Shown: positions 1-64,000 of the stretch, one piece after another
Layout: each line of letters opens with the position of its first letter
How positions within the stretch are numbered: the first letter of the stretch is position 1
Source: Octopus bimaculoides
Taxonomy: Eukaryota
Length of the DNA: 64,000 bases
Assembly (NCBI RefSeq): GCF_001194135.2
Contig: NC_068982.1
Span: forward strand, 65,705,891-65,769,890
Reading direction: 5' to 3'
Position numbers and translations under genes: made by a program
The notes under the pieces: model-generated
What the model was told of the DNA's origin: nothing
What the model saw: the letters and a program-made list of their open reading frames with translations, nothing else
Databases searched by the model: none

Positions 1-358
1 TGTCTGTAGCTGGTCTTCTCTTGGAAGAGCCCTGCTTCTCACATGGACAACTGTATGTTGGCTGCTCAAGAGTGGGCAGCAAAAAAAAACCTATTTGTAT
101 ATGCTCCACAAGGGAAAACAAGGAACATTGTTTACAACGAGGTGTTATAATCACAACAGCAAGAAAGTATGTACATGATCACCTTTTACGAAACTTCATT
201 GACTTTCATATATTTATATTGATATACATATATATACGTGTGTTTGGGTGCGTGTGTGTATATACATCTCTATGTATAAAGATGATGCGTAGTCTAGACG
301 GCGTTTTTAGATTTCATTATTCTCTTTAACCCGGGCAACGCCGAGTATTTCTGGTAGT
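1..358 (+). mobile_element. Helitron 3' end: PIF1-like helicase C-terminal fragment plus terminal hairpin
   Basis: The frame at 21-130 reads EEPCFSHGQLYVGCSRV, the Helitron Rep/Hel helicase C-terminal motif. A subterminal hairpin-like acccgggcaacgccgagt at ~329-346 is followed by a degenerate CTAG end (tggtagt). Confidence 0.7.
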
Positions 359-963
359 AGATAATATGGATTCAACCTTTTGCCAAATTTTTGTAGGAGA
401 GTGTTGCATATCAAACATTGATGACGAATGACCAGGTCTACGTATTATTCCACCTCTCAATAAAAGGTTACAGAGAATGATCTTCAACTCAAAAGAAATC
501 ATGATCATCAGGTGTGGGACCTCAGAACCAATAAAGACATCCTCCCTGATCAAATTCCCACCTGAATGCTGAAGGTATATTGTGTGAAACTGGCTATGCC
601 CCTGTGATCCCTGTTTCCCCTGTGCTTTACTGGAGCTGGTTTTCCAAACCAATGGAAGATTGCCTCTATAACTCCTAAATATATTAGTGAGAGACTCTAT
701 ATCTGATCTATTTCATGATGTAGTATTCCACAAATGACAGTAAAGCTATAGGCTAAACAAGCAATTCATCTCTAAAAATTCATTCAGCTTCTGACCAAAC
801 ATGTTACAATGTGATAGACTGTATACAACAAGGAATGAAGCCAAATGACTTATATAGATTTTTTTTAAAGAGTACATTTACAACAGTAGTAAGGAAGTGA
901 GGTTTAAACGAATGACTTTAGAAATATTTCTGATGAAGTGCAAAAAAGAGAAAGAAAAAATAC

Positions 964-1325
964 TTGGCTCCAGCAGCTTCAAATAAGTTTGCCCATTCTT
1001 TAGCATTGAAAAATTCCGTGGTAAATTTCGGCGCAAAATCTGGATAAGTAAAGTCAGGAGGATAATTCTTGTTCATAAAATCAACATAATAAGGGGTTTT
1101 ACTTCCTTTCCAGTACCACCAAAACCACTCGGAACCATAGCTCGGTACGGAGAAAACGCCCCAGTGAAGAAATATACCAAACTTCGCTTCGTCGTACCAT
1201 GAAGGAAGAATTCTTTTATCTAAAGATTCCCAGTTAGGTTGATATTCGGCATCAGTTTGTTGTAAAAGAAAAGAGAGGATAAACAACAAATAAAACCCAC
1301 ACAACATCCTTGCCGCAGTCGCCAT
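964..1325 (-). CDS. FUCA1: Alpha-L-fucosidase (GH29), coding exon 1; the rest of the gene is not found in the window and presumably continues beyond its left edge
   Basis: ATG at 1325, a hydrophobic signal peptide, then [34 protein letters not shown]...SEWFWWYW...[16 protein letters not shown]. The exon ends GCC AA|gtattt (phase 2, 362 nt), the position I recall for vertebrate FUCA1 intron 1. The ORF-track tail YFFFLFF... is intron read-through. Confidence 0.95.
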
Positions 1326-1569
1326 TATTCATGTGATCAAAATATAATCGAGAATAATCTCCCTTGAACAACTATTTTTATTTGCATATTTATTTTCTGC
1401 ACTAATTCTTTTATTTGACCTCATGACATACTTGTTAATTAGGGTGGGAAAATAGCTGGAGCCAGAAGTATAGCCAGGTTCTAAAGTTAGCAGGTGCGCC
1501 GAGACACATACCAAACAACTTTTAACACATTTCTCATATTACGCGAACTATTTCATTAGTTATAATGTA

Positions 1570-3575
1570 ACTCTATTCTACAATTGAGAAGTAGCGAAGC
1601 CTGGATTGGCAGCCGAACACAACCAGTTTGCTGCTGAGAAAGGTGTCACAGTATATAACATCCTAGATGACGGGGCCCTACTACCGTGGAACGAGAAAAC
1701 TGTCATGCCATTTGGCTTTTTATCATCCCCTCTCCTTAGCTTTGTTGGCTCGAGCTGGGAGAGGAAGCCTGCAGTGTCTAGGCCATGGTTTATGATCTCA
1801 CCGAGAGCAGCATAGCATGGAAGGTGGTCAGCACTATAATGGCATGAGGAGTGCAGACCTAAAGAATCCACAGTGGATCCTAAGCGGCATTTGTGAGGTT
1901 CGGAGGCCACGCCTCAGAGAAAGACCGACGTGCAAATATTTGCTATCCAGCTGAGTGTCAGTTGAGAGTGATGGCACTGAATTTAATCAGGCACCGCTAT
2001 GGGGATGAGAGGCCAGTGGAAATATAATAGACGTTGCTGGTCAAGAAAGTACACCAGCCTGTTCGAGATGATGTTGTACTGGATAGCGTCCCATTTGTCT
2101 TGTGGGGGAACCGGACATCTACAAAGGGGAGAGGGGGTGGAGGTCCACAAAGGGGAGAAGGGGGATGGAAGTACACATGACAGAGCCCAAGAAGGTCCAT
2201 GTCGTCACGTAGGCCACTCGGCACTCCTCGATCACAGCTGGTTCATCTGTGTTGCGGAGATCCCGTTGATGAGGACATGGCAAAATTTTGCCAACGAGAG
2301 AAATGCCGGTAGGGTCAGTGAGACCCGGGACTGGAGGCCGAGACCGCCATATCTGACGATATCTGTTGTCACTCAGTGTCATCAAACCGGATGTTGCATA
2401 TCTCCTCAGCGGCCTGTTGGGTACAAGTGTGGTTGTAGCAAAGGGTACCGAGAGAGGTATATAGAAACTTTGGTAAGGTGAAGCAGTTCCTTAACAGAAA
2501 GAATGCTGAATGGACAAGGATCAGGCTCAGTCTGTTTGTCAGAGTTTCGAATTGGCGTAGCCTGGACCTGAGAGTGGAGCAAATGGTAGGCTAGGATCAG
2601 CAAACACCGTCCTTCTTCCTGAGAACGATTAGCCAAGCTGAAAAGAAGAGTCCTCGAGAATAAGGGTCTTGCATGCCGTTAATGAACTTGCTGGTGAGAA
2701 CCGCAGTTACGCTCAACAGGCAGCACTTAGCTTTGGCAGTAAGGGGAGTCAGGAAGTCTTTGAGGTGGCTAGGTCGGAGACCATCGGCACCTCTGTTGCT
2801 ACTGGCAGGGCAAGACTTCGGAGCAGAGAGGATGTCTTTCTTAATATCCACATATAGCGGCTAAGGGTCGGGTGGGGGTATGGATCAGAGGTCTGTAGAC
2901 GGCTCAGGATGTTTAAGCTGGAGAGCAGCCAAAACCTTCTCGGTAGGATAGAAGACGATGTCATCAGAGGTTACTACTCTGACAGCAGCCAGAACAACCC
3001 CCTAGATGAATTGGCATTTACTCGTTTGTGTAAACGCTTTCAGTTGAGTCAGGAGTTGAAGACTGTGGGTGCGTGAACAAGCAGAGTGCGGCATTCTCGG
3101 ACACACTGGGTATGGGCATCTGCCAAAAGGCCGAAATATTGACCCGCATCGATGTTGAGGAGGCTGAAGGTGAGTAGAGCGAAATAAAACAATCGTTACC
3201 AATCACTGGGTCAACAAGAGTCCAGGGCTTTTTTAATAGAGAATCTGAGGGCATAGGCCGCCAGCACCAGGACTGCTTTCAGAATCTTAAGAGCGATCTA
3301 CCAAAGCTTCCCAAACTGGTCGATGTTGACCAGTGAGGGTTGGGCTTCGAGCATGCACGCTGTTTTGCCTGAGAGTGTTGCAGATGACCGCAGCCGAGAG
3401 GAAGAGGCAGCTGAGAGCGCATTTGAGGTCTGTCGTGTGAAGCCAACATAAGAGAGATGACGGAAGCAGCCACAACCCGAACAACTCCTGATTCTCTTCT
3501 ACATATCGATGGTAGCACCCTGCGGGGATGGGAGTGAAGCGTACAATCAGGCACTAGAGTACTGTTCGGCAAGGT
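1570..3575 (-). mobile_element. Degenerate CRE/SLACS-clade non-LTR retrotransposon (RT plus restriction-like endonuclease)
   Basis: Frameshifted ORF pieces: GADGLRPSHLKD...LRKKDG (2597-2851, CRE-type RT N-terminal part) and AALGEIINHGLDTAGFLSQLEPTKLRRGDDKKPNGMT (1578-1910, decayed EP-x-L-RGDGKRPDG REL endonuclease). Confidence 0.75.
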
Positions 3576-3719
3576 GGGTGTAGTAATTTTTTTTAGGGTC
3601 GAGACAGTGATTGGTATCTAGAAGATGGGTGACAGATGAAGTTATAATGCTGATGAGGCGATGGTTGCGGGATTGAACAAACTAAGGGCTTGAGTTGTGT
3701 AGAAAAATGTGTAAAATGT

Positions 3720-3995
3720 AGAAGTGGTTGTTGTGTTTGTGCGTGTATGTTAGTGTGTGCGCGTGTGTGTGTGCGTGTGTGTCGGAGTGTATGAAAGGAG
3801 AAAGATGAAACTAAGAAAAAGGGAAATTTGAAATATGTGAAAATAAATAGATATAAGTACAATGAAGAGATAGATAGACAGATAGATAGAGAGAGAGAGA
3901 GACAGAGACAGAGAGAGAGGGGGGGAGAAATCTGAAGGAAAAGAAATTTGAGATGTTTGAAATCTACAGCCCTTTCTCTTTCTTTCTTTTTTCTC
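3720..3995. repeat. Compound (TG)n/(GATA)n/(GA)n microsatellite
   Basis: Directly visible simple repeats. Confidence 0.9.
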
Positions 3996-4075
3996 GTGTC
4001 AATCACTATATGTAACCTGTCTATCCACTAGTATGTATGTTTACATATATATATTTATATATCGTAGCGGATCAT

Positions 4076-4720
4076 ATATCAGAAAAAGAAGCACACTCTA
4101 AAGTTAGAGCAATAATATCTTTACAGGAAGTTAATTATACAGTCGGTCATAGAGTGACCGATGGTTTCACATCCATAAAAGGCTTAGCCTTGTAGACGAC
4201 TCATCAGACTTCGATGGCCGCGGACATATAACCTCTCTTCAAACGTGAAGTAGAAAACCGCTATGGTCAGTCAATTTGTAAACAAAAAAATATCATACAT
4301 TGTCTCAGCCATAAACGGGATGGGTTATCGCCCTTAGATCAGTCCATTCATTAAATTTTTATTGCCCTAATCGACAAACGGGGAATCTGAAACCTCCAGC
4401 AGGTAGCGTTTAAAAGGGTCTTCGGCTCAAGCAAGACTAAGGATCCTTGCCTGCTCTGCGATACAAAGCTTGTATTATCTGCTCCCGTTTACATAGGACC
4501 CTGATTGCTTTATGAGCCTCCATTTAATTTCATATGTAGTTCTTTTATCCTTAAGGCGCCACACATGGTAAGTCAAGTACATGACATAAGGTCTTTCTGG
4601 AACCCTAAAAGAGGACCTGTGGTTGTACAGGCGTTGCTTAATAGCAGTTCCAACCAAACCAATATATCTCCAAGCTTGAGTACTGGTTGTGTTATCGCCT
4701 CTGGTTTCTTCCGTTGGCCA
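4076..4720 (-). mobile_element. Penelope-like element 3' end: GIY-YIG endonuclease remnant plus pLTR
   Basis: 4475-4753 reads RYIGLVGTAIKQRLYNHRSSFR...YHVWRLKDK-TTYEIKWRLIKQSGSYVNGSR, the pattern of PLE GIY-YIG domains. A hammerhead-like motif follows downstream (4127-4212). Confidence 0.8.
4127..4212 (-). ncRNA. Candidate hammerhead ribozyme (type I-like, probably degenerate) in a PLE pLTR
   Basis: Minus strand: GAAGT-CTGATGA-[cgtcta..aaggc taa gcctt..tggatg]-t-GAAAC-ca-[tcggtca ctcta tgaccga]-ct-GTA-taatta-ACTTC. Both catalytic boxes are in order and helices II and III can form. Helix I needs a 6-nt bulge. Confidence 0.5.
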
Positions 4721-6329
4721 CAGGCCTGATGTTGCTGTTGTTGCTACTATCACTACCGTCAGTATTGTTATTACAGGGCGTGGGTCTAGTGATACCAGTT
4801 GCTGTTGCTGGAGTAGTAATCATTCCCAGTCGCAGTATTAGTGTTGCCTGCTTTGTTGTGGCTGCCATTGGTGTGATTTCTGGGTGTGTGACTGGTAGTT
4901 CTGCTGGTGCTGGCATGGCTGTCATCTTCGGTCATGGTACTGGTATTGGTGCTGCAGTCGTAGTTGTTGGTTTTGGTGTCTCTGCTGCTGCTGCCTCCAC
5001 CATTGCCATTGTTGTCGCTAATTAAATGCTGGGTCATAGAACAATCAGATCCTATATAAATGGGAGCAGACAATACAAGCCTTGTATAGCTTAGTGGGCA
5101 AGGATTCCTAAAGACTCACTTGAAACACCTTCAAGCAGTACCTCTGCAACCATAAATCCTCATTTAGGATCTCAGAAAGACATTATGTCACATCCTTGGC
5201 CAGCCATGTATGGCACCTGAAGGATGAAGGGACTTCACATGCAAGATCTTATAAAAGCTGGGTTCCTACATCTGTGGGAGCAAACATTGCAAGCTGTGCA
5301 TAGTGGAATGAGTGAGGATATTAAAGAGCTCCCTCATCCTGGGGAGCATCTTAAATTCCAGGATGGAAGTCTACAGATCTTGTTTACACTTCAGGTGATT
5401 CCTACTGAAATCCTGGGACCTACAAGCTAACTGGGTGGATTCCGGATAGTGATCTAAGGGAGACAATCCCTTAAGCTTATCCTTTCTTTGTCTGTGTGTT
5501 CAAAACCTAGCCATAATACCTTTTTTCCCTCCAATCTGAAGAGAGGTTATAGGCCACTAGAGTCTGATAATACATGTGTAAAGCCAAGTACATGACATAA
5601 TGTGCTTTATGGATGTGAAACCCTGGGTAACCCTATGAACTGGCTATAATTAACATTCTCTAACATAGATAAATAAATATGAGTGCGTGTGTAATGATTT
5701 ACATGTGCAGCAAGGAGTCAGCAGAAAGTAACAACTGTATGCACCAAATAAATGAAAGAAGAAATATTATTGTTAGTTGAAATGGTCCATTATTTTCATC
5801 ATTACAATGTAAAATACAATTTTTTTCAAGCTGTTGTACCACACAGATTAATTGTAGTTCTGTTATCAATTCTGTTGGTAGTTAACTTCATCTATGAATG
5901 ACTGCAAGAAGACAGATAGCAAAATGAAAGAAAGTGTAAGAGAGTCTACCTCTCTGAGTTGAAAAGTAGAGAGGGTAAAAGTTGTATTTTCCTGGATGAC
6001 AAGCCATAAATGAAGGTAGAAAAAAAGTGAGCAAATCAATTTTGGGTTCTGTATTTATATTTTTTTAAACTAAATTAGGTCAGGCTAAACAAAGAATTTT
6101 CCATCTATCTTGTCCGAACTCTATTTAACCTAACAATGTTCACTTAAACAATAGAACTCCTTTAAATGTGTCAGTTGGCTATAATAAATTTCTAAGTGCC
6201 AAGACCAAAAACAATAGGAAGGAATTGTAGAAAAATCTTGATTCAGTTTTGAATCTTGGCCAAGAATCTAGGAAGCTATTTGTTACATATGTATATATGA
6301 TATACTTTGTGTGTGTGTGTGTATCTTTT

Positions 6330-6711
6330 ATCTGTTACTTGTTTCAATCATTAGACTGCAGCCATTCTGGGACACCGCCCTGAAGAACTTGAATCAAACA
6401 AATCAACCCCAATATTTATTTTTTTTAAATCCCCAATGCAAATTCTATCGATCTCTTTTGCCAAACCACTTAAGTTATGGGAACGTAAACAATCAATACC
6501 AGTTGTCAAGTGGGACCCTTCCCCAATTGCTAGATGTCCTTTAAATTTGAAATCTTAATTGTTGATATGACATGGTATGTCATAAGTGTCTGTATATTGT
6601 CTTTATCGTCATTTGGGTTATAAAATAAACAGTTTAATCAATGGAATACAGTGTCTGCAAGTTAATGAGTACCTATTGCTATATATACCTATTGCTATAT
6701 ATACCTTATTG

Positions 6712-6743
<32 letters not shown>

Positions 6744-6888
6744 GCATATACAAAGGCTTCTTTCAACCAAATCCACTCACAAGGCTTTGGTTAGCCTGGC
6801 ATTATAGTACAAGACACTTGTCCAAGGTGCCACACAGTGGGACTGAACCTAGAACCAAGTGGTTGGGAAGCAAACTTCTTACCTCATA

Positions 6889-6892
<4 letters not shown>
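6330..6892 (-). mobile_element. tRNA-derived cephalopod SINE (family A), split by unrelated sequence and (TA)n
   Basis: Matches other copies in the window (13993, 39400, 49610): the tail ttacttgtttcaatcattagactgcagcc and the head ...ccaaggtgccacacagtgggactgaacc. Confidence 0.75.
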
Positions 6893-6925
<33 letters not shown>

Positions 6926-9109
6926 TGTTACAAAAATGTTTTACTTGGAAAGAAAAAGTGGATTTTCATTTAGGCCTATTGATTTGAACCTGAATCTACA
7001 GAATTCCCTTTTAGCGTACCACAGCATTTTCTCGCGGAGAGACAAGAATTGACAGCTGAGACATTCAACACAAGCCAAATTATGTATTCTCCACTTGACT
7101 CTTTTAACCCCTCCAAACAAACAATAGCTGATAGGAAATACGGAAGATACCAACTGCAGTTCCCATTGTTTTCAGAGTGGCATGTCTCTCTTTCTTACCA
7201 TGTTATGATAATTGTAAATACAGACAGTCCACTAGCTAAAGTCAGTTAGTCAAAGGAGTTGGCGAAAGAGACGACCTCGAAATAGTTGGTAAGGTGAAGA
7301 TGACAAGAGGCAACTATGATATCTATAACTTTCACTGTCTCTATCACCCTTTAAAGGTTTATTACTCCAACTAATGACATAAACAGTAACCAACAACACA
7401 AGAAGAAAACGGTTAGAGCAACTTCCCTTTTGTTTTGATCGACTTTTGAGGATTTGTAATGAAACAAGGAAATCCACCTGTCTTTAAGAACTGATATATA
7501 TTCAACTATTTGTAACAGCTCTGTGCTTGAACTCTGATATTTTGTGACGGCTTGTGTTTTGGACTCAGATGATTATAACAGCTTTGAGCTGCCTTCGGTC
7601 TGTGTATTTTATGCCATTCATTTAATACACATCTAAAATCCTATGGGTTGTTGTTTTATTTGCTGTTGCCTTTGTCTAACCCATAACCAATCTTATACAC
7701 ACACACACACATATATATAAGCACTTCAATTAATCAATGTTCCTCATCATGTCACCCTCCCCTACACCATATCATCTGCTGCAGCCCTCCTCCCTCCATC
7801 ACTTTTCTTGCTTGCGACCTAGAAACCTCTCACCTGTTAACCATTCTTCACCCATTAATACTTTTCTCCACACCTTCATGTTACAGTAGTCATCGTTTTC
7901 CCTCCCCCAGACCGCCAAATTATTCCCCCTCATGCACTAAGCTTGTTTATCTCTACTCTGTTCCTTCAAGGCAGTGGTCTAATGACTAAAACAGGTAAAA
8001 GATAGAAGTTTAATGAAAAAAAAAATGAGCAAAAATGGAAGAAGAGGCATAAATTCCTTTTTTTCATTTTACAATGTTAAAATCTCTACAGTTGTCTAAA
8101 TTTGAACTGTTTACAACAACAACAAAAAAAAAAAAGAAACAAAAATGATGAAACAATTGATAAAATATTATTTATTATAACATGGAATGCTTTACACTTT
8201 TTTATATAAGTTTGAAATGAAATTTTATTACTATTATTGAAATTACAATAGTTAGGCAGTCTGTGGCTATCTGATAAATCAATTTGTTTTCGTTTTAATT
8301 TCTTGTTGAAATATAAATGGAATGAATTTTAAGGCAATGTAAAGACATATATAATGTGTTAAGGTAACATAAAGTGATATCTAATTTAACAAATGAAAAG
8401 CTGACTACAGATAGCTTCTAACCATCTAGAGAGGAAAGTTGAAAAACCTTTATATATTCCAGGTGCAAAGGCCTATCTTCAGAAAGATAGAGTCAGAGAA
8501 ATGTGTCAATGAAGACTCTGCTATTTGAATAGCTGAATGGGCTGTAACCTCGTTTCAGTCCAGTGATTGTGCTAACAGCAGCTGACACAAGTGTTGTTGA
8601 CAATGGAGGTAAAATATCATTGTAGTAGCTGGTGATGGCATTGGTGGTACATGTCCTTTTAGCAGTCATTGACAAGGTGGTGGCTGACAATAGCAACAAT
8701 CACATTGCAGCAATAAAAAGCGTTATATAATATATTTTAAGATGAAATAAACCGAGATATGAATTTAAAAGATTACATGGTATAAACTTGATTATAATAA
8801 TAAAACTTGATTATAATAAAACTGTTATATTTATTCCACCCAGTTCAGGATTTTTAAAAAATGTGCAATATAAAATATAATTATGGTTTTAAAAAGAGAA
8901 TATCACATGAGAACTCTAATGAATTTTGTTTATGATTTTCTCAATGCAAAAAAGCCGACTATTAATGTAGCAGCTACACCTGCAACTATAATCCATGGCA
9001 AGTTCTGAGTTGATTTTTGAACAATTGCAGTCTGCAAAATTTGAAAGAGAAATTAATTTTAATTATCATTATAAGCAAGAATATATAATAATGTTTGGAT
9101 AGTATAAAG

Positions 9110-9310
9110 TAATTTTAGTTTGAGATGCTGGTGCCATGTAAAAAGCACTTAGCTCATTCTGCTGGATGGCTGGAAGGGCATCCACTCGTAAAAACCCTGC
9201 CAAAACAGACACAGAAGTCTGGTGCAGTCTCCCACCTGACCAGCTCCTGTCAAACTGTCCAACCAAAGCCAGCATGGAAGACAGACGTTAAACAACAACG
9301 ATGATGGCAG
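9110..9310 (+). mobile_element. RTE-associated 3' tail repeat
   Basis: ggaagggcatccact..aaac..tgcc...ccagcatgga...gacgttaaac ending in an (AAC)/(GAT) tail; related copies at 22790-22945 and 41330-41468. Confidence 0.65.
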
Positions 9311-9779
9311 CGATGGCGACGACAATAGAATGAAGTAGAAAAAATTGCTTCTTCATGTAGATCTTAAGTTGTCATTTAGCTTTAGACCAGCCTTGATCAA
9401 ACTGACTCCATAACTGGTACTCCATACAGCACATTTCCAAAGGTCTCGGTCAGTAGTCATCGCCTCGGTAAAAAAACAAAAAACACAAAATAATGTAGTT
9501 CAGGTAGACTGTCTGAAGAGGAGAAAGACTTGTCAACATTTTAATGTTATTGAACTTGGGTAAGATATTGTTTTAAACAGATTTAGCTGCTATTGCTCAT
9601 AGGTTGAGTAACTGCATGGAGTCTGGATTGCTGGTCAAGCAATTCTCTTTAATGAAATACTGAAATAGATGCAGCATGGAATACCAGATCAATAAGTATT
9701 GAGTTAAAAAATGCTATATGCATTTTATTTTGAATTTGGGCAGTACATTTGATGTACTGCCCAGGCACCACAACACTTA

Positions 9780-10090
9780 TGAATGTTACATATGACAAAC
9801 TGGAGATTTTTCATATTCAGAAATGTTGAAACATGGAATAAACTACCTACATCAGTTGATAGCTGTCAGTACAGTGTACCCTTCAAAAGTTCCATGTTGA
9901 TTGAAATTTACAAATATTACTCCTTTTATTTTTATGGCTCTGTTAATGTTCATTTTTCTGTCTTTTTGTATTTTATTCTGTGTACTGTGGATGCATTTTT
10001 GACTTTCATAACTTGACTTATTACTACTTATAATTCTCTCTTTTACGTTTTCCAACTGAGTGAACTTGAAATCTGTATACAATAAACTCA
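9780..10090 (+). mobile_element. CR1-type LINE 3' end remnant
   Basis: FFIFRNVETWNKLPTSV resembles the CR1 ORF2 C-terminus and the copy at 55640-55960 (FRITEAWNKLLAS). Confidence 0.55.
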
Positions 10091-11344
10091 TTTTATATCA
10101 TGCCAAGATTCTGTATCTCACAAACAAACACACTGCATAAATCTTACAATGTAGTCTCTGATGTGATGAAGAAAATAATATTTGGCATGCAGAATTTGGA
10201 GATTACTGTCTGGTATTTGATGAAAAAATTCTATGCCATAGTTCATCTCATGCTGAACTGACATGGGCTATCACATCAGTCATAGCCTATGCCAAACAAC
10301 AATAACAACTAAATAAGGATCAACATATTTCTACACATTTAAAAAATAACCTCAATTGTATTTAAAAAATAGAAAGAGGAAGAAATTAGTTGAAGTAGAG
10401 AGAAATGTTAAGAGTTAAAATTAAGACAATTTGTTAAATTTTCACATGCAAAATGTGTAGAAGGAATGGTTGTCCACTTAATGGTGCAATACTACATCTG
10501 CAATCATATATATATATATGCTAGATATTAATATGTACAAATGGTTATGCAGGTATATGAAAATACCTCATGGTGACAACTGCTCCTTGAACAGTTACAG
10601 GCTACCCTTTGGCAAGGCAAAGCAGCCATTCAGCCATCCTGCCAGGAAAATAGTGAAGTCATGGGACAGCAGTATGGTGAATAGTGAAGAGGTAGTGGGA
10701 GAGCACAACAGAGCTCTTATATTGATGCCAAACAGAAGAATTCTAGGATTACCAAGCTCTATCAAAAGAGTAACTGCAATTCATCCATGATCATGTAATC
10801 AGCTAATGAAAGATTCACTATGACTCAAGCGTCCAATTCAAATTCATAATAATGGGATTGGATGGCAACAGAGAGTGATGGTAATCCATGAAAGCAGTGA
10901 AAAAAAAAAGTACAATTCAGAAACTGGGAATCCTTCTTTCTTTCTTTTTTTTTCTTTTTTTTTTTTGTGGGTGAGTATTTTTCAATAAATTTTCATGCTG
11001 CTTCAGCATAAATAATTCTGAAATTTTTTATTTTCACAAACCATTGCAAATCATGTATTGTTAAGTGTCTTTTCCAATAATAACAACTCAACTGTTAAGG
11101 GGTACTTACTTGACTGCAATATAAACTGATTTCAATAGATATTATATCCAACCACAACAACATTTCATCTCATGACCTTTATGCTATGTATAGTAAAACA
11201 TAGCAGAAAAATCATGTTGAACATTGTCAGAAAAATAAGGCATAACTGCATAGGTAAAAATGATATTGTGTAGACTTCATACTTTTCTCAAGGGCATCGT
11301 AATATATTTGATATGGTTTCAAATGGAAATCAAGTCTACTTTCT

Positions 11345-11492
11345 TCACTCGTGAGGTAATATTTCAATTCATAAGGAGATATAACCATACATAAGGCAAT
11401 ACTTGTACTTATGAGGCAATATACCCTCTCATGAAGAAACACCCACTTATACCCACTGATGATGCAATATTCCTACTCATGTGGCAATATCT
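11345..11492. repeat. Degenerate ~21-22 bp minisatellite (core catRaggcaatat)
   Basis: Recurring gaggtaatat / aaggagatat / aaggcaatac / gaggcaatat / gatgcaatat / gtggcaatat motifs. Confidence 0.55.
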
Positions 11493-11949
11493 GATAAAGT
11501 CTTGTCAACAATCAGAAAGTGAAGATTACAAAAACTTTTGCACATGAAGTAAATATAGTCATAATTTAAAATTATCAAAACATTTAGAACTTTAAGCCTC
11601 CAGGAAAGTTAGCCAGTATTCCATTAGTTTGTAGCACTAAACTCACATCCTTCTATAGATAAACTCCTGCCAATCTCAGTTAATGAGGTATTCGGTGTGA
11701 TATAGAGAATGCTGAAGACTGCACCTTACTTCTAAATTCAACAATATTTCTAAGACGCTTACAGTAGACTTTCTGCTGAAAGAAGACTATAAAAATCAAT
11801 CCTAAAACTGAGTAAATTCTATGACTACAAGCATAGACAATGACTATATTTGATTTGGAAGTTCACTATATTAAAAAGATAGAGGTAGAGATAATGAGGC
11901 TAGATTTGAAATTATTTATCAGTTTAGCAATAATGTAAAATAAACTTAC

Positions 11950-12112
11950 CCATCCACCTTGATTATATATCCATCGTGCAAGACTAATTCCCACAAAATT
12001 CGAAATACACAGCAGAATTTTTTGAAATATTTCTTTCGTAAATCGACGTAGCAGATAGTACGCAAAGCAGAACAATACCAGTATTCTGCCTTGATTTGAG
12101 CAATCAATTAGG
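11950..12112 (-). CDS. BAK1: BAK-like BCL-2-family gene, BH1/BH2 exon
   Basis: Acceptor ttttctctattttcatcttcctataaag|C; 163 nt reading (D)LIDCSNQGRILVLFCFAYYLLRRFTKEIFQKILLCISNFVGISLARWIYNQGGW; donor |gtaagt in phase 0 right after GGW, the classic BCL-2-family intron position. LARWI resembles BAK IARWI. The symbol indicates the closest resemblance, not proven orthology. Confidence 0.85.
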
Positions 12113-13992
12113 CTTTATAGGAAGATGAAAATAGAGAAAATATAATATCAGGGTTTAAAACGGATTTCATTTGATATCATATAACATTTTAAAAGTGTAA
12201 AAAAAAAAGCAATTTTATGATAGATATTTTATTCCCCCTGCCTTTTGTAATGACAGCATTTTGAGGAATAAATAAAATGTTTCAAACTTTATGGATAAGC
12301 TTGATATATTTAGAATCATATTCTATAAACTTAGTAAGTGGTATAATCACTAGCTATGTTGAAAATTTCTCATATGTCTTGATAGTGGTAAACAAATATT
12401 TTGTAGTATGAAAATTGTATTTTTATAGAAAACGAAGGCAAAAAAATCAGGTTAAAAAAGATATTCCCAACTGTGTTCTCCAACTAATTCAAGCAAACCA
12501 TAGTAGATTGATAAGCAAATGTTTGTAGAGTTATCAGCTAGCAGACTTGGTCAGCAGTAGTAATGGATCTTAATGTAGCAATGCTTTCTCTCTAGATATA
12601 ATGATGATTTCTTTTGACCACGAGCAAGAAGCAAGAACAATTTTTACAGGAGAGTGACAATAATCAGTTTAATAATCCTATTATAATAATGGTAAAATAG
12701 TAATGGAATGTTTTGAACAATGTCATTTCTAACATTTCTGTATTGCTTTAGGTCTTTTTTTGCTCATATAAAAAGGGAAGATATAGGCTCAAGCATACAC
12801 ACACATATGCACTCACACACATATGCATTTCACCCCCACACAGTTCATCTTCCAGCTTTGAAATTTTATTTTCATGACATTTGTCAACCAAAGGTTATGG
12901 TAGAAGACACTTGCTTTTCCTCACCCCACTCCAGATTCCACATTGTAGGATTGAACCCAGAACCATATAGCTGTAAAGCAAACTTAACTATATAGCAATG
13001 CCTATGCCCATTTATAGCATTACAATTACTTGAACTCCAGTACTCATTGATTTCTTTTGTTTAATTAAAAGGTCCTAGTGGAAGCATAATGGCATAGTGA
13101 GGCTCTCATGCCTTTAACATGTGCATTTATTGTATAAACGAAGAGAAATGGTTTTGAGTAGAGAATGAAACTTCATAGTAACTGTTAGAGATAGACAATA
13201 ATTTCTTAACCAAGAATCGAAACCTCAGTTTTCATATTTGTTTCCACTGTTCTTGGAACTTGTACTAAGAATTTATTTGTTTAGCCTGTTATACTTGCCA
13301 CTGTCTTAGGTGATACAGAGTTTAGTTTAGGTAAGTGCATTCAGTTTCAATGTTAGTGACCTAGTTTAACTTGGTCACAAGTGTAAATTTGAGATACCTA
13401 TAGAAAAACATTCTCTTTCCTCTGCAACTTCTAGACAGTTTACTTCTGTCATTTATGGCAACCTCACATGAAACTTGCATCATTTACCTTCCTTCTTCCA
13501 CATAAATTTAGTGGCAGACTGATTTAAGCACTGGACAACAGATTCTCAACCAAAATTGACTGTCCACTAAACAATTTCTGGAGTTTCTTTCCAACTCGTC
13601 ACAGTTGTGTAACTACATAATGGTTGAGTAAAATCTCTATGTTACCACTAACTCATGATGAGTTATGTAACTGTTACTTAACTTTTCTTGTTGGGAATAT
13701 ATCTCTTGCTATATACATCTCACTGCTGCAACCGCCAAAACATTTTTTTTTTTGGTCCAACCTATAACAACGTGACAAAGTAAATGTTAACCAGTGATGA
13801 GAAAATCTATATCCAAACACAATAAACTATCTCACATCTTCACTCTATGATAGCTAAAGTTTTCCACAAGCAAATGACTATATATGTATAAAACAACCAC
13901 AAGACATATTTTCTAATGAAGTAGTAGCAGTTATAGAATATTTGAAATAGTACTGGGGGAAAAAGGCAAGTTTTTTATAGAAAATATTAATA

Positions 13993-14750
13993 GGCGCAGG
14001 TGTGACTGTGTAATAAGAAGCTTACTTCCCAACCACATGATTCCAGGTTCAGTCCCATTGTGTGGCACCTTGGGGAAGTGTTATCTACTATAGCCTCAGG
14101 CTAACCAAAGCCTTGTGAGCGGATTTGGTAGACGGGAAACTGAAAGAAGCCCATTGTATGTCTCTGTTTGTCCCCCTACCATTGCTTAACAACTGATGCT
14201 GGTGTGTTTATGTCCCTGAAACTTAGTGGTTTGGCAAAAGAGACTAATAGAATAAGTACTAGGCTTACATAAGATAAGTCCTGGGGTCAATTTCTTTGAC
14301 TTGTAGTGACGTCATTTGGCGCCAAAATACAGTCGCCATTACTGCGCTTTCATCCACGTATGCGCAGGGAATAGTTCCGGAAGGAACACGGGAAGAGTCT
14401 CATGTGCATGCGTGGAATTCAACATCTAAACGTTCCCGCTAAATTCATTCTCTTTCTCGGTCGGCCGGCCATGAGCATGGACGGGTCAAGCTGTCTCTCC
14501 AGCATTCCAACTCTGGGGACAGCTCATTCCAACATTCCAACGTCTCAGCAACCAAGCCTATTTCCTCCATAAATAAATATTGTTGTGTTGATAGATCAGA
14601 GTTCTGCGTTCCGTTATTATTTAGAATTTAATATAGGAAAGTGGGTGTACACCTAATGGTGTATAACCACTTCCCTATAGACTAAAACCCTTGAAGGTGG
14701 TGCTCTAGCACGGCCGCTGTCAAATGACTGAAACAAATAAAAGAATAAAG
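13993..14750 (+). mobile_element. tRNA-derived SINE (family A) interrupted by a solo-LTR-like insertion
   Basis: Head ggcgcaggtgtgactgtg...ggttcagtcccattgtgtggcaccttggg; the body resumes at gactaaaacccttgaaggtggtgc after the insert. Confidence 0.8.
14302..14679 (+). mobile_element. Solo-LTR-like element, copy 1 (TGTAG...CTATA, 4-bp TSD GACT, 3' hairpin)
   Basis: GACT at 14298-14301 and 14680-14683 flanks a 378-bp insert in a SINE. It shares blocks (cccgct.aattcattctctttctcg, gagcatggacg, aagctgtctctc) with 28756-29058. Confidence 0.75.
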
Positions 14751-14761
14751 AATAAACTTAC

Positions 14762-14903
14762 TCAACAATGTTCATAAATTGTATAACTAATGAATCACTT
14801 TTTATATCTAATAGATTAGCCATGACCTCAAATGCTTCTTTATTTTCTTCATTCACTTTATCTCCAATTTCAGCCAGCTGCTTCCCAACTAATACATACT
14901 TTC
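14762..14903 (-). CDS. BAK1: BAK-like gene, BH3 exon
   Basis: Acceptor tttgtattttgcag|; 142 nt reading xKYVLVGKQLAEIGDKVNEENKEAFEVMANLLDIKSDSLVIQFMNIV; ends GA|gtaagt (phase 2) and joins the next exon in frame (GA+C=Asp). VGKQLAEIGDKVN resembles BAK BH3 VGRQLAIIGDDIN. Confidence 0.85.
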
Positions 14904-15056
14904 TGCAAAATACAAATGATTTTTGAAAGCTCAGTTGATAAATAAATAAATAAGTAAAAAGATAAAAAAGAAAGAACTTTTCCTATAAAGATTCACTGTT
15001 GTGTGATATTTAGTATCAAGAAGAAACTAAAGTGAATTATTCCAAATATAATAATA

Positions 15057-15275
15057 ATCCTTTCTATTACAGGCACAAGGCCTGAAATTTGGGGGCGGGG
15101 GATAATCAATTACATTGACCCTAGTACTGAACTGGCACTTAATTTATCAACCCTAAAAGGATGAAAGGTAAAGTTGATCGCAGTGGAATTTGAACTCAGT
15201 ACGTAGCGACGGGCGAAATACCGTTAAGCATTTTGTCCAATGTGCTAACGATTCTGCCAGCTCACTGCCTTTTCT
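15057..15275 (-). mobile_element. SINE family B (Nin/Deu-like central domain)
   Basis: tttatcaaccctaaaaggatgaaaggtaaagttgatc..ggaatttgaactcag; related copies at ~30360-30530, 31580-31670, 48810-48995 and 57960-58090. The domain name is from memory. Confidence 0.65.
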
Positions 15276-15554
15276 AAATATAATAAATAATGCAGACAAA
15301 AAATGTGAACATTGCCAATGATAAGATGGACAAGATGATAAAATGCATCAAGTATATGAATTAAACTAAGTAAGTACTCACTTGAAATGATTATTCTACC
15401 CAAAGTTATATTATCACCAATTTTAACCCAAATATTATTTTAGATGAAGAATGAATATACACACGCACACACATATGTACTACAAGCACTGCTACCAGAC
15501 TTCATCACATCTGCCAGTCTCTAAACCAGAGCCATCTTAAGGCAGGGGCCTCAT

Positions 15555-15624
15555 GGGTCCAGAGGTTCAGTTCTGATCTATGTATGCTACTGCATACATA
15601 GATCAGAACTGGATTTCTGGACCC
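15555..15624. other. 70-nt near-perfect hairpin
   Basis: A 20-bp perfect stem (15568-15587/15592-15611) with a 4-nt loop, extended by 4 wobble-compatible pairs and a 9-bp outer stem gggtccaga/tctggaccc. Confidence 0.9.
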
Positions 15625-15734
15625 AAATGCATATGTAACATTTGCTTTCCAGAATTGGATATTACAGATTAACAAATTAAATCCATAGACAACCATTCTT
15701 CATATCACATCTGTAATCTCTATGATAGATTATA

Positions 15735-16600
15735 CTAGCACTATAACCCAGCTTTGCTCGGGATTAAGTTAGGATTACCTGAGTAATACCATCAATTGAG
15801 GCAAATTTGGCACCCGAACGTAAGTTTTGTAAGAGGAATAGAGAGGCCTATCTTCTCCCGCAGAGATGTGAGAGTCAGATCTCTCCTTTCGAAAACATGA
15901 ACAGTTTCGTAACATTGTTTACAAAATAATAGCTGATCGTTTGCGAAGGAGCGTGTCTACAGTCAACACTTACGATTTTTGCTCTGGTAACTTCTGCTCT
16001 CTCCCATGTTCACGCACGACCAGCTATATGTCACTATAAGTAGAGCAATGCATTCAGCAAATTTGGAAATTAGTTGTGGAGAAACGGAGAATATCGTTTA
16101 TATTGTGTGTATATATATATATATATATACACATACGGGCAACACACACACGTACGTACACCTATTGCATACGTGTTTTGTACGCATACATGTTCGTGTG
16201 TGTGTGTGTGACTGAAGCCATTCACACATACATAACAACCCCTGTCTGTCTGTTTTTGTCTGTCAGTCACTCACTAAAAAGACAAAATTTTAAAAATCTG
16301 TTATCTCTCTCTTTACACCGTAGCTAGAAGGGGACCTAACTCATGTTTGCAAATGCTGATGTATTTCTCCGACTTGAAAATTGTTAGAAGTTATGGTTTA
16401 AAATTATTTTTAGTGCAAAAATTCACCCCTTAGAAAGCAAAAAATAAAAAAATAAATGGCCGATTCCGGACATTTTCAACTATGAGGAATCCATTAGTGC
16501 GACTCCCAGATTGCTATTTTGTAAGGTGTGGATTTCTATAGATGCAGCACACATACACACACTCGCAAACTCAGCTTTACAATATGTACTGATAGTTCAT
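15735..16600 (+). mobile_element. Non-autonomous Helitron-like repeat with helicase C-terminal remnant
   Basis: Starts actagcactataacccagctttgctcggg; 16006-16100 reads FTHDQLYVTISRA...TENIVY, the same motif as at 21-130. Confidence 0.6.
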
Positions 16601-17299
16601 TTAGGCCGGTAAGCAATGAATTAAGGGAGTTTTGGCTGAAATTTCTTGCAGGTTGAGCAACTGCTTTGAAGCTCCTTCGTTGGCTAGAAAAGAGAATTGT
16701 TTTGAGTATGGAGCATTATATAATAACAGATTCTATAGTAAGTACAGGCAAAAAATCTAATTGTTAGTTTACAAACACTCATCTACCATTAAACACATCT
16801 GGAGAAATATGTGACACTACATGCTAGATATGTGTAAATTTTGAAGATTAGTTTGAATGGAAAATACTTAGGTATTTTAATAAGAGAGACCACAAAAGGA
16901 GTGATATAAATACAAATGTGAGAAATTTTAAGTAAAAAAGCTCAACAACCCACCAAAAAGGAAATGTTGGCTGACTAATCTGATGTTTGTTAAAGTTTTT
17001 ACAAGCAAAACATCTGTTATTGCAAAATTCAAGTTGATAGAGTGTATAGTTTGGAGATCACTCCAGGTTAAAATGCTACTTCTCTGCATTGAGAGGTCAT
17101 AGTTCCGGTACTACAGACATGTAGTTAGAATGTTACAGGAAATGCAAGATAGACTCTATAAGCTAAGCCCACTAGCAGGAGACTTATGAGTAGACCAAGT
17201 ACAAAAACAAATATCCACAGTATCAGTTTATCACATTCAGAAATCGATCTGAAAAATCTAATGTGGTGGTTTCTGATAGGACCATATAGGGGAAGTGCC

Positions 17300-20200
17300 T
17301 GAGAACTTTCCTGTATCCGTAAGATCAAAGTTGTGGCCAGAGCAGGTCTCATAGCTCTGTGTCTGGAGAGAAATGCGTTGATGCTGTACCTCAAGATGGA
17401 TGAAAGAGACCAACTGAATGTGGCCAAGATGGAGCAGCAGATAAAAGAAGCCTTTACAGAAGGATCATATGTTGCATCTGCCAAGCTGGGAACAGTCAGG
17501 CGGACAGGGGAACAGATAGACGTGTACACAGCAGAGGTTCGGAGACTGGCCATGCCATCTGGTTTTATCAGAGAGGGACTAGAATGGGTGGCATGATTGG
17601 CTTTCATAAATAGCTTCCCTAACGACATATCGGTGTGACTGCAAACAACTGGCAGGCAGTGAGAAAATGGTGATAAGTGAGCTCATTGCTCAAGCCCACA
17701 TGTCAACACAAAACACCAGGAGGAATGCAGTGGCAATGGCAGCTATGGAAGCCCACAATGTTATGCAATGATCAGTAAAGAATGAAGAGAGAAAAACTGC
17801 CATGGAGCAGCAGTGACTGTTTATGGGCTGGTGTTTCAAGTACCACAGACCACACAAGACAAAGGACTGTGTGGAGACGAAGCCTGCACGCATTTGCTAC
17901 TGGTGCAGGCAGACAGGGCATATTGCTTGAAAGTGCAACAAGGGAAAAGGCCATGGGGAAGTTGTTGCCTCTCAAACTTCCCTCATAGACAAGTAGAGGC
18001 TCTCATGCAGTTGCTGCCAGTAGTTGAAGTCCTGGTCGGAAGAAAGGTTTGCAGAGCCCTTGTAGATACAGTTAGTACAACGTCTATTGTGACCCCAAGG
18101 GTGACAAAAAAATGGCAAGTGATGAGTAGTGTTTGGGCTGTTGATAGCAGCAAAATTGGATGAAATGGTAGCAGTGAAGTGGAGATAGCGGTGCGGGGCA
18201 CAACACTGAGGCTGCAGGTGATTGTGATCGACCATGTGGTAGATGGAATGGATGAAGGTGTCAGTGTCAGTGGAGACATGGTTTCATTTGGTGGTACAGG
18301 GGCATCATGCACTCTAAGTCTGCAACATGAGATGGGGCACAGCTCCATGGGGGATTGTACTGCTTACACCATTGAAGATAAAAATTTTCAAGCAGTATTT
18401 GATGGTCAGCGGTGGACGGTAGAGTGTCGTGGGAAAGGGAAGCCCCCAACATTGAAGAACAAGCTAAGCTGTTATCAGTATACTTTGAAAGGAGGTGCCA
18501 GAAATGAGTTTGAAGGAGAGGTAGAGAGATGGACCAAAGAGGGTATCCTTATCCCTTGGAAGGAGGAAGTGAAGAGTGGAGTGCTTCCACTAATGGCAGT
18601 GGTGCAGTCAATGAAGGGCAAAACCAGGCCAGTACTGGACTTTTGAGAGATGAATGGCCATGTATTGTGCCCTACGGACAGCAATGTGGCTGATGTCTGT
18701 GGGGAAACATTGCAAGAATGGAGATGGATGATAAGGGTGGCAACAATTGTTGACTTGAAGTTGGCATATCTGCAGCTTCATGTGAGTGAGAAACTGTGGT
18801 GGTATCAGCTGGTGTGATATAAGGGCCAGACATACTGTTTGACTTAGGCTGGGTTTTGGGTTGAATTCCACGCCAAAGATCATGGCAAAAGGGCTCAAAT
18901 CTATCCTGGGAAAGGTGGACAAGGTAAAAAAGGCTACCAATTCCTATATAGATGACATCCTAGAAGACAAGACTGTAGCATCTACCGCAGAGGCCAATAA
19001 GTCACCTAAAGAAGTTCAGGCTGACTGCAAAACCACCAGAGCCAATGGTTGGAAGAGCTGCACTGGAGCTCAAGCTTCAAAGAGACAAAACAGTAGTGTT
19101 GATGTTTCAGAGGGGAAATGAGATTCTGGAACTAGGTAGCAGCATCAACGGACAAGAACTATTCTCAATGACAAGAACTATTCTCAATGTGATGGTAGCA
19201 ATGATGCAGAACCTAGAGAGGGTATGAGCAGAAGACCTAGTAAGAGGAAGCTGCTATGTGCCCAAATTGGAGAACAGGATGCTAGCAGTATAGTGATACA
19301 GTTTATCCTGGAAATTGGAGGTGTCAAACTGGAGGACACAGCCTGGCTCTGCAAAGCAGATGTTTACAATCACATCAATGTGGCTGAGTTGGATGCAGTG
19401 CTGAAGGGGGTGAATGTGACCCTGAGATGGAGGCTGTGCTCTATCAAAATCTGAACTGATTCAATCACAGTGCTTGGATGGGTAGTAAAGCGTTTGTTAG
19501 TAAAGTGCTACCTAAGGGTTCTGGGAGAACTAGCTGCCGAATTTGGTTTGAAGCTGAGTGTGATCTTTATGCCTCAGAAAGGAATAAGACAGACATTCTA
19601 ACCAGGCTGAAAAAGGCCTGGTTGGTGGTGCCGGAAGATTCGGAGTGGGGGATAGCTGCAGTGTGTCGGCTAGGTGACTCAGAACTAAGGAAACTACATG
19701 CCATGTATCATATAGGTGTGGATAGAACCCTGTGTCTTGTCAGGAGGGTTGACTCTGACATTACTAGGCAGAGCATTCAAAAGGTGGTCAGGAGTTGTGA
19801 TAGGTGTCAATCAATCGACTCTCTCTGGGTGTGAATGAACCACAAAACATCTCAGTAGAGTACAACTGGAGACAATTGGCAGTGGATGTGACACACTACC
19901 AGCAGGGGACATAGCTCTCGATGGTTGAATGTGGACTGGGTTGGATAGCCATATGGAGGGAAATGAAGATAGGCACTGCAGATGAGGTTGCACATAATCT
20001 GAATGAGATATTCCAGGAGTGGGGCTTGTGGACGAATTGCTGATGGACAATGGCACCGCATTTCATTCGGAGATGCTTGATAGGTGGAATGTGCATTGCT
20101 TCTTCAGAGCGGCGTACAGGCCAAGTGGAAGAGGGATTGTGGAAAAACACCATCACACGATCAAGGCCATGGCAGAGAGAGAACACATCTCACTACTGAA

Positions 20201-20930
20201 AGCGGTATTTTGGTACAATATTTTTGTCCTGAGGAATCTGTACTACACAGGGTGATATTAAAGTATGAATGGCAGCATCTGTGTACAACATCATTACATA
20301 CTGTGGAAGAGAGAGAGAACCTACCTTCGTACAGGTAGGTGATGAAGTCTGAGTGAAGTCCCCAAAGGCACACTGCACTTTGCAGTAGAACAGAGAGACA
20401 GTGATGGTTGTTAATTCAAAAAATAATATCTCTGTGGATGGAATGCTACTCACCTTTTGGATGTTCACAGAACTGTTGCTTCATTGAGCGACAAAGGTGG
20501 AGGAGACGAAATGAGCAGTGCTTCAGCTCTGTAGAGATCACAGCAAGTGAGACATCCACCCAGGTGGATGGTAGATTTCAACCTGAATTGAAGTGAGTAG
20601 GTGATCTTTGAGATCAGGGGAGCATGTGGGCGTGAGGTAAATGGAAGGAAAGGGTCAGTGATGTCAATTACCAAGGGGCCTTAACAGAAGACAAAGAGGG
20701 AGTGAGGATGTGGGTAGAGGTAGGACCAGTATGAGTCCTTTTTCACCTCAAGCAGTTGTCGTGGATGGACATGTGTGAGACAGAGCTTTAGCAGTAGGCT
20801 GAAGCAATAAGTAGAAAGAGTAGGGTGTGTCTTGGATCAAACACAGCTGGACATCTGACACAGAGGTAGGTGAACTGTATTTTGTTCCTCACATTACAGC
20901 TCTCTTATATTATAGGACTCTAATCCCATG
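17300..20930 (+). mobile_element. Degenerate Ty3/Gypsy LTR retrotransposon (gag-pro-RT-RH-IN, 3' LTR from ~20625)
   Basis: Fragmented ORFs: gag (ALMLYLKMDERDQ), protease (RALVDTVSTTSIV), RT (PLMAVVQ..KGKTRPVLDF; YIDDIL), integrase (HAMYHIG..CDRCQS; DELLMDNGTAF; GIVEKHHHTIK). A purine-rich tract gagatcaggggagca precedes TGTGG at 20625. Many stops. Confidence 0.85.
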
Positions 20931-21259
20931 ATACTCCGAGGAATTGTGGGTGGACAAGATGGATGGATGGAAGTTAATTACATCTTTGCAATAAATGTGA
21001 CTCTATTCTCTAATCATTCCATTAGTAGATGTTCCATTGTCATTCTTAAACTAGCTTTAAAATAATAACCTTAATTTAATATTTACTTTAAAAAAATATT
21101 TCTATGTATGCCATGTATTTCAGAGAAAATCAACAAAGAAATTTTTTAAATATTAATTTTTTTTTTAAAGTCCAGGGGGAAGGCAGCAGCCCCACCTCAT
21201 GTAATATATTACACACACACACAAACGCACACACGCACGCACACACACACACACACACA

Positions 21260-21840
21260 CACAGGAGTTGAACAAAATAATGGAAGCACCTTAAAATTTC
21301 AAACAAATTTATTTTAATATGGGGTAGGACCACGTTTGGCAGTAATTACAGCTTGAATTCTACCAGGTATGGACTCGTACAAAGTTTGAATTGTTTCCAA
21401 AGGAATTTTTGTCCATTCTTCAACTAAAACAGTCTCCAGTTCTTGTAGTGATGATGGTGGAGGATATCGACTCCTTACTTGTTTTTCTAAAATGCACCAT
21501 AAATGTTCAATAATATTGAGATCTGGGGACTGTGGTGGCCAGATAAGATGTTCAACTTCTCTAGAATGCTCTTGTGCCATTCAGTAACAACTTTAGCTGG
21601 TTGAATTGGTACATTATCATGATCAGATAAAATGCTTAAATAGTCTTGACTAATAATTCTGCCATAAAGGGAAACCATTGGGACAGCGGATTTCCAAGAT
21701 ATAGCCCCTCAGATCATCACAGATCCTCCTCTATGTTTAACAGCTGGAAGAAAGCAGTCTGGGTCAAATGCTTCTTTTGGATGTCTCCACACGTATACTT
21801 GACCGGTGATCAGAAATAAGGAAAAGGATGACTCGTCCGA
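21260..21840 (-). mobile_element. Tc1/mariner transposon fragment
   Basis: 21314-21580 reads WPPQSPDLNIIEHLW...IQAVITAKRGPTPY (Tc1 DD34E C-terminus); TIR-like agttgaacaaaataatggaagcacc at ~21264. Confidence 0.9.
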
Positions 21841-21844
21841 GAAA

Positions 21845-22945
21845 ATAATATAAGAATAGCCTGGGTAAAGTTCAAAGAGCTCTTACCTCTGCTGGTGACA
21901 AAGGGCCTCTCGCTCAAAGTAAAAGGTAGACTGTATGATGCATGTGTACGAACAACCATGCTACATGGCAGTGAAACATGGGCCGTGACTGCTGGGGACA
22001 TGCGTAAGCCAGTATGCTCTACTGGATGTGTAATGTCAGTGTGCATACTCGACAGAGTGTAAGTACCTTGAGAGAAAAGTTGGACCTTAGAAGCATCAGA
22101 TGTGTGCAAGAGAGACGACTGCACTGGTATAGTCACATGGCGAGAATGGATGAGGATAACTGTGTGAAAAAGTGCCACACCCTAGCGGTTGAGAGAACCT
22201 GTGGAAGAGGCAGACCTAGGAAGACCTAGGATGAGGTGGTGAAGCACGAACTTTGAACATTATGCCTCACCGAGGGTAATGACTAGTGACCAAGACCTTT
22301 GGAAATATGCAGTGCATGAGAAAACCCGGCAAGCTAAGTGAGAACATAACCCAAGGCCTATGCCAGGGGTGTAACCAGCCCACTTATGCATACCTTCCCT
22401 TCATTGGACACTAAACTCTACTTGCGAACACCTGTTGAGGCAAGTGAAATTGGAATTGAAATCAAATCAAATTCACAAATTCGATGACTGGCACCCATGC
22501 CAGTAGAGTGCTAAGAGCACCATCCAAGCATGATTGCTGGCAGAGCAGCTGACTGGCTTACATGCCACTGGCACGTAAAAAGCACCATTCGAATGTGTTC
22601 GTTACCAGTGTTATCTTACTGGCACGTGAGAAAACATTCGAGTGAGATCATTGTCAGTGCTGCTGGACTGGCTCCTGTGCAGGTAGCACGTAAAAATCAC
22701 CACTTGAGCGTGGCCGTTGCCAGTACCACCTGACTGGCCCTCATGCTGGTGGCACATTAAAGCACCCACTACACTCTTGGAGTGGCTGGTATTAGGAAAG
22801 GCATCCAGCTGTAGAAACTCTGCCAGATCAGATTGGAGCCTAGTACAGCCATCTGGTTCACCAGTCCTCAGTCAAATCATCCAACCCATGCTAGCATGGA
22901 AAGCGGACATTAAACGATGATGATGATGATGATGATGATGATGGG
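21845..22945 (+). mobile_element. 5'-truncated RTE LINE with 3' UTR and (GAT)n tail
   Basis: IAWVKFKELLPLLVTKGLSLKVKGRLYDACVRTTMLHGSETW...RRLHWYSHMARMDEDNCVKKC..GRGRPRKT; ends in gatgatgatg. Confidence 0.85.
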
Positions 22946-23278
22946 GAGGGACAGTACACACACATGTATATATCTATGTGTATGTCTTTGTGTGTGCGTG
23001 TGTGTGTGTGTGTTTGTTTGTTTGTCCCTCGCCACCACTTGACCACCAATGTTTTTTTTTAAATCCCCATAACTAAACAGTTTAAAAAAAGAGACCAATA
23101 GACTAAGTACCAAGCTTTAAAAATAATTACTGTGGTTGATTTGTTTGATTAAAAGCCTTCAAGGCAGTGCCCCAACATGCTTTTCTACATCCAGATATTC
23201 TTTCTGATTGAAACAAGTAAAAGATAAAAGCTGGAATATACTAAATAGTTCCTTCATGGATAAACATAATGGACTTAC

Positions 23279-23409
23279 GCATCAACTTCATCCTCACAAA
23301 TAATATTCTCGGCTTCAGAATGAAGTTCCTTATTTTCTAACTTTGTTTTCTCCTGGACAAAACCTAGAAATACAGCTTTAGCCTGCTGAGCAATTATTAA
23401 GTAAGCCAT
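23279..23409 (-). CDS. BAK1: BAK-like gene, first coding (BH4/helix 1) exon
   Basis: The exon spans 23463-23279: acceptor tttgtttcatttcag|, 54 nt of UTR with an in-frame upstream TGA, then ATG 23409 MAYLIIAQQAKAVFLGFVQEKTKLENKELHSEAENIICEDEVDA, donor GC|gtaagt. AQQAKAVFLGFV resembles BAK AQDTEEVFRSYV. It ends in phase 2, whereas the BH3 exon needs phase 1 (see findings). Confidence 0.65.
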
Positions 23410-23747
23410 GCTTTTTTTCCCTGTATTTCTAAAGATTTTTCAAATTCAAAGACCAAATATTCTCTGAAATGAAACAAATAAATAATTATTAAGGATATGA
23501 ATATGAAGCAACAAATTATTACAGTAATATTATTCTTTTGATCATATTTTCTACTCCAATACTTTTAAGGCAAATGATCTACATATTAGTAAACTGAAAT
23601 AACTGTAAATCATTGGCATTGGCAGTGTCATTATCATTAAGTGCTGATCTCTAACTGTGGAGGGAACCTGTGGTAGAGGTAGACCCAGGAAGACATGGGA
23701 TGAGGTGGTGAAGCATAATCTTTGAACGTTGGGCCTCACAGAGGCTA

Positions 23748-25114
23748 TGTATCGAGTAGGAATAGTCTAATGAGATCGCATATGCCTCTGCTAACATCAT
23801 ATGACCCGATGTTCACATCGAAAGTACCCTCTGTATTGGTAGTCTTGACCCACTTGCATTCTCACTGAAGAGTAAAGTCTTTCTAGCATGGAAGATTATG
23901 ACCTTATCTTGTGTACTAATTTCTATAAATTCGCTCGCGAAGGTGAGGGCTTTATCTGCGGTATCCGATCCTCATGGCTGGCCCGACCCAAAGAACACTA
24001 GAAATAGCAGCTGCTTCTCCCAACACCTAGACGATCGCTTGGCACATCCTCTCCTCACAACAACCCTGTTCAAAAAGGGCACAAAATCCCGATCGAGGCT
24101 CCCTCAGCCCTTCTTCCTCTTCCGGTCAGTTCACGGTTCCGGTCAGCAGTCAGCTCCCCAGTTGCTGACGTCATACCACATGCCACCCTGATCTTAAAGA
24201 TCACGTCCGCCCCTACTCCACTTCGAAGTCCGCCATCCAACCTGGCGGGCGCCTTACGCGTCGAGATCTTCTCAAGCCAGGTGCCTCGTCTCCCACTCCG
24301 CACTCTTCATCCGACGAAGTGGCTATCCTGCACAGGTCCAGCACGTGACGTGGCATTCCATCCACGGATACACTGTTTCTGGAATTGTGCAGAGTGCCTT
24401 TGGCGGCTTGACCCAAACTTTCTCCGCTCGGCCAATACGCCGCTCTGAATAATCGTCACACCTTCCACCGGTCGAGCATCTCCCCCAACGCTTCAGAACG
24501 AAACGCCGCCCCATTGTTCATTAGCAGTTCTTCCACGGGACCCCTCTCCAAGAATATCCCATTCAAAATCTGGGCGACCTCATCAGCAATGCCTGTCCTC
24601 AACTCCCTCCAAATGGCCAGCCGGCCCGGCCCACAGTCGACCATGGTGAGATACATTCCCTGACAGTAGTGCGTCACATCCACAGCTAGTCTCCTCCAGT
24701 TGCGCTCTACTGAGAGGTTCCCTTGCTCATGCCCACCTGGGGCGGGGTCAATGGACTGGCATCTATCACAGTTCCCAACCACTTTCTTCACGCTTCTACT
24801 AGTGACGTCAGCATCAATCATCTTCGCTAGATACAGGATCCTATCCACCCCCAAGTGGTGCATAGCATGTAGCTTCTTCAATTTGGAGTCACCCAGCCGA
24901 CACGCTGCTGCTATCCCTTTCCTTGCTTCCTCCGGTTCCTCCAGCCACGCCCTTTTCACCCTGGTCAGTGCGTCAACCCTGTTTCTCTCCGAAGGCACGA
25001 AAACCACATTCAGCTTCAGTCCGAACTCGGCAATCAGCTCTCCTAGAACTCCTAGGCGGAATTTCACCAACATCTCCGCGGCACCTTTTGTCCGGACTCT
25101 CTTCTCACTGGTAA
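23748..25114 (-). mobile_element. Younger Gypsy copy: RNaseH/integrase plus 3' LTR (24180-23748), inserted in an RTE fragment and cut by a gap
   Basis: 24456-25073 is open for 205 aa (HAMHHLG..CDRCQS..WRRLAVDV..ELLMNNGAAF). The LTR runs TGTGG...ATACA on the minus strand after a purine tract. The left flank is RTE sequence truncated at gaggcta. Confidence 0.85.
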
Positions 25115-25654
25115 NNNNNNNNNNNNNNNNNNNNNNNNNNNNNNNNNNNNNNNNNNNNNNNNNNNNNNNNNNNNNNNNNNNNNNNNNNNNNNNNNNNNNN
25201 NNNNNNNNNNNNNNNNNNNNNNNNNNNNNNNNNNNNNNNNNNNNNNNNNNNNNNNNNNNNNNNNNNNNNNNNNNNNNNNNNNNNNNNNNNNNNNNNNNNN
25301 NNNNNNNNNNNNNNNNNNNNNNNNNNNNNNNNNNNNNNNNNNNNNNNNNNNNNNNNNNNNNNNNNNNNNNNNNNNNNNNNNNNNNNNNNNNNNNNNNNNN
25401 NNNNNNNNNNNNNNNNNNNNNNNNNNNNNNNNNNNNNNNNNNNNNNNNNNNNNNNNNNNNNNNNNNNNNNNNNNNNNNNNNNNNNNNNNNNNNNNNNNNN
25501 NNNNNNNNNGTTCCCCTCGCAGACTTAAGGACACAGTAATTGTGTCAAGGCCGACAGGAAGCGGTCCAGCTTCCTAGGGCTAAACGGCAGTAGTGTATTC
25601 CCTTATTGGGATTGTCACATTAAGTTGACAATATACTACAACTATATATATACT

Positions 25655-26160
25655 CTTACTCATTTACTTGTTTCAGTCATTTGACTGTGGCCATGCTGGA
25701 GCACCACCTTTAGTCGAGCAAATCGACCCCGGAACTTATTCTTTGTAAGCCTAGTACTTATTCTATCGGTCTATTTTGCCGAACCGCTAAGTGACGGAGA
25801 CATAAAAACACCAGCATCGGTTGTCAAGCAATGCTAGGGAGACACAGACACACAAACACACACAAATATATACATATACAGTTGAAAACACTTGCCCAAG
25901 ATGCCACGCAGTGGGACTGAACCCGGAACCATGTGGTTGGTAAGCAAGCTACTTACCACAAAGCCACTACTGTTTTCTACTATAGCCTCGGGCCGACTAA
26001 AGGCCTTGTGAGTGAATTTGGTAGACGGAAACTGAAAGAAGTCCGTCGTATATATGTATATGTTTGTGTGTGTGTGTGTGTGTGTATGTTTGTGTGTCTG
26101 TGTCTCCCGAGCATTGCTTGGCAACCGATGCTGGTGTTTTTATGTCTCCGTCACTGTAGG
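25655..26160. mobile_element. Two family-A SINE pieces in opposite orientation
   Basis: A CpG-rich minus copy (25655-25965) abuts a plus-strand body (25970-26160). Confidence 0.7.
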
Positions 26161-26685
26161 TCTTGTCAAAATTTATAAAGTGCTTTTTTTTTTCTACAAT
26201 CTGNNNNNNNNNNNNNNNNNNNNNNNNNNNNNNNNNNNNNNNNNNNNNNNNNNNNNNNNNNNNNNNNNNNNNNNNNNNNNNNNNNNNNNNNNNNNNNNNN
26301 NNNNNNNNNNNNNNNNNNNNNNNNNNNNNNNNNNNNNNNNNNNNNNNNNNNNNNNNNNNNNNNNNNNNNNNNNNNNNNNNNNNNNNNNNNNNNNNNNNNN
26401 NNNNNNNNNNNNNNNNNNNNNNNNNNNNNNNNNNNNNNNNNNNNNNNNNNNNNNNNNNNNNNNNNNNNNNNNNNNNNNNNNNNNNNNNNNNNNNNNNNNN
26501 NNNNNNNNNNNNNNNNNNNNNNNNNNNNNNNNNNNNNNNNNNNNNNNNNNNNNNNNNNNNNNNNNNNNNNNNNNNNNNNNNNNNNNNNNNNNNNNNNNNN
26601 NNNNNNNNNNNNNNNNNNNNNNNNNNNNNNNNNNNNNNNNNNNNNNNNNNNNNNNNNNNNNNCGGAAGGATGAGGAGAGGTCCTT

Positions 26686-27560
26686 GGAAAATTCACAAGA
26701 TCCGAGTTTTTCCCTCATAACGTTTAGGAAAAAGGGTTGTTTTTTTGTTTTGTTTTTTCAATGAAATGTTATATAAATACCTTTCAAACGGCATACATTA
26801 CGATTATAAAGAAATTTGTGGGTAAAAATCTTTTCGGAAAATTCACAAGATCAGAGTTTTTCCCTCATAACTCTGTGTGTATGTGTGTGCGTCAAGTTGT
26901 AAACATTATCCTAAGTTTTTTTGTTGTGTAAGGCCGGAACAATGTGAGAAGGTAAGAAGTGAACTACAAAAGGAAAAGAAAACAAAACAAGGTTGCAATT
27001 TTACCTTGTATCTCCATACTTCGGGATTATGACCTCTTTTTCAGACATTAAGAAAAATCGATGGAGAGGGAGGAAGGTGACATGTGTTGACTAGTGTTAA
27101 TATAGCAATCAATCTGCTTCGTGTAGTTCCTTCCTGTTGTTAGGGGCTGGTTTCAATTTGTTAATAAGGAGGGCCTCCATGTTTCTTAGATTGCACCTGT
27201 TGCGTTGGGTGACCATCATGATCGCTACTTTAAAATCCCAGTTTACCAACGCCCGAAACTCTCGAACTTTGAGTCACTCTGTTACTTCTGCTAAATATTA
27301 ATAAATATATATAATTATCTTTAGAAAGGTTCATCAACATAATCGCCATAGAAAATTTCATTAAAAAAAAAAATACCCATTTTTCTTTTAAGTTATGAGT
27401 AAAGAAAGCCATCTCGTGTGAGGTTTTCGAAACTCCTCAACCCACCCTCGGAAAACATTTTTCACAACAAATTTCGATATAATCGGAATTTTCATCACCT
27501 GAAGCGTATTTGTAGAACATTTCATTGAAAAATATCTAATCTTTTGGAAGTTATGAGACA
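26686..27560. repeat. Dispersed ~150-bp repeat units (direct pair 26686/26836; inverted copies 27350-27560), probably DNA-transposon subterminal repeats
   Basis: ggaaaattcacaagatc.gagtttttccctcataac occurs twice; the reverse-complement ttatgag... units lie downstream. Confidence 0.55.
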
Positions 27561-28755
27561 ACAAAGTCTTGGGTGGGGGGCACAAGTGTAGGTATAACTC
27601 AATTAGAATATTTTGAAAAAATAAGGAAACTGATAGTTAACCTTTATTTTGGACAGGGTAGAGATGGACTATATGTAATCTGAACCTCCCCCCCCCCCTT
27701 ATTTATTAATTTTTTTACGGAATCCCACGTTTTAGTCTATGGAGATTCCGATTCTGAAAAATAAAATTTTGAAAAATTTCAATTNNNNNNNNNNNNNNNN
27801 NNNNNNNNNNNNNNNNNNNNNNNNNNNNNNNNNNNNNNNNNNNNNNNNNNNNNNNNNNNNNNNNNNNNNNNNNNNNNNNNNNNNNNNNNNNNNNNNNNNN
27901 NNNNNNNNNNNNNNNNNNNNNNNNNNNNNNNNNNNNNNNNNNNNNNNNNNNNNNNNNNNNNNNNNNNNNNNNNNNNNNNNNNNNNNNNNNNNNNNNNNNN
28001 NNNNNNNNNNNNNNNNNNNNNNNNNNNNNNNNNNNNNNNNNNNNNNNNNNNNNNNNNNNNNNNNNNNNNNNNNNNNNNNNNNNNNNNNNNNNNNNNNNNN
28101 NNNNNNNNNNNNNNNNNNNNNNNNNNNNNNNNNNNNNNNNNNNNNNNNNNNNNNNNNNNNNNNNNNNNNNNNNNNNNNNNNNNNNNNNNNNNNNNNNNNN
28201 NNNNNNNNNNNNNNNNNNNNNNNNNNNNNNNNNNNNNNNNNNNNNNNNNNNNNNNNNNNNNNNNNNNNNNNNNNNNNNNNNNNNNNNNNNNNNNNNNNNN
28301 NNNNNNNNNNNNNNNNNNNNNNNNNNNNNNNNNNNNNNNNNNNNNNNNNNNNNNNNNNNNNNNNNNNNNNNNNNNNNNNNNNNNNNNNNNNNNNNNNNNN
28401 NNNNNNNNNNNNNNNNNNNNNNNNNNNNNNNNNNNNNNNNNNNNNNNNNNNNNNNNNNNNNNNNNNNNNNNNNNNNNNNNNNNNNNNNNNNNNNNNNNNN
28501 NNNNNNNNNNNNNNNNNNNNNNNNNNNNNNNNNNNNNNNNNNNNNNNNNNNNNNNNNNNNNNNNNNNNNNNNNNNNNNNNNNNNNNNNNNNNNNNNNNNN
28601 NNCTTGTCAGTGATTGGTTGAAATTATCGAAATAAGACAATTTTTTACATGAAATAAATTCGAATACAAAAATATTTTTCTGTTCTATAACACAAAATAG
28701 ATAAGTATACGAAGTTTGAAAGTCTTTCAGTACCAAAAACACTACGTAAAACATT

Positions 28756-29058
28756 TGTAGTAACGCCTGCGCATGCGTAGAATTAAAGAAGCAAGCGTTT
28801 CCCGCTCAATTCATTCTCTTTCTCGCTGGCCAGCGATTGAGCATGGACGTGTGTTTAAGCTGTCTCTCTCTACACTAGACAGCTCGCTCTTTTACGGTCG
28901 GCCGACCATGAACAGTAAAGATGTGTTTATATGTTTACCACCTAAATAAAGTGTTGTTTGAGTTGTTTAGTCTGGAGTTCAGCGTTCCGTCTATTTCTTT
29001 AATTTTGTAGTTGGAAGTCAGGTATACAATCTAAAGATGTATAACCCACTTTCTTATA
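28756..29058 (+). mobile_element. Solo-LTR-like element, copy 2 (TGTAG...TTATA, 4-bp TSD CATT)
   Basis: CATT at 28752-28755 and 29059-29062. An uninterrupted version of the host repeat (aaaacataaatgaaa) is present on the minus strand at ~36150-36190. Confidence 0.75.
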
Positions 29059-29790
29059 CATTAATGAAAAATGTGGCCCCCGTTTTAAAATAGATCCAAA
29101 TCGAGTCTGGTGTGAAACTAAATAAACTGTTTTTTTTTTTTTTCATATATGGTGGTGTCGAGAAGTAAACGTGCTTCAGATACACTAGTTTATTAATTAC
29201 GAACGTAACTGAGATGAAATATGTCATAAATAACAGTAACAAACGAAATATACACCGCCGATAGTTATGTTGACAAATAACGGCAGTTATTTTATTCGGC
29301 TGAATACACGTCATTGGTTAGTTGAAATTATCGAAATACGATAACTTAACACGAAATAACTTCGTAAAGAGAAACTTTTTCTCAACAACGCTACGAGTAA
29401 AAGATGTTCAAAATGACACATTCTACCAGTATCTGAAATTTGAAAGTATTTAGTTAAAAAAGAATTAGTTTATCGACTTGCCAATCAAAAGGAAAGGATC
29501 CCATATATGTAATCCCCGACATCTAAAACTTAGGAATTCTAAGAAATGCATTTTCCAAGGTGAGGTGCGAAGTGTATGCGTATTTGTGTACGTTATGTAT
29601 ATATGTGTATTTATGTGAGTACGTATGTACTGTATGTATAGTCAGTAATTCCCCAAACTTTTTTAGGCTGCTGTTACTTGGCACCCAGGTCACATACCTA
29701 GCACCCCCTCATCCTCCCCACCACAAATTTAGACCACTTTCTACTGCAAATTCAAAACAACTGTATTTCACAAATAAAACTTAGGTAAAT

Positions 29791-29957
29791 TTTCAGATTA
29801 CCACCCGCACGATCTTCACTAGGGTGTTAGGGTTAGGGTTTTAGGGTTAGTTTTACGGTTAGGGTTTGGGTTTAGGGTTAGGGACGGAATTCCCTAACCG
29901 TAACCGTAACCCTGACCCTAAAACCCTAGTGAAAATCGTGCGGGTGTTAATCAGAAA
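29791..29957. repeat. Foldback element with head-to-head TTAGGG-like core
   Basis: Arms tttcagattaccacccgcacgatcttcactaggg / ccctagtgaaaatcgtgcgggtgttaatcagaaa around (TTAGGG)-like > gggacggaattccct < (CCCTAA)-like. Confidence 0.8.
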
Positions 29958-30843
29958 AAATACCAAAACTTAAGCCTAATTAACCTATTAATGTTTTTTT
30001 TTTACATCTGCAGCAGAGTTTGTACCTAAATAGGTCAGCTCCTGTCCATTTGAAGTCCGCCTGACATGGCCTTAGGTCGAAGGTTAAAGAGAGATGATCA
30101 ATCACTTTTTGACAGGACAAAGAAAAACCTGTTTTCGCTCCTGTTGATCGTGGTGGTTTGAACGACCGAGAATTCTTAGATTCGGTTTCGAATCTAGGCC
30201 TGGAGATGGAAGTGTCAATTTTTGCACATCTATCACCCTATTATCATCCCACTTTCCACCGCCCCCTCCAAGGGGACAGTACTGCCCACTTTGGGAACCA
30301 CTGATGTAAGAGCATGAGTGTGTGCGTGCGGATGTGTTTACTCTTTAAATATGTCTAGAAGGCGACGTACTGATAGAATTGTTAGCACACTAGGCAAAAT
30401 GCTTCGCAGCATTTCTTCTGGCTTTATATTCTGAGTTCCAATGCTTCCAAGATCGATTTTGCCTTTCATCCTTTCGCCAGTTGAGCACTTATTTTACTTA
30501 CCCCGAAATTGGTGGCCTCGTGCCTATAGTAGAAATGACGACAGATGTCAGCGATAGGTAGCGCACACGAGTTGAAATTTCTGTTTTGATGGGGACTTCT
30601 CAGCCTTTTTTCACACATCTTTTCACTCATCTTTTTTTTTTTTAGCAAAAACAAGTTTAAAAAAACTGTTTCTCGCTTGTCCAGGTGGTCTTTCATTCTC
30701 AGTATTCTCGTTAGCTACATGGTCTTTGTGCATCCTGTGGTTATGTACGGTGGCCGGGAACAAAATTTGCTTAGGGGGTGCAAACCTAGGTCCAAAAATT
30801 TTTATGAACAAGGTGGATTTTTCCAATCTTGATATCAAAACAA

Positions 30844-30874
<31 letters not shown>

Positions 30875-30939
30875 GACATACACACATAGACACACACACA
30901 CACACACACACACAAAATATGGAGGTACGCTGGATAAGT

Positions 30940-31900
30940 GCTGGGATCTCTCTGATTTGGCGGACACCATTTGTTTCTTAACGAAACACTTTCAAACTTG
31001 GGATACTGGTAGAATGTGTCATATAAAACATCTTTTCCTCTTAGCCTTGTTAAGAAAAATTTCTATATTCCAAGTTATTTCATGTTAAAAGTTGTCGTAT
31101 TTCGGTAATTTCAACCAATCACTGACTTCTATTGAGGTAAAAACAATTACTGCTGTGGTTTGTCAACAACACGTTCTCGCGGTGTAATGGGGGTCTTTTC
31201 CCTTGAATAAAATTAGTGCTGTTGTTTGTCAACAACAACTATCTGTGGTACTGTTATTTATGACATCGTTCGTGTGTTTGTACTGGTTTTAGCTTTAGGG
31301 TTTTAGGGTTAGGGTTAAGGTTATGAGTATTTTTGCCAAATTTGGTAAAAATCTGTTCAACAATTCTTCGGTAATTTTCTATGTACTGTGTACTCAGTAG
31401 CGCATTTTCTAAATGATGGTAGAGTTTGATTTGAGGAAGATTTGGCTGCTATTTCTAGGAAGAAATGTTTGGAAGCCCTTTCTTTCAACTATTTTGTTGG
31501 CTTGATTCCCTTATTAGCTATTATTCAATCAACTGAAACAAGTAGAATAGTATAATTCAAGCATATTGGCAGTAGCTAATAAACCTTTCTATTATAGGCA
31601 CAAGGCCTGGTTTTTGAGGGAAGGAGTAAGTCAATTATATTAATCCCAGTGCATAACTGGTGCTTAATTCAAAAGGATTACCAGGGAATAACGATATATA
31701 CACCGCCACAAATTATTGTTGACAAAGAACAGCAGTAACTATATTCAGCTGAATAGACATCAGTGATTGGTTGAAATTACCGAAATGCAACAATTTTTAA
31801 CATGAAATAACTTCAAATATAAATTTTTTTCTCTGTTCTATAAGACAAAATATACAAGTATACGAAGTTTTAAAGTGTTTCGGTAGAAAACACACTAAAT
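30940..31900. mobile_element. Long-TIR foldback element with TTAGGG-like centre, interrupted by a SINE
   Basis: 31060-31160 is the reverse complement of 31730-31830; the same family occurs at 28606-28750, 29290-29480 and 36120-36790. Confidence 0.65.
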
Positions 31901-32320
31901 AAAAAATGTTGTCCGCCAAATCAGAAAGATTCTAACATAGAAACGTAAAAACACACACAACTACACATACGTGATCTGTAACAACAACATACACACATCA
32001 ACATTACAGATATAAGATTTAGTTTGTGTGTTTCTTATGTAAACACGCGCACGCATTGCTATTTTATAACTGTCTTCCGTGCTCCCTTCCTCTCTTTCTC
32101 TTCATTGCTTCCGTTCTCTATTCCTTTCTCTCCCTTTCCCTCTTCTCTCTCGCTCTCTCAAACGCACGCACGCGCATGTACACACAAGCATTCACTACAA
32201 TATAACTAGATCTTACTTTACTACATGTTCGTCAATGTTTTGTAAATATACAAACTACGAAGCTTATGTGGACAGGACAACACATTGAAAATCAGTGAAC
32301 TTCATTAGAAATGTGAAAAC

Positions 32321-32536
32321 GGCGATCTTACGTTACCAGTTCCAAAGCTGACACTTAAACCACGTGTGTGTTTATTTACATCACATCGGTCTTTTCCGTA
32401 AAAGGGTTTTAGGGTTAGGGTGAGGGACAGAATTCCCTATCTAACCCTAAAACTCTTTTACGGAAAAGGCCGATGTGATGTAAATAAACACACGTGTTTT
32501 AAGTGACAGCTTTGGAACTGATAACGTAAGATCGCC
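32321..32536. mobile_element. Merlin-type MITE, a 216-bp near-perfect palindrome
   Basis: GGCGATC...GATCGCC termini; ~98-bp arms with 5 mismatches and one 2-nt indel; 8-bp flanks gtgaaaac/atgaaaac (7/8-matching TSD). Confidence 0.75.
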
Positions 32537-33879
32537 ATGAAAACTACCCACCCTGCCATCTGTTTTAACTTTTTGTTGTTTTGTTTAATATATACATAGA
32601 TTATGCCTTCAAAAAAGAGAGCTTGCTGGGGAAAGAAAGCAACCGGTTTAAAAAGACAGCAACAGACTGCAGCAATTCACCACATTCCAGAAGCTACTTT
32701 GAACATAATGCAAAATGGTGCATCAACATCTACTGCTCAATTTGATAGAATTCTGGCAGAACTGTGTAGCAATAGATCGCCAGCAATTCTTTCATCAGAA
32801 ATTGCCGTCCTAGCTCCTGCGAAAAGGGATTACCCTGCTATGTATAATCAGGGCAGCACAAAAAGTTGTTTTGCACAAGCATTTGCATAGCCAATTAGAC
32901 GGATGAAATTTACGTACGCTTAATAATGTTACGCAAAACAGCCTTCAGACATTCCCTATTAATTGCATCGTCGTTTGAATTATGAACATATTTACATCAT
33001 AGGGGTTTTTACGTTGTAAGGCTTTCTTTTTTTAGTTGATTTTCACCTAGCAAGACTTATCGTAGATGGCGTAATAAGTCACACCCGGACAAAGTCGGGT
33101 TATACTGCTAGTAAACCAATAAATTAGAAGTTAACAGCTTTTAAATTTTGCAAATTTCTAGTAAGTTTAGCCGATCGTAAGCCAGNNNNNNNNNNNNNNN
33201 NNNNNNNNNNNNNNNNNNNNNNNNNNNNNNNNNNNNNNNNNNNNNNNNNNNNNNNNNNNNNNNNNNNNNNNNNNNNNNNNNNNNNNNNNNNNNNNNNNNN
33301 NNNNNNNNNNNNNNNNNNNNNNNNNNNNNNNNNNNNNNNNNNNNNNNNNNNNNNNNNNNNNNNNNNNNNNNNNNNNNNNNNNNNNNNNNNNNNNNNNNNN
33401 NNNNNNNNNNNNNNNNNNNNNNNNNNNNNNNNNNNNNNNNNNNNNNNNNNNNNNNNNNNNNNNNNNNNNNNNNNNNNNNNNNNNNNNNNNNNNNNNNNNN
33501 NNNNNNNNNNNNNNNNNNNNNNNNNNNNNNNNNNNNNNNNNNNNNNNNNNNNNNNNNNNNNNNNNNNNNNNNNNNNNNNNNNNNNNNNNNNNNNNNNTTT
33601 TTAAAATTTTATGGGAAAAAGTGACATATTTCCTGAGATTCAGCTTTGAAATGTGAAACTAACGGTTTAAGAAATACTCCCTAATTTAAATTTTATGAAT
33701 AGAATTAACCTAGTGTTTTCATAATCCAGCTATCTGGGTACTCGCGTATCCGCGCTAGCTAGTCGTGACTAGTCGATCCTACAACGACAAGCTAGAGCGG
33801 ATACGCAAAACATATATGAGGGTTTTTTTTAAAAACAAAGTAAATTTTTTTTTTTTGTTGAATCTTCCCCATCTTACTC

Positions 33880-34055
33880 TTAAAACGTCGTTTTACGTTC
33901 TTCCAGGGTGTATTTTGGTGTCATATCTATTTCAGTAATCCCATTGTTCGCACTCCAACAATCAGAATATACAGTCGTCCCTGGTTCGATGATGTGATGT
34001 AAATAAACACACGTGGAAAAAGTGATAGCTTTGGCACTGGTATCGTAAGATCGCC
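33880..34055 (-). mobile_element. Merlin (IS1016/ISXO2-like) transposase fragment fused to the same TIR
   Basis: HIIEPGTTVYSDCWSANNGI is typical of the ISXO2-like DDE domain; 33995-34055 matches the arm of the 32321-32536 MITE, ending GATCGCC. Confidence 0.7.
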
Positions 34056-34449
34056 AAAAACTGTAGTGTTTGTGAAGAGAGGTCACCGGAGATTGTGAGA
34101 CCTAGTAAACATTTGTACCATTTTTTTTAAAAGGTTTGTTATTGTTATTTAGACTCATGTTAGTTCTGACTGAACTAAAACCTTTTAGTCATGACAATAT
34201 CGTCATTTTTAAGACGGTAGGACATGATTCGGGGGACATGTAACTGTTATTTCTGGCAGGTCGACCAATCACAGAGTTTTCAGTTCATCGAAATAGTAAG
34301 TTTTGAGTGTATATTTATAAAATATTTGGCAACTTCTGACAAAAGGGAAAGAAGTTCACACAGAAATTCCAAATTGAAATATTTTTATTAACCCACTCTA
34401 TTTGTCAATAACAAAAATAAATCTAGAGAATCTTAGATAAAGCTGACAT

Positions 34450-34885
34450 TCTTCTTCTTGCCCTTAACCCCCCAACGCGGAGTATAGGCCACTTATAATT
34501 GAATTCCATGTCGCATAATTTCTCGCTTCTGTACTTTACCATGAATGTCCCCCTTTCTTCTAGTTCCTTTTGTGTTGATCTACGCCACGAGTTCATAGGC
34601 CTACCCCTCTTTCTATATCCATCCGGATTCCACTGTAAAGCACTTTTCGCTGCATTTTGGTGTGTCCTTTCTAATCGTGCTACCAATCCACTTCCACTTT
34701 TTCTTAAATATTTGCTCCCTAATCGAAACTTGATTCGTTCTTTGCCATAGCTCCATATTGCTTATGTGTTCGGGCCATCTGATTTTAAGTATACTACGCA
34801 AGCACCTGTTGATGAATGATTGTATTTGCTTATTTGACTTAACTGTTGTACTCCATGTCTCAGCCCCATACAATAACACCGCTTT
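34450..34885 (-). mobile_element. 5'-truncated RTE-clade LINE with (AAG)n tail
   Basis: LLYGAETW...INRCLRSILKIRWPEHISNMELWQRT...WIG...ALQWNPDGYRKRGRPMNSWRR. Confidence 0.85.
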
Positions 34886-34984
34886 TACGTAAGTAAATAT
34901 CGTTAATCGTTGTCATAAAAGCAAAGCATTCCACCAATATTCAATATAATACACACGTGCGCCAAAAAGAATCAAATAAATGTA

Positions 34985-35358
34985 AAGCAACTTGTTGGCA
35001 CTCCGTCGCTTACGACGTCGAGGGTTCCAGATAATCCGATCAACAGAACAGCCTGCTCGTGAAATTAACGTGCAAGTGGCTGAGCACTCCACAGACACGT
35101 GTACCCTTAACGTAGTTCTCGGGGATATTCAGCGTGACACAGTGTGACAAGGCTGATCCTTTGAATTACAGGCACAACAGAAACAAGAAGTAAGAGTGAG
35201 AGAAAGTTGTGGTGGAAGAGTACAGCAGGGTTCGCCACCATCCCCTGCCGGAGCCTCGTGGAGCTTTTTTTAGGTGTTTTCGCTCTATAAACACTCACAA
35301 CGCCCGGTCTGGGAATCGAAACCGCGATCCTATGACCGCGAGTCCGCTGCCCTAACCC
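34985..35358 (-). mobile_element. Young CpG-rich tRNA-derived SINE (family C) about 380 bp upstream of the ferredoxin ATG
   Basis: A tRNA-like head (reverse complement of ggtctgggaatcgaaaccgcgatcctatgaccgcgagtccgctgccctaacc); older decayed copies at ~44030-44240 and 44750-45060. Confidence 0.7.
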
Positions 35359-35735
35359 TAGAATACTATAAATATAAATCTATAAAATGCTGAGTTGGTT
35401 AAATAGCGAAATCATCTTAAGTTGCAGGGGTTCTGTTAATGACGAGCGTATGAAAAGAAGCTATGTTATTAGTGGGTGGATTACAAGCGAACTGAGATTA
35501 TAAAGTATTTTGTTTTTATATAAAATTACACTACATCAGTTTTCACGACTTCCACGAGAAAATTTAAATGCAAGTTACAAATATTTGCATAGGACAAAAT
35601 TTGTTGCAACACCGCTTATTCCATATAGCATTGTAGCTATATAACATTGTTTTGAGAGTCGTCCTTCCTTTCGATTAGGCTCAACTTTTGGAGAACCAAA
35701 CCAATATCAGACTAAATTTACGTATTACCCTTCTG

Positions 35736-35872
35736 ATGTCCAGATTTGTCGCAGTGGCCTTCCGCTCAGCATGTCGCCTTTTGAATACTTCTCGACCCCT
35801 GACCTCCAAACGTGACACACAGTACACGAGTGTAAGGAATTTCCTCGTAACACAATCAAAAACCAAGGACAA
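35736..35872 (+). CDS. FDX1: Mitochondrial ferredoxin (adrenodoxin) exon 1: mitochondrial presequence
   Basis: ATG 35736 MSRFVAVAFRSACRLLNTSRPLTSKRDTQYTSVRNFLVTQSKTKD, Arg/Ser-rich with almost no acidic residues. Ends AA|gtaagt (phase 2) and joins either exon 2 as K (KDK-ITIYF, cf. human FDX1 EDK-ITVHF). Confidence 0.85.
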
Positions 35873-35970
35873 GTAAGTAATAACGTGTGTGTGTACATAA
35901 ACTTTTTCCTTGAAATTTCTATACTTTTATTTTCAACATATGTGTATTGAAGGACACCGAAACATAGTGA

Positions 35971-36016
<46 letters not shown>

Positions 36017-36119
36017 CTTTATATATATGTATACCAAAATATTGCGTTGACCTATCCCTTTAGGTGCTCAACTTCACATAAAATTTCTTCCTTTCACTTC
36101 AATTTTATCAAGATACTGA

Positions 36120-36790
36120 GACATGGAAATCTTTCTGAATTGATGGGCACCACCTTTCATTTATGTTTTATGTAGTATTTTTGGTACCGATAAAAATTTT
36201 TGTATTCGAAGTTATTTCATGTAAAAAATTGTTGTATTTCGGTACTTTCAACCAATCACTGACGTCTATTGAGGTGAAAACAATTACTGCTGTGAATTGT
36301 GAACACCAAGTTGTTCGGTGTAATGGGATCTTTTCCCTTGAATAAAATTAATGCCGTCGTTTGTCAACAACTATCAGCGGTACTGTTATTTATAACATCG
36401 TTCGTGCGTTTGTACTGGTTTTAGCTTTAGGGTTCGGGTTTTAGAGTTAGGGTTATGATTATTTTTGCCCTAACCCTAAAACCCAAAACCTAAGCCTAAA
36501 ACCTTTTACCCTTACTAGGGAATAACTATTTAATTACCAAGGGATAACTATCTTGACACCGGCAAAAAGTATTGTTTACAAAAACAGCAGTAACTGCATT
36601 CAGCTGAATAGACGTCATTGATTGGTTGAAATTACAGAAATACGACAATTTTAACATGAAATAACTTGCAATATTGAAATTTTTGTTAAGAAGGCTAAGA
36701 GAAAAATATGTTTTATATGACACATTCTACCAGTATCCCAAGTTTGAAAGTGTTTCGTTAAGAAAACCAGTGGTGCCCGTCAATTCAGAA
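36120..36790. mobile_element. Long-TIR foldback with TTAGGG/CCCTAA-like centre in FDX1 intron 1
   Basis: 36205-36290 is inverted relative to 36585-36670; centre ttagggttcgggttttagagttaggg...ccctaaccctaaaaccc. Confidence 0.7.
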
Positions 36791-38674
36791 ATATCCGAGG
36801 CCCGTTGAAAAGAAAATTTTGGAAGTCGTTCCCTTGTTTTTTAACTTCCTTTTTCTCTTTGACTACACACACACACGTTTTGTTTTTATGTCGAGTTATA
36901 ATGCTTAAGTAATGTCAGCTTTATCTAAGAATTGTCTAGTTTTATTTGTGTTATTGACAAAGAGAGCCTGTTAATAAAATTAAACTTAAAAATTACTCAA
37001 TACTTTTTTTGGAGTACATATTTTGATACTTTTTATAAGACGGTGGCAGGGATTTTAAAGTTTCGACTTGTTGATCTTTGTCGGACGTTTTGACGAATGC
37101 TGAGAGGCCGAAACTTCGAAATCACTATCACTTTTTGTATATTGTGTTTGTGTACACACGCACACACACACACACGCACGCGCGCGTGCACACTCACACA
37201 CATCTTGTTTCAGACATTTGACTGCAGCCATACTGGGGCACCACATTGAAGGGTTTTAGTCGAACAAATCAATCCCTGGAGTTTTTTTTTTAAAGCTTAG
37301 TACTTATTCTATTAGGGTTTTTTTGCCGAACTGTTGTGTGCACATAAAAAAGAACTTATTTATTAACAGAAAAGTATGCTGTTGAATGAAAAGTTTTTTC
37401 AAATACCCCTCCTCCATCCTTCACTTCTGTTTATAATTTTAAAGTATTAGAGATCCTGATAAGGTCATTCCTTTGATTTATCCACTGTGATTTAAAAAAA
37501 GGTATGTAAAAGATAATTTATTTTAATAGCATACTTCCCTGTTAGTATGTTTTTCCATTCACAGACTGCTTTGTGTGGTGGTAGTGGTGTTTAGAAATTT
37601 AATTTTCAAAATTTTTCATCTAAATCTCCCTTAAATCACACACTTTTTTTTTTTTTTTTTTTATCTGAAAAGGCTTCTCCCATTGTTTTTAAGGACATAG
37701 TACAACAACAAAAAAATTGGTCAAAATCAGTTCAGATAGTGAGGGGGTCAAAATGGAGAAATTGCAACTTATGTGGGTGTCCTTATCTGAAACTCCACTA
37801 TTTACGTATTATATTTGACTAATTTGAGTGTTAAAGGGTTAAGTGATTAATAGATGTTTGAAGTAAATTCGGTTAATAAAGCCTCTCCTATGAAACTAAC
37901 ATTTGACCCTAGACAGAATCATAATGGATGTATATGTCTTTACCTCATTTTTATTGTGAAATACTTAGATTATATGTCCGAGTCAGATTACATTTATGTT
38001 CTTTTTCTTTTCTTTTTTTTTTTTACATTATATTTCTCTTCCTCTTTCCTTTCTTAAATATTATAATTATTAACTATTAATTGGTGAACTCTATGAAAAT
38101 GTATCATATTTTCCCTAAAATTCTGGTTGGCCTGGTGTAATTTTATAAATATTAGTACAAAGTAATAATGCATACAGCCATCCACTGTTCAGTACCTCTC
38201 TGTCAGCCCTTACACCCATTGATCATTTTCTCTTTCCCTTCACATACATTTTCTTATCATATTGACACCACTTAACATATTAGCTCTTTTCATTTCTTTT
38301 TTGTTGTTGTTTGTTCTCTCTCTCTCAGTATAATTATTAATCGAATTAAATATTAACCAGTAAACTCGATGAAAGTGTCTTATTTTCTTCCAAATTTATG
38401 TCTAGACATGGAGTCATATTGTATTTCAGTATCTCTATAACTATGAGTTAATGATGCATTTAACCGTCATTTATGACTATATTCACTCCCTGCCTCTACT
38501 ACGTGACCTCGGAATTCCTGGAGAAGGGAGAGCACTCAGTATGATCTAAAAATAAATGTACGTTTATGTCAGGTCAGAGACCTAGTAACTAGAGGCCTTT
38601 TACTAATAATCATATAAGCTCATACAACCTGTGTCTGTCGGCAACTAAACCAGGAACCCAACAGTCATTCACTT

Positions 38675-38711
<37 letters not shown>

Positions 38712-39089
38712 GTGCATATACATGTGTATGTAAAAGAACATTTACATTTGAGTGTGTAGAAGTGTTCAGATTAATGTCTGGGTGCGCAGTAAAACCACTT
38801 TGAGAGGAAAAATTCCCAAATCATGCCCCTACTGATTTGTGGGCAATCTTTTTATTGGAAAAGTGTAGGAAAAGCTCTCTCATAAAATCTGCCATTGAAA
38901 TAGTTCCCAGTCACTTTACTCCTGTTTGTCACTGGATATTTAATTGTAGTCCCACTAAGAGGGACTTAAGCTAACTGGCTAATATATATTTAATTATAGA
39001 TACTCACTGGGTGGAGTATGTGTCATACAAACACACATTGCAATAATCCATTAATGTACAGGTCTACATTAGGTACTAGGGTGGAGTGA

Positions 39090-39378
39090 AAAAAAAAAAA
39101 AAATGTGGAAATTGAAAATGCCTGAGGGCTAAAATGTTATGTTTGATTACTAGAAAAATGCTATATTTTCTTCGAGATCGATCAAGGGCATTTACTCCCT
39201 CAAGCCCCCTAAACTCCAAAAATGGGGGACTTTTGTAAATTTTTTACAATAGCAGAGTTTGGGGTATTTGAGGGAGTAAATGCCCATGACTGATCTAAGC
39301 AAAAATTTTGCATTTTTCTAGTAATCAAATACAGCAACATTTTAGCCTCCAGACATTTTCAATTTCCACAATTTTTTT
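39090..39378. mobile_element. Palindromic MITE (~125-bp arms)
   Basis: tgtggaaattgaaaatg..ggctaaaatgtt..tttgattactagaaaaatgc..gggcatttactccctcaa and its reverse complement. Confidence 0.75.
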
Positions 39379-39399
39379 TGTTTTCACTCCACCCTAAAA

Positions 39400-40300
39400 G
39401 GTGCTGGTATGTCTGTGTAGTTAAAAAGCTCACTTTCCAACTATGTGGTTTTGGGTTCAATCCCATTGCACAGCACCTCGGGCAAGTGTTTTCTATTATA
39501 GCCCCACCCCAACTTGACCAATGCCATGTGAGTGGATTTCATAGACAGAAACTGTGGAAGCCTGTCATGTGTGTTTTTGTGTTTGTCCCCACTACTGCTG
39601 GATACCCAGTATTGAGTTGTTTATGTTCCTGTAACTTAGCAGTTTGGCCAATGTAACTAATAGAATAAGTATCCGACTTCAGAAAAATAAGTATAGGGGT
39701 CAATTTGCTTGACTAAACCCTTTAAGGTAGTACCCCAGCATGGTCACCGTCCACTGAATGAAACAGATAAAAGCATGTTTCACCTTATCTTCCTTTTTGT
39801 TTTTAAGAAAGCCTTTTGATGATGGAACAGTGTCGGAATATCTATGCTTAACCACTTGGAAGCACATAGTCACAAATCTGCACATCATAGGCAATGAGTG
39901 TCTTTATCTTTTACTTGTTTCAGTCATTTGACTGTGGCCATTCTGGAGCACCATCTTGAAGGGTTTTAGTTGAATAAATCGCCCCTCCCCACCCCCAGTA
40001 CTAATTTTTTTTTTTGAAACCTTATTCTATCATCATTTGCTGAACTGCTAAGTTATGGAGATGTAAACACACCAACACCAGTTGACAAGCAGTCGTAGAG
40101 GACAAACAGATGTAAAGACACATACACATCTATATATATATATACGATGGGCTTCTTTCAGTTTCCATCTACCAGATCCACTCACAAGACTTTGGTCAGC
40201 CTGAGGCGATAATAGAAGACACTTGCCCATGGTGCTATGCAGTGAGACTGAACCTGATCCCATGTGGTTAGGAAGCAAGCTTCTTACCACACAGCCATGC
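39400..40300. mobile_element. Tail-to-tail inverted pair of family-A SINEs (39400-39780 +, 39905-40300 -)
   Basis: Both carry the head ...ggttcaatcccattgcacagcacc.. and the tail ..gaataagta..; opposite orientation, ~125-bp spacer. Confidence 0.7.
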
Positions 40301-42388
40301 CTGTTCTGGAACTGACTTATTTGGGTGACGTTTTTTGTGTTTGAGCCGCCCTGTTTATCTAGTTTCCGAGGAAGATGCTAGAGAAAGGTTGTCTGTCTAA
40401 TTTCAGCTGCTTAATTTACTGTGGCAAAGGAAAAAGGTAATAATTCCCACAGGCAACCTTCAACTTTTTCTATCCAAAGGGATTTTCTACCCAATATTTA
40501 CAAAGTATTATTCATAGCTCTATCTACTTTGAGCTCCACTGTTAGAAACAGATTATTAATGATTATATTGTTTCCCACCTTCTTCATTCATTAGGTACCA
40601 AAGTTTATACCTTCTAGGTAATATGCTTAGTTCCTGACTATCTTTCCCCACCCTCTCTCTTGCTCTCTCTCACCTAAGCTGTTTCCTTTATTCTAATATC
40701 TGTTGGTTAGAAAGAAACAAATAGATGGAAGGTGACAATTTGCAGGGATCAGCCAGAAATCTTAACTTTTTTTTTTTAAAAACACATTTACAAATAAATG
40801 CTTCTTATTTTACTTCAATCAATTTTTTCATTCTCCCTTTTTCTTTTGGGTGTCGGCTCTTTTGCTTTTCACATGAAACATGAAAACAACAGGTAAACTT
40901 TGGTAANNNNNNNNNNNNNNNNNNNNNNNNNNNNNNNNNNNNNNNNNNNNNNNNNNNNNNNNNNNNNNNNNNNNNNNNNNNNNNNNNNNNNNNNNNNNNN
41001 NNNNNNNNNNNNNNNNNNNNNNNNNNNNNNNNNNNNNNNNNNNNNNNNNNNNNNNNNNNNNNNNNNNNNNNNNNNNNNNNNNNNNNNNNNNNNNNNNNNN
41101 NNNNNNNNNNNNNNNNNNNNNNNNNNNNNNNNNNNNNNNNNNNNNNNNNNNNNNNNNNNNNNNNNNNNNNNNNNNNNNNNNNNNNNNNNNNNNNNNNNNN
41201 NNNNNNNNNNNNNNNNNNNNNNNNNNNNNNNNNNNNNTTGTGCGGGTGGCACATAAGACACCATTTCGAGCGTGGCCGTTTTCGTGCAGGTGACATGTAA
41301 AAGCACCCACTACACTCTGAGTGGTTGGTGTTAGGAAGGGCATCCAGCTGTAGAAACTCTGCCAAATTAGATTGGAGCCTGGTGTTGCCATCCGGTTTCA
41401 CCAGTCCTCAGTCAAATCGTCCAACCCATGCTAGCATGGAAGGCGGACGTTAAACGATGATGATGATATATATATATTTTAGTAACAGTTTGATTCAACT
41501 CCATATGACTTAAATTTTCATGGGCATGTAGACTACATCCCATTTCATCATATTCGACCCTTCTAATATCCCATGTGAGGGACACGTCCTACACACCCTT
41601 GAAATTTTGTTACACAGAGCTTAGTCAGACTGCTATTAAAAATATATATAACTGCTGCCAAAAGTGTTGAGTGCCACTTTTGTTGATCCACTCATTCATG
41701 TACTAAATATATAATATAGATAAACTGGCACAGCCAAGCACTTGGAAAACTTTCACAATTCCTGGGAAAACTTTGGGGACTAAGTATACTCTTTGAGAGC
41801 TGAGATGTTTGGATTCAATAAAACGAAATATAGTGATTGGCTTCATGATGATAATGTTGTGCTCAGCCATCTGCTAGAAATGAAAGACTTAAGCTTGCAA
41901 AGTCAATTGCAAAATCTGTATGGTTGGGAAGTTTATTTTATGTTCAATCCTATTGCATGTCACCTTGGGCAAACGTTTTTTACTATGGTACCACCAAAGT
42001 GTTGTGAGTGGATTTTGTAGATGGAAACAAAAATAAGTCCATGTGTGTGTGTGTGCATGTCCTTTTCTTGACATCATATGATTGTTATAAATGAGTCATA
42101 TTATACAAGTAGTGTCATTAATTTCTAATATGCTGCAAGAATTTGTCAAGCTATGCTCAGAAACCCGTGAAGATTGGCAGCAGGAAGGGCATGTAGCTGC
42201 AGATCTGCCTTAATAAACTGTGTCCATCTAATTCATGCAACTATTGAAAAGTGGACCTGAAAATGATGAGGAGGTAACTGTGCAATGAGAGTCGAGGAAA
42301 ATTCAAAACAAGTGGTAGTCAGATATCTCCCAGAAATTCAAATTCTGTACAATAGAAGACCTTAAATATGTTTCTTTGTGTGTGTGTG

Positions 42389-42424
<36 letters not shown>

Positions 42425-43447
42425 TATCATCATTTTACATCTGCTATCCTTAGGTTGGACAGTTTGAGAGGGTTGGAGGACCACATCTTGCTCCATTGTG
42501 TCAGTTTTTGTATGGTTTCTACAACTGGATGCTCTTCTTAATGTTAACTCCTTTATAGAGTTTACTGGGTGCAGTTTTGTGATATTAGCACTAACAAGAT
42601 CACCATGCAATCAGAAAGTTAAAGAGTATGCAAGGTGTTGAGAGGTTAAAGTATGATAGTCAGGAACAGGTTTGTTGTTGTAGAGGAGATACCCTACATT
42701 ATCTATGGGTGGGTGAGAGTATTTGGGGTGGAACATGGTGATGGTGAGTTGTCAGTGTATCCTCAGAAAATATGAAAGCAGAAACCATGGGGATAGAAGT
42801 TCAAGAAAAGTGTGTGTGTGTGTATACTTGTTGAACTTAAACTGGATTGTAGAAAGAAGAGTTAAAGTGAAATATCCAATTTATTTATGTATTATATTTA
42901 TTCATTCAGTTATAATTAAATGCCTGCAAATCCAATTATGTAATATGCATTATATAACAGGCATGGCTATATCATTTTTCTCATCCATGTCTATACATTG
43001 TTTAATTGTCACATGCATGTTGTTGAAACAATTTTAAACTATGGAAGAAAGTAATGCCAGCTACTCCATTCTTTACTTATTTTACACACACACATTAATA
43101 TATGCAAATAAAGTGTGTGTGGTGGAAGTCGAGTTAACTTGTGCCTGAGTACAACTACTTCTTGATACATGATAAATTTCTTGGATGTAACCATGGAAAT
43201 CAGCAAAGAGAGGACAATTACTAACCGTTGCCCAGTTCTGAAATTTAGCAAACTTTGTTTAAACTGCCTTTTCTATGTTTCTTAGAGTATTGACTATTAA
43301 GGCTGAAACTACTGCCATCTATTGAATGTATGTAGTATTATACACTTGACTACGTTACTGCAATTATTCACAGCTATTTAAAACCATATTTCATTGTACT
43401 ATTAGTGTTTAATATTTATTTTTATTGCTGATGCTGTTAACTCTTAG

Positions 43448-43554
43448 GATTACAATATATTTCATTGATCGAGATGGAGACCGTATTGCTGTGACTGCCA
43501 GTATTGATGAAACACTTCTTGATGTGGCTCTGAGGAATGATATTGACCTTGAAG
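43448..43554 (+). CDS. FDX1: Ferredoxin exon 2A (mutually exclusive; FDX2/Yah1-like DLEG loop)
   Basis: Acceptor gctgttaactcttag|G; 107 nt ITIYFIDRDGDRIAVTASIDETLLDVALRNDIDLE; donor G|gtattt; phase 2 in, phase 1 out; no stops. Gives a 155-aa protein. Confidence 0.85.
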
Positions 43555-43617
43555 GTATTTATCTATCGATTCAATTTGCAGCAAAAGCTATTTTTCTTCC
43601 CCCTTTTTGTGTTTCAG

Positions 43618-43730
43618 GGTAACCATATATTTTGTGACCAGTGATGGCAACAAAATTGCAACAGAGGCCAAAGTAAATAGCACTTTGTTGGACTCTATTA
43701 TTGACAACGACCTTGATTTTGATGGCTTCG
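43618..43730 (+). CDS. FDX1: Ferredoxin exon 2B (mutually exclusive; FDX1-type DFDGFG loop)
   Basis: Acceptor ttcttccccctttttgtgtttcag|G; 113 nt VTIYFVTSDGNKIATEAKVNSTLLDSIIDNDLDFDGF; donor G|gttagt; same phases as 2A; no stops. Gives a 157-aa protein. Confidence 0.9.
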
Positions 43731-45969
43731 GTTAGTGGTTTTCTATTTCTCTGCAGGAATATTTCATCTTCTCTCTAAATTCTCTCTTCTGTCTCAGTTT
43801 AATTTACCAAAATGTATTGCTTTATAGACATTTATTCTTTGTAACATAGTGGGATTTGAAAACTGCCATATTCTCTTATGGAGCTGTATTATTGAGTTTA
43901 TTCTTCTTTTATACGAACAATATGGCCAGATGGTTAAGAAATTTGCTTCACAACCATAATATCCCAAGTTCAGTCTCACTGCATAGTATCTTGGGAAAAT
44001 GTTGTTTTCTGTAACTTTCAAGTGATCCATGAGTGAAAATGAATAAGCAAAAACTGTATAGAAACTTAACCAGTGGATTGTACCTGTAATTTAAGAAAGC
44101 TTTATCTCACTCTGTCACCATGATTAAATCTGAAAATTATATATAGGGTACACGTGACTGTGGAATACTCAGCCATTTGCACATTAATTCAGGAGCAGGT
44201 AATTCAGTGCTCAAACAACTGAATCCTCACTGTCAAATAATGGAGTTCTACCTTCACTATTTCTCTTTGCTTACTTGTGTTGTGTTCAAGTAGGAATAAG
44301 TAGAATTCAGTCTTGTCTAGGACACAGTGCACTGCCAATGGTAAGATATAAATACTTAGTTCTTTAACTGGGAGGTGAATAACTTATTTAATTGGTTATT
44401 ACAACATCACTAAGGAATAATAATATGGGGTTATTCTGGTAAGTGTTTTCAGTGTTTAAATATTGTATAAAAATTCTCCATAAACCTCTTGTAAAAACTC
44501 TACATAAGTTTTAGATGATTACCATATTTGATGGCATGAAAGACGCATGAACATTAGATATACCCCAATTTCTGCAGGAAAAAAGTTTTCATGCATTAAC
44601 TCTTTAGCATTCAAGTCACTCTGTCAAATGTAATGCTCATTCATCCATAATGTTTGAATTAATTATCCATTATCTTGTAGCTTTGAGATTTCAATAATGT
44701 GATTGTTTATTTTTCAAATAATATTGTAGTGTAGGTGTGTGAGTGAAGGTATATGGCTTAGTGATTAAGGTATTCAGCTCATGATCATAAAGTTGTGAGT
44801 TCGATGACTGGTAGTACACTGTGTCCTTGAGCAAGATACTTTATTTCATGTTGCTTCAGTCCACTAAGCTGGAAAAAAATTGTAGTACCTATATTTCAAA
44901 AGGTCTGCCTTGTCACATCCTGTCATGCTGAATCTCCCTCAGAATTACATTAATGGTATGTGTGTCTGTGGAGTGCTCAGCCACTTGCACATTAATTTCA
45001 TGATCAAGTTGTTCCGCTGATCGGATCCCTTGTTGTCGTAACCAATGGAGTGCCAGTTAGTTTGTAGGTATGTATGAGATCAGATCTATCCAGTTTTAAC
45101 ATAGAACAAATAGGATACTTGAGCTGGATATGACCAATTTAAATGCTGAAGGGTTAAAGCATGTATTATAGGCCCAGCTTCATATATAGGACCTAGAATG
45201 ATGTTTTGAGACAATGTTTTTGAAAAAAAGTGTTTTATATGCTATCAAATATGGTAGTTGGCATAAGATTTAGATTAATATACTATTTGATGGCAGTGTT
45301 TCACATCTATAAACGATATCATACAAGTAAACAGATTTCAAAAAGCATCATATTCTTTTTCACTTGTGATAATTTAATGTGCAAAGTGGGTTTATATTTC
45401 ACTGCATATATTCTAATATTTTTTAATAAACCAGAATTTTTTATTAGTGCTGTGATATACAGGACTGATAAATATCATGGTGTGGATAATGTTCAGCACA
45501 TTTTGACAAATAGCTCTTTGTAGTTCATTCTAAGCTTGCATGTTCATTCCTGCATGACAGTTTATCTCTTAATGTGTCAACTGTTTTTCTCCAAGGAAAT
45601 TTAGTTTGAATTGGCAGAGCTTAAAAAAAGAAAACAATAAGTGCGGGAAAAGCCTGTTAAAATTTATCCAATGGAAAATTATATGCTTAACAAACCTTGA
45701 AATAAATACTCCAAACTCGATTCTAGTCACTACCTCCTGCAAACATGAAAATGTTCACCAATGAGGGAACCTGTAAGTGCTTTCCTAACATGTTAGAGAT
45801 AACTACTAAAGCTCCATCAAATCACTCCCAACCTTCTGAAGAAAAAATAGCACTTGCATACGATAATATAGTTTGTGATGCAATGTCTGATAATGAGTTT
45901 ATTGTAGCTGCTCAACCAGAGCTGGCCAGGGGTTAAGAACAACACTAAAACCATAGGTACTGAGACATA

Positions 45970-46110
45970 AACTTACATCTGTTTCCAACTTACATCTGTT
46001 TCCAACTTACATCTGTTTCCAACTTGCATCTGTTTCCAACTTACATCTGTTTCCAACTTACATCTGTTTCCAACTAACATCTGTTTCCAACTCACATCTG
46101 TTTCCAACTA
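45970..46110. repeat. 17-bp minisatellite, 8 copies (AACTTACATCTGTTTCC)
   Basis: Units start at 45970, 45987, 46004, 46021, 46038, 46055, 46072 and 46089; variants CTTGC, CTAAC and CTCAC. Confidence 0.95.
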
Positions 46111-47559
46111 ACCAACCTGACTACACATTCAGTTCCAACTTTGGCACAAAACCTGGTTCTTATGTTTATGTACTGTTCACTATTTCTGTGCAGAAAATTA
46201 ACCATCATGTTATTCTCTTTAAAATTCCCATCCCACGATTACCTCTCTCCAACTTTATATTGCTTTCTTAATTCTTTCAATCGTATTTAATCCTTTTCAT
46301 TATCTTATATCCAATATCAGATTCTTTAAGCAATAATCTACAAGTTCCCCTAAATCCCCAATTCCAATTTTCTTCATAAATTAATTCATCAAAATGAAGG
46401 AGGCAAACATCCCTGAGCTTTGTGTGCTCTCATAGACTGGTATTATTGAAATGCAATTTATGTTCTGCTCGAATATCTCTGAGTAGGTGTCTTTTGGGAA
46501 AATGTGAATTGGAAGAGAATTCCAAAAGTTGGCATTCTAGAAAGGAAGGACTGGTTAATGCAGGGTCTTTGAAATGAGACATTTTGAATAAATAAGAGCA
46601 TGCAAGATGAATGAAAGTAGTGTGCAGTTTTGTTTAGAGAAGCTGGGGCTTTTGAAATAGAGATTAGTGTGTTGGTGAGTGAATATTTGCCTATCATACA
46701 GATGTTTGTGTGTGCTTTAGAATGTTTGTATAACTGCAACGCCATCCCTGGTGCTGAAGTTATTGGTCTTACTAGATAGTTTTGTAGAGGGTCAGCAGTT
46801 GGTTGAAGCTAAAGTATTTTCCAAGCCAAAAGTGAAAAGCTGGTCTTCAAGATGCACTTTTAGCAATATTATGGCTGTGGGATCATTAAGAGAGAATACC
46901 AGTGATTGTGAGACCTTGCATTTGTAGGTACTCATCATTAACATCATCATCATTCAATGTCCATGTTCCATGCTGGCATGGTTAGGATAGTTTCACAGGA
47001 TCTGATGGGTCCAAGGACTGGATTGTGCATCACTGCCTACTTCTGCCTGGTTTCTAAAGCTGGATGCCCTTCCTAATACCAACCACTTTACAGTGTGTCC
47101 TACTTGTTTCACGCCAACAAAATTAATGAAGTCACCACCCACCTTGCAAGACTACAAATCCAGAGGGAGGTGGCTTTATCTTGATGTGGAGCTAAAATAT
47201 GAGAAGGATCCAGAGTAGAACAGGACTCCTGCTGTAAAGGGGTCATTAGGCTACTCACACTTTAGAGAAGAATGTATAGGGAAGTTGGGTGGTGCAAGAA
47301 ATACATAAAAAGTAATGGTGATGAGGCATCTGGGTAAACCCTCAGAATATGGGATGAGTAGATGTGAGGGCTGAAGAATTGGGGGTATGGGTGGAGGCTG
47401 CAAGAGTGAGTGAGAGTGATGGGAATGGGTGAGGCAGTGAATAAAATGAAGAATAAGTGTTGAGGGGATAAGTAGTGGAGATAGGGAGTAGTAGATGACA
47501 ACTGTTGATACTGGGTAGAGTTGAGTGGTGGATAGTTTTAATTGTGTATAGCCCAATAC

Positions 47560-48210
47560 TAGACACGGTGAGGTATGAGATTATTTCTTTATTGTATGCA
47601 GTGTTTGGGTCTTTGTGCTATTGAAAGAGACAAGTGTCATGTAATTGATTTTGAGGTTTCTGTTCCTGAAAGCAGCACAAGTTTGATATGAGGCATCTAG
47701 GTTGCATATAGAGGGTACTTCTGTACAGAAGGTTATGGATTAGGGAAGAATGAATGTTGAGAAGCAAGACATTACAGGGAGACAAGTGTAGTGGAGGACA
47801 TAACTAAACTTAAGACACACCAGGGTTGATAGTATGGGTCAGTGAGAGGCTAGTCAGCACACAGTGTTGTTATGATCTAACAGGAAGACTAGTCCAGGAG
47901 ATAAAAGATGGATGAAGCTCATAAATAGGCAGCTTATCTAGGTAATGCCAGACAAGGTCAAATATTTTGCTGATGTCAAGTACAACGCTGCTTTTGGTGA
48001 AGTTCTCAATTGCATGGAACTGGTATTCTGCAGCATAGGAAACCAGGTCCCTTGTAGATCAGGCTTTATGAAAGCTGTACTAGTGGTCATTGAAGAGGGA
48101 GGGAGACTTAAGGTATCGAAGACAGTGATAGTTAATTATTTTTTTAATGGCTTAATCAGAGGTGGAAGAGCTGCATCCATGATCATTTTTCAGCACCTCC
48201 AAAACTAGCA
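47560..48210 (-). mobile_element. Decayed LINE reverse transcriptase (Jockey/CR1 group)
   Basis: Minus strand reads ..VVLDISKIFDLVWH.., the RT ALDISKAFDRVWH motif; many stops. Confidence 0.6.
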
Positions 48211-49203
48211 GTAGGATGCCATTTACTTGTTGAAGAAAAAAAAAAAAGTATCAGCCATGCCAGCCAACATCTTGAATAGAAGAGATGAATCATTCTCCAC
48301 CTGCTTATATAGAAGAAAATATAGTCCTTCATCTTTGAAACATATCTCTTCACCTGATCTATTTGAATTATGAACATGATAGTTAGTTCCCTAAAATAAA
48401 CAATGACAATATGTAGAAAGTAATGCCATTTATACATGCATTTTTATCATTATCATCATATGTACATGCACCTAAGTTCATATTCGTATGTACTAATAAT
48501 ACTTTATTGGTGTGTTTATGTCCCCATAACTTAGCAGTTCGGCAAAAGAAACCAATAGAATAAGTACTATGCTTACAAAGAATAAGTCCTGGAGTTGATT
48601 GCTTTGCCTAAAAACCCTTTGAGGTGGTGCTCCAGCATGGTCACAGTCAAAATGACAAACAAGTAAAAGAATAAGAGAATATTAGCTTATGGGTGCCCCA
48701 ACTTGGCATATAGGACCCAGGGTGAATTGAGACATTTTTCTGGGAAAAAGTGTCTTGTATACCATCAAATATGGTATTGGTGGCTGACATGTAGAATATT
48801 CTTTTCTACACTAAGTACAAGGCCCGAAATTTTTGGAGAGGGGGGGGGCAGTTGATTAGATCAGTCCCAGTACACAACTGGGACTTAATTTATTGTTCCC
48901 GAAAGGATGAAAGGCAAAGCTGACCTCAGCAGAATTTGAACTAAACGTAAAGACAGATGAAATATCGCTAAGCATTTCATCCATCATGCTAACGTGCTGA
49001 CATGTAGAAATTAAGAGATATATGGCTTGCCTTTGTGTTCTTTCTGAATTGCAATTTCCTTGTGATATGGCACTTCTCCTTAAATTCTGAAATCATCTTC
49101 AAATGCAGCTTTTGTTGCAGCTTTCAGCATTTAAACTATGGTTGAAAATGTCTAATCTAAATATTTTAAGAGTTCTTTATTTAAGAGATGAAGAATTATG
49201 TAC

Positions 49204-49380
49204 ATTATTTACATTTGACAGATATTTGTCCTCATCTTGTTTGTTGTTAACACGTTTCGGCTGATATACCCAGGTTTGGAATTTCCCCATGACACCTGAT
49301 GAAGGCTGGCGGTATATCAGCTGAAATGTTGTGTTAACAACAAACAAGATGAGGACAAATATCAGTCAAATGTAAATAAT
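49204..49380. mobile_element. Palindromic PLE pLTR remnant with hammerhead-like core
   Basis: Arms 49204-49270 / 49311-49380 are inverted copies; CTGATGA (49296)-aggctg..cagct-GAAA (49323). Confidence 0.6.
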
Positions 49381-49609
49381 CTAAATATTTTAGTTACCTG
49401 AAAGTTGTTTTTTTTTTATGCCAGTTTATTGATGAGGTAGTTAATTGCTGTATCTTCAGTTTCATTTTTTTTCTTTTTCCTGATAGCATCAGAAGATATC
49501 ATTTTCAGCTTAATTGAATCTTGTTTTCAAAATCTTTCATGTTATATTTTAACAGAATGCTATATATATATATCATTATAGTGTTGTATAAGATTATTTT
49601 AAATTTCAT

Positions 49610-49920
49610 ATATGCATGGCTGTATGGTAAGATGCTTCTCAGCCACGTGATTCTTGTTTCAGTCCCACTGCGTGGCACCTTGGGCAAGTGTCTGTCTTCT
49701 ACTATAGCCTTGGGCCAAACAAAACTTTGTGAGTGGATTTAGTAGATGGAAACTGAAAGAAGCCCATATGTATATATATGTATGTATCTTTGTGTCTGTG
49801 TTTGTCCCCACCTCACTGCTTGTCAAAGGTGTTGCTGTGTTTACATCCCTGTAACTTAGCGGTTCGGTGAAAGGTACTGATAGAATAAGTACTAGTCTTA
49901 AAAAAATAAGTCCTGGGGTC

Positions 49921-49953
<33 letters not shown>

Positions 49954-50020
49954 GGCTAAAAAAACCCTTCAAGGCAGTACTCTAACATGGCTGCAGTCAA
50001 ATGACTGAAAAAACCGAAAA
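49610..50020 (+). mobile_element. Family-A SINE
   Basis: Head ..gtttcagtcccactgcgtggcaccttgggcaagtg; tail ..caaatgactgaaa. Confidence 0.8.
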
Positions 50021-50029
50021 GTCCTTCCA

Positions 50030-51420
50030 AGCCTGTTTCTGTTCTAATAGCCCTGTCAACAACATTGTTCCACCACCACGTTATTTTGGGTTGAGGGGGA
50101 CTTTGCACCATCCACAGATCTGGTCAGTGGCCCTCAGCAGGTTGTCCCGTAGAAACCTCCAGTTGTCTTCTACATTGTGTGAAGCTATATCCCCTTCGAG
50201 TAATAAGTCTCTAAATCTCTGTCCATTCGCAGGATCTTTGAGCTTCCAGACCCTTCTCCTCCATGCTGGTTGTCTTCTGGGCAACAACTTAGCTCTGATC
50301 CTGAAGTCACTAACTACTAGTTTGTGTTGCGGGGTACATTCTTCGCCTGGGAAGGTTTTGGCAGCCATCTTCCCCTTTTCCTGGTGAGGATGTAGTCAAT
50401 TTGGCTAGTGTGTCTGCCAGAACGGTAGGTAACTAGGTGACTGGCAGGTTTCCTGAACTTAGTATTGCAAACCATAAGTTCATTTGCATCACAGAACTCC
50501 AGCAGCCTGGCTCCCTCCTCATTGCGGGAACCAAAATCATAGCCTCCATGTACGCTATGGAAGCCCCCTGAATGTTGTCGAACATGTCCATTGAAGTCAC
50601 CAGCCACAAAGAGAAGGTCCCTGTCATTCGTCGACAAGGTCGTCTGCAAGAGGGTGTCATAAAATCAGTCTCTCTGTCCATTGGGTAGCACAGGCTGAGG
50701 GGCATAGGCCGAGATAATGGTTGCTAACCCATGGTGAAGGACTAATCTAATCTTAAGTATTCTATCGCATACTCTGGCTACCTCAATTACCTGATCCACC
50801 CATTTCTCCGCAAGAAGTATACCCACGCCCCCAACCTTGTCTGTGTTCCCTGCCCAGAAAATCTTGTACCTGTGTTCTTTGCCTGTGAGGAACCTAGTGG
50901 AACCTCCTTTCCACCTTACTTCTTGGAGGCAGCAGATATTGACACATCTCCTTTCAAGCGTCTCAACAATCTCACCAGACCTACCTTTCAGTGTGCTGAC
51001 GTTGAGAGTGCCAACCCTGAGGGTGTGGGAGGTATGGGCCCGTGAGACCCTGGGGCGGGGAACAGCAGCATCATGTACCTGAAAAGAAAGCTCACATTTT
51101 GCAGAATTCATAAACAATCAGTAGCCCTCATGTCAACCTCCATCCACTACACTATCATATTTTGCACTATATGATCACTACCTACATAGGAGGAGATAAA
51201 CCCTAAGTAGGGGTGGCGTGAAGCCTTTAGAAGTGTTCATGGGAGACGGCCAGGAACTTCCGTTACTGATGGAGAGGATAGGAACTTCCAGTACTGGTGG
51301 AGGGCGTGGGAGGGCGTATGCACCACTGGCATAGTGCTGCAAAGGTATTAAGGTCAAGTGGGGGAATTGGGGTGCATGCGCTAGTTTATAGTCCTGCCGA
51401 AGCAAGAGGTAATCGAAAGA
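50030..51420 (-). mobile_element. RTE LINE 5' half (APE endonuclease), frameshifted
   Basis: LRVGTLNVSTLKGRSGEIVETLERR..CCLQEVRWKG..GGVGILL..ISAYAPQ; AGDFNGHV; SQIDYILTRK. Confidence 0.9.
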
Positions 51421-52360
51421 GGGAGAAGGAGAGAGAGAGGGTTAGGGTTAGTGATCAGAATATGAGGGATAGAGAGAGAGAGAGAGAGAGAGATTCTTAT
51501 GGGATTTCTGTCACATAATTTAAAGAAACAGTAAATATTGAATGATAGTAATATAGAATAGAAAAATAAGAGTTTTTGGTCAGCTAATCTAAGACAGGAT
51601 TATAAAGATAAGTGACTGTGTGATAAAAGTTAAAATTGAATAATTTGAATAACTGAACGAATTTGACGACATAGTAATGGACAACAGAAATGAATTTGAC
51701 GACATGGTAATGAAACAAACAGAATAGTGAAAGCACTAAGTAAGGTGTTATGAATCAGCACATATCTTTACATTAGTGTTGTATAAGATTATTTGAGTAT
51801 TATTTTTCATTATCTTTCTTAACAATGCTAACTTAAGAGTAGCATATGGAATCAACATTGCAAACATGCAGATATAAGATGTCCACCATGTTGGCTCCAT
51901 TTGAATATCACTGTTTGATCAACACTGATGCTATGACATACAATCCTAATATTTATACCTACGAACTTATTTTCCTTTTGAAAATAATTTAGTGTTTGCT
52001 GAAAAACCTTAGGTGTCTTTACTTAACAGTTGATCAACTTCAGTTTAGCTACATTACTATGTCGTCTTACATACACACCATTTTGTTGGTGAGCTCCCTT
52101 GCTCTGCTGTTCTTGTATAGCACCAATGTAGGGGATTGGAAAATATTTGAACCAATATTCTATTTTCTGTGACTATTCTATTTTCTTTGGGATATGTTAC
52201 CTTAAAGACATGTGATTTCATTCTTAGACATTGCTTTATATTAGAGTATGTGTAGTCATCTTCTGCTAACTCTGGAGTACTCTTCCAGCTTTTGTCTTTG
52301 TTTGTTTTTTTTGCACATATATCAGTGAAATTTCTCATGTACTTTTGCTGTCTTTGTTAG

Positions 52361-52487
52361 GAGCTTGTGAAGGTACTATGGCCTGTTCCACTTGTCACGT
52401 AATATTACCCAAACACATATACAATGCTGAATTACCATCGGATGAAGAACAAGATTTATTAGATATGGCCTATGGATTAACAGATAC
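52361..52487 (+). CDS. FDX1: Ferredoxin exon 3 ([2Fe-2S] C-x5-C-x2-C)
   Basis: Acceptor cttttgctgtctttgttag|GA; 127 nt [41 protein letters not shown]; donor AC|gtaagt. Confidence 0.97.
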
Positions 52488-52720
52488 GTAAGTACTTCAT
52501 TATTTAATGTTACAGCAGGATATCTTTCAGACAGCCACTCCTCAAACAGGAGATTGGAAGAATTGTATAAATTCTTTATATAAATTGTATGAATTTTATT
52601 ATTTTCCTAATTATTATTAACTGTAAATACAATATTTCCAGTTATTAAAGTAAAATAACTGATATCATTTCAAGTAAATACCTTTCTATCAACTGGTAAC
52701 GTTTTTGTCTCATTTTGTAG

Positions 52721-52817
52721 GTCTCGCCTTGGTTGTCAGGTTTATGTGACAGAGGATATGGACGGCGTTGAGATAAAAATTCCTACAGAAACAAATGATA
52801 TACGAGGATTTTCTTAG
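52721..52817 (+). CDS. FDX1: Ferredoxin exon 4 (fourth Cys, stop)
   Basis: Acceptor tttttgtctcattttgtag|G; SRLGCQVYVTEDMDGVEIKIPTETNDIRGFS*. The short C-terminus is FDX1-like (no FDX2 ..PKPH tail). Confidence 0.97.
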
Positions 52818-52864
52818 AACTTGGTTGTTTAAATTTTATACATCCTGTTAAATAGTTTGATGAA

Positions 52865-52870
52865 AATAAA
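52865..52870 (+). terminator. Probable polyadenylation signal of the ferredoxin gene
   Basis: AATAAA 48 nt after the stop codon. Confidence 0.55.
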
Positions 52871-53149
52871 TTTATGAAATTTCACTATAATCTTGTTTTA
52901 AATGCAGAATATTTTTTTCTACTTAAAAAACCAAAAATCTGTGATTGATATTTTTGAGTTATCATTGTCATCATTATTTCTTTTTTTCCTTGTTGTGTCA
53001 TTGTCATCACTATCATCATCTTTTGATGTCCACTTTTCCTCTCTTGCATGTGTGAGGTTGAGGGAGATTTTCTACAGCTCTTGTCCTTGACCCTCACCTG
53101 TTTCCAAGCAAAGTAATATTTCCCATGGCCAGATATGATTTCCACAGAA

Positions 53150-54950
53150 AACTGGAAGCAAAAAACATTGCTTGTTTACAATCATGATGTCAAGACAGGG
53201 GAACACACACATAATATTAGCTTAACAAAGTCAGTTTTGGCATGGTTTTTACAGTTGGATGCCCTTCCAAATGCCAACCAATTTACAGTATGGACTGGAT
53301 GATTTTTGTGTGGCACCAGCAGTGGCTGGGTCACCAAGTAACATGCAAGACAAATATCCTTTCAGAGGAGAGAGGGCATTGGAGGAGGTGATCTTGTGTC
53401 AGATGATGAAAGGTTAGTATGACAGATAGAAACAGGTGTCTTGCTGTAGAGGTACATGGTTACCTGGCCAGGGAGAGAGAGAGTGAGGGAGATCAGGAAT
53501 GAGGACAAAAACAGGTGTGCTACTATAGAGGAATTACATGGTCACCTAGCCAGAGGGAAGAGAAAGAGTGGAAGACAGCAAGTGTGCAAGAGAGATAGTG
53601 GCAAAGTGTCAGGGTGTACCCTCAAGATACAGAGGTCATAATATAAGTGGCAGAGTATTGCCAAAGTATGAGTAGGTAGTAGAAACGTCACATGGATACA
53701 TAATGTGGGGGTGGGGAATGTAGTGACTGGTGAAAACCTGGGTATATAGAGGGCGTGGAGGACTATAGGATAGCAATGAGACAGTGAGGACAGTATTGGG
53801 AGGGATAAGCATGGTGCAAGAAAGAGGAAATGTGAGAAAGAGAAGAGATGTAGTTTGGTTTGCTGGGGTAGGGTATATGAAAAGTTTTATTATTACATGT
53901 GGGTGGAACACACAGTGCTTCTAGAACTCAGTTTTGCTGATGTGGGCAAGTTTTCTCAAGAACCTCATATTACCAGATATTTTGGTCCATTGTCATTTCC
54001 CCTGTGAGGCCCATCTTGAGATCAGTCCTCACCACTTTATCCCATGGCTTGCTAGGTCTCCTTCCACAGGTACCATCCTTTTTCAGTAATTGGCACTTCT
54101 TTATACAGCTGTCTTTATTCATATGCATCACATGGCCAAACCAACATATTTTTCTCGCTTGCATGCTGCATTTATTCCTCTTATGCCCAACTTTTCTCTC
54201 AACACATTTGCACTTTGTCATACATGCACACTGAAGTTGCACATCCAACAGAGCATACTGCCTTCATTTCTCTCTAGTCTATGCATGTCCTCTGCAATCA
54301 GAGCTCATGTTTCACTACCATGGAGTATAGCCGTTCATACACGCATCATACAACCTACCTTTCACTCCAAGAGAGTCCTTTTGTTGCTAGAGAGGTAATA
54401 ACTCTCTGATCTTCCTCCATTCTATTTTTATTCAAGAAACAATACTTTCAGAGCATCTTCCACCATTGCTAATTTAGTTACCTAGGCAATAGGTAACAGA
54501 AACTATCTACAACCTTGAGAGCCTCTGGGCATTTGAGAGTCTAATTTCCATGTGCCCTTAGTGCTTATCTGCCACATACAAAGACAACTTTATCTATTAA
54601 TCTACCTGTGGTTCCACTGCATCTCTTATGTATCCATAGCTTACACTGGGTGCAGTGAATGGAATTACTTCCAACTCCTTTCCTACCTGAAGGAATTAGT
54701 CTTATCTGTTTTCTTGCTAACAGCAACTATGGTCTTTGCTAGGTTAACTTTAAGGCTCTTTGATTCCAAGTTTTGTTTCCATACCAGGAATTTCTTCTCC
54801 AATTCTGTTACAGATTCTGCAACAAGTGCAAGGTCATCAGCATATAATAGTTTGCATGGGCATCCACTTTTGAATTCCTCTATTATGGTGGGGACGACTA
54901 TGATGAGTAAGAGTGGACTGAGAACTGAACCCCTACTTGTATGTTAAATG
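53150..54950 (-). mobile_element. Decayed RTE LINE (RT to 3' UTR)
   Basis: KLLYADDLALVAESVTELEKKFLVWKQNLESKSLKVNLAKT (~54730-54870) and CWFGHVMHMNKDSCIKKC..GRRPSKPWDKVV (53970-54248). Confidence 0.8.
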
Positions 54951-55264
54951 CATCACTGTATTCATGACCGCCTCTCATGCTGTACATGGTTTGTACATAT
55001 GTGTACACACACACACATGCCACGTGCACATGGCAAACTTCAATAAATTGACCTAAATTTGGTTTGGAGAGGGGAGTAAATCTCAACAATTATTTTGTTC
55101 ATGAGTATTTAAACAGGATTATTTTTAAACTACATATCATGAATCCTATTTATAAACTATGACATGTAAATTTACACTAGTTACCTAAGTTATTAAAAAA
55201 ATAAAAGTACTAACCAAGAGAAATAACTCTATTACTCCTGCTTATATATGTATATCTTGCTCTG

Positions 55265-55635
55265 CTTTTAAACAAATAAAATAAGTGCACTCAGAGTGAA
55301 AACCTCTACCAAGGTAACACCAACGTCCTCTCAACAATTAGCCAGAGATGATTTTTAAAATGAGAATATCTGACATAAACTTGACTGCTCTCACTTGCGA
55401 GAATATTAAAAATGAACCCAACCGCTCTCAAAAATTAAGTAAAAAATCAGGAAAAATAATCTAGAATCCTTGTCTGACACTAGATCGATCCCAAAATCTA
55501 ATCAGTTTGTGCCAGTCTAGAGGCCAAACATCCCTAAAAGTTTCATGCAAATCCATCAAACGGTTCTTGAGATATCTTGTCTGCAAACATGACTGAAAGC
55601 AAGACCTCAACCTTAACGAAAGCAGAGGTAATAAT
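55265..55635 (+). mobile_element. Helentron/HINE-like non-autonomous repeat
   Basis: 5' gcactcagag..acctctaccaagg and 3' ccttaac..gcagaggtaat subterminal inverted motifs; family assignment is from memory. Confidence 0.4.
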
Positions 55636-55639
55636 GAAC

Positions 55640-57600
55640 TTATTGTTTACAGTGCTCAAGTGCACTACAAGTCATCAGAAAAGGTAACCTAAAGAGCATG
55701 TACAGTACACAGAATAATGTACAGAAAGTGAACAGTGAATGGGTCATTAAAAAAAACTGGGTAGGGGACGCTAAGTGTACTGTTGGTGAATTTTGGGAAG
55801 CATGGAAGTTTTGAAAGATGTCTTGACAGTTAACACCTGATGCAAGCAGTTTATTCCATGCTTCAGTAATTCTGAATATGAAAAGATGATTCCGAAAGTC
55901 ATGAATGCTGTGTTGTTTTTTGATTTTGTAAGTGTTAGACATGGAATTCAAAAAGGTACCCAAAGTTGTTGGAAAGATGGTGAATAATCTTGTGAGTGTC
56001 TACCAAGTTAGTTGCCAGACATCAGAGCTTTATTGTGTTCATGCACAGGGAAGCAAGACATTCAGGATATGGTAGATGCTTGACAGCTAGTATTCGTCTG
56101 GTTGCATGTTTCTGAAGTTTCCAGGAGATTAATGTGCTGAGCAAGATTGGGGTTCCAGACTAGTGATGCAAACTCCAAGTGTGGATGTACCATAGCCATG
56201 TACAGCTTTAAATAGATGGCTGGAGAGCAGCTGACAAAGGGTGATGTTAAAGCACCTTCAGCCTTCTTGACAATTTTAGAAATGAGGTTTGTCCAACACA
56301 TTGCTGTTGACAATAATGCCCAGGTCACATTCACCAACAAACTTCTTAAGATTAGTGTTATTGAGGGAGTGTAACAGTTGATTTTTTTCCTCTCAAAATG
56401 CATGGTGATGCACTTTCCCCAGCCAGCTTGTGTTGCTAATCAGTAATCTAAAGCTACATTGTTTCGAGGTCTGATAGCATATAGGATCTGTTCTTTTTAT
56501 TTCAAGATACATCTTGATGTCACCTGCATATTTCAACATTGTAACATTCTTCAAGTTGGCGTCTATGTCATTAACATATGCAACAAACAACAGTGGTCCA
56601 AGAACAGGTCCCTGTGGTACACCAGATGTCATTTCATAAGGTGCAGAATTTTGTCTTAGAACTGTGACTACCTACTTTTCGACCTAGGAGGAAGGACTTC
56701 AACTCATTACAGTGAGTTTTGCCTTGAGTCGTTTGTGTAGCACCGAATTGAAGGCTTTAACCGAGTCAAGATAAATAACATCACCATCAGTGATTCAGGT
56801 GATGTCTTCCAGAGACTTGATGAGTCTGCCACAGTAGCTGGAGTTGGGGATAAATCCAAATTGTGAGCATCAAATAAGTCTGTGAGAGTTCCAGAAGTTC
56901 TAGAGTGTTTCTCTGACACAGGACACCATCAGTTTGGTGGAACAGCTGGTAAGGTTGATGCTACAGTTATTAACAGGTGAGGTGCAATCAACCTTTTTGA
57001 ACAGGAATGACGCTGGCAATTTTCCACTGCTCTGGGTAACAGTTATTAAGACAGAACCCACCACATTTGAGAAGCAGATAAATAACACCATCAAGACCAG
57101 AAGAGATATAGTTGTGCTTATTCTTGAGGTAACAAAACAGCATTGCTGGTGTAAATTTCACAGATGTTATAGAATTTGATGTCAGAAAGATGGTACATTT
57201 TGATTTTCAATAGTAAACATCCCAAGGTAATTGAAGCCACCAGCTATGAAAACAAATGACTGTTTTCCTAGATGCAGTTCTGAAGATATCAAAACGTTAT
57301 GTGTCTTGGTAGCAGTTTTTTGTGGGGGGGGGGTATGGTAAACAACTCCAATTAGAGTTGTTGACATGTTTATAAATATATCACAGAAAAATGACTTTTG
57401 TTGTAATTGGCTTAAGTCATCGCAAGGAATTGCTGAAATGTTTGAACAAACGTAGACCATCACACCACTCCTATGACAATTAATGTGGTCTTTGCAAAAC
57501 AAGTTGTAACCAGCCATGTTAAAATCACCATCGCAAAGTTATAGAGTGTGCCCATGTTTCTGTGACTGCAATGTAATCGGGATCGATACTTTTGACATAG
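55640..57600 (-). mobile_element. Degenerate CR1 LINE (endonuclease, RT, 3' end)
   Basis: TSGVPQGPVLGPLLFVAYVNDI..KYAGDIK (56393-56632); LYMAMVHPHLEFASLVWNP; GGVMVYV/IGVVYHTP-type endonuclease remnants at 57182-57517. Confidence 0.85.
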
Positions 57601-58431
57601 GAATCAAAAAGGTGGATCATGTGGCATAAACTTTGGATATTTAAGGACAGTAATTTGTATCTGGATTTAAGACTACCATGATGATATTTAGGGGATGGTG
57701 GATTGTTCTTGTTTAATTTCCCGGAGCTTTATACATTCTTTAATGCTATATTCACCATGTTCTTTGCTGGAAATTCCAACTGTTTCCTACTTTTCCTCTG
57801 TATTTCAACTATTATTTAATCAGTACATTATATCTGACTCTGGAAGATTTTCAAATTATATATAAAATTGTGAATAAAATAATTCTATTTTATTTTTTTA
57901 AAAGGAGTTATTTAATTGATTTCTTATACTGGTAAAGGATAAATTATGAGCAAATAGACTTCTGAATATCTCCTGGTACTTATCTCATCATCACGGTGGA
58001 ATTTGAACTCAGAATGTAATGGGTCGGGAGAAATATCATGTAATATTTCTTGTGACATTCTAACAATTCTGCCACCTCGCCACCTTAATGCATAAATAAT
58101 GTGTTTGTGTCTGTTTACATTAATACTTGCCAAGCTAGAAGCGCTGATACTGGAGTTATACCCCTTGGATTAGGATTAAAAGGCCACCTCAGGGTACATA
58201 TTTGCTTGTAGAGCGGAGTTGGATCTGAGATGAGGTTGTGGAATGGGGTGGTAGGACATGTGGTGGTGAAGAATGATGTGATGGGAAATGGAGATGGTGG
58301 AGAGGGTTGATTTTACAATTATGTGTGGTTATGTATACATATATGTTTGTGTGTGGGCTTGTATATATATATATATGAGTGAGTGGACAAATGAAAGAAG
58401 GGCACTCAACAAATTTAATGGGAGTTACATG

Positions 58432-59959
58432 TATGGATCAAAACAGTTTGATTCAAGTTTGTTGGTACTCTTGAGTTTCAAGTGTGATGCTAGTCATCAG
58501 CCATTTTGAATTTGAATGACAGAAGTTGATTGTTATTACTGTAAGGTGGTCTGTGATTGGTCAAGGAAGGTCATGTGGTGTCATGATTTGATGTTGGTAT
58601 ATGAGTAACAGTTAATTGGATAATACTGCATGATGAACCGGAAATTGACCACATGGAGGACAGGAAATAGAGCACAAGAGGGCTAGGAAATTGGTCAGGT
58701 TGTTGGGGGGTGGGGGAAGTAGGAAGGGGCAGCATGTGCAAGTATATAGTTCTATATGTGGATGTGTAGACGCTCTCATAAGGTTTTGAGTACTTGTGTG
58801 CATTGATGCGAGCATGCATACCTGTACATGGGTACACCCGTGCACATCTGCACAGACACACACAGATGGACAGACACGCACACACACATAAGCACACATG
58901 CACACACACACACAGACACATGCATATTCCTTCATGTATATATGTATATTTGCATGCATACTGGTGTGCATGCACATGCACCTGTGGATTTGTGAATGCA
59001 CATGCATGAGTATTGATTGGACTAGTGTTAACAGAACACTGCCATATTCACCTGGCACTCCCAACTGCCAGCTCTGCCTCTGCGAAAATGTGCATATCCT
59101 CCAACAATCCACAGTATCCATCAACAAGGAATATGATTTATCGTATTGCTGTCACCAGAGGTATGCCTTTCTGACAAATTTCAGGCCTCTGACTACTGAC
59201 AACCCAGATATACCACCTTAGCACCAGCTGCTACTCTCCCCCACCTGCACCAAGGTCACTGCTACCAATCAACCCCATGAGCAGGACCACCAATTACCAA
59301 TCACCAACATTTACCAACCCCCAATGCTTACCAATTGCCAATGCTTACCAATCCCCAATGTTTGTTTTGCACTTGTATACTCACACATGCACATATGCAT
59401 GTGCATACATGTATGTACATGCACACTGGTATGCATGTGTACATATGAGTGAATACACATGTATGTGCATGTATATGTGTGCACGTGCATGTCCGTCCAC
59501 ATGTGTGTGTGCAGACATACACATGTGTGCCCATGTACAGATACACATGCTTGCATCAATGCACAATGCCATGCATTTAGATCAACAATGACAAAATAAA
59601 ATACTTAAGGTTGATTATGCTCAATCTTAACAAGTATTTTATTTTGTTAACTTCATCTACACACCCACATATAGAACTATATACTTGTACATGCCGCCAT
59701 TCCTACTTCCCCACCACAACCTGACTGATTTCCTAGCACCCAAGTGGTTTATTTCCTGTTCACCATGTGGTATTTTCTAACTAACTGCTACCCATATACT
59801 AACATTAAGCCACAACACCACATGGCCTTCTTCAACCACTCGCAGTCCACCTTATGGTAATAACAATTAAGTTCTGTCACTCAAATTCTAAATGGCTGAC
59901 AACTAGCATCATGCTTGAAACTCAAGAGTAACGACAAACTTGAATCAAACTGTTTTGAT

Positions 59960-59964
<5 letters not shown>
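58432..59964. mobile_element. Penelope-like remnant: ~600-bp inverted arms around a GIY-YIG C-terminal fragment
   Basis: 58432-59015 is the reverse complement of ~59375-59964; the spacer 59033-59182 reads YSPGTPNCQLCLCENVHIL..SINKEYDLSYCCHQR, a PLE C-terminal CxLC..E..NKR..C-H pattern. Confidence 0.65.
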
Positions 59965-60004
<40 letters not shown>

Positions 60005-60459
60005 NNNNNNNNNNNNNNNNNNNNNNNNNNNNNNNNNNNNNNNNNNNNNNNNNNNNNNNNNNNNNNNNNNNNNNNNNNNNNNNNNNNNNNNNNNNNNNNN
60101 NNNNNNNNNNNNNNNNNNNNNNNNNNNNNNNNNNNNNNNNNNNNNNNNNNNNNNNNNNNNNNNNNNNNNNNNNNNNNNNNNNNNNNNNNNNNNNNNNNNN
60201 NNNNNNNNNNNNNNNNNNNNNNNNNNNNNNNNNNNNNNNNNNNNNNNNNNNNNNNNNNNNNNNNNNNNNNNNNNNNNNNNNNNNNNNNNNNNNNNNNNNN
60301 NNNNNNNNNNNNNNNNNNNNNNNNNNNNNNNNNNNNNNNNNNNNNNNNNNNNNNNNNNNNNNNNNNNNNNNNNNNNNNNNNNNNNNNNNNNNNNNNNNNN
60401 NNNNNNNNNNNNNNNNNNNNNNNNNNNNNNNNNNNNNNNNNNNNNNNNNNNNNNNNNNN

Positions 60460-60499
<40 letters not shown>

Positions 60500-60629
60500 A
60501 ATATAGATATTAATTCCTCGTGTATGGTGAGGGAAACACAGATGAGAGAGATCCAATGTATATATTTACAGTGCATACAGCCAGTTTGCTAAAGTTCAAC
60601 GTTCAGCTGGACGAATGGACCAACAAACA

Positions 60630-60785
60630 GACAAATAAGACAGACAATCATACAGACACAGACAGATAGGCAGGCAGGCAGGCAGACAGACAGACAAACA
60701 GACAGACAGACGGACGGACAGACGGACAGACAGGCAGACAGACACAGACGGACGGACAGACAGACGGACAGACAGACAGACAGCA
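60630..60785. repeat. (GACA/GGCA/GACG)n tetranucleotide repeat
   Basis: Directly visible. Confidence 0.9.
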
Positions 60786-61730
60786 AATATAAGTTACATT
60801 CTCTAAAACTTGATACATATTTCTTCTAGTTAGTTGAAATTTAATCATGTATAATTACGCATGCCCATTAGAAGTTGACTATTTTTTAACTAGTTTAATC
60901 TCAAAGACAGCAAAACAATATCACTGACTCTTTTTAGGGCTCCTGCTGTTGATGGAACAAAGTTATTCTTAGATGGGAAATCTGACCTGAATGTTTACAG
61001 CAGAGTATGCTTACTTTGCTCTTGACTCCAGGTGGTTGTGTTAAACCTAGAAACAGATTAAAGCAACTACCTATGAGCTAGTTATCTTCTACCATATCTT
61101 CCTTGGATATTTTTAATCATATATGTCATATGCATGTACTATGCAAATTCATCACATCACATACACACTATTCTAGGAAACAACAACAATAACAACAGCA
61201 ACAGCAGCAGCAACAACAACAGTAGCAGCTGCAGCAGCAGAAAACCTGTATCATTCCTATTCCATCCAAGCAATTACAAAACAACAAATTTAAAACAATA
61301 TCTGTCACAACTTCAGATTCAAATTTTGTACTAAACATTGGTCAGACTCCTGGAAATCTCAAAATATCAAGACACCCATCCATACACTTAGTCTTCTCTG
61401 TGTGTTTCTACTGCATCTACGATCAGAGAGTTGTTGTCCATTTAGTTGATGCCTAATTTTTAAGATCACATCTAATCCTTGCATTACTTTAGTGGAGTTT
61501 ATTCTGTTGTAAGCTTTCAGGCCACAACCATTCTGCCTATGTTCAGCAATGAAATATTTTGGAGACAATTAGGATTGATTTTCTTCTTGTGATTAAAGTA
61601 CATCATCATCATATACTTATATTTTCATGGTTGTATTTGTTGGACTTGTGCAGCACCTTGGATCCTGGACAGGTGCCTTCTACTTTAGCCTTGAGCTAAC
61701 CAAAATTTTGTGAGTGGACTTGGTGTGTGG

Positions 61731-61768
<38 letters not shown>

Positions 61769-63233
61769 GTTAGATAAGTAGATAGGAGCTGGTGAGCCAG
61801 AAGACTGCACCAAACTTGCATGTGCAGGTGTGGGTGTGTGTGTGTGTGTGCATTTGTGTATGCATGTGAGTGTGTGTGTATGTCAGTGTTTTTGTTTACA
61901 TTTGTATGCCTGTGAGAATCACCGAGCTACAAGTAATGACAACATTGTCATTTCTGTCAACAAATCTACCACTGGTTTTGTACCTTTGAAAATGTGTGGA
62001 ATAAGAGATTGATTTCTTACATTACCACAAGTTCTCCAAAAGTAAGGATTCATGACAAGAATCTGGCTGTAAAACAATGTCTCAATAATTATCCATCCTA
62101 CCTATGCTAACATGGAGAAACAGACATACAAAATAATAAATGAATGAATTATGTAGGCCTAGTATATCACCAGGTTTAACACAACCATTCAGTCTCCAAG
62201 CTTACTCTATTTCAGGCATTTGGAGTGCATTCTGGTTACCTATCCACCTATATTTTTTTGCAGAGATGTTCTGAAGGACAGTGAGTATACAAATGTCACT
62301 GACCTGGGAGAGCCTATAAAAGTTATGGACACTTCCTTGCCTCTTCTGACAGATTATGACAACAAAAACAATGCGTTCTCATCATGTTTTCATTCGCCAA
62401 ATCTGTAGCTGATTGTATATTAATTCCACTTCTTTCTCTCTTCCTTTCTCCTCTCCTCATTTTCTCTTTCTCCCCACTTTCTCATTCTCTCCCCCCAATC
62501 CTCTCTTGCATCTCTCTCACCACTTTTCTCTCTTTACCAAATGAGGTAGCCATGTATCTCTTCTACAAAAGACACCTGTTTCTGTTCCTCTACCATACTG
62601 TAACCTTTCATCACCTGCTACAAAGCTACCTCCCTCAATACTACTACCCACTTAGTTGAGGGATTTTGTCCAACAAGTTACTTGGTCACCTCACTGGTGC
62701 TTGGGGCTATGTACAAAGCACACATTCTGTATAGTGATCAGCATTAGGATGGCATCCAACTAAAGAAACCATGCCAAAGCAGACATTGGAGCTTAATGCA
62801 GTCCTCTGGTTCATCAGTTCTCATCTACTCATCTGACACATGCCAGCATGGAAAACAGATGTCCTATGGTGGTGGTGATGACACTGATTTCATATGCATA
62901 TATGAAATGGGGAGGGTGGACTGACTGCTTACATTAGCACAAGTCCTCCACAATTTATGGCAGTATTGCAAAAGATCCTGTAAGAAGGGAATTTGTGGTT
63001 TTGGTGAAGGATAATACTTTCAATAGGGAAATCAAACTCTGACCCCTTAGTCTATGGAGCTCAGCATCGAAAACTGAGTGCTGTTGACAACTGTGAATCT
63101 ATAAGATAATTAAATAAATTTCCTTTGAAGTTTTACAATGAGTAGTTTGCCAGTTGTTATAAAGTTTGTACTATACATGTTTACAAAAATTAATAACAAA
63201 TTAAAGTTAGTTTAATTGATTAATTGAATCAAG

Positions 63234-63283
<50 letters not shown>

Positions 63284-63965
63284 GTTAAGTTTATTCAATC
63301 TATGTACACATATGTTGTAGATGAGTCGATCATCTTTTTCCTTTGTTATATGATGTGTATATAAACTTGTCAACATGTTTATTAAGATAGTAAGAAGTGC
63401 AATGCTAATGGATTTTGCTTCCTTTTTTTTTTATCTGGATCACATAATTGTTGATTTATTCTTTATAGTTTGTATAGCATACAAGAGAGAAGCCATAATA
63501 AAAATTATTGNNNNNNNNNNNNNNNNNNNNNNNNNNNNNNNNNNNNNNNNNNNNNNNNNNNNNNNNNNNNNNNNNNNNNNNNNNNNNNNNNNNNNNNNNN
63601 NNNNNNNNNNNNNNNNNNNNNNNNNNNNNNNNNNNNNNNNNNNNNNNNNNNNNNNNNNNNNNNNNNNNNNNNNNNNNNNNNNNNNNNNNNNNNNNNNNNN
63701 NNNNNNNNNNNNNNNNNNNNNNNNNNNNNNNNNNNNNNNNNNNNNNNNNNNNNNNNNNNNNNNNNNNNNNNNNNNNNNNNNNNNNNNNNNNNNNNNNNNN
63801 NNNNNNNNNNNNNNNNNNNNNNNNNNNNNNNNNNNNNNNNNNNNNNNNNNNNNNNNNNNNNNNNNNNNNNNNNNNNNNNNNNNNNNNNNNNNNNNNNNNN
63901 NNNNNNNNNNNNNNNNNNNNNNNNNNNNNNNNNNNNNNNNNNNNNNNNNNNNNNNNNNNNNNNNN

Positions 63966-64000
<35 letters not shown>

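What the first reader, a model, noticed from the sequence alone, without database searches (positions are those of the whole stretch)
43448..43730. Mitochondrial ferredoxin gene with tandem, frame-enforced mutually exclusive exons 2A/2B
Seen in sequence: two adjacent exons encode the same ferredoxin segment. They are 107 and 113 nt, both phase 2 in and phase 1 out, both with canonical AG/GT and no stops, and are separated by only 63 nt. Their peptides match at 16/35 positions, so the duplication is old yet both copies remain open. Either exon alone gives a complete 155- or 157-aa presequence + [2Fe-2S] protein. Splicing 2A to 2B creates GAA GGG TAA, an immediate stop; skipping both shifts the frame. 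Inference: exclusivity is enforced by frame/NMD and possibly sterically by the very short intron. I know of no described mutually exclusive splicing in adrenodoxin genes.
Basis: partly seen in the sequence, partly recalled or inferred. Interest (0 to 1): 0.92.

Follow-up and report, generated by a model that had tools for sequence, protein, structure and literature searches.

The report
Octopus ferredoxin gene, two alternative exons
The octopus adrenodoxin-type mitochondrial ferredoxin gene has two tandem copies of its second coding exon, used one at a time; the pair is real and shared by molluscs and a ribbon worm, and both products are already in RefSeq, though I found no paper describing it.

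Summary
Exon 2A (43448-43554, 107 nt) and exon 2B (43618-43730, 113 nt) both have AG/GT boundaries. They lie 63 nt apart and match at 16/35 residues. Joining both gives GAA GGG TAA; skipping both gives a TGA after three codons.

With either exon the product exactly equals an Octopus bimaculoides RefSeq protein: 2A gives XP_014769561.1 (isoform X2) and 2B gives XP_014769560.1 (X1). The isoform pair is therefore already annotated.

The same A-then-B pair, again 107 and 113 nt, is present in Argonauta, a cuttlefish and a clam. RefSeq lists matching X1/X2 pairs for many bivalves and gastropods and for the nemertean Tubulanus. Loci from a chiton, Lineus, Lingula and Ptychodera have no A exon.

Both exons are under purifying selection. 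Cuttlefish RNA-seq contigs splice exon 1 to 2A to exon 3 to exon 4.

Exon 2A is the ancestral type (cnidarian-, Yah1- and FDX2-like, ending "LEG"). Exon 2B carries the adrenodoxin "DGFG" two-residue insertion next to the first cluster cysteine.

Frame-based exclusivity is shown. Steric exclusion is plausible only in Octopus, because the clam spacer is 2.9 kb. I found no paper describing this. It is a new, well-conserved member of a known kind, of moderate interest.

The parts
35736..35872 (+). Coding part of exon 1: ATG plus the presequence (45 codons + 2 nt), donor CAA|gtaagt
   Evidence: The translation equals the N-terminus of XP_014769560.1 and XP_014769561.1.
40907..41237 (.). Assembly gap (run of N) inside intron 1
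43448..43554 (+). Exon 2A, 107 nt. Ancestral 'A-type' copy, ending ...DIDLE|G with no Gly-Phe insertion.
   Evidence: Gives RefSeq isoform X2. A-profile score 74.8 bits. dN/dS 0.07 against Argonauta.
43555..43617 (+). 63-nt intron between 2A and 2B. It has a long pyrimidine tract and no good branch-point consensus. Any branch point would lie 45 nt or less from the 2A donor.
   Evidence: The spacer is 81 nt in Argonauta, 102 nt in Acanthosepion and 2940 nt in Ruditapes.
43618..43730 (+). Exon 2B, 113 nt. Adrenodoxin 'B-type' copy, ending ...DLDFDGF|G.
   Evidence: Gives RefSeq isoform X1. dN/dS 0.38 against Argonauta.
52361..52487 (+). Exon 3: the cluster-binding loop ([11 protein letters not shown]) and the acidic interaction helix ([12 protein letters not shown]). 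Shared by both isoforms.
52721..52817 (+). Coding part of exon 4: SRLGCQ (fourth Cys ligand) through to the TAG stop. AATAAA lies at 52865-52870.

Best explanation
This is the Octopus bimaculoides FDX1 (adrenodoxin-type mitochondrial [2Fe-2S] ferredoxin) gene. Its second coding exon exists as an old tandem duplicate, 2A then 2B, and each mRNA includes one of the two.

SHOWN:
- Both copies are intact, with conserved length (107 and 113 nt), phase, order and splice sites in cephalopods and a clam.
- Both are under purifying selection.
- Each single-exon product is an annotated RefSeq isoform.
- Transcripts containing 2A alone exist in a cuttlefish.
- Including both exons, or neither, puts a stop codon within one to three codons in Octopus.

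INFERRED:
- The double-inclusion and double-skip mRNAs are removed by nonsense-mediated decay, so only the two single-exon proteins accumulate.
- In Octopus, the 63-nt spacer may additionally make 2A-to-2B splicing sterically impossible.

The swapped segment encodes strands 1 and 2, helix 1 and the loop that leads into the first cysteine ligand of the cluster. 2A is the ancestral type, found in cnidarian FDX1-like proteins, yeast Yah1 and FDX2, with '(D/E)LEG-AC'. 2B is the bilaterian adrenodoxin type, with 'DxDGFG-AC', two residues longer. The cluster ligands, the acidic reductase-binding helix and the C-terminus are shared by both isoforms.

The most likely function (inference, about 40% confidence) is to make two electron carriers from one gene. 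Both would be reduced by the same reductase but would differ in redox tuning or in acceptor preference, through the surface next to the cluster.
For: - Exact identity of the two conceptual products to XP_014769561.1 (X2) and XP_014769560.1 (X1).
- Tandem A and B exons of 107 and 113 nt with AG/GT boundaries in Argonauta hians, Acanthosepion pharaonis and Ruditapes philippinarum. The donors are conserved: AAG|GTAYTT for 2A and TYG|GTTAGT for 2B.
- pN is well below pS in all orthologous comparisons. For Octopus against Argonauta, dN/dS is 0.07 (2A) and 0.38 (2B). Orthologues are much closer to each other than the paralogues are.
- Ten of 22 Logan RNA-seq contigs from a cuttlefish were retrieved, each from a different run. 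All ten carry the same uninterrupted ORF, and the three aligned to the genomic locus map as exon 1, 2A, 3 and 4, skipping 2B.
- RefSeq X1/X2 pairs that differ only in this segment: Ruditapes, Argopecten, Mizuhopecten, Saccostrea, Crassostrea angulata and the nemertean Tubulanus had both members read. C. virginica, Mytilus trossulus, Physella and Biomphalaria are also listed as X1/X2 pairs, but only their A-type member was read. Gene models that wrongly fuse both exons in Mytilus, Plakobranchus, Batillaria and Acanthosepion show that A precedes B there too.
- Premature stops after 2A+2B in all four species.
- Exchanging 2B for 2A moves similarity towards FDX2 (68 to 93 bits) and bacterial ISC ferredoxin (53 to 70 bits), and away from adrenodoxin (133 to 120 bits).
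- Mollusc 2A is 56% identical to cnidarian exon 2 but only 41% identical to mollusc 2B. A mollusc-specific 2A+2B clade was never recovered (0/500 bootstraps).
- Both isoform models keep the same strand-strand-helix layout in the swapped segment and match adrenodoxin and FDX2 structures.
Against: - No octopus RNA reads could be examined here. Expression of both isoforms in Octopus rests on the RefSeq models alone. From my own knowledge, Gnomon adds alternative variants only when transcript alignments support them; I did not verify this here.
- For the cuttlefish, the first 2B-isoform search returned no 2B-containing product.
- Nonsense-mediated decay of aberrant products was not tested.
- The published determinants of FDX1 versus FDX2 target specificity are Glu133 and the C-terminus (as summarised in PMC12855868 and PMC11618653). 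These lie in the shared exons, so a change of partner driven by exon 2 is unproven.
- The A-isoform structure model is of only moderate confidence (mean pLDDT 64.6).
Confidence: 0.82

Rival explanations
1. One of the two exons is a decaying relic (pseudo-exon), and the corresponding RefSeq isoform is splicing noise picked up by automatic annotation.
For: No octopus reads were inspected. Between O. bimaculoides and O. sinensis, the only two amino-acid differences in the whole protein fall in 2A. The first 2B-isoform search found no cuttlefish 2B transcript.
Against: Both exons keep an open frame, exact length, phase and splice sites from cephalopods to a clam. dN/dS is 0.07 for 2A and 0.38 for 2B. 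2A-only transcripts were assembled in the 10 cuttlefish runs retrieved, of 22 contigs on record. B-type transcripts occur in other molluscs' Logan assemblies (P0130, P0172, P0244, P0250 and P0253). Both members of the A/B isoform pair were read for five bivalves and a nemertean, and four more mollusc pairs are listed.
Confidence: 0.06
2. Exclusivity in Octopus is primarily steric, as for alpha-tropomyosin exons 2 and 3. On this view the 63-nt intron is too short for a branch point to sit far enough from the 2A donor, and the frame/NMD effect is secondary.
For: The spacer is only 63 nt. About 27 nt of it are pyrimidine tract, and it has no consensus branch point. Any branch point would lie 45 nt or less from the donor.
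Against: The spacer is 81 and 102 nt in the other two cephalopods and 2940 nt in Ruditapes, which has the same isoform pair. Steric block therefore cannot be the conserved mechanism. The minimum workable intron length for octopus spliceosomes is not known to me.
Confidence: 0.3
3. The choice between 2A and 2B is set by competing intronic RNA base-pairing (docking site and selector sequences), as in insect Dscam1 or 14-3-3zeta.
For: Weak inverted repeats exist. One example is 43213-43232 (which contains TACTAAC), complementary to the 2B donor region 43724-43743 at 75% over 20 nt.
Against: The region does not fold better than shuffled sequence (z = -0.46). Intron sequence outside the splice sites is not conserved among the three cephalopods. 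The ACTAAC element is absent upstream of 2A in Argonauta and Acanthosepion. Only about 400 nt around the exons were tested, out of 7.5-kb and 8.6-kb flanking introns.
Confidence: 0.07

Closest known systems
Tandem-exon-duplication mutually exclusive exons in general, especially coq-2 exons 6a/6e of nematodes, annelids and molluscs (Tan et al. 2020, eLife, PMC7434440)
   Same: Both involve two adjacent homologous exons in a nuclear gene for a mitochondrial protein, spliced one at a time. One copy resembles the pan-eukaryotic sequence and the other is lineage-restricted. Both remodel part of the protein core or active surface, and both occur in molluscs.
   Different: The coq-2 exons are of equal length and have a demonstrated metabolic role (the switch between ubiquinone and rhodoquinone). 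Here the lengths differ by 6 nt, no physiological role is known, and the lineage distribution differs: conchiferan molluscs plus one nemertean.
Alpha-tropomyosin exons 2/3 (steric-hindrance mutually exclusive splicing; from my own knowledge, Smith and Nadal-Ginard 1989)
   Same: In both cases the distance between the upstream exon's donor and any branch point for the downstream exon is very short.
   Different: In tropomyosin, steric hindrance is the demonstrated cause. Here it is untested and is not conserved, since the clam spacer is 2.9 kb. Frame incompatibility gives exclusivity at the protein level regardless.
Vertebrate FDX1 (adrenodoxin) and FDX2, which are separate genes
   Same: Isoform B has the adrenodoxin 'DGFG' loop. 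Isoform A has the FDX2/Yah1-like 'LEG' loop and scores 25 bits higher against FDX2 than isoform B does.
   Different: Both octopus isoforms keep FDX1-type exons 3 and 4 and lack the conserved FDX2 C-terminal motif (...RNFYVDGHVPKPH, as seen in P0021 and P0113). Isoform A is therefore not an FDX2. Whether Octopus also has a separate FDX2 gene was not tested.

Membership tests
Mutually exclusive exon pair derived from tandem exon duplication | Adjacent exons that are homologous to each other | tested here: met
   16/35 identical residues. Both exons hit FDX1 residues 66-104. The A-type profile hits both.
Mutually exclusive exon pair derived from tandem exon duplication | Same entry and exit phase, with canonical splice sites on both exons | tested here: met
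   True in four species.
Mutually exclusive exon pair derived from tandem exon duplication | Mature mRNAs contain exactly one of the two exons | tested here: inconclusive
   RefSeq X1 and X2 each contain one exon. The cuttlefish RNA-seq contigs contain 2A only. No octopus reads were available, and the 2A+2B product could not be searched for.
Mutually exclusive exon pair derived from tandem exon duplication | Both copies maintained by selection in related species | tested here: met
   dN/dS 0.07-0.38. The pair is present in three mollusc classes and in Tubulanus.
Frame/NMD-enforced exclusivity | Double inclusion and double skipping both create premature stop codons | tested here: met
   (Octopus, both cases). 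(2A+2B in four species). Actual degradation by NMD is not testable with these tools.
Steric-hindrance exclusivity | Donor-to-branch-point distance below the spliceosome's minimum | tested here: inconclusive
   The spacer is 63 nt in Octopus, with no mapped branch point, and 2940 nt in Ruditapes.
U2/U12 spliceosome incompatibility | One exon flanked by U12-type splice sites (donor /RTATCCTT) | tested here: not met
   The donors are GTATTTAT and GTTAGTGG, and the acceptors are AG with pyrimidine tracts.
Docking-site/selector RNA pairing | Conserved complementary intronic elements | tested here: not met
   This was a limited test covering only about 400 nt around the exons.
Adrenodoxin / FDX1-type mitochondrial [2Fe-2S] ferredoxin | Fer2 domain with the Cys-X5-Cys-X2-Cys...Cys ligand pattern | tested here: met
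   PF00111 in both isoforms. [11 protein letters not shown]...RLGCQ read directly from the sequence.
Adrenodoxin / FDX1-type mitochondrial [2Fe-2S] ferredoxin | Closest solved relatives are adrenodoxins, and the acidic helix D-E-E-x-D-x-L-D is present | tested here: met
   DEEQDLLD aligns with Adx DEENDMLD.
Adrenodoxin / FDX1-type mitochondrial [2Fe-2S] ferredoxin | Cleavable mitochondrial presequence | not tested
   The N-terminal 45 residues are basic and hydroxylated, contain only two acidic residues (Asp27, Asp45) and are modelled as disordered. No targeting predictor was run.
FDX2 (type II ferredoxin), considered for isoform A | Conserved C-terminal motif ...RNFYVDGHVPKPH | tested here: not met
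   The C-terminus is ...PTETNDIRGFS, compared with P0021, P0026 and P0113.

The most novel reading that the evidence does not exclude
The A/B exon pair may be a surviving intermediate in the origin of adrenodoxin. On this reading, the bilaterian 'DGFG' form arose as a tandem duplicate of an ancestral 'LEG' exon. Both were kept as alternative exons in the protostome or bilaterian stem, and most lineages later lost A, while conchiferan molluscs and some nemerteans still use both for different electron acceptors. The presence or absence of the Gly-Phe dipeptide next to the first cluster cysteine would be the functionally selected switch. This would explain why Daphnia magna toggles exactly those two residues by a different splicing route (X1 and X2 differ only by 'GF' at the exon 2/3 junction).
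Probability: 0.25. Interest if true: 0.7.

Novelty: new member of a known kind. Interest (0 to 1): 0.5.

Why it matters
Animals are normally described as having two mitochondrial ferredoxin genes with separate jobs. FDX1 serves P450s, lipoyl synthase and haem a. FDX2 serves Fe-S cluster assembly.

Here a single FDX1 gene has made two proteins since at least the common ancestor of molluscs and nemerteans. (Placing that ancestor in the Cambrian or earlier is from my own knowledge.) The two proteins differ in the segment that distinguishes adrenodoxins from older ferredoxins, which includes the two-residue insertion beside the cluster.

This gives a natural, testable pair for asking what that segment and insertion do for redox potential and partner choice. 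It also bears on how adrenodoxin-type ferredoxins arose.

On the practical side, it flags gene models in Acanthosepion, Mytilus, Plakobranchus and Batillaria that wrongly fuse both exons into one protein.

Tried and rejected
- Docking/selector RNA structure. No fold better than shuffled sequence, only weak inverted repeats and no conserved intron blocks among three cephalopods.
- Third exon copy. None found in the window.
- A exon in other phyla. Profile and tblastn searches of complete, gap-free loci from Lingula, Ptychodera, the chiton Liolophura and Lineus found only the B exon.
- Recent mollusc-specific duplication. Rejected: a 2A+2B clade appeared in 0/500 bootstraps, and 2A is closer to cnidarian exon 2. 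The tree on 35 columns is weak otherwise; the split of all A-type from all B-type has 48% support.
- Isoform A as a disguised FDX2. Rejected: exons 3 and 4 and the C-terminus are FDX1-type.
- Literature. Four searches for a described ferredoxin or adrenodoxin mutually exclusive exon found nothing relevant. Schulz et al. 2023 and Sheftel et al. 2010 are not held, so the role of the Gly-Phe insertion could not be looked up. The FDX1 deep-mutational-scan paper does not mention these residues.
- Other scans. Rfam and tRNA scans of the window found nothing. RSPH3, the neighbour of FDX1 in Lineus and amphioxus, was not found in the window.
- Limits reached. As a result the Daphnia and Tubulanus loci, and an octopus FDX2 gene, could not be examined.

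Full report
WHAT IS IN THE WINDOW

Reading 43300-43900 shows two exons exactly as described.
- Exon 2A is 43448-43554 (107 nt), bounded by cttag|GAT and GAAG|gtattt.
- Exon 2B is 43618-43730 (113 nt), bounded by tttcag|GGT and TTCG|gttagt.
- They are separated by 63 nt.

tblastn with human FDX1 and FDX2 (query sequences recalled from memory) finds both exons, exon 3 and exon 4, and no further copy in the 64 kb window. The full gene model is:

| Part | Coordinates | Note |
|---|---|---|
| Exon 1 (coding) | 35736-35872 | starts at the ATG |
| Exon 2A | 43448-43554 | 107 nt |
| Exon 2B | 43618-43730 | 113 nt |
| Exon 3 | 52361-52487 | donor AC|gtaagt |
| Exon 4 (coding) | 52721-52817 | TAG stop; AATAAA at 52865-52870 |

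Translations:
- Exon 1+2A+3+4 gives 155 aa.
- Exon 1+2B+3+4 gives 157 aa.
- 2A+2B gives ...DLEG then a stop (GAA GGG TAA).
- Skipping both gives ...KDKSL then a stop.

The two peptides share 16 of 35 positions.

IDENTITY AND PRIOR ANNOTATION

An exact-sequence look-up shows that the 155-aa product is XP_014769561.1, '2Fe-2S ferredoxin isoform X2 [Octopus bimaculoides]'. The 157-aa product is XP_014769560.1, 'adrenodoxin isoform X1 [O. bimaculoides]'. The window is therefore O. bimaculoides, and both isoforms are already in RefSeq.
- O. sinensis also has both. Its X2 is P0001. Its X1 is most likely XP_029657279.1, a second accession attached to the identical X1 sequence; that this accession is O. 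sinensis is my inference.
- The O. vulgaris model uses 2A.

Both isoforms carry Pfam Fer2. Both match solved adrenodoxins best. AlphaFold models of both keep the same strand-strand-helix layout in the swapped segment and superpose on adrenodoxin and FDX2 structures. Isoform B reaches a TM-score of 0.91 against 1AYF. The isoform A model is weaker, with TM-scores of 0.75-0.78.

CONSERVATION

Genomic loci fetched for relatives show the same arrangement.

| Species | Locus | Exon 2A | Exon 2B | Spacer |
|---|---|---|---|---|
| Argonauta hians | L001 | 17485-17591 | 17673-17785 | 81 nt |
| Acanthosepion pharaonis | L002 | 34525-34631 | 34734-34846 | 102 nt |
| Ruditapes philippinarum (clam) | L003 | 4004-4110 | 7051-7163 | 2940 nt |

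In all four species:
- The exons are 107 and 113 nt, and A is upstream of B.
- Boundaries are AG/GT, with conserved and rather weak donors: AAG|GTAYTT for 2A and TYG|GTTAGT for 2B.
- Joining 2A to 2B runs into a stop codon.

Nei-Gojobori estimates show pN well below pS in every orthologous pair. For Octopus against Argonauta, dN/dS is 0.074 for 2A and 0.384 for 2B. Orthologues (dN 0.05-0.41) are closer to each other than the within-species paralogues are (dN 0.46-0.78). The duplication therefore predates the cephalopod-bivalve split, and there is no sign of recent gene conversion.

Three homologue searches, together with sequence reading, extend this picture.
- RefSeq lists X1/X2 pairs that differ only in this segment. 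Both members were read for Ruditapes, Argopecten irradians, Mizuhopecten yessoensis, Saccostrea cucullata, Crassostrea angulata and the nemertean Tubulanus polymorphus (X1 is A-type, X2 is B-type).
- For C. virginica, Mytilus trossulus, Physella acuta and Biomphalaria glabrata, the listing names both isoforms, but only the A-type sequence was read.
- A-type isoforms alone were seen for Babylonia, other Mytilus species and Pinctada.
- Gene models in Acanthosepion, Mytilus edulis, Plakobranchus and Batillaria wrongly fuse A and B into one protein. This independently shows that both exons are present, in A-then-B order.

By contrast, complete, gap-free loci from Lingula, Ptychodera, the chiton Liolophura and the nemertean Lineus contain only the B exon. 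This holds by tblastn and by an A-type profile search.

TRANSCRIPT EVIDENCE

P0005 is a cuttlefish protein with the exon 1-2A-3-4 structure. It is encoded on 22 Logan RNA-seq contigs.
- The ten contigs retrieved come from ten different SRA runs and hold an uninterrupted 498-nt ORF with identical coding sequence.
- The three aligned to the Acanthosepion locus each split into exactly four blocks: exon 1, 2A, exon 3 and exon 4. They skip 2B.

The first 2B-isoform search returned no cephalopod 2B transcript. B-type transcripts from other molluscs do occur (P0130, P0172, P0244, P0250, P0253). No octopus reads could be examined. For Octopus, use of both exons rests on the RefSeq models.

WHAT THE TWO EXONS ARE

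Aligning exon-2 peptides from 37 proteins shows two clear types.
- A-type: F-x-DRDGD ... LLDVA ... (D/E)LE-G-AC. It is shared by mollusc 2A, Tubulanus X1 and cnidarian FDX1-like proteins. In the ending, it is also shared by FDX2 and fungal or plant mitochondrial ferredoxins.
- B-type... LLDV(V/I) ... D(I/L)DG(F/Y)-G-AC, two residues longer. Every other bilaterian FDX1 I inspected has it: vertebrates, insects, a tick, an urchin, a hemichordate, amphioxus, a brachiopod, annelids and a chiton.

Mollusc 2A is on average 56% identical to cnidarian exon 2 and 41% identical to mollusc 2B. Mollusc 2B is 52% identical to other bilaterian B exons. A mollusc-specific 2A+2B clade was never recovered (0/500 bootstraps). 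The split of all A-type from all B-type had 48% support with the indel columns removed.

Replacing 2B with 2A shifts similarity scores:

| Compared with | Isoform B (bits) | Isoform A (bits) |
|---|---|---|
| Human FDX2 | 68 | 93 |
| E. coli ISC ferredoxin | 53 | 70 |
| TIGR02007 (fdx_isc) | 69 | 81 |
| Adrenodoxin | 133 | 120 |

Isoform A is nevertheless not an FDX2. Exons 3 and 4 are FDX1-type, and the conserved FDX2 C-terminal motif is missing.

MECHANISM

Shown: frame incompatibility. Both exon lengths leave remainder 2 on division by 3, so including two exons or none shifts the frame. In Octopus this gives stops within one to three codons.

Inferred: nonsense-mediated decay removes those products.

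A steric contribution in Octopus is plausible, but it is not the conserved mechanism.
- The Octopus spacer is 63 nt. About 27 nt of it are pyrimidine tract, and it has no consensus branch point.
- Any branch point would lie 45 nt or less from the 2A donor.
- The clam spacer is 2.9 kb, so steric block cannot be general.

U12-type splice sites are absent. There is no sign of conserved competing RNA structure near the exons.

FUNCTION (INFERENCE)

From my knowledge of the bovine adrenodoxin structures, the swapped segment corresponds to residues about 6-44 of the mature protein. This covers strands A and B, helix C, and the loop carrying Asp39 and Asp41 that runs into Cys46.

The cluster ligands, the acidic helix used for reductase and P450 docking, and the C-terminus are common to both isoforms. 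The published FDX1/FDX2 specificity determinants, Glu133 and the C-terminus, lie in these shared exons (as summarised in PMC12855868 and PMC11618653).

I therefore expect both isoforms to be reduced by the same reductase. I expect them to differ in cluster environment or potential, or in a secondary contact surface, and hence in acceptor preference. This is untested.

COMPARISON AND NOVELTY

The closest described case is the coq-2 6a/6e mutually exclusive pair of nematodes, annelids and molluscs (PMC7434440). It too is a mitochondrial-pathway gene with one pan-eukaryotic-like exon and one lineage-restricted exon.

I found no paper describing alternative exons in a ferredoxin or adrenodoxin gene. 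The isoforms are, however, present in RefSeq for Octopus and for many other species.

I rate this a new, undescribed member of a well-known kind, not a new kind. Its interest is moderate. It comes from three things: the age of the pair, the fact that it swaps ancestral-type for adrenodoxin-type sequence beside the cluster, and the parallel toggling of just the Gly-Phe dipeptide in Daphnia magna.

Noticed in passing
P0311 vs P0251 (Daphnia magna XP_032794362.2 / XP_032794363.2); no locus fetched: Daphnia magna isoforms X1 and X2 are identical except for the dipeptide Gly-Phe at ...DVDLE[GF]GACEG. This is exactly the exon 2/3 junction and exactly the insertion that separates B-type from A-type exons. 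The cause is probably two donors 6 nt apart. The Daphnia exon otherwise looks A-like (FLDAAINNDVDLEG, compared with scallop 2A FLTAAINNDVELEG).
   Followed up: partly
P0241 / P0131 (Tubulanus polymorphus X1/X2): This nemertean has the same A-type/B-type swap as molluscs: 38 versus 37 residues, with the rest of the protein identical. The nemertean Lineus (L007) has only the B exon.
   Followed up: partly
L008 (Branchiostoma lanceolatum) about 3091-3203 and about 3801-3913, plus a fragment at 2769-2840: Amphioxus has an independent tandem duplication of the same exon. Both copies are B-type (DIDGFG), and there is a truncated third copy. Different amphioxus gene models use different copies (P0213 versus P0257), and P0123 fuses both.
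   Followed up: partly
P0004 (Acanthosepion), P0135 (Mytilus edulis), P0187 (Plakobranchus), P0190 (Batillaria): These deposited gene models join parts of both alternative exons into one over-long protein (181-203 aa). These are annotation errors caused by the tandem exons.
   Followed up: yes
P0122 (Octopus vulgaris CAI9717705.1, 261 aa): The O. vulgaris model carries a 106-residue N-terminal extension upstream of the conserved MSRFVAV start. This is probably a mis-called start.
   Followed up: no
window 918-1325 (-): An ORF with a signal peptide and the N-terminal part of alpha-L-fucosidase (Pfam PF01120, E = 1.8e-40). It is likely the first coding exon of a fucosidase gene.
   Followed up: partly
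window 25115-25509, 26204-26662, 27785-28602, 33186-33597, 40907-41237, 60005-60459, 63511-63965: Seven assembly gaps (runs of N). They explain the apparent low-GC windows at 26-30 kb. One lies in intron 1 of the ferredoxin gene.
   Followed up: yes
window 24456-25073 (-), 18179-18646 (+), 50665-51117 (-): By eye these ORFs look like retroelement fragments: an integrase-like ...CDRCQ... motif, and an endonuclease-like ...CCLQEVRWKG... motif inside the intron between 2B and exon 3. None reached E <= 0.01 against Pfam.
   Followed up: partly
window 45970-46109 and 60638-60783: A 17-nt tandem repeat of 8.2 copies (AACTTACATCTGTTTCC) lies in the intron downstream of 2B, and there is an (AGAC)n microsatellite.
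   Followed up: no
L007 375-4807 (-) and L008 1-1306 (-): A radial-spoke-3 (PF06098) gene lies head-to-head upstream of FDX1 in both Lineus and amphioxus, which suggests old microsynteny. No trace of it was found in the octopus window by tblastx.
   Followed up: partly
L009-L018 (cuttlefish RNA-seq contigs), 5' about 800-970 nt: The contigs carry a long leader upstream of the ATG. It is colinear with genomic sequence directly upstream of exon 1 in Acanthosepion (about 80% identity). This is either a long 5' UTR or an upstream-initiated transcript.
   Followed up: no
window 43213-43232 vs 43724-43743: An intron-1 element containing TACTAAC is 75% complementary over 20 nt to the exon 2B donor region. 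It is not conserved in Argonauta or Acanthosepion, so it is probably chance.
   Followed up: yes

What the first reader, a model, noticed from the sequence alone, without database searches (positions are those of the whole stretch)
43520..52400. The exon switch toggles an FDX1-type versus FDX2/Yah1-type loop next to the first Fe-S cysteine
Seen: isoform B reads [17 protein letters not shown], while isoform A reads [16 protein letters not shown] and lacks the two-residue GF insertion. Established: vertebrate FDX1 has LDIDGFGACEG, whereas FDX2 has VDLEGACEA and yeast Yah1 LDMEGAC. FDX1 serves mitochondrial P450 steroidogenesis, lipoylation and heme A synthesis, and reduces Cu(II); FDX2 serves ISC Fe-S assembly. 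The shared exons 3-4 are FDX1-like (EGTxA, AYGLTD, short C-terminus). Inference: one gene could make a canonical FDX1 and a natural FDX1/FDX2-like chimera with different redox partners. That would matter in an animal with copper-based blood and optic-gland steroid signalling.
Basis: partly seen in the sequence, partly recalled or inferred. Interest (0 to 1): 0.8.

Follow-up and report, generated by a model that had tools for sequence, protein, structure and literature searches.

The report
Alternative exon pair in octopus ferredoxin-1
The octopus mitochondrial ferredoxin-1 (adrenodoxin) gene has two tandem versions of exon 2, only one of which can be used per mRNA; the same pair occurs in other molluscs and in ribbon worms, and it pairs an ancestral-type cluster loop with the adrenodoxin-type 'FG' loop, not an FDX2-derived one.

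Summary
The window (Octopus bimaculoides) holds a four-exon FDX1/adrenodoxin gene with two tandem copies of exon 2: 2A (43448-43554, 107 nt) and 2B (43618-43730, 113 nt), 63 nt apart. All splice sites are canonical. Using both copies, or neither, breaks the reading frame. The two products are exactly RefSeq XP_014769561.1 (A) and XP_014769560.1 (B), so the isoforms are already annotated, but I found no paper on them.

The pair is old and under selection. The order 2A then 2B is found in Argonauta, an oyster and a nemertean, and read-through gene models imply it in cuttlefish, mussel and two gastropods. dN/dS for 2A is 0.07. A cuttlefish A-type mRNA was assembled in 22 sequencing runs.

The "FDX2-type" label is only partly right. 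Exon 2A lacks FG, as FDX2 and Yah1 do. As a whole, though, it is closest to the single exon 2 of cnidarian and sponge FDX1-type genes (58% identity, against 39% to FDX2/Yah1). It is therefore the retained ancestral type-I form, and 2B is the derived adrenodoxin form. The known FDX1/FDX2 specificity determinants (Glu133 and the C-terminus) lie in the shared exons and are FDX1-type.

The functional difference between the isoforms is untested. So is whether octopus has a separate FDX2 gene.

The parts
35736..35872 (+). Exon 1 coding part. It starts at the ATG and encodes the N-terminal 45 residues MSRFVAVAF...QSKTKD, a putative mitochondrial presequence. It ends with AA| of a split Lys codon, followed by the donor gtaagt.
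   Evidence: Identical to the N-terminus of XP_014769560.1 and XP_014769561.1.
43395..43815 (+). Block conserved with Argonauta hians (75% identity over 448 aligned columns). It spans both alternative exons, about 50 nt of upstream intron including a conserved GTTAAC branch-point-like motif, and about 85 nt of downstream intron.
43448..43554 (+). Exon 2A, 107 nt, phase 2 to 1. Encodes (K)ITIYFIDRDGDRIAVTASIDETLLDVALRNDIDLE(G). This is the ancestral-type loop without FG. Its acceptor has a weaker polypyrimidine tract and its donor is weaker (AAG|gtattt).
   Evidence: dN/dS is 0.07 against Argonauta. Orthologous exons are present in Argonauta, Tubulanus and Saccostrea.
43555..43617 (+). The 63-nt intron between the two alternative exons. 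Its last ~30 nt are a polypyrimidine tract.
   Evidence: The corresponding intron is 81 nt in Argonauta, 299 nt in Tubulanus and about 1.6 kb in Saccostrea.
43618..43730 (+). Exon 2B, 113 nt, same phases as 2A. Encodes (K)VTIYFVTSDGNKIATEAKVNSTLLDSIIDNDLDFDGF(G). This is the adrenodoxin-type loop with the FG insertion. It has a strong acceptor and the donor TCG|gttagt.
   Evidence: Scores 45 bits against adrenodoxin with no FDX2 hit. dN/dS is 0.38 against Argonauta.
52361..52487 (+). Exon 3, shared by both isoforms. Encodes (G)[12 protein letters not shown]...[16 protein letters not shown](T): three of the four cluster cysteines and the acidic helix-3 patch (equivalents of Asp72, Glu73, Asp76 and Asp79).
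52721..52817 (+). Exon 4 coding part, shared by both isoforms. Encodes SRLGCQVYVTEDMDGVEIKIPTETNDIRGFS*: the fourth cysteine and a short type-I C-terminus without the TRNFYVDGHxPKPH motif of FDX2. The stop is TAG at 52815-52817.
   Evidence: Type-II C-termini seen for comparison.
52865..52870 (+). AATAAA polyadenylation-signal-like hexamer, 48 nt after the stop codon.
   Evidence: Read. Not tested further.

Best explanation
This is the Octopus bimaculoides type-I mitochondrial [2Fe-2S] ferredoxin gene (FDX1/adrenodoxin). It carries an ancient pair of tandemly duplicated, mutually exclusive copies of exon 2.

What the sequence shows:
- Each mRNA must carry exactly one copy. Each copy is 3n+2 nt long, so including both or neither destroys the frame.
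- The two proteins share the presequence, all four cluster cysteines, the acidic helix-3 docking patch and the type-I C-terminus.
- They differ in the first ~37 residues of the mature protein: strands beta1-beta2, helix 1 and the loop leading into the first cysteine.
- That stretch includes the equivalents of Asp39 and Asp41, which contact adrenodoxin reductase in the bovine complex, and the FG bulge.

Inferred:
- In octopods the 63-81-nt intron between the copies, half of it polypyrimidine tract, probably cannot be spliced out. That would make the choice sterically exclusive as well.
- Exon 2A is the conservative copy. It keeps the pre-bilaterian type-I state: an invariant DRDGD hairpin, LLDVA, and LEG with no FG.
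- Exon 2B is the derived copy. It acquired the FG/YG insertion and is the only form kept by vertebrates, arthropods, a brachiopod and a hemichordate.
- The duplication therefore most likely predates the protostome-deuterostome split. Molluscs and nemerteans kept both copies.

Most likely function (inferred, not shown): two type-I ferredoxins that differ in redox tuning and/or in secondary contacts with the reductase and acceptor enzymes. An FDX1-versus-FDX2 functional switch is less likely.
For: Gene model and frame logic:
-.
- Exact identity of both products to RefSeq isoforms X1 and X2.

Conservation of the tandem pair:
- Order 2A then 2B in Argonauta hians (L001), Tubulanus polymorphus (L005) and Saccostrea cucullata (L012), with the same junction phase.
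- Annotated A/B isoform pairs in Tubulanus, Saccostrea and Crassostrea angulata.
- Erroneous read-through models contain both exons in Plakobranchus, Acanthosepion (Sepia) pharaonis, Mytilus edulis and Batillaria.

Selection:
- Octopus versus Argonauta dN/dS is 0.07 for 2A (11 synonymous, 4 non-synonymous changes), 0.38 for 2B and 0.13 for exon 4.

Transcription:
- Uninterrupted A-type coding sequence in assembled contigs of 22 Logan runs. These are presumably transcriptome data from a cuttlefish close to A. pharaonis.

Ancestral versus derived:
- The cnidarian Actinia has one exon 2, of A type, at the same splice position.
- Sponge and other cnidarian type-I proteins are A type.
- Lingula, Huso, Ptychodera and the tick Ornithodoros have a single B exon.
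- Group identities and column states place 2A with the non-bilaterian type-I sequences.
- Per-exon scores against solved structures agree.
- The isoform B model matches human FDX1 and bovine adrenodoxin best (TM 0.89, rmsd 1.8 A).
- Both isoforms pass the Pfam Fer2 threshold.

Literature:
- Reductase contacts at Asp39 and Asp41: PMC7593955 and PMC9357085.
- Specificity determinants in the shared exons: PMC12855868 and PMC11618653.
Against: - No RNA data from Octopus itself were examined. The RefSeq isoforms are predictions.
- The exon-level NJ tree on 36 columns is unresolved at depth (bootstraps below 35%). 'A ancestral, B derived, duplication in the bilaterian stem' rests on character states and mean identities, not on a supported tree.
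- Only two phyla (Mollusca, Nemertea) were shown to have the A/B pair. The bilaterian-stem dating needs several independent losses of 2A.
- Annelids, flatworms, echinoderms and others were not checked at the DNA level.
- The steric-hindrance idea applies only to octopods and rests on vertebrate precedents recalled from memory.
- No biochemical difference between the isoforms has been measured.
- The AlphaFold model of isoform A was too poor to use (pLDDT 52).
Confidence: 0.65

Rival explanations
1. One reading: isoform A is a natural FDX1/FDX2-like chimera. Its FDX2-type loop lets one gene serve FDX2-type partners (NFS1-ISCU Fe-S assembly) as well as FDX1-type partners.
For: - 2A lacks the FG insertion, as do FDX2, Yah1 and bacterial ISC ferredoxins.
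- Isoform A scores 25 bits higher than B against human FDX2 and 12 bits higher against Yah1.
- Whether octopus has a separate FDX2 gene could not be checked. The profile search returned only vertebrate and protist FDX2.
Against: - 2A is 58% identical to non-bilaterian type-I exon 2, against 39% to FDX2/Yah1-type sequences.
- It lacks the type-II 'IAH' signature.
- The shared exons carry Glu at the Glu133-equivalent position and a short type-I C-terminus. They lack the TRNFYVDGHxPKPH tail that the literature names as decisive for FDX2 function.
- Absence of FG is the ancestral state of the whole family, not an FDX2 character.
Confidence: 0.1
2. The two isoforms are biochemically equivalent. The exon pair persists for regulatory reasons only, such as tissue- or stage-specific splicing that controls dosage, or by neutral drift after duplication.
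For: - All cluster ligands, the primary docking helix and the C-terminus are shared.
- No functional data exist.
- Amphioxus has an independent duplication of exon 2 in which both copies are B type and 79% identical. Duplicating this exon therefore does not need a loop change.
Against: - Each class keeps its own conserved residues from molluscs to nemerteans. A has invariant DRDGD, Ala27 and LEG. B has hydrophobic residues at columns 27-28 and DG(F/Y)G.
- 2A is under stronger constraint than 2B.
- The copies have lost almost all nucleotide similarity. They have been kept apart for a very long time without either one decaying.
- Artemia RefSeq isoforms X1 and X2 differ only by FG. This hints that toggling FG itself is used elsewhere.
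Confidence: 0.2
3. Exon 2A is a dead or decaying pseudo-exon, or an annotation artefact, and only isoform B is made.
For: - 2A has the weaker acceptor and donor.
- No octopus RNA was examined here.
Against: - dN/dS is 0.07 with an intact frame and intact splice sites in Octopus and Argonauta.
- The orthologous exon is intact in an oyster and a nemertean.
- A-type coding contigs were assembled from 22 runs in a cuttlefish.
- RefSeq models the A isoform in at least seven species.
Confidence: 0.03

Closest known systems
Vertebrate FDX1 / adrenodoxin (type-I mitochondrial [2Fe-2S] ferredoxin; PDB 3P1M, 1AYF, 1CJE)
   Same: - Isoform B aligns end to end at 52-54% identity, including LD(I/F)DGFGACEGT, the Cys-x5-Cys-x2-Cys...Cys ligands, the acidic helix 3 and a short (A/I)R-type C-terminus.
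- The exon 2/3 junction sits in the same Gly codon in sturgeon, hemichordate, brachiopod, tick and octopus.
   Different: - The vertebrate (sturgeon), hemichordate, brachiopod and tick genes examined have a single exon 2, of B type.
- Octopus adds an alternative exon 2A that removes FG and changes about 60% of the first 36 mature residues.
- The spacing between Cys3 and Cys4 is one residue shorter.
FDX1-type ferredoxins of cnidarians and sponges (e.g. Actinia tenebrosa 'adrenodoxin-like', Halisarca 'mitochondrial ferredoxin-1', Oopsacas)
   Same: - Exon 2A shares FIDRDGD, LLDVA and DIDLEG|ACEGT with them.
- It also shares the absence of FG and the same splice position and donor (GAA G|gtat).
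- Mean identity is 58%.
   Different: - The one such gene examined at the DNA level (Actinia) has only this one exon 2.
- In octopus it is one of two alternatives.
- Column 28 is Lys in the non-bilaterians and hydrophobic in both 2A and 2B.
Human FDX2, yeast Yah1 and bacterial ISC ferredoxin (type II and fungal type)
   Same: Isoform A has the same loop length before the first cysteine (DLEGAC).
   Different: - Isoform A has no conserved TRNFYVDGHxPKPH C-terminus.
- It has Glu, not Arg, at the Glu133-equivalent position.
- It reads ACEGT, not ACEAS.
- It has no IAH motif in helix 1.
- Human FDX2 scores 56 bits against exons 3-4, versus 83 bits for adrenodoxin.
Mutually exclusive exon pairs made by tandem exon duplication (classical example: alpha-tropomyosin exons 2/3, where the branch point lies too close to the upstream donor; recalled from general knowledge)
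   Same: - Adjacent homologous exons with the same phase and nearly the same length.
- Joint inclusion is frame-breaking.
- The intervening intron is very short in octopods (63-81 nt).
   Different: - In the nemertean and the oyster the intervening intron is long (299 nt, about 1.6 kb). Steric exclusion cannot be the general mechanism there.
- No conserved competing RNA pairing was found.
Branchiostoma lanceolatum FDX1 (tandem exon 2 copies)
   Same: The same exon of the same gene is tandemly duplicated. Copies lie at L014 3092-3205 and 3802-3915, and the public model wrongly joins them.
   Different: - Both amphioxus copies are B type with FG and are 79% identical.
- This is therefore a separate, younger duplication that does not toggle the loop.

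Membership tests
Type-I mitochondrial [2Fe-2S] ferredoxin (FDX1/adrenodoxin) | Adrenodoxin-type Fer2 domain with four Cys ligands (C-x5-C-x2-C...C) | tested here: met
   - [12 protein letters not shown]...RLGCQ lies in exons 3-4, shared by both isoforms.
- Pfam Fer2 scores 42.6 bits (A) and 29.2 bits (B), above the 21-bit cut-off.
- The best solved relatives are adrenodoxins, E = 2e-33 (A) and 2e-37 (B).
- The B model superposes on 1AYF at TM 0.89.
Type-I mitochondrial [2Fe-2S] ferredoxin (FDX1/adrenodoxin) | Acidic helix-3 docking residues (Asp72, Glu73, Asp76, Asp79 in bovine numbering), including Glu at the FDX1 Glu133 position | tested here: met
   [10 protein letters not shown] aligns with TDEENDMLDL of adrenodoxin. 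The role of Glu133 is taken from PMC12855868.
Type-I mitochondrial [2Fe-2S] ferredoxin (FDX1/adrenodoxin) | Short type-I C-terminus without the conserved FDX2 tail | tested here: met
   The protein ends ...IPTETNDIRGFS. Type-II proteins end ...ATRNFYVDGHxPKPH.
Type-I mitochondrial [2Fe-2S] ferredoxin (FDX1/adrenodoxin) | F/Y-G insertion before the first cysteine (bilaterian adrenodoxin signature) | tested here: inconclusive
   Present in isoform B and absent in isoform A. It is also absent in the cnidarian and sponge type-I proteins. It therefore defines the bilaterian B form, not type I as a whole.
Type-I mitochondrial [2Fe-2S] ferredoxin (FDX1/adrenodoxin) | Mitochondrial targeting and electron transfer from FDXR to P450, LIAS and heme a synthesis | not testable with these tools
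   The N-terminal 45 residues are basic and hydroxylated and lack acidic residues until position 27. No targeting predictor or assay was available.
FDX2 (type-II ferredoxin of the ISC machinery) | Conserved C-terminal segment (human ...TRNFYVDGHVPKPH), needed for Fe-S biogenesis | tested here: not met
   Absent from the shared exon 4. Its importance is stated in PMC11618653.
FDX2 (type-II ferredoxin of the ISC machinery) | No FG insertion; loop reads (D/E)LEGAC | tested here: met
   Isoform A reads DIDLEGAC. The feature is ancestral to the whole family, so it is not diagnostic.
FDX2 (type-II ferredoxin of the ISC machinery) | Overall closest similarity to FDX2 orthologues | tested here: not met
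   - Isoform A: FDX1 116-118 bits, FDX2 93 bits.
- Exon 2A alone: 33 versus 32 bits.
- Exons 3-4: 83 versus 56 bits.
Mutually exclusive exons from tandem exon duplication | Adjacent homologous exons of the same phase with canonical splice sites | tested here: met
   47% amino-acid identity, E = 7e-10. Lengths are 107 and 113 nt, both entering in phase 2 and leaving in phase 1, with AG/GT at all four ends.
Mutually exclusive exons from tandem exon duplication | Inclusion of both exons or of neither is incompatible with the reading frame | tested here: met
   Translating A+B stops at once. Joining exon 1 to exon 3 directly reads ...AAG AGC TTG TGA. The 3n+2 rule holds in Argonauta (107/113), Tubulanus (116/113) and Saccostrea (110/113). 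These lengths are derived.
Mutually exclusive exons from tandem exon duplication | Transcripts that contain one exon or the other | tested here: inconclusive
   - RefSeq predicts both isoforms for O. bimaculoides.
- A-type spliced coding contigs were found in 22 runs for a cuttlefish.
- A B-type contig resembling Crassostrea (P0142) comes from Logan.
- No octopus reads could be inspected.
Mutually exclusive exons from tandem exon duplication | Conservation of the pair in other species | tested here: met
   Argonauta, Tubulanus and Saccostrea at the DNA level. Four more species through read-through models.

The most novel reading that the evidence does not exclude
FDX1 exon 2 was duplicated in the bilaterian stem, over 500 million years ago.
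- One copy stayed in the pre-bilaterian state. It would serve the ancestral type-I duties such as lipoyl synthase and heme a synthesis.
- The other copy gained the FG bulge and became the adrenodoxin form, used with mitochondrial P450s.
- Molluscs and nemerteans still switch between the two by mutually exclusive splicing.
- Brine shrimp may toggle only the FG through two donor sites 6 nt apart.
- Vertebrates and insects kept the FG form alone.

If so, the A/B pair is a natural experiment. It isolates the contribution of the N-terminal third and the FG loop to ferredoxin redox potential and partner choice.
Probability: 0.3. Interest if true: 0.7.

Novelty: new member of a known kind. Interest (0 to 1): 0.55.

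Why it matters
How the nearly identical folds of FDX1 and FDX2 achieve strict partner specificity is an active question. It bears on lipoylation, cuproptosis, heme a synthesis, steroidogenesis and Fe-S assembly. Work so far points to Glu133 and the C-terminus.

This gene varies a different part of the protein and holds those two determinants constant. The varied part is the N-terminal beta-hairpin, helix 1, the Asp39/Asp41 reductase-contact loop and the FG bulge next to the cluster. Selection has kept both versions in at least two phyla. That gives two natural, foldable variants to compare for midpoint potential, FDXR coupling and acceptor preference.

It also bears on where the adrenodoxin-type FG loop came from. 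On present evidence that loop is a bilaterian novelty, and it arose beside the ancestral form without replacing it.

Practically, several public gene models fuse the two exons and should be corrected. They are from Plakobranchus, Acanthosepion pharaonis, Mytilus edulis, Batillaria and Branchiostoma lanceolatum.

Tried and rejected
1. Exon-level phylogeny. An NJ tree with BLOSUM62 distances and 200 bootstraps on 36 columns of 42 exon-2 sequences recovered A, B, type-II and non-bilaterian groupings only loosely. Deep supports were below 35% (a first attempt timed out). I used group identities and column states instead. Profile scores from small group HMMs were only weakly discriminating for 2A.
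2. Separate octopus FDX2 gene.
   - A profile of four type-II ferredoxins returned only vertebrate and protist or metagenomic FDX2 among the 120 rows listed. No taxon-restricted search exists, so this is unresolved.
   - The window itself has no FDX2-like sequence.
3. Structure. The AlphaFold model of isoform A from a 21-sequence alignment was poor (pLDDT 52) and was not used. Isoform B was usable but only confirmed the adrenodoxin fold.
4. Octopus RNA evidence.
5. Artemia genomic DNA. I wanted to verify a 6-nt alternative donor, but neither isoform is on record in the contig index.
6. Competing RNA pairing.
   - In Octopus, a stretch of intron 1 (43213-43232) can pair with the 2B donor (43724-43743) at -25.4 kcal/mol, against -16.5 +/- 2.3 for shuffles.
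   - It lies outside the block conserved with Argonauta, and Argonauta shows no comparable duplex (-17.7 against -14.7 +/- 2.0).
   - I rejected it as a conserved mechanism.
7. Literature.
   - Schulz et al. 2023 (Nat Chem Biol), the key paper on specificity motifs, is not held. I used what two citing papers say about it.
   - I seem to recall that it discusses the FG region, but I could not verify that and did not rely on it.
   - Searches for mutually exclusive exons together with adrenodoxin or FDX1 found nothing relevant.
8. Conserved synteny. RSPH3 lies head to head with FDX1 in Tubulanus and Branchiostoma but was not detected in the window.

Full report
**1. What is in the window**

On the + strand there is a compact four-exon coding gene.
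- Exon 1 (coding part 35736-35872) encodes MSRFVAVAF...QSKTKD plus two bases of a Lys codon, and is followed by gtaagt.
- About 7.6 kb downstream lie two candidate second exons separated by 63 nt. Exon 2A is 43448-43554 (107 nt). Exon 2B is 43618-43730 (113 nt).
- Exon 3 (52361-52487) and exon 4 (52721-52817, ending in TAG) follow after an 8.6-kb intron and a 233-nt intron.
- All acceptors end in AG after a pyrimidine-rich stretch, and all donors begin with GT.

Joined to exon 3, exon 2A gives ...LRNDIDLEG|[12 protein letters not shown] and exon 2B gives ...DNDLDFDGFG|[12 protein letters not shown]. The motif positions match the stated coordinates.

The full products are letter for letter XP_014769561.1 ('2Fe-2S ferredoxin isoform X2') and XP_014769560.1 ('adrenodoxin isoform X1') of Octopus bimaculoides. 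That identifies the source of the window. It also shows that NCBI's pipeline already predicts both isoforms.

**2. The two exons are alternatives, not neighbours in one mRNA**

- Both are 3n+2 nt long, enter in phase 2 and leave in phase 1.
- Including both gives a stop codon immediately after exon 2A.
- Read by hand, skipping both puts exon 3 out of frame: ...AAG AGC TTG TGA.
- The exons are clearly homologous (47% amino-acid identity, E = 7e-10 within the window). There is no third copy and no FDX2-like sequence elsewhere in the 64 kb.
- At the DNA level almost no similarity is left, only one 15-nt match at 80%. The duplication is therefore old.

The 63-nt intron between the exons consists, in its last ~30 nt, of the polypyrimidine tract of exon 2B. 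Any branch point would then lie about 30 nt from the 2A donor.
- By analogy with classical cases this is probably too close for the intron to be removed. That analogy comes from general knowledge and was not tested here.
- It would make the choice exclusive at the splicing step in octopods.
- It cannot be the general mechanism. The corresponding intron is 81 nt in Argonauta, 299 nt in the nemertean Tubulanus and about 1.6 kb in the oyster Saccostrea.
- The frame rule holds in all four species.

**3. The pair is conserved and both copies are under purifying selection**

Both exons lie in the order 2A then 2B, with the junction in the same Gly codon, in three genomic loci fetched for related proteins:
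- Argonauta hians: L001 17486-17593 and 17674-17787.
- Tubulanus polymorphus: L005 39520-39627 and 39926-40039.
- Saccostrea cucullata: L012 3553-3666 and 5259-5375.

Other species also show the pair:
- RefSeq lists A-type and B-type isoform pairs for Tubulanus, Saccostrea and Crassostrea angulata. It lists A-type 'X2' isoforms for Physella and Biomphalaria.
- Four public gene models wrongly read through parts of both exons, which betrays their presence: Plakobranchus ocellatus, Acanthosepion pharaonis, Mytilus edulis and Batillaria attramentaria.

Between Octopus and Argonauta, selection looks like this:

| Exon | Synonymous changes | Non-synonymous changes | dN/dS |
|---|---|---|---|
| 2A | 11 | 4 | 0.07 |
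| 2B | 8.5 | 14.5 | 0.38 |
| 4 | 10 | 6 | 0.13 |

- About 50 nt upstream of 2A are also conserved, including a GTTAAC branch-point-like motif, as are about 85 nt downstream of 2B.
- An uninterrupted A-type coding sequence was assembled in 22 sequencing runs from a cuttlefish close to A. pharaonis. These are short contigs and presumably come from transcriptomes.
- Exon 2A is thus a functional coding exon. It is neither a relic nor an artefact.

**4. What kind of exon is 2A?**

For loop length that is true. Isoform A also scores higher than B against human FDX2 (93 versus 68 bits) and Yah1 (105 versus 93 bits), and lower against human FDX1 (116 versus 131 bits). Three observations change the picture.

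First, scoring exon by exon against solved structures:

| Query | Adrenodoxin (bits) | Human FDX2 (bits) | Yah1 (bits) |
|---|---|---|---|
| Exon 2B | 45 | not found | not found |
| Exon 2A | 33 | 32 | 23 |
| Exons 3-4 (shared) | 83 | 56 | 78 |

Second, the best relatives of isoform A outside cephalopods include 'adrenodoxin-like' proteins of cnidarians (Actinia, Rhopilema, Porites, Pocillopora, Sanderia) and sponges (Oopsacas, Halisarca).
- These have a type-I C-terminus (...DAR/DVR...) and an A-type front end: FIDRDGD...LLDVAKDNDIDLEGACEGT.
- The Actinia gene has a single exon 2 of this type, with the same junction and even the same donor, GAA G|gtat.

Third, a 36-column alignment with the FG columns left out gives these mean identities for the 2A exons:

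| Compared with | Mean identity |
|---|---|
| Non-bilaterian type-I exons | 58% |
| B-type exons | 40-44% |
| FDX2, Yah1 and bacterial sequences | 39% |

The columns where A and B differ consistently are Asp7, Arg8, Asp11, Ala27, Glu35 and the absence of FG. At each of these, 2A has the state shared by the non-bilaterian type-I proteins and by the type-II outgroup. So 2A is conservative and 2B is derived. One column (28) is hydrophobic in both 2A and 2B but Lys or His in the other groups. That fits a duplication after the split from cnidarians.

The NJ tree on so few columns is unresolved. This polarity argument therefore rests on characters, not on a supported topology.

**5. Distribution and dating (inference)**

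| Exon 2 content | Taxa examined at the DNA level |
|---|---|
| Single B-type exon | Lingula (brachiopod), Ornithodoros (tick), Ptychodera (hemichordate), Huso (sturgeon) |
| Two B-type copies, 79% identical, plus fragments (a separate, younger duplication) | Amphioxus |
| A/B pair | Molluscs, a nemertean |
| Single A-type exon | Actinia (cnidarian) |

- B-type exons of deuterostomes and protostomes share the FG/YG insertion and other derived states.
- 2A shows no sign of having passed through a B-like state.
- The simplest history is one duplication in the bilaterian stem, followed by loss of 2A in several lineages.
- This needs wider sampling. I could not examine annelids, flatworms or echinoderms at the DNA level.

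A suggestive side observation comes from the brine shrimp Artemia franciscana. Its two RefSeq isoforms differ only by FG (...DLEGFGACEGT versus ...DLEGACEGT), as two donor sites 6 nt apart would produce. I could not fetch the DNA to confirm this.

**6. What the switch changes in the protein, and what it leaves alone**

Shared by both isoforms:
- the presequence;
- all four cysteines, the first of which lies two residues into exon 3;
- the acidic helix-3 patch ([10 protein letters not shown], aligning with Asp72, Glu73, Asp76 and Asp79 of adrenodoxin);
- the C-terminus.

The literature available to me says that target specificity of human FDX1 versus FDX2 depends on Glu133 and on the C-terminal residues. 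The sources are PMC12855868 and PMC11618653, both citing Schulz et al. 2023, which is not held. Both features lie in the shared exons, and both are FDX1-type here. By the known rules, then, both isoforms are type-I ferredoxins, and isoform A fails the FDX2 membership test on the defining C-terminal motif.

What differs is strands beta1-beta2 with their turn, helix 1 and the loop that leads into the cluster-binding segment.
- The turn is an invariant DRDGD in all 21 A-type proteins aligned. It is variable in B-type proteins.
- In the bovine reductase-adrenodoxin complex, Asp39 and Asp41 of this loop contact Lys27 and His28 of the reductase (PMC7593955, PMC9357085).
- The FG sits between those residues and the first cysteine.

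My best mechanistic guess is that the switch retunes the cluster environment and the secondary docking contacts. That would mean changes in redox potential, coupling to the reductase and relative preference among type-I acceptors. I do not expect it to convert the protein to FDX2 function. This is inference, and no measurement exists.

**7. Comparison with the known, and novelty**

- Mutually exclusive exons from tandem duplication are a well-known device, and FDX1 is a well-known protein.
- Both octopus isoforms are in RefSeq as predictions.
- I found no paper in the held library that connects FDX1 or adrenodoxin with mutually exclusive or duplicated exons. That library is incomplete.
- I therefore rate this a new member of a known kind.

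**8. Limits**

- No octopus RNA reads were inspected.
- The existence of a separate octopus FDX2 gene could not be tested.
- The structure model of isoform A was unusable.
- The deep dating rests on few characters.

The proposed links to haemocyanin or optic-gland steroids have no support from these data. The same pair in oysters, snails and ribbon worms argues against a cephalopod-specific role.

Noticed in passing
P0124 versus P0090 (Artemia franciscana XP_065565087.1 and XP_065565088.1): The two RefSeq isoforms of the brine-shrimp FDX1-type gene are identical except for the FG dipeptide (DLEGFGACEGT versus DLEGACEGT). Two 5' splice sites 6 nt apart would give this. It may be a second, independent way of toggling the same loop. 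The genomic DNA could not be retrieved.
   Followed up: partly
L014 2772-3915 (Branchiostoma lanceolatum OV696686.1): Amphioxus FDX1 has two complete B-type copies of exon 2 (3092-3205 and 3802-3915, 79% identical). Three short fragments of the exon's 5' part lie upstream (2772-2967). The public 209-aa model joins both copies in frame. This is an independent duplication of the same exon.
   Followed up: partly
P0012, P0135, P0145, P0208, P0136 and P0122 (public protein models): Gene models of Plakobranchus ocellatus, Acanthosepion pharaonis, Mytilus edulis, Batillaria attramentaria and Branchiostoma lanceolatum fuse the two alternative exons, or parts of them, into one protein. The Octopus vulgaris model CAI9717705.1 (261 aa) carries a 106-residue N-terminal extension upstream of the Met used in the other octopus models.
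   Followed up: no
window 43213-43232 and 43724-43743: A stretch of intron 1 is complementary to the exon 2B donor region (20 nt, 75%). The best duplex is -25.4 kcal/mol, against -16.5 +/- 2.3 for 200 shuffles. It lies outside the block conserved with Argonauta, which shows no comparable duplex, so it is probably not a conserved regulatory pairing.
   Followed up: yes
A2 and A3 alignments; window 43466-43480: The beta1-beta2 turn D-R-D-G-D is invariant or nearly so in all 21 A-type proteins, from sponges to octopus. In B-type proteins only the Gly is conserved. This is an unexplained A-specific constraint far from the FG loop in the sequence.
   Followed up: partly
window 921-1328 (- strand): An open stretch matches Pfam Alpha_L_fucos (E = 1.9e-40, profile positions 8-113). 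It includes a signal-peptide-like start, so it is probably the first coding exon of an alpha-L-fucosidase gene that runs off the window's left side.
   Followed up: partly
window 50320-51117 (- strand), inside the 8.6-kb FDX1 intron; also 34426-34912 (-), 56065-57538 (-) and 17100-20200: Retroelement debris. There is an endonuclease-reverse-transcriptase match (Exo_endo_phos_2, E = 7e-7) at 50320-50664, with an adjacent open frame. RT-like open frames lie upstream of exon 1 and downstream of the gene. A cluster of long open frames at 17-20 kb has weak, sub-threshold hits to integrase zinc-binding domains.
   Followed up: partly
L005 1-2319 and L014 1-1306: A Radial_spoke_3 (RSPH3) gene lies head to head with FDX1 in both the nemertean and amphioxus, so this is conserved microsynteny across protostomes and deuterostomes. 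No RSPH3-like sequence was detected anywhere in the octopus window by tblastx.
   Followed up: yes
window 25115-25509, 26204-26662, 27785-28602, 33186-33597, 40907-41237, 60005-60459 and 63511-63965: Seven runs of N (assembly gaps, 331-818 nt). One of them (40907-41237) lies inside FDX1 intron 1. None touches an exon.
   Followed up: no
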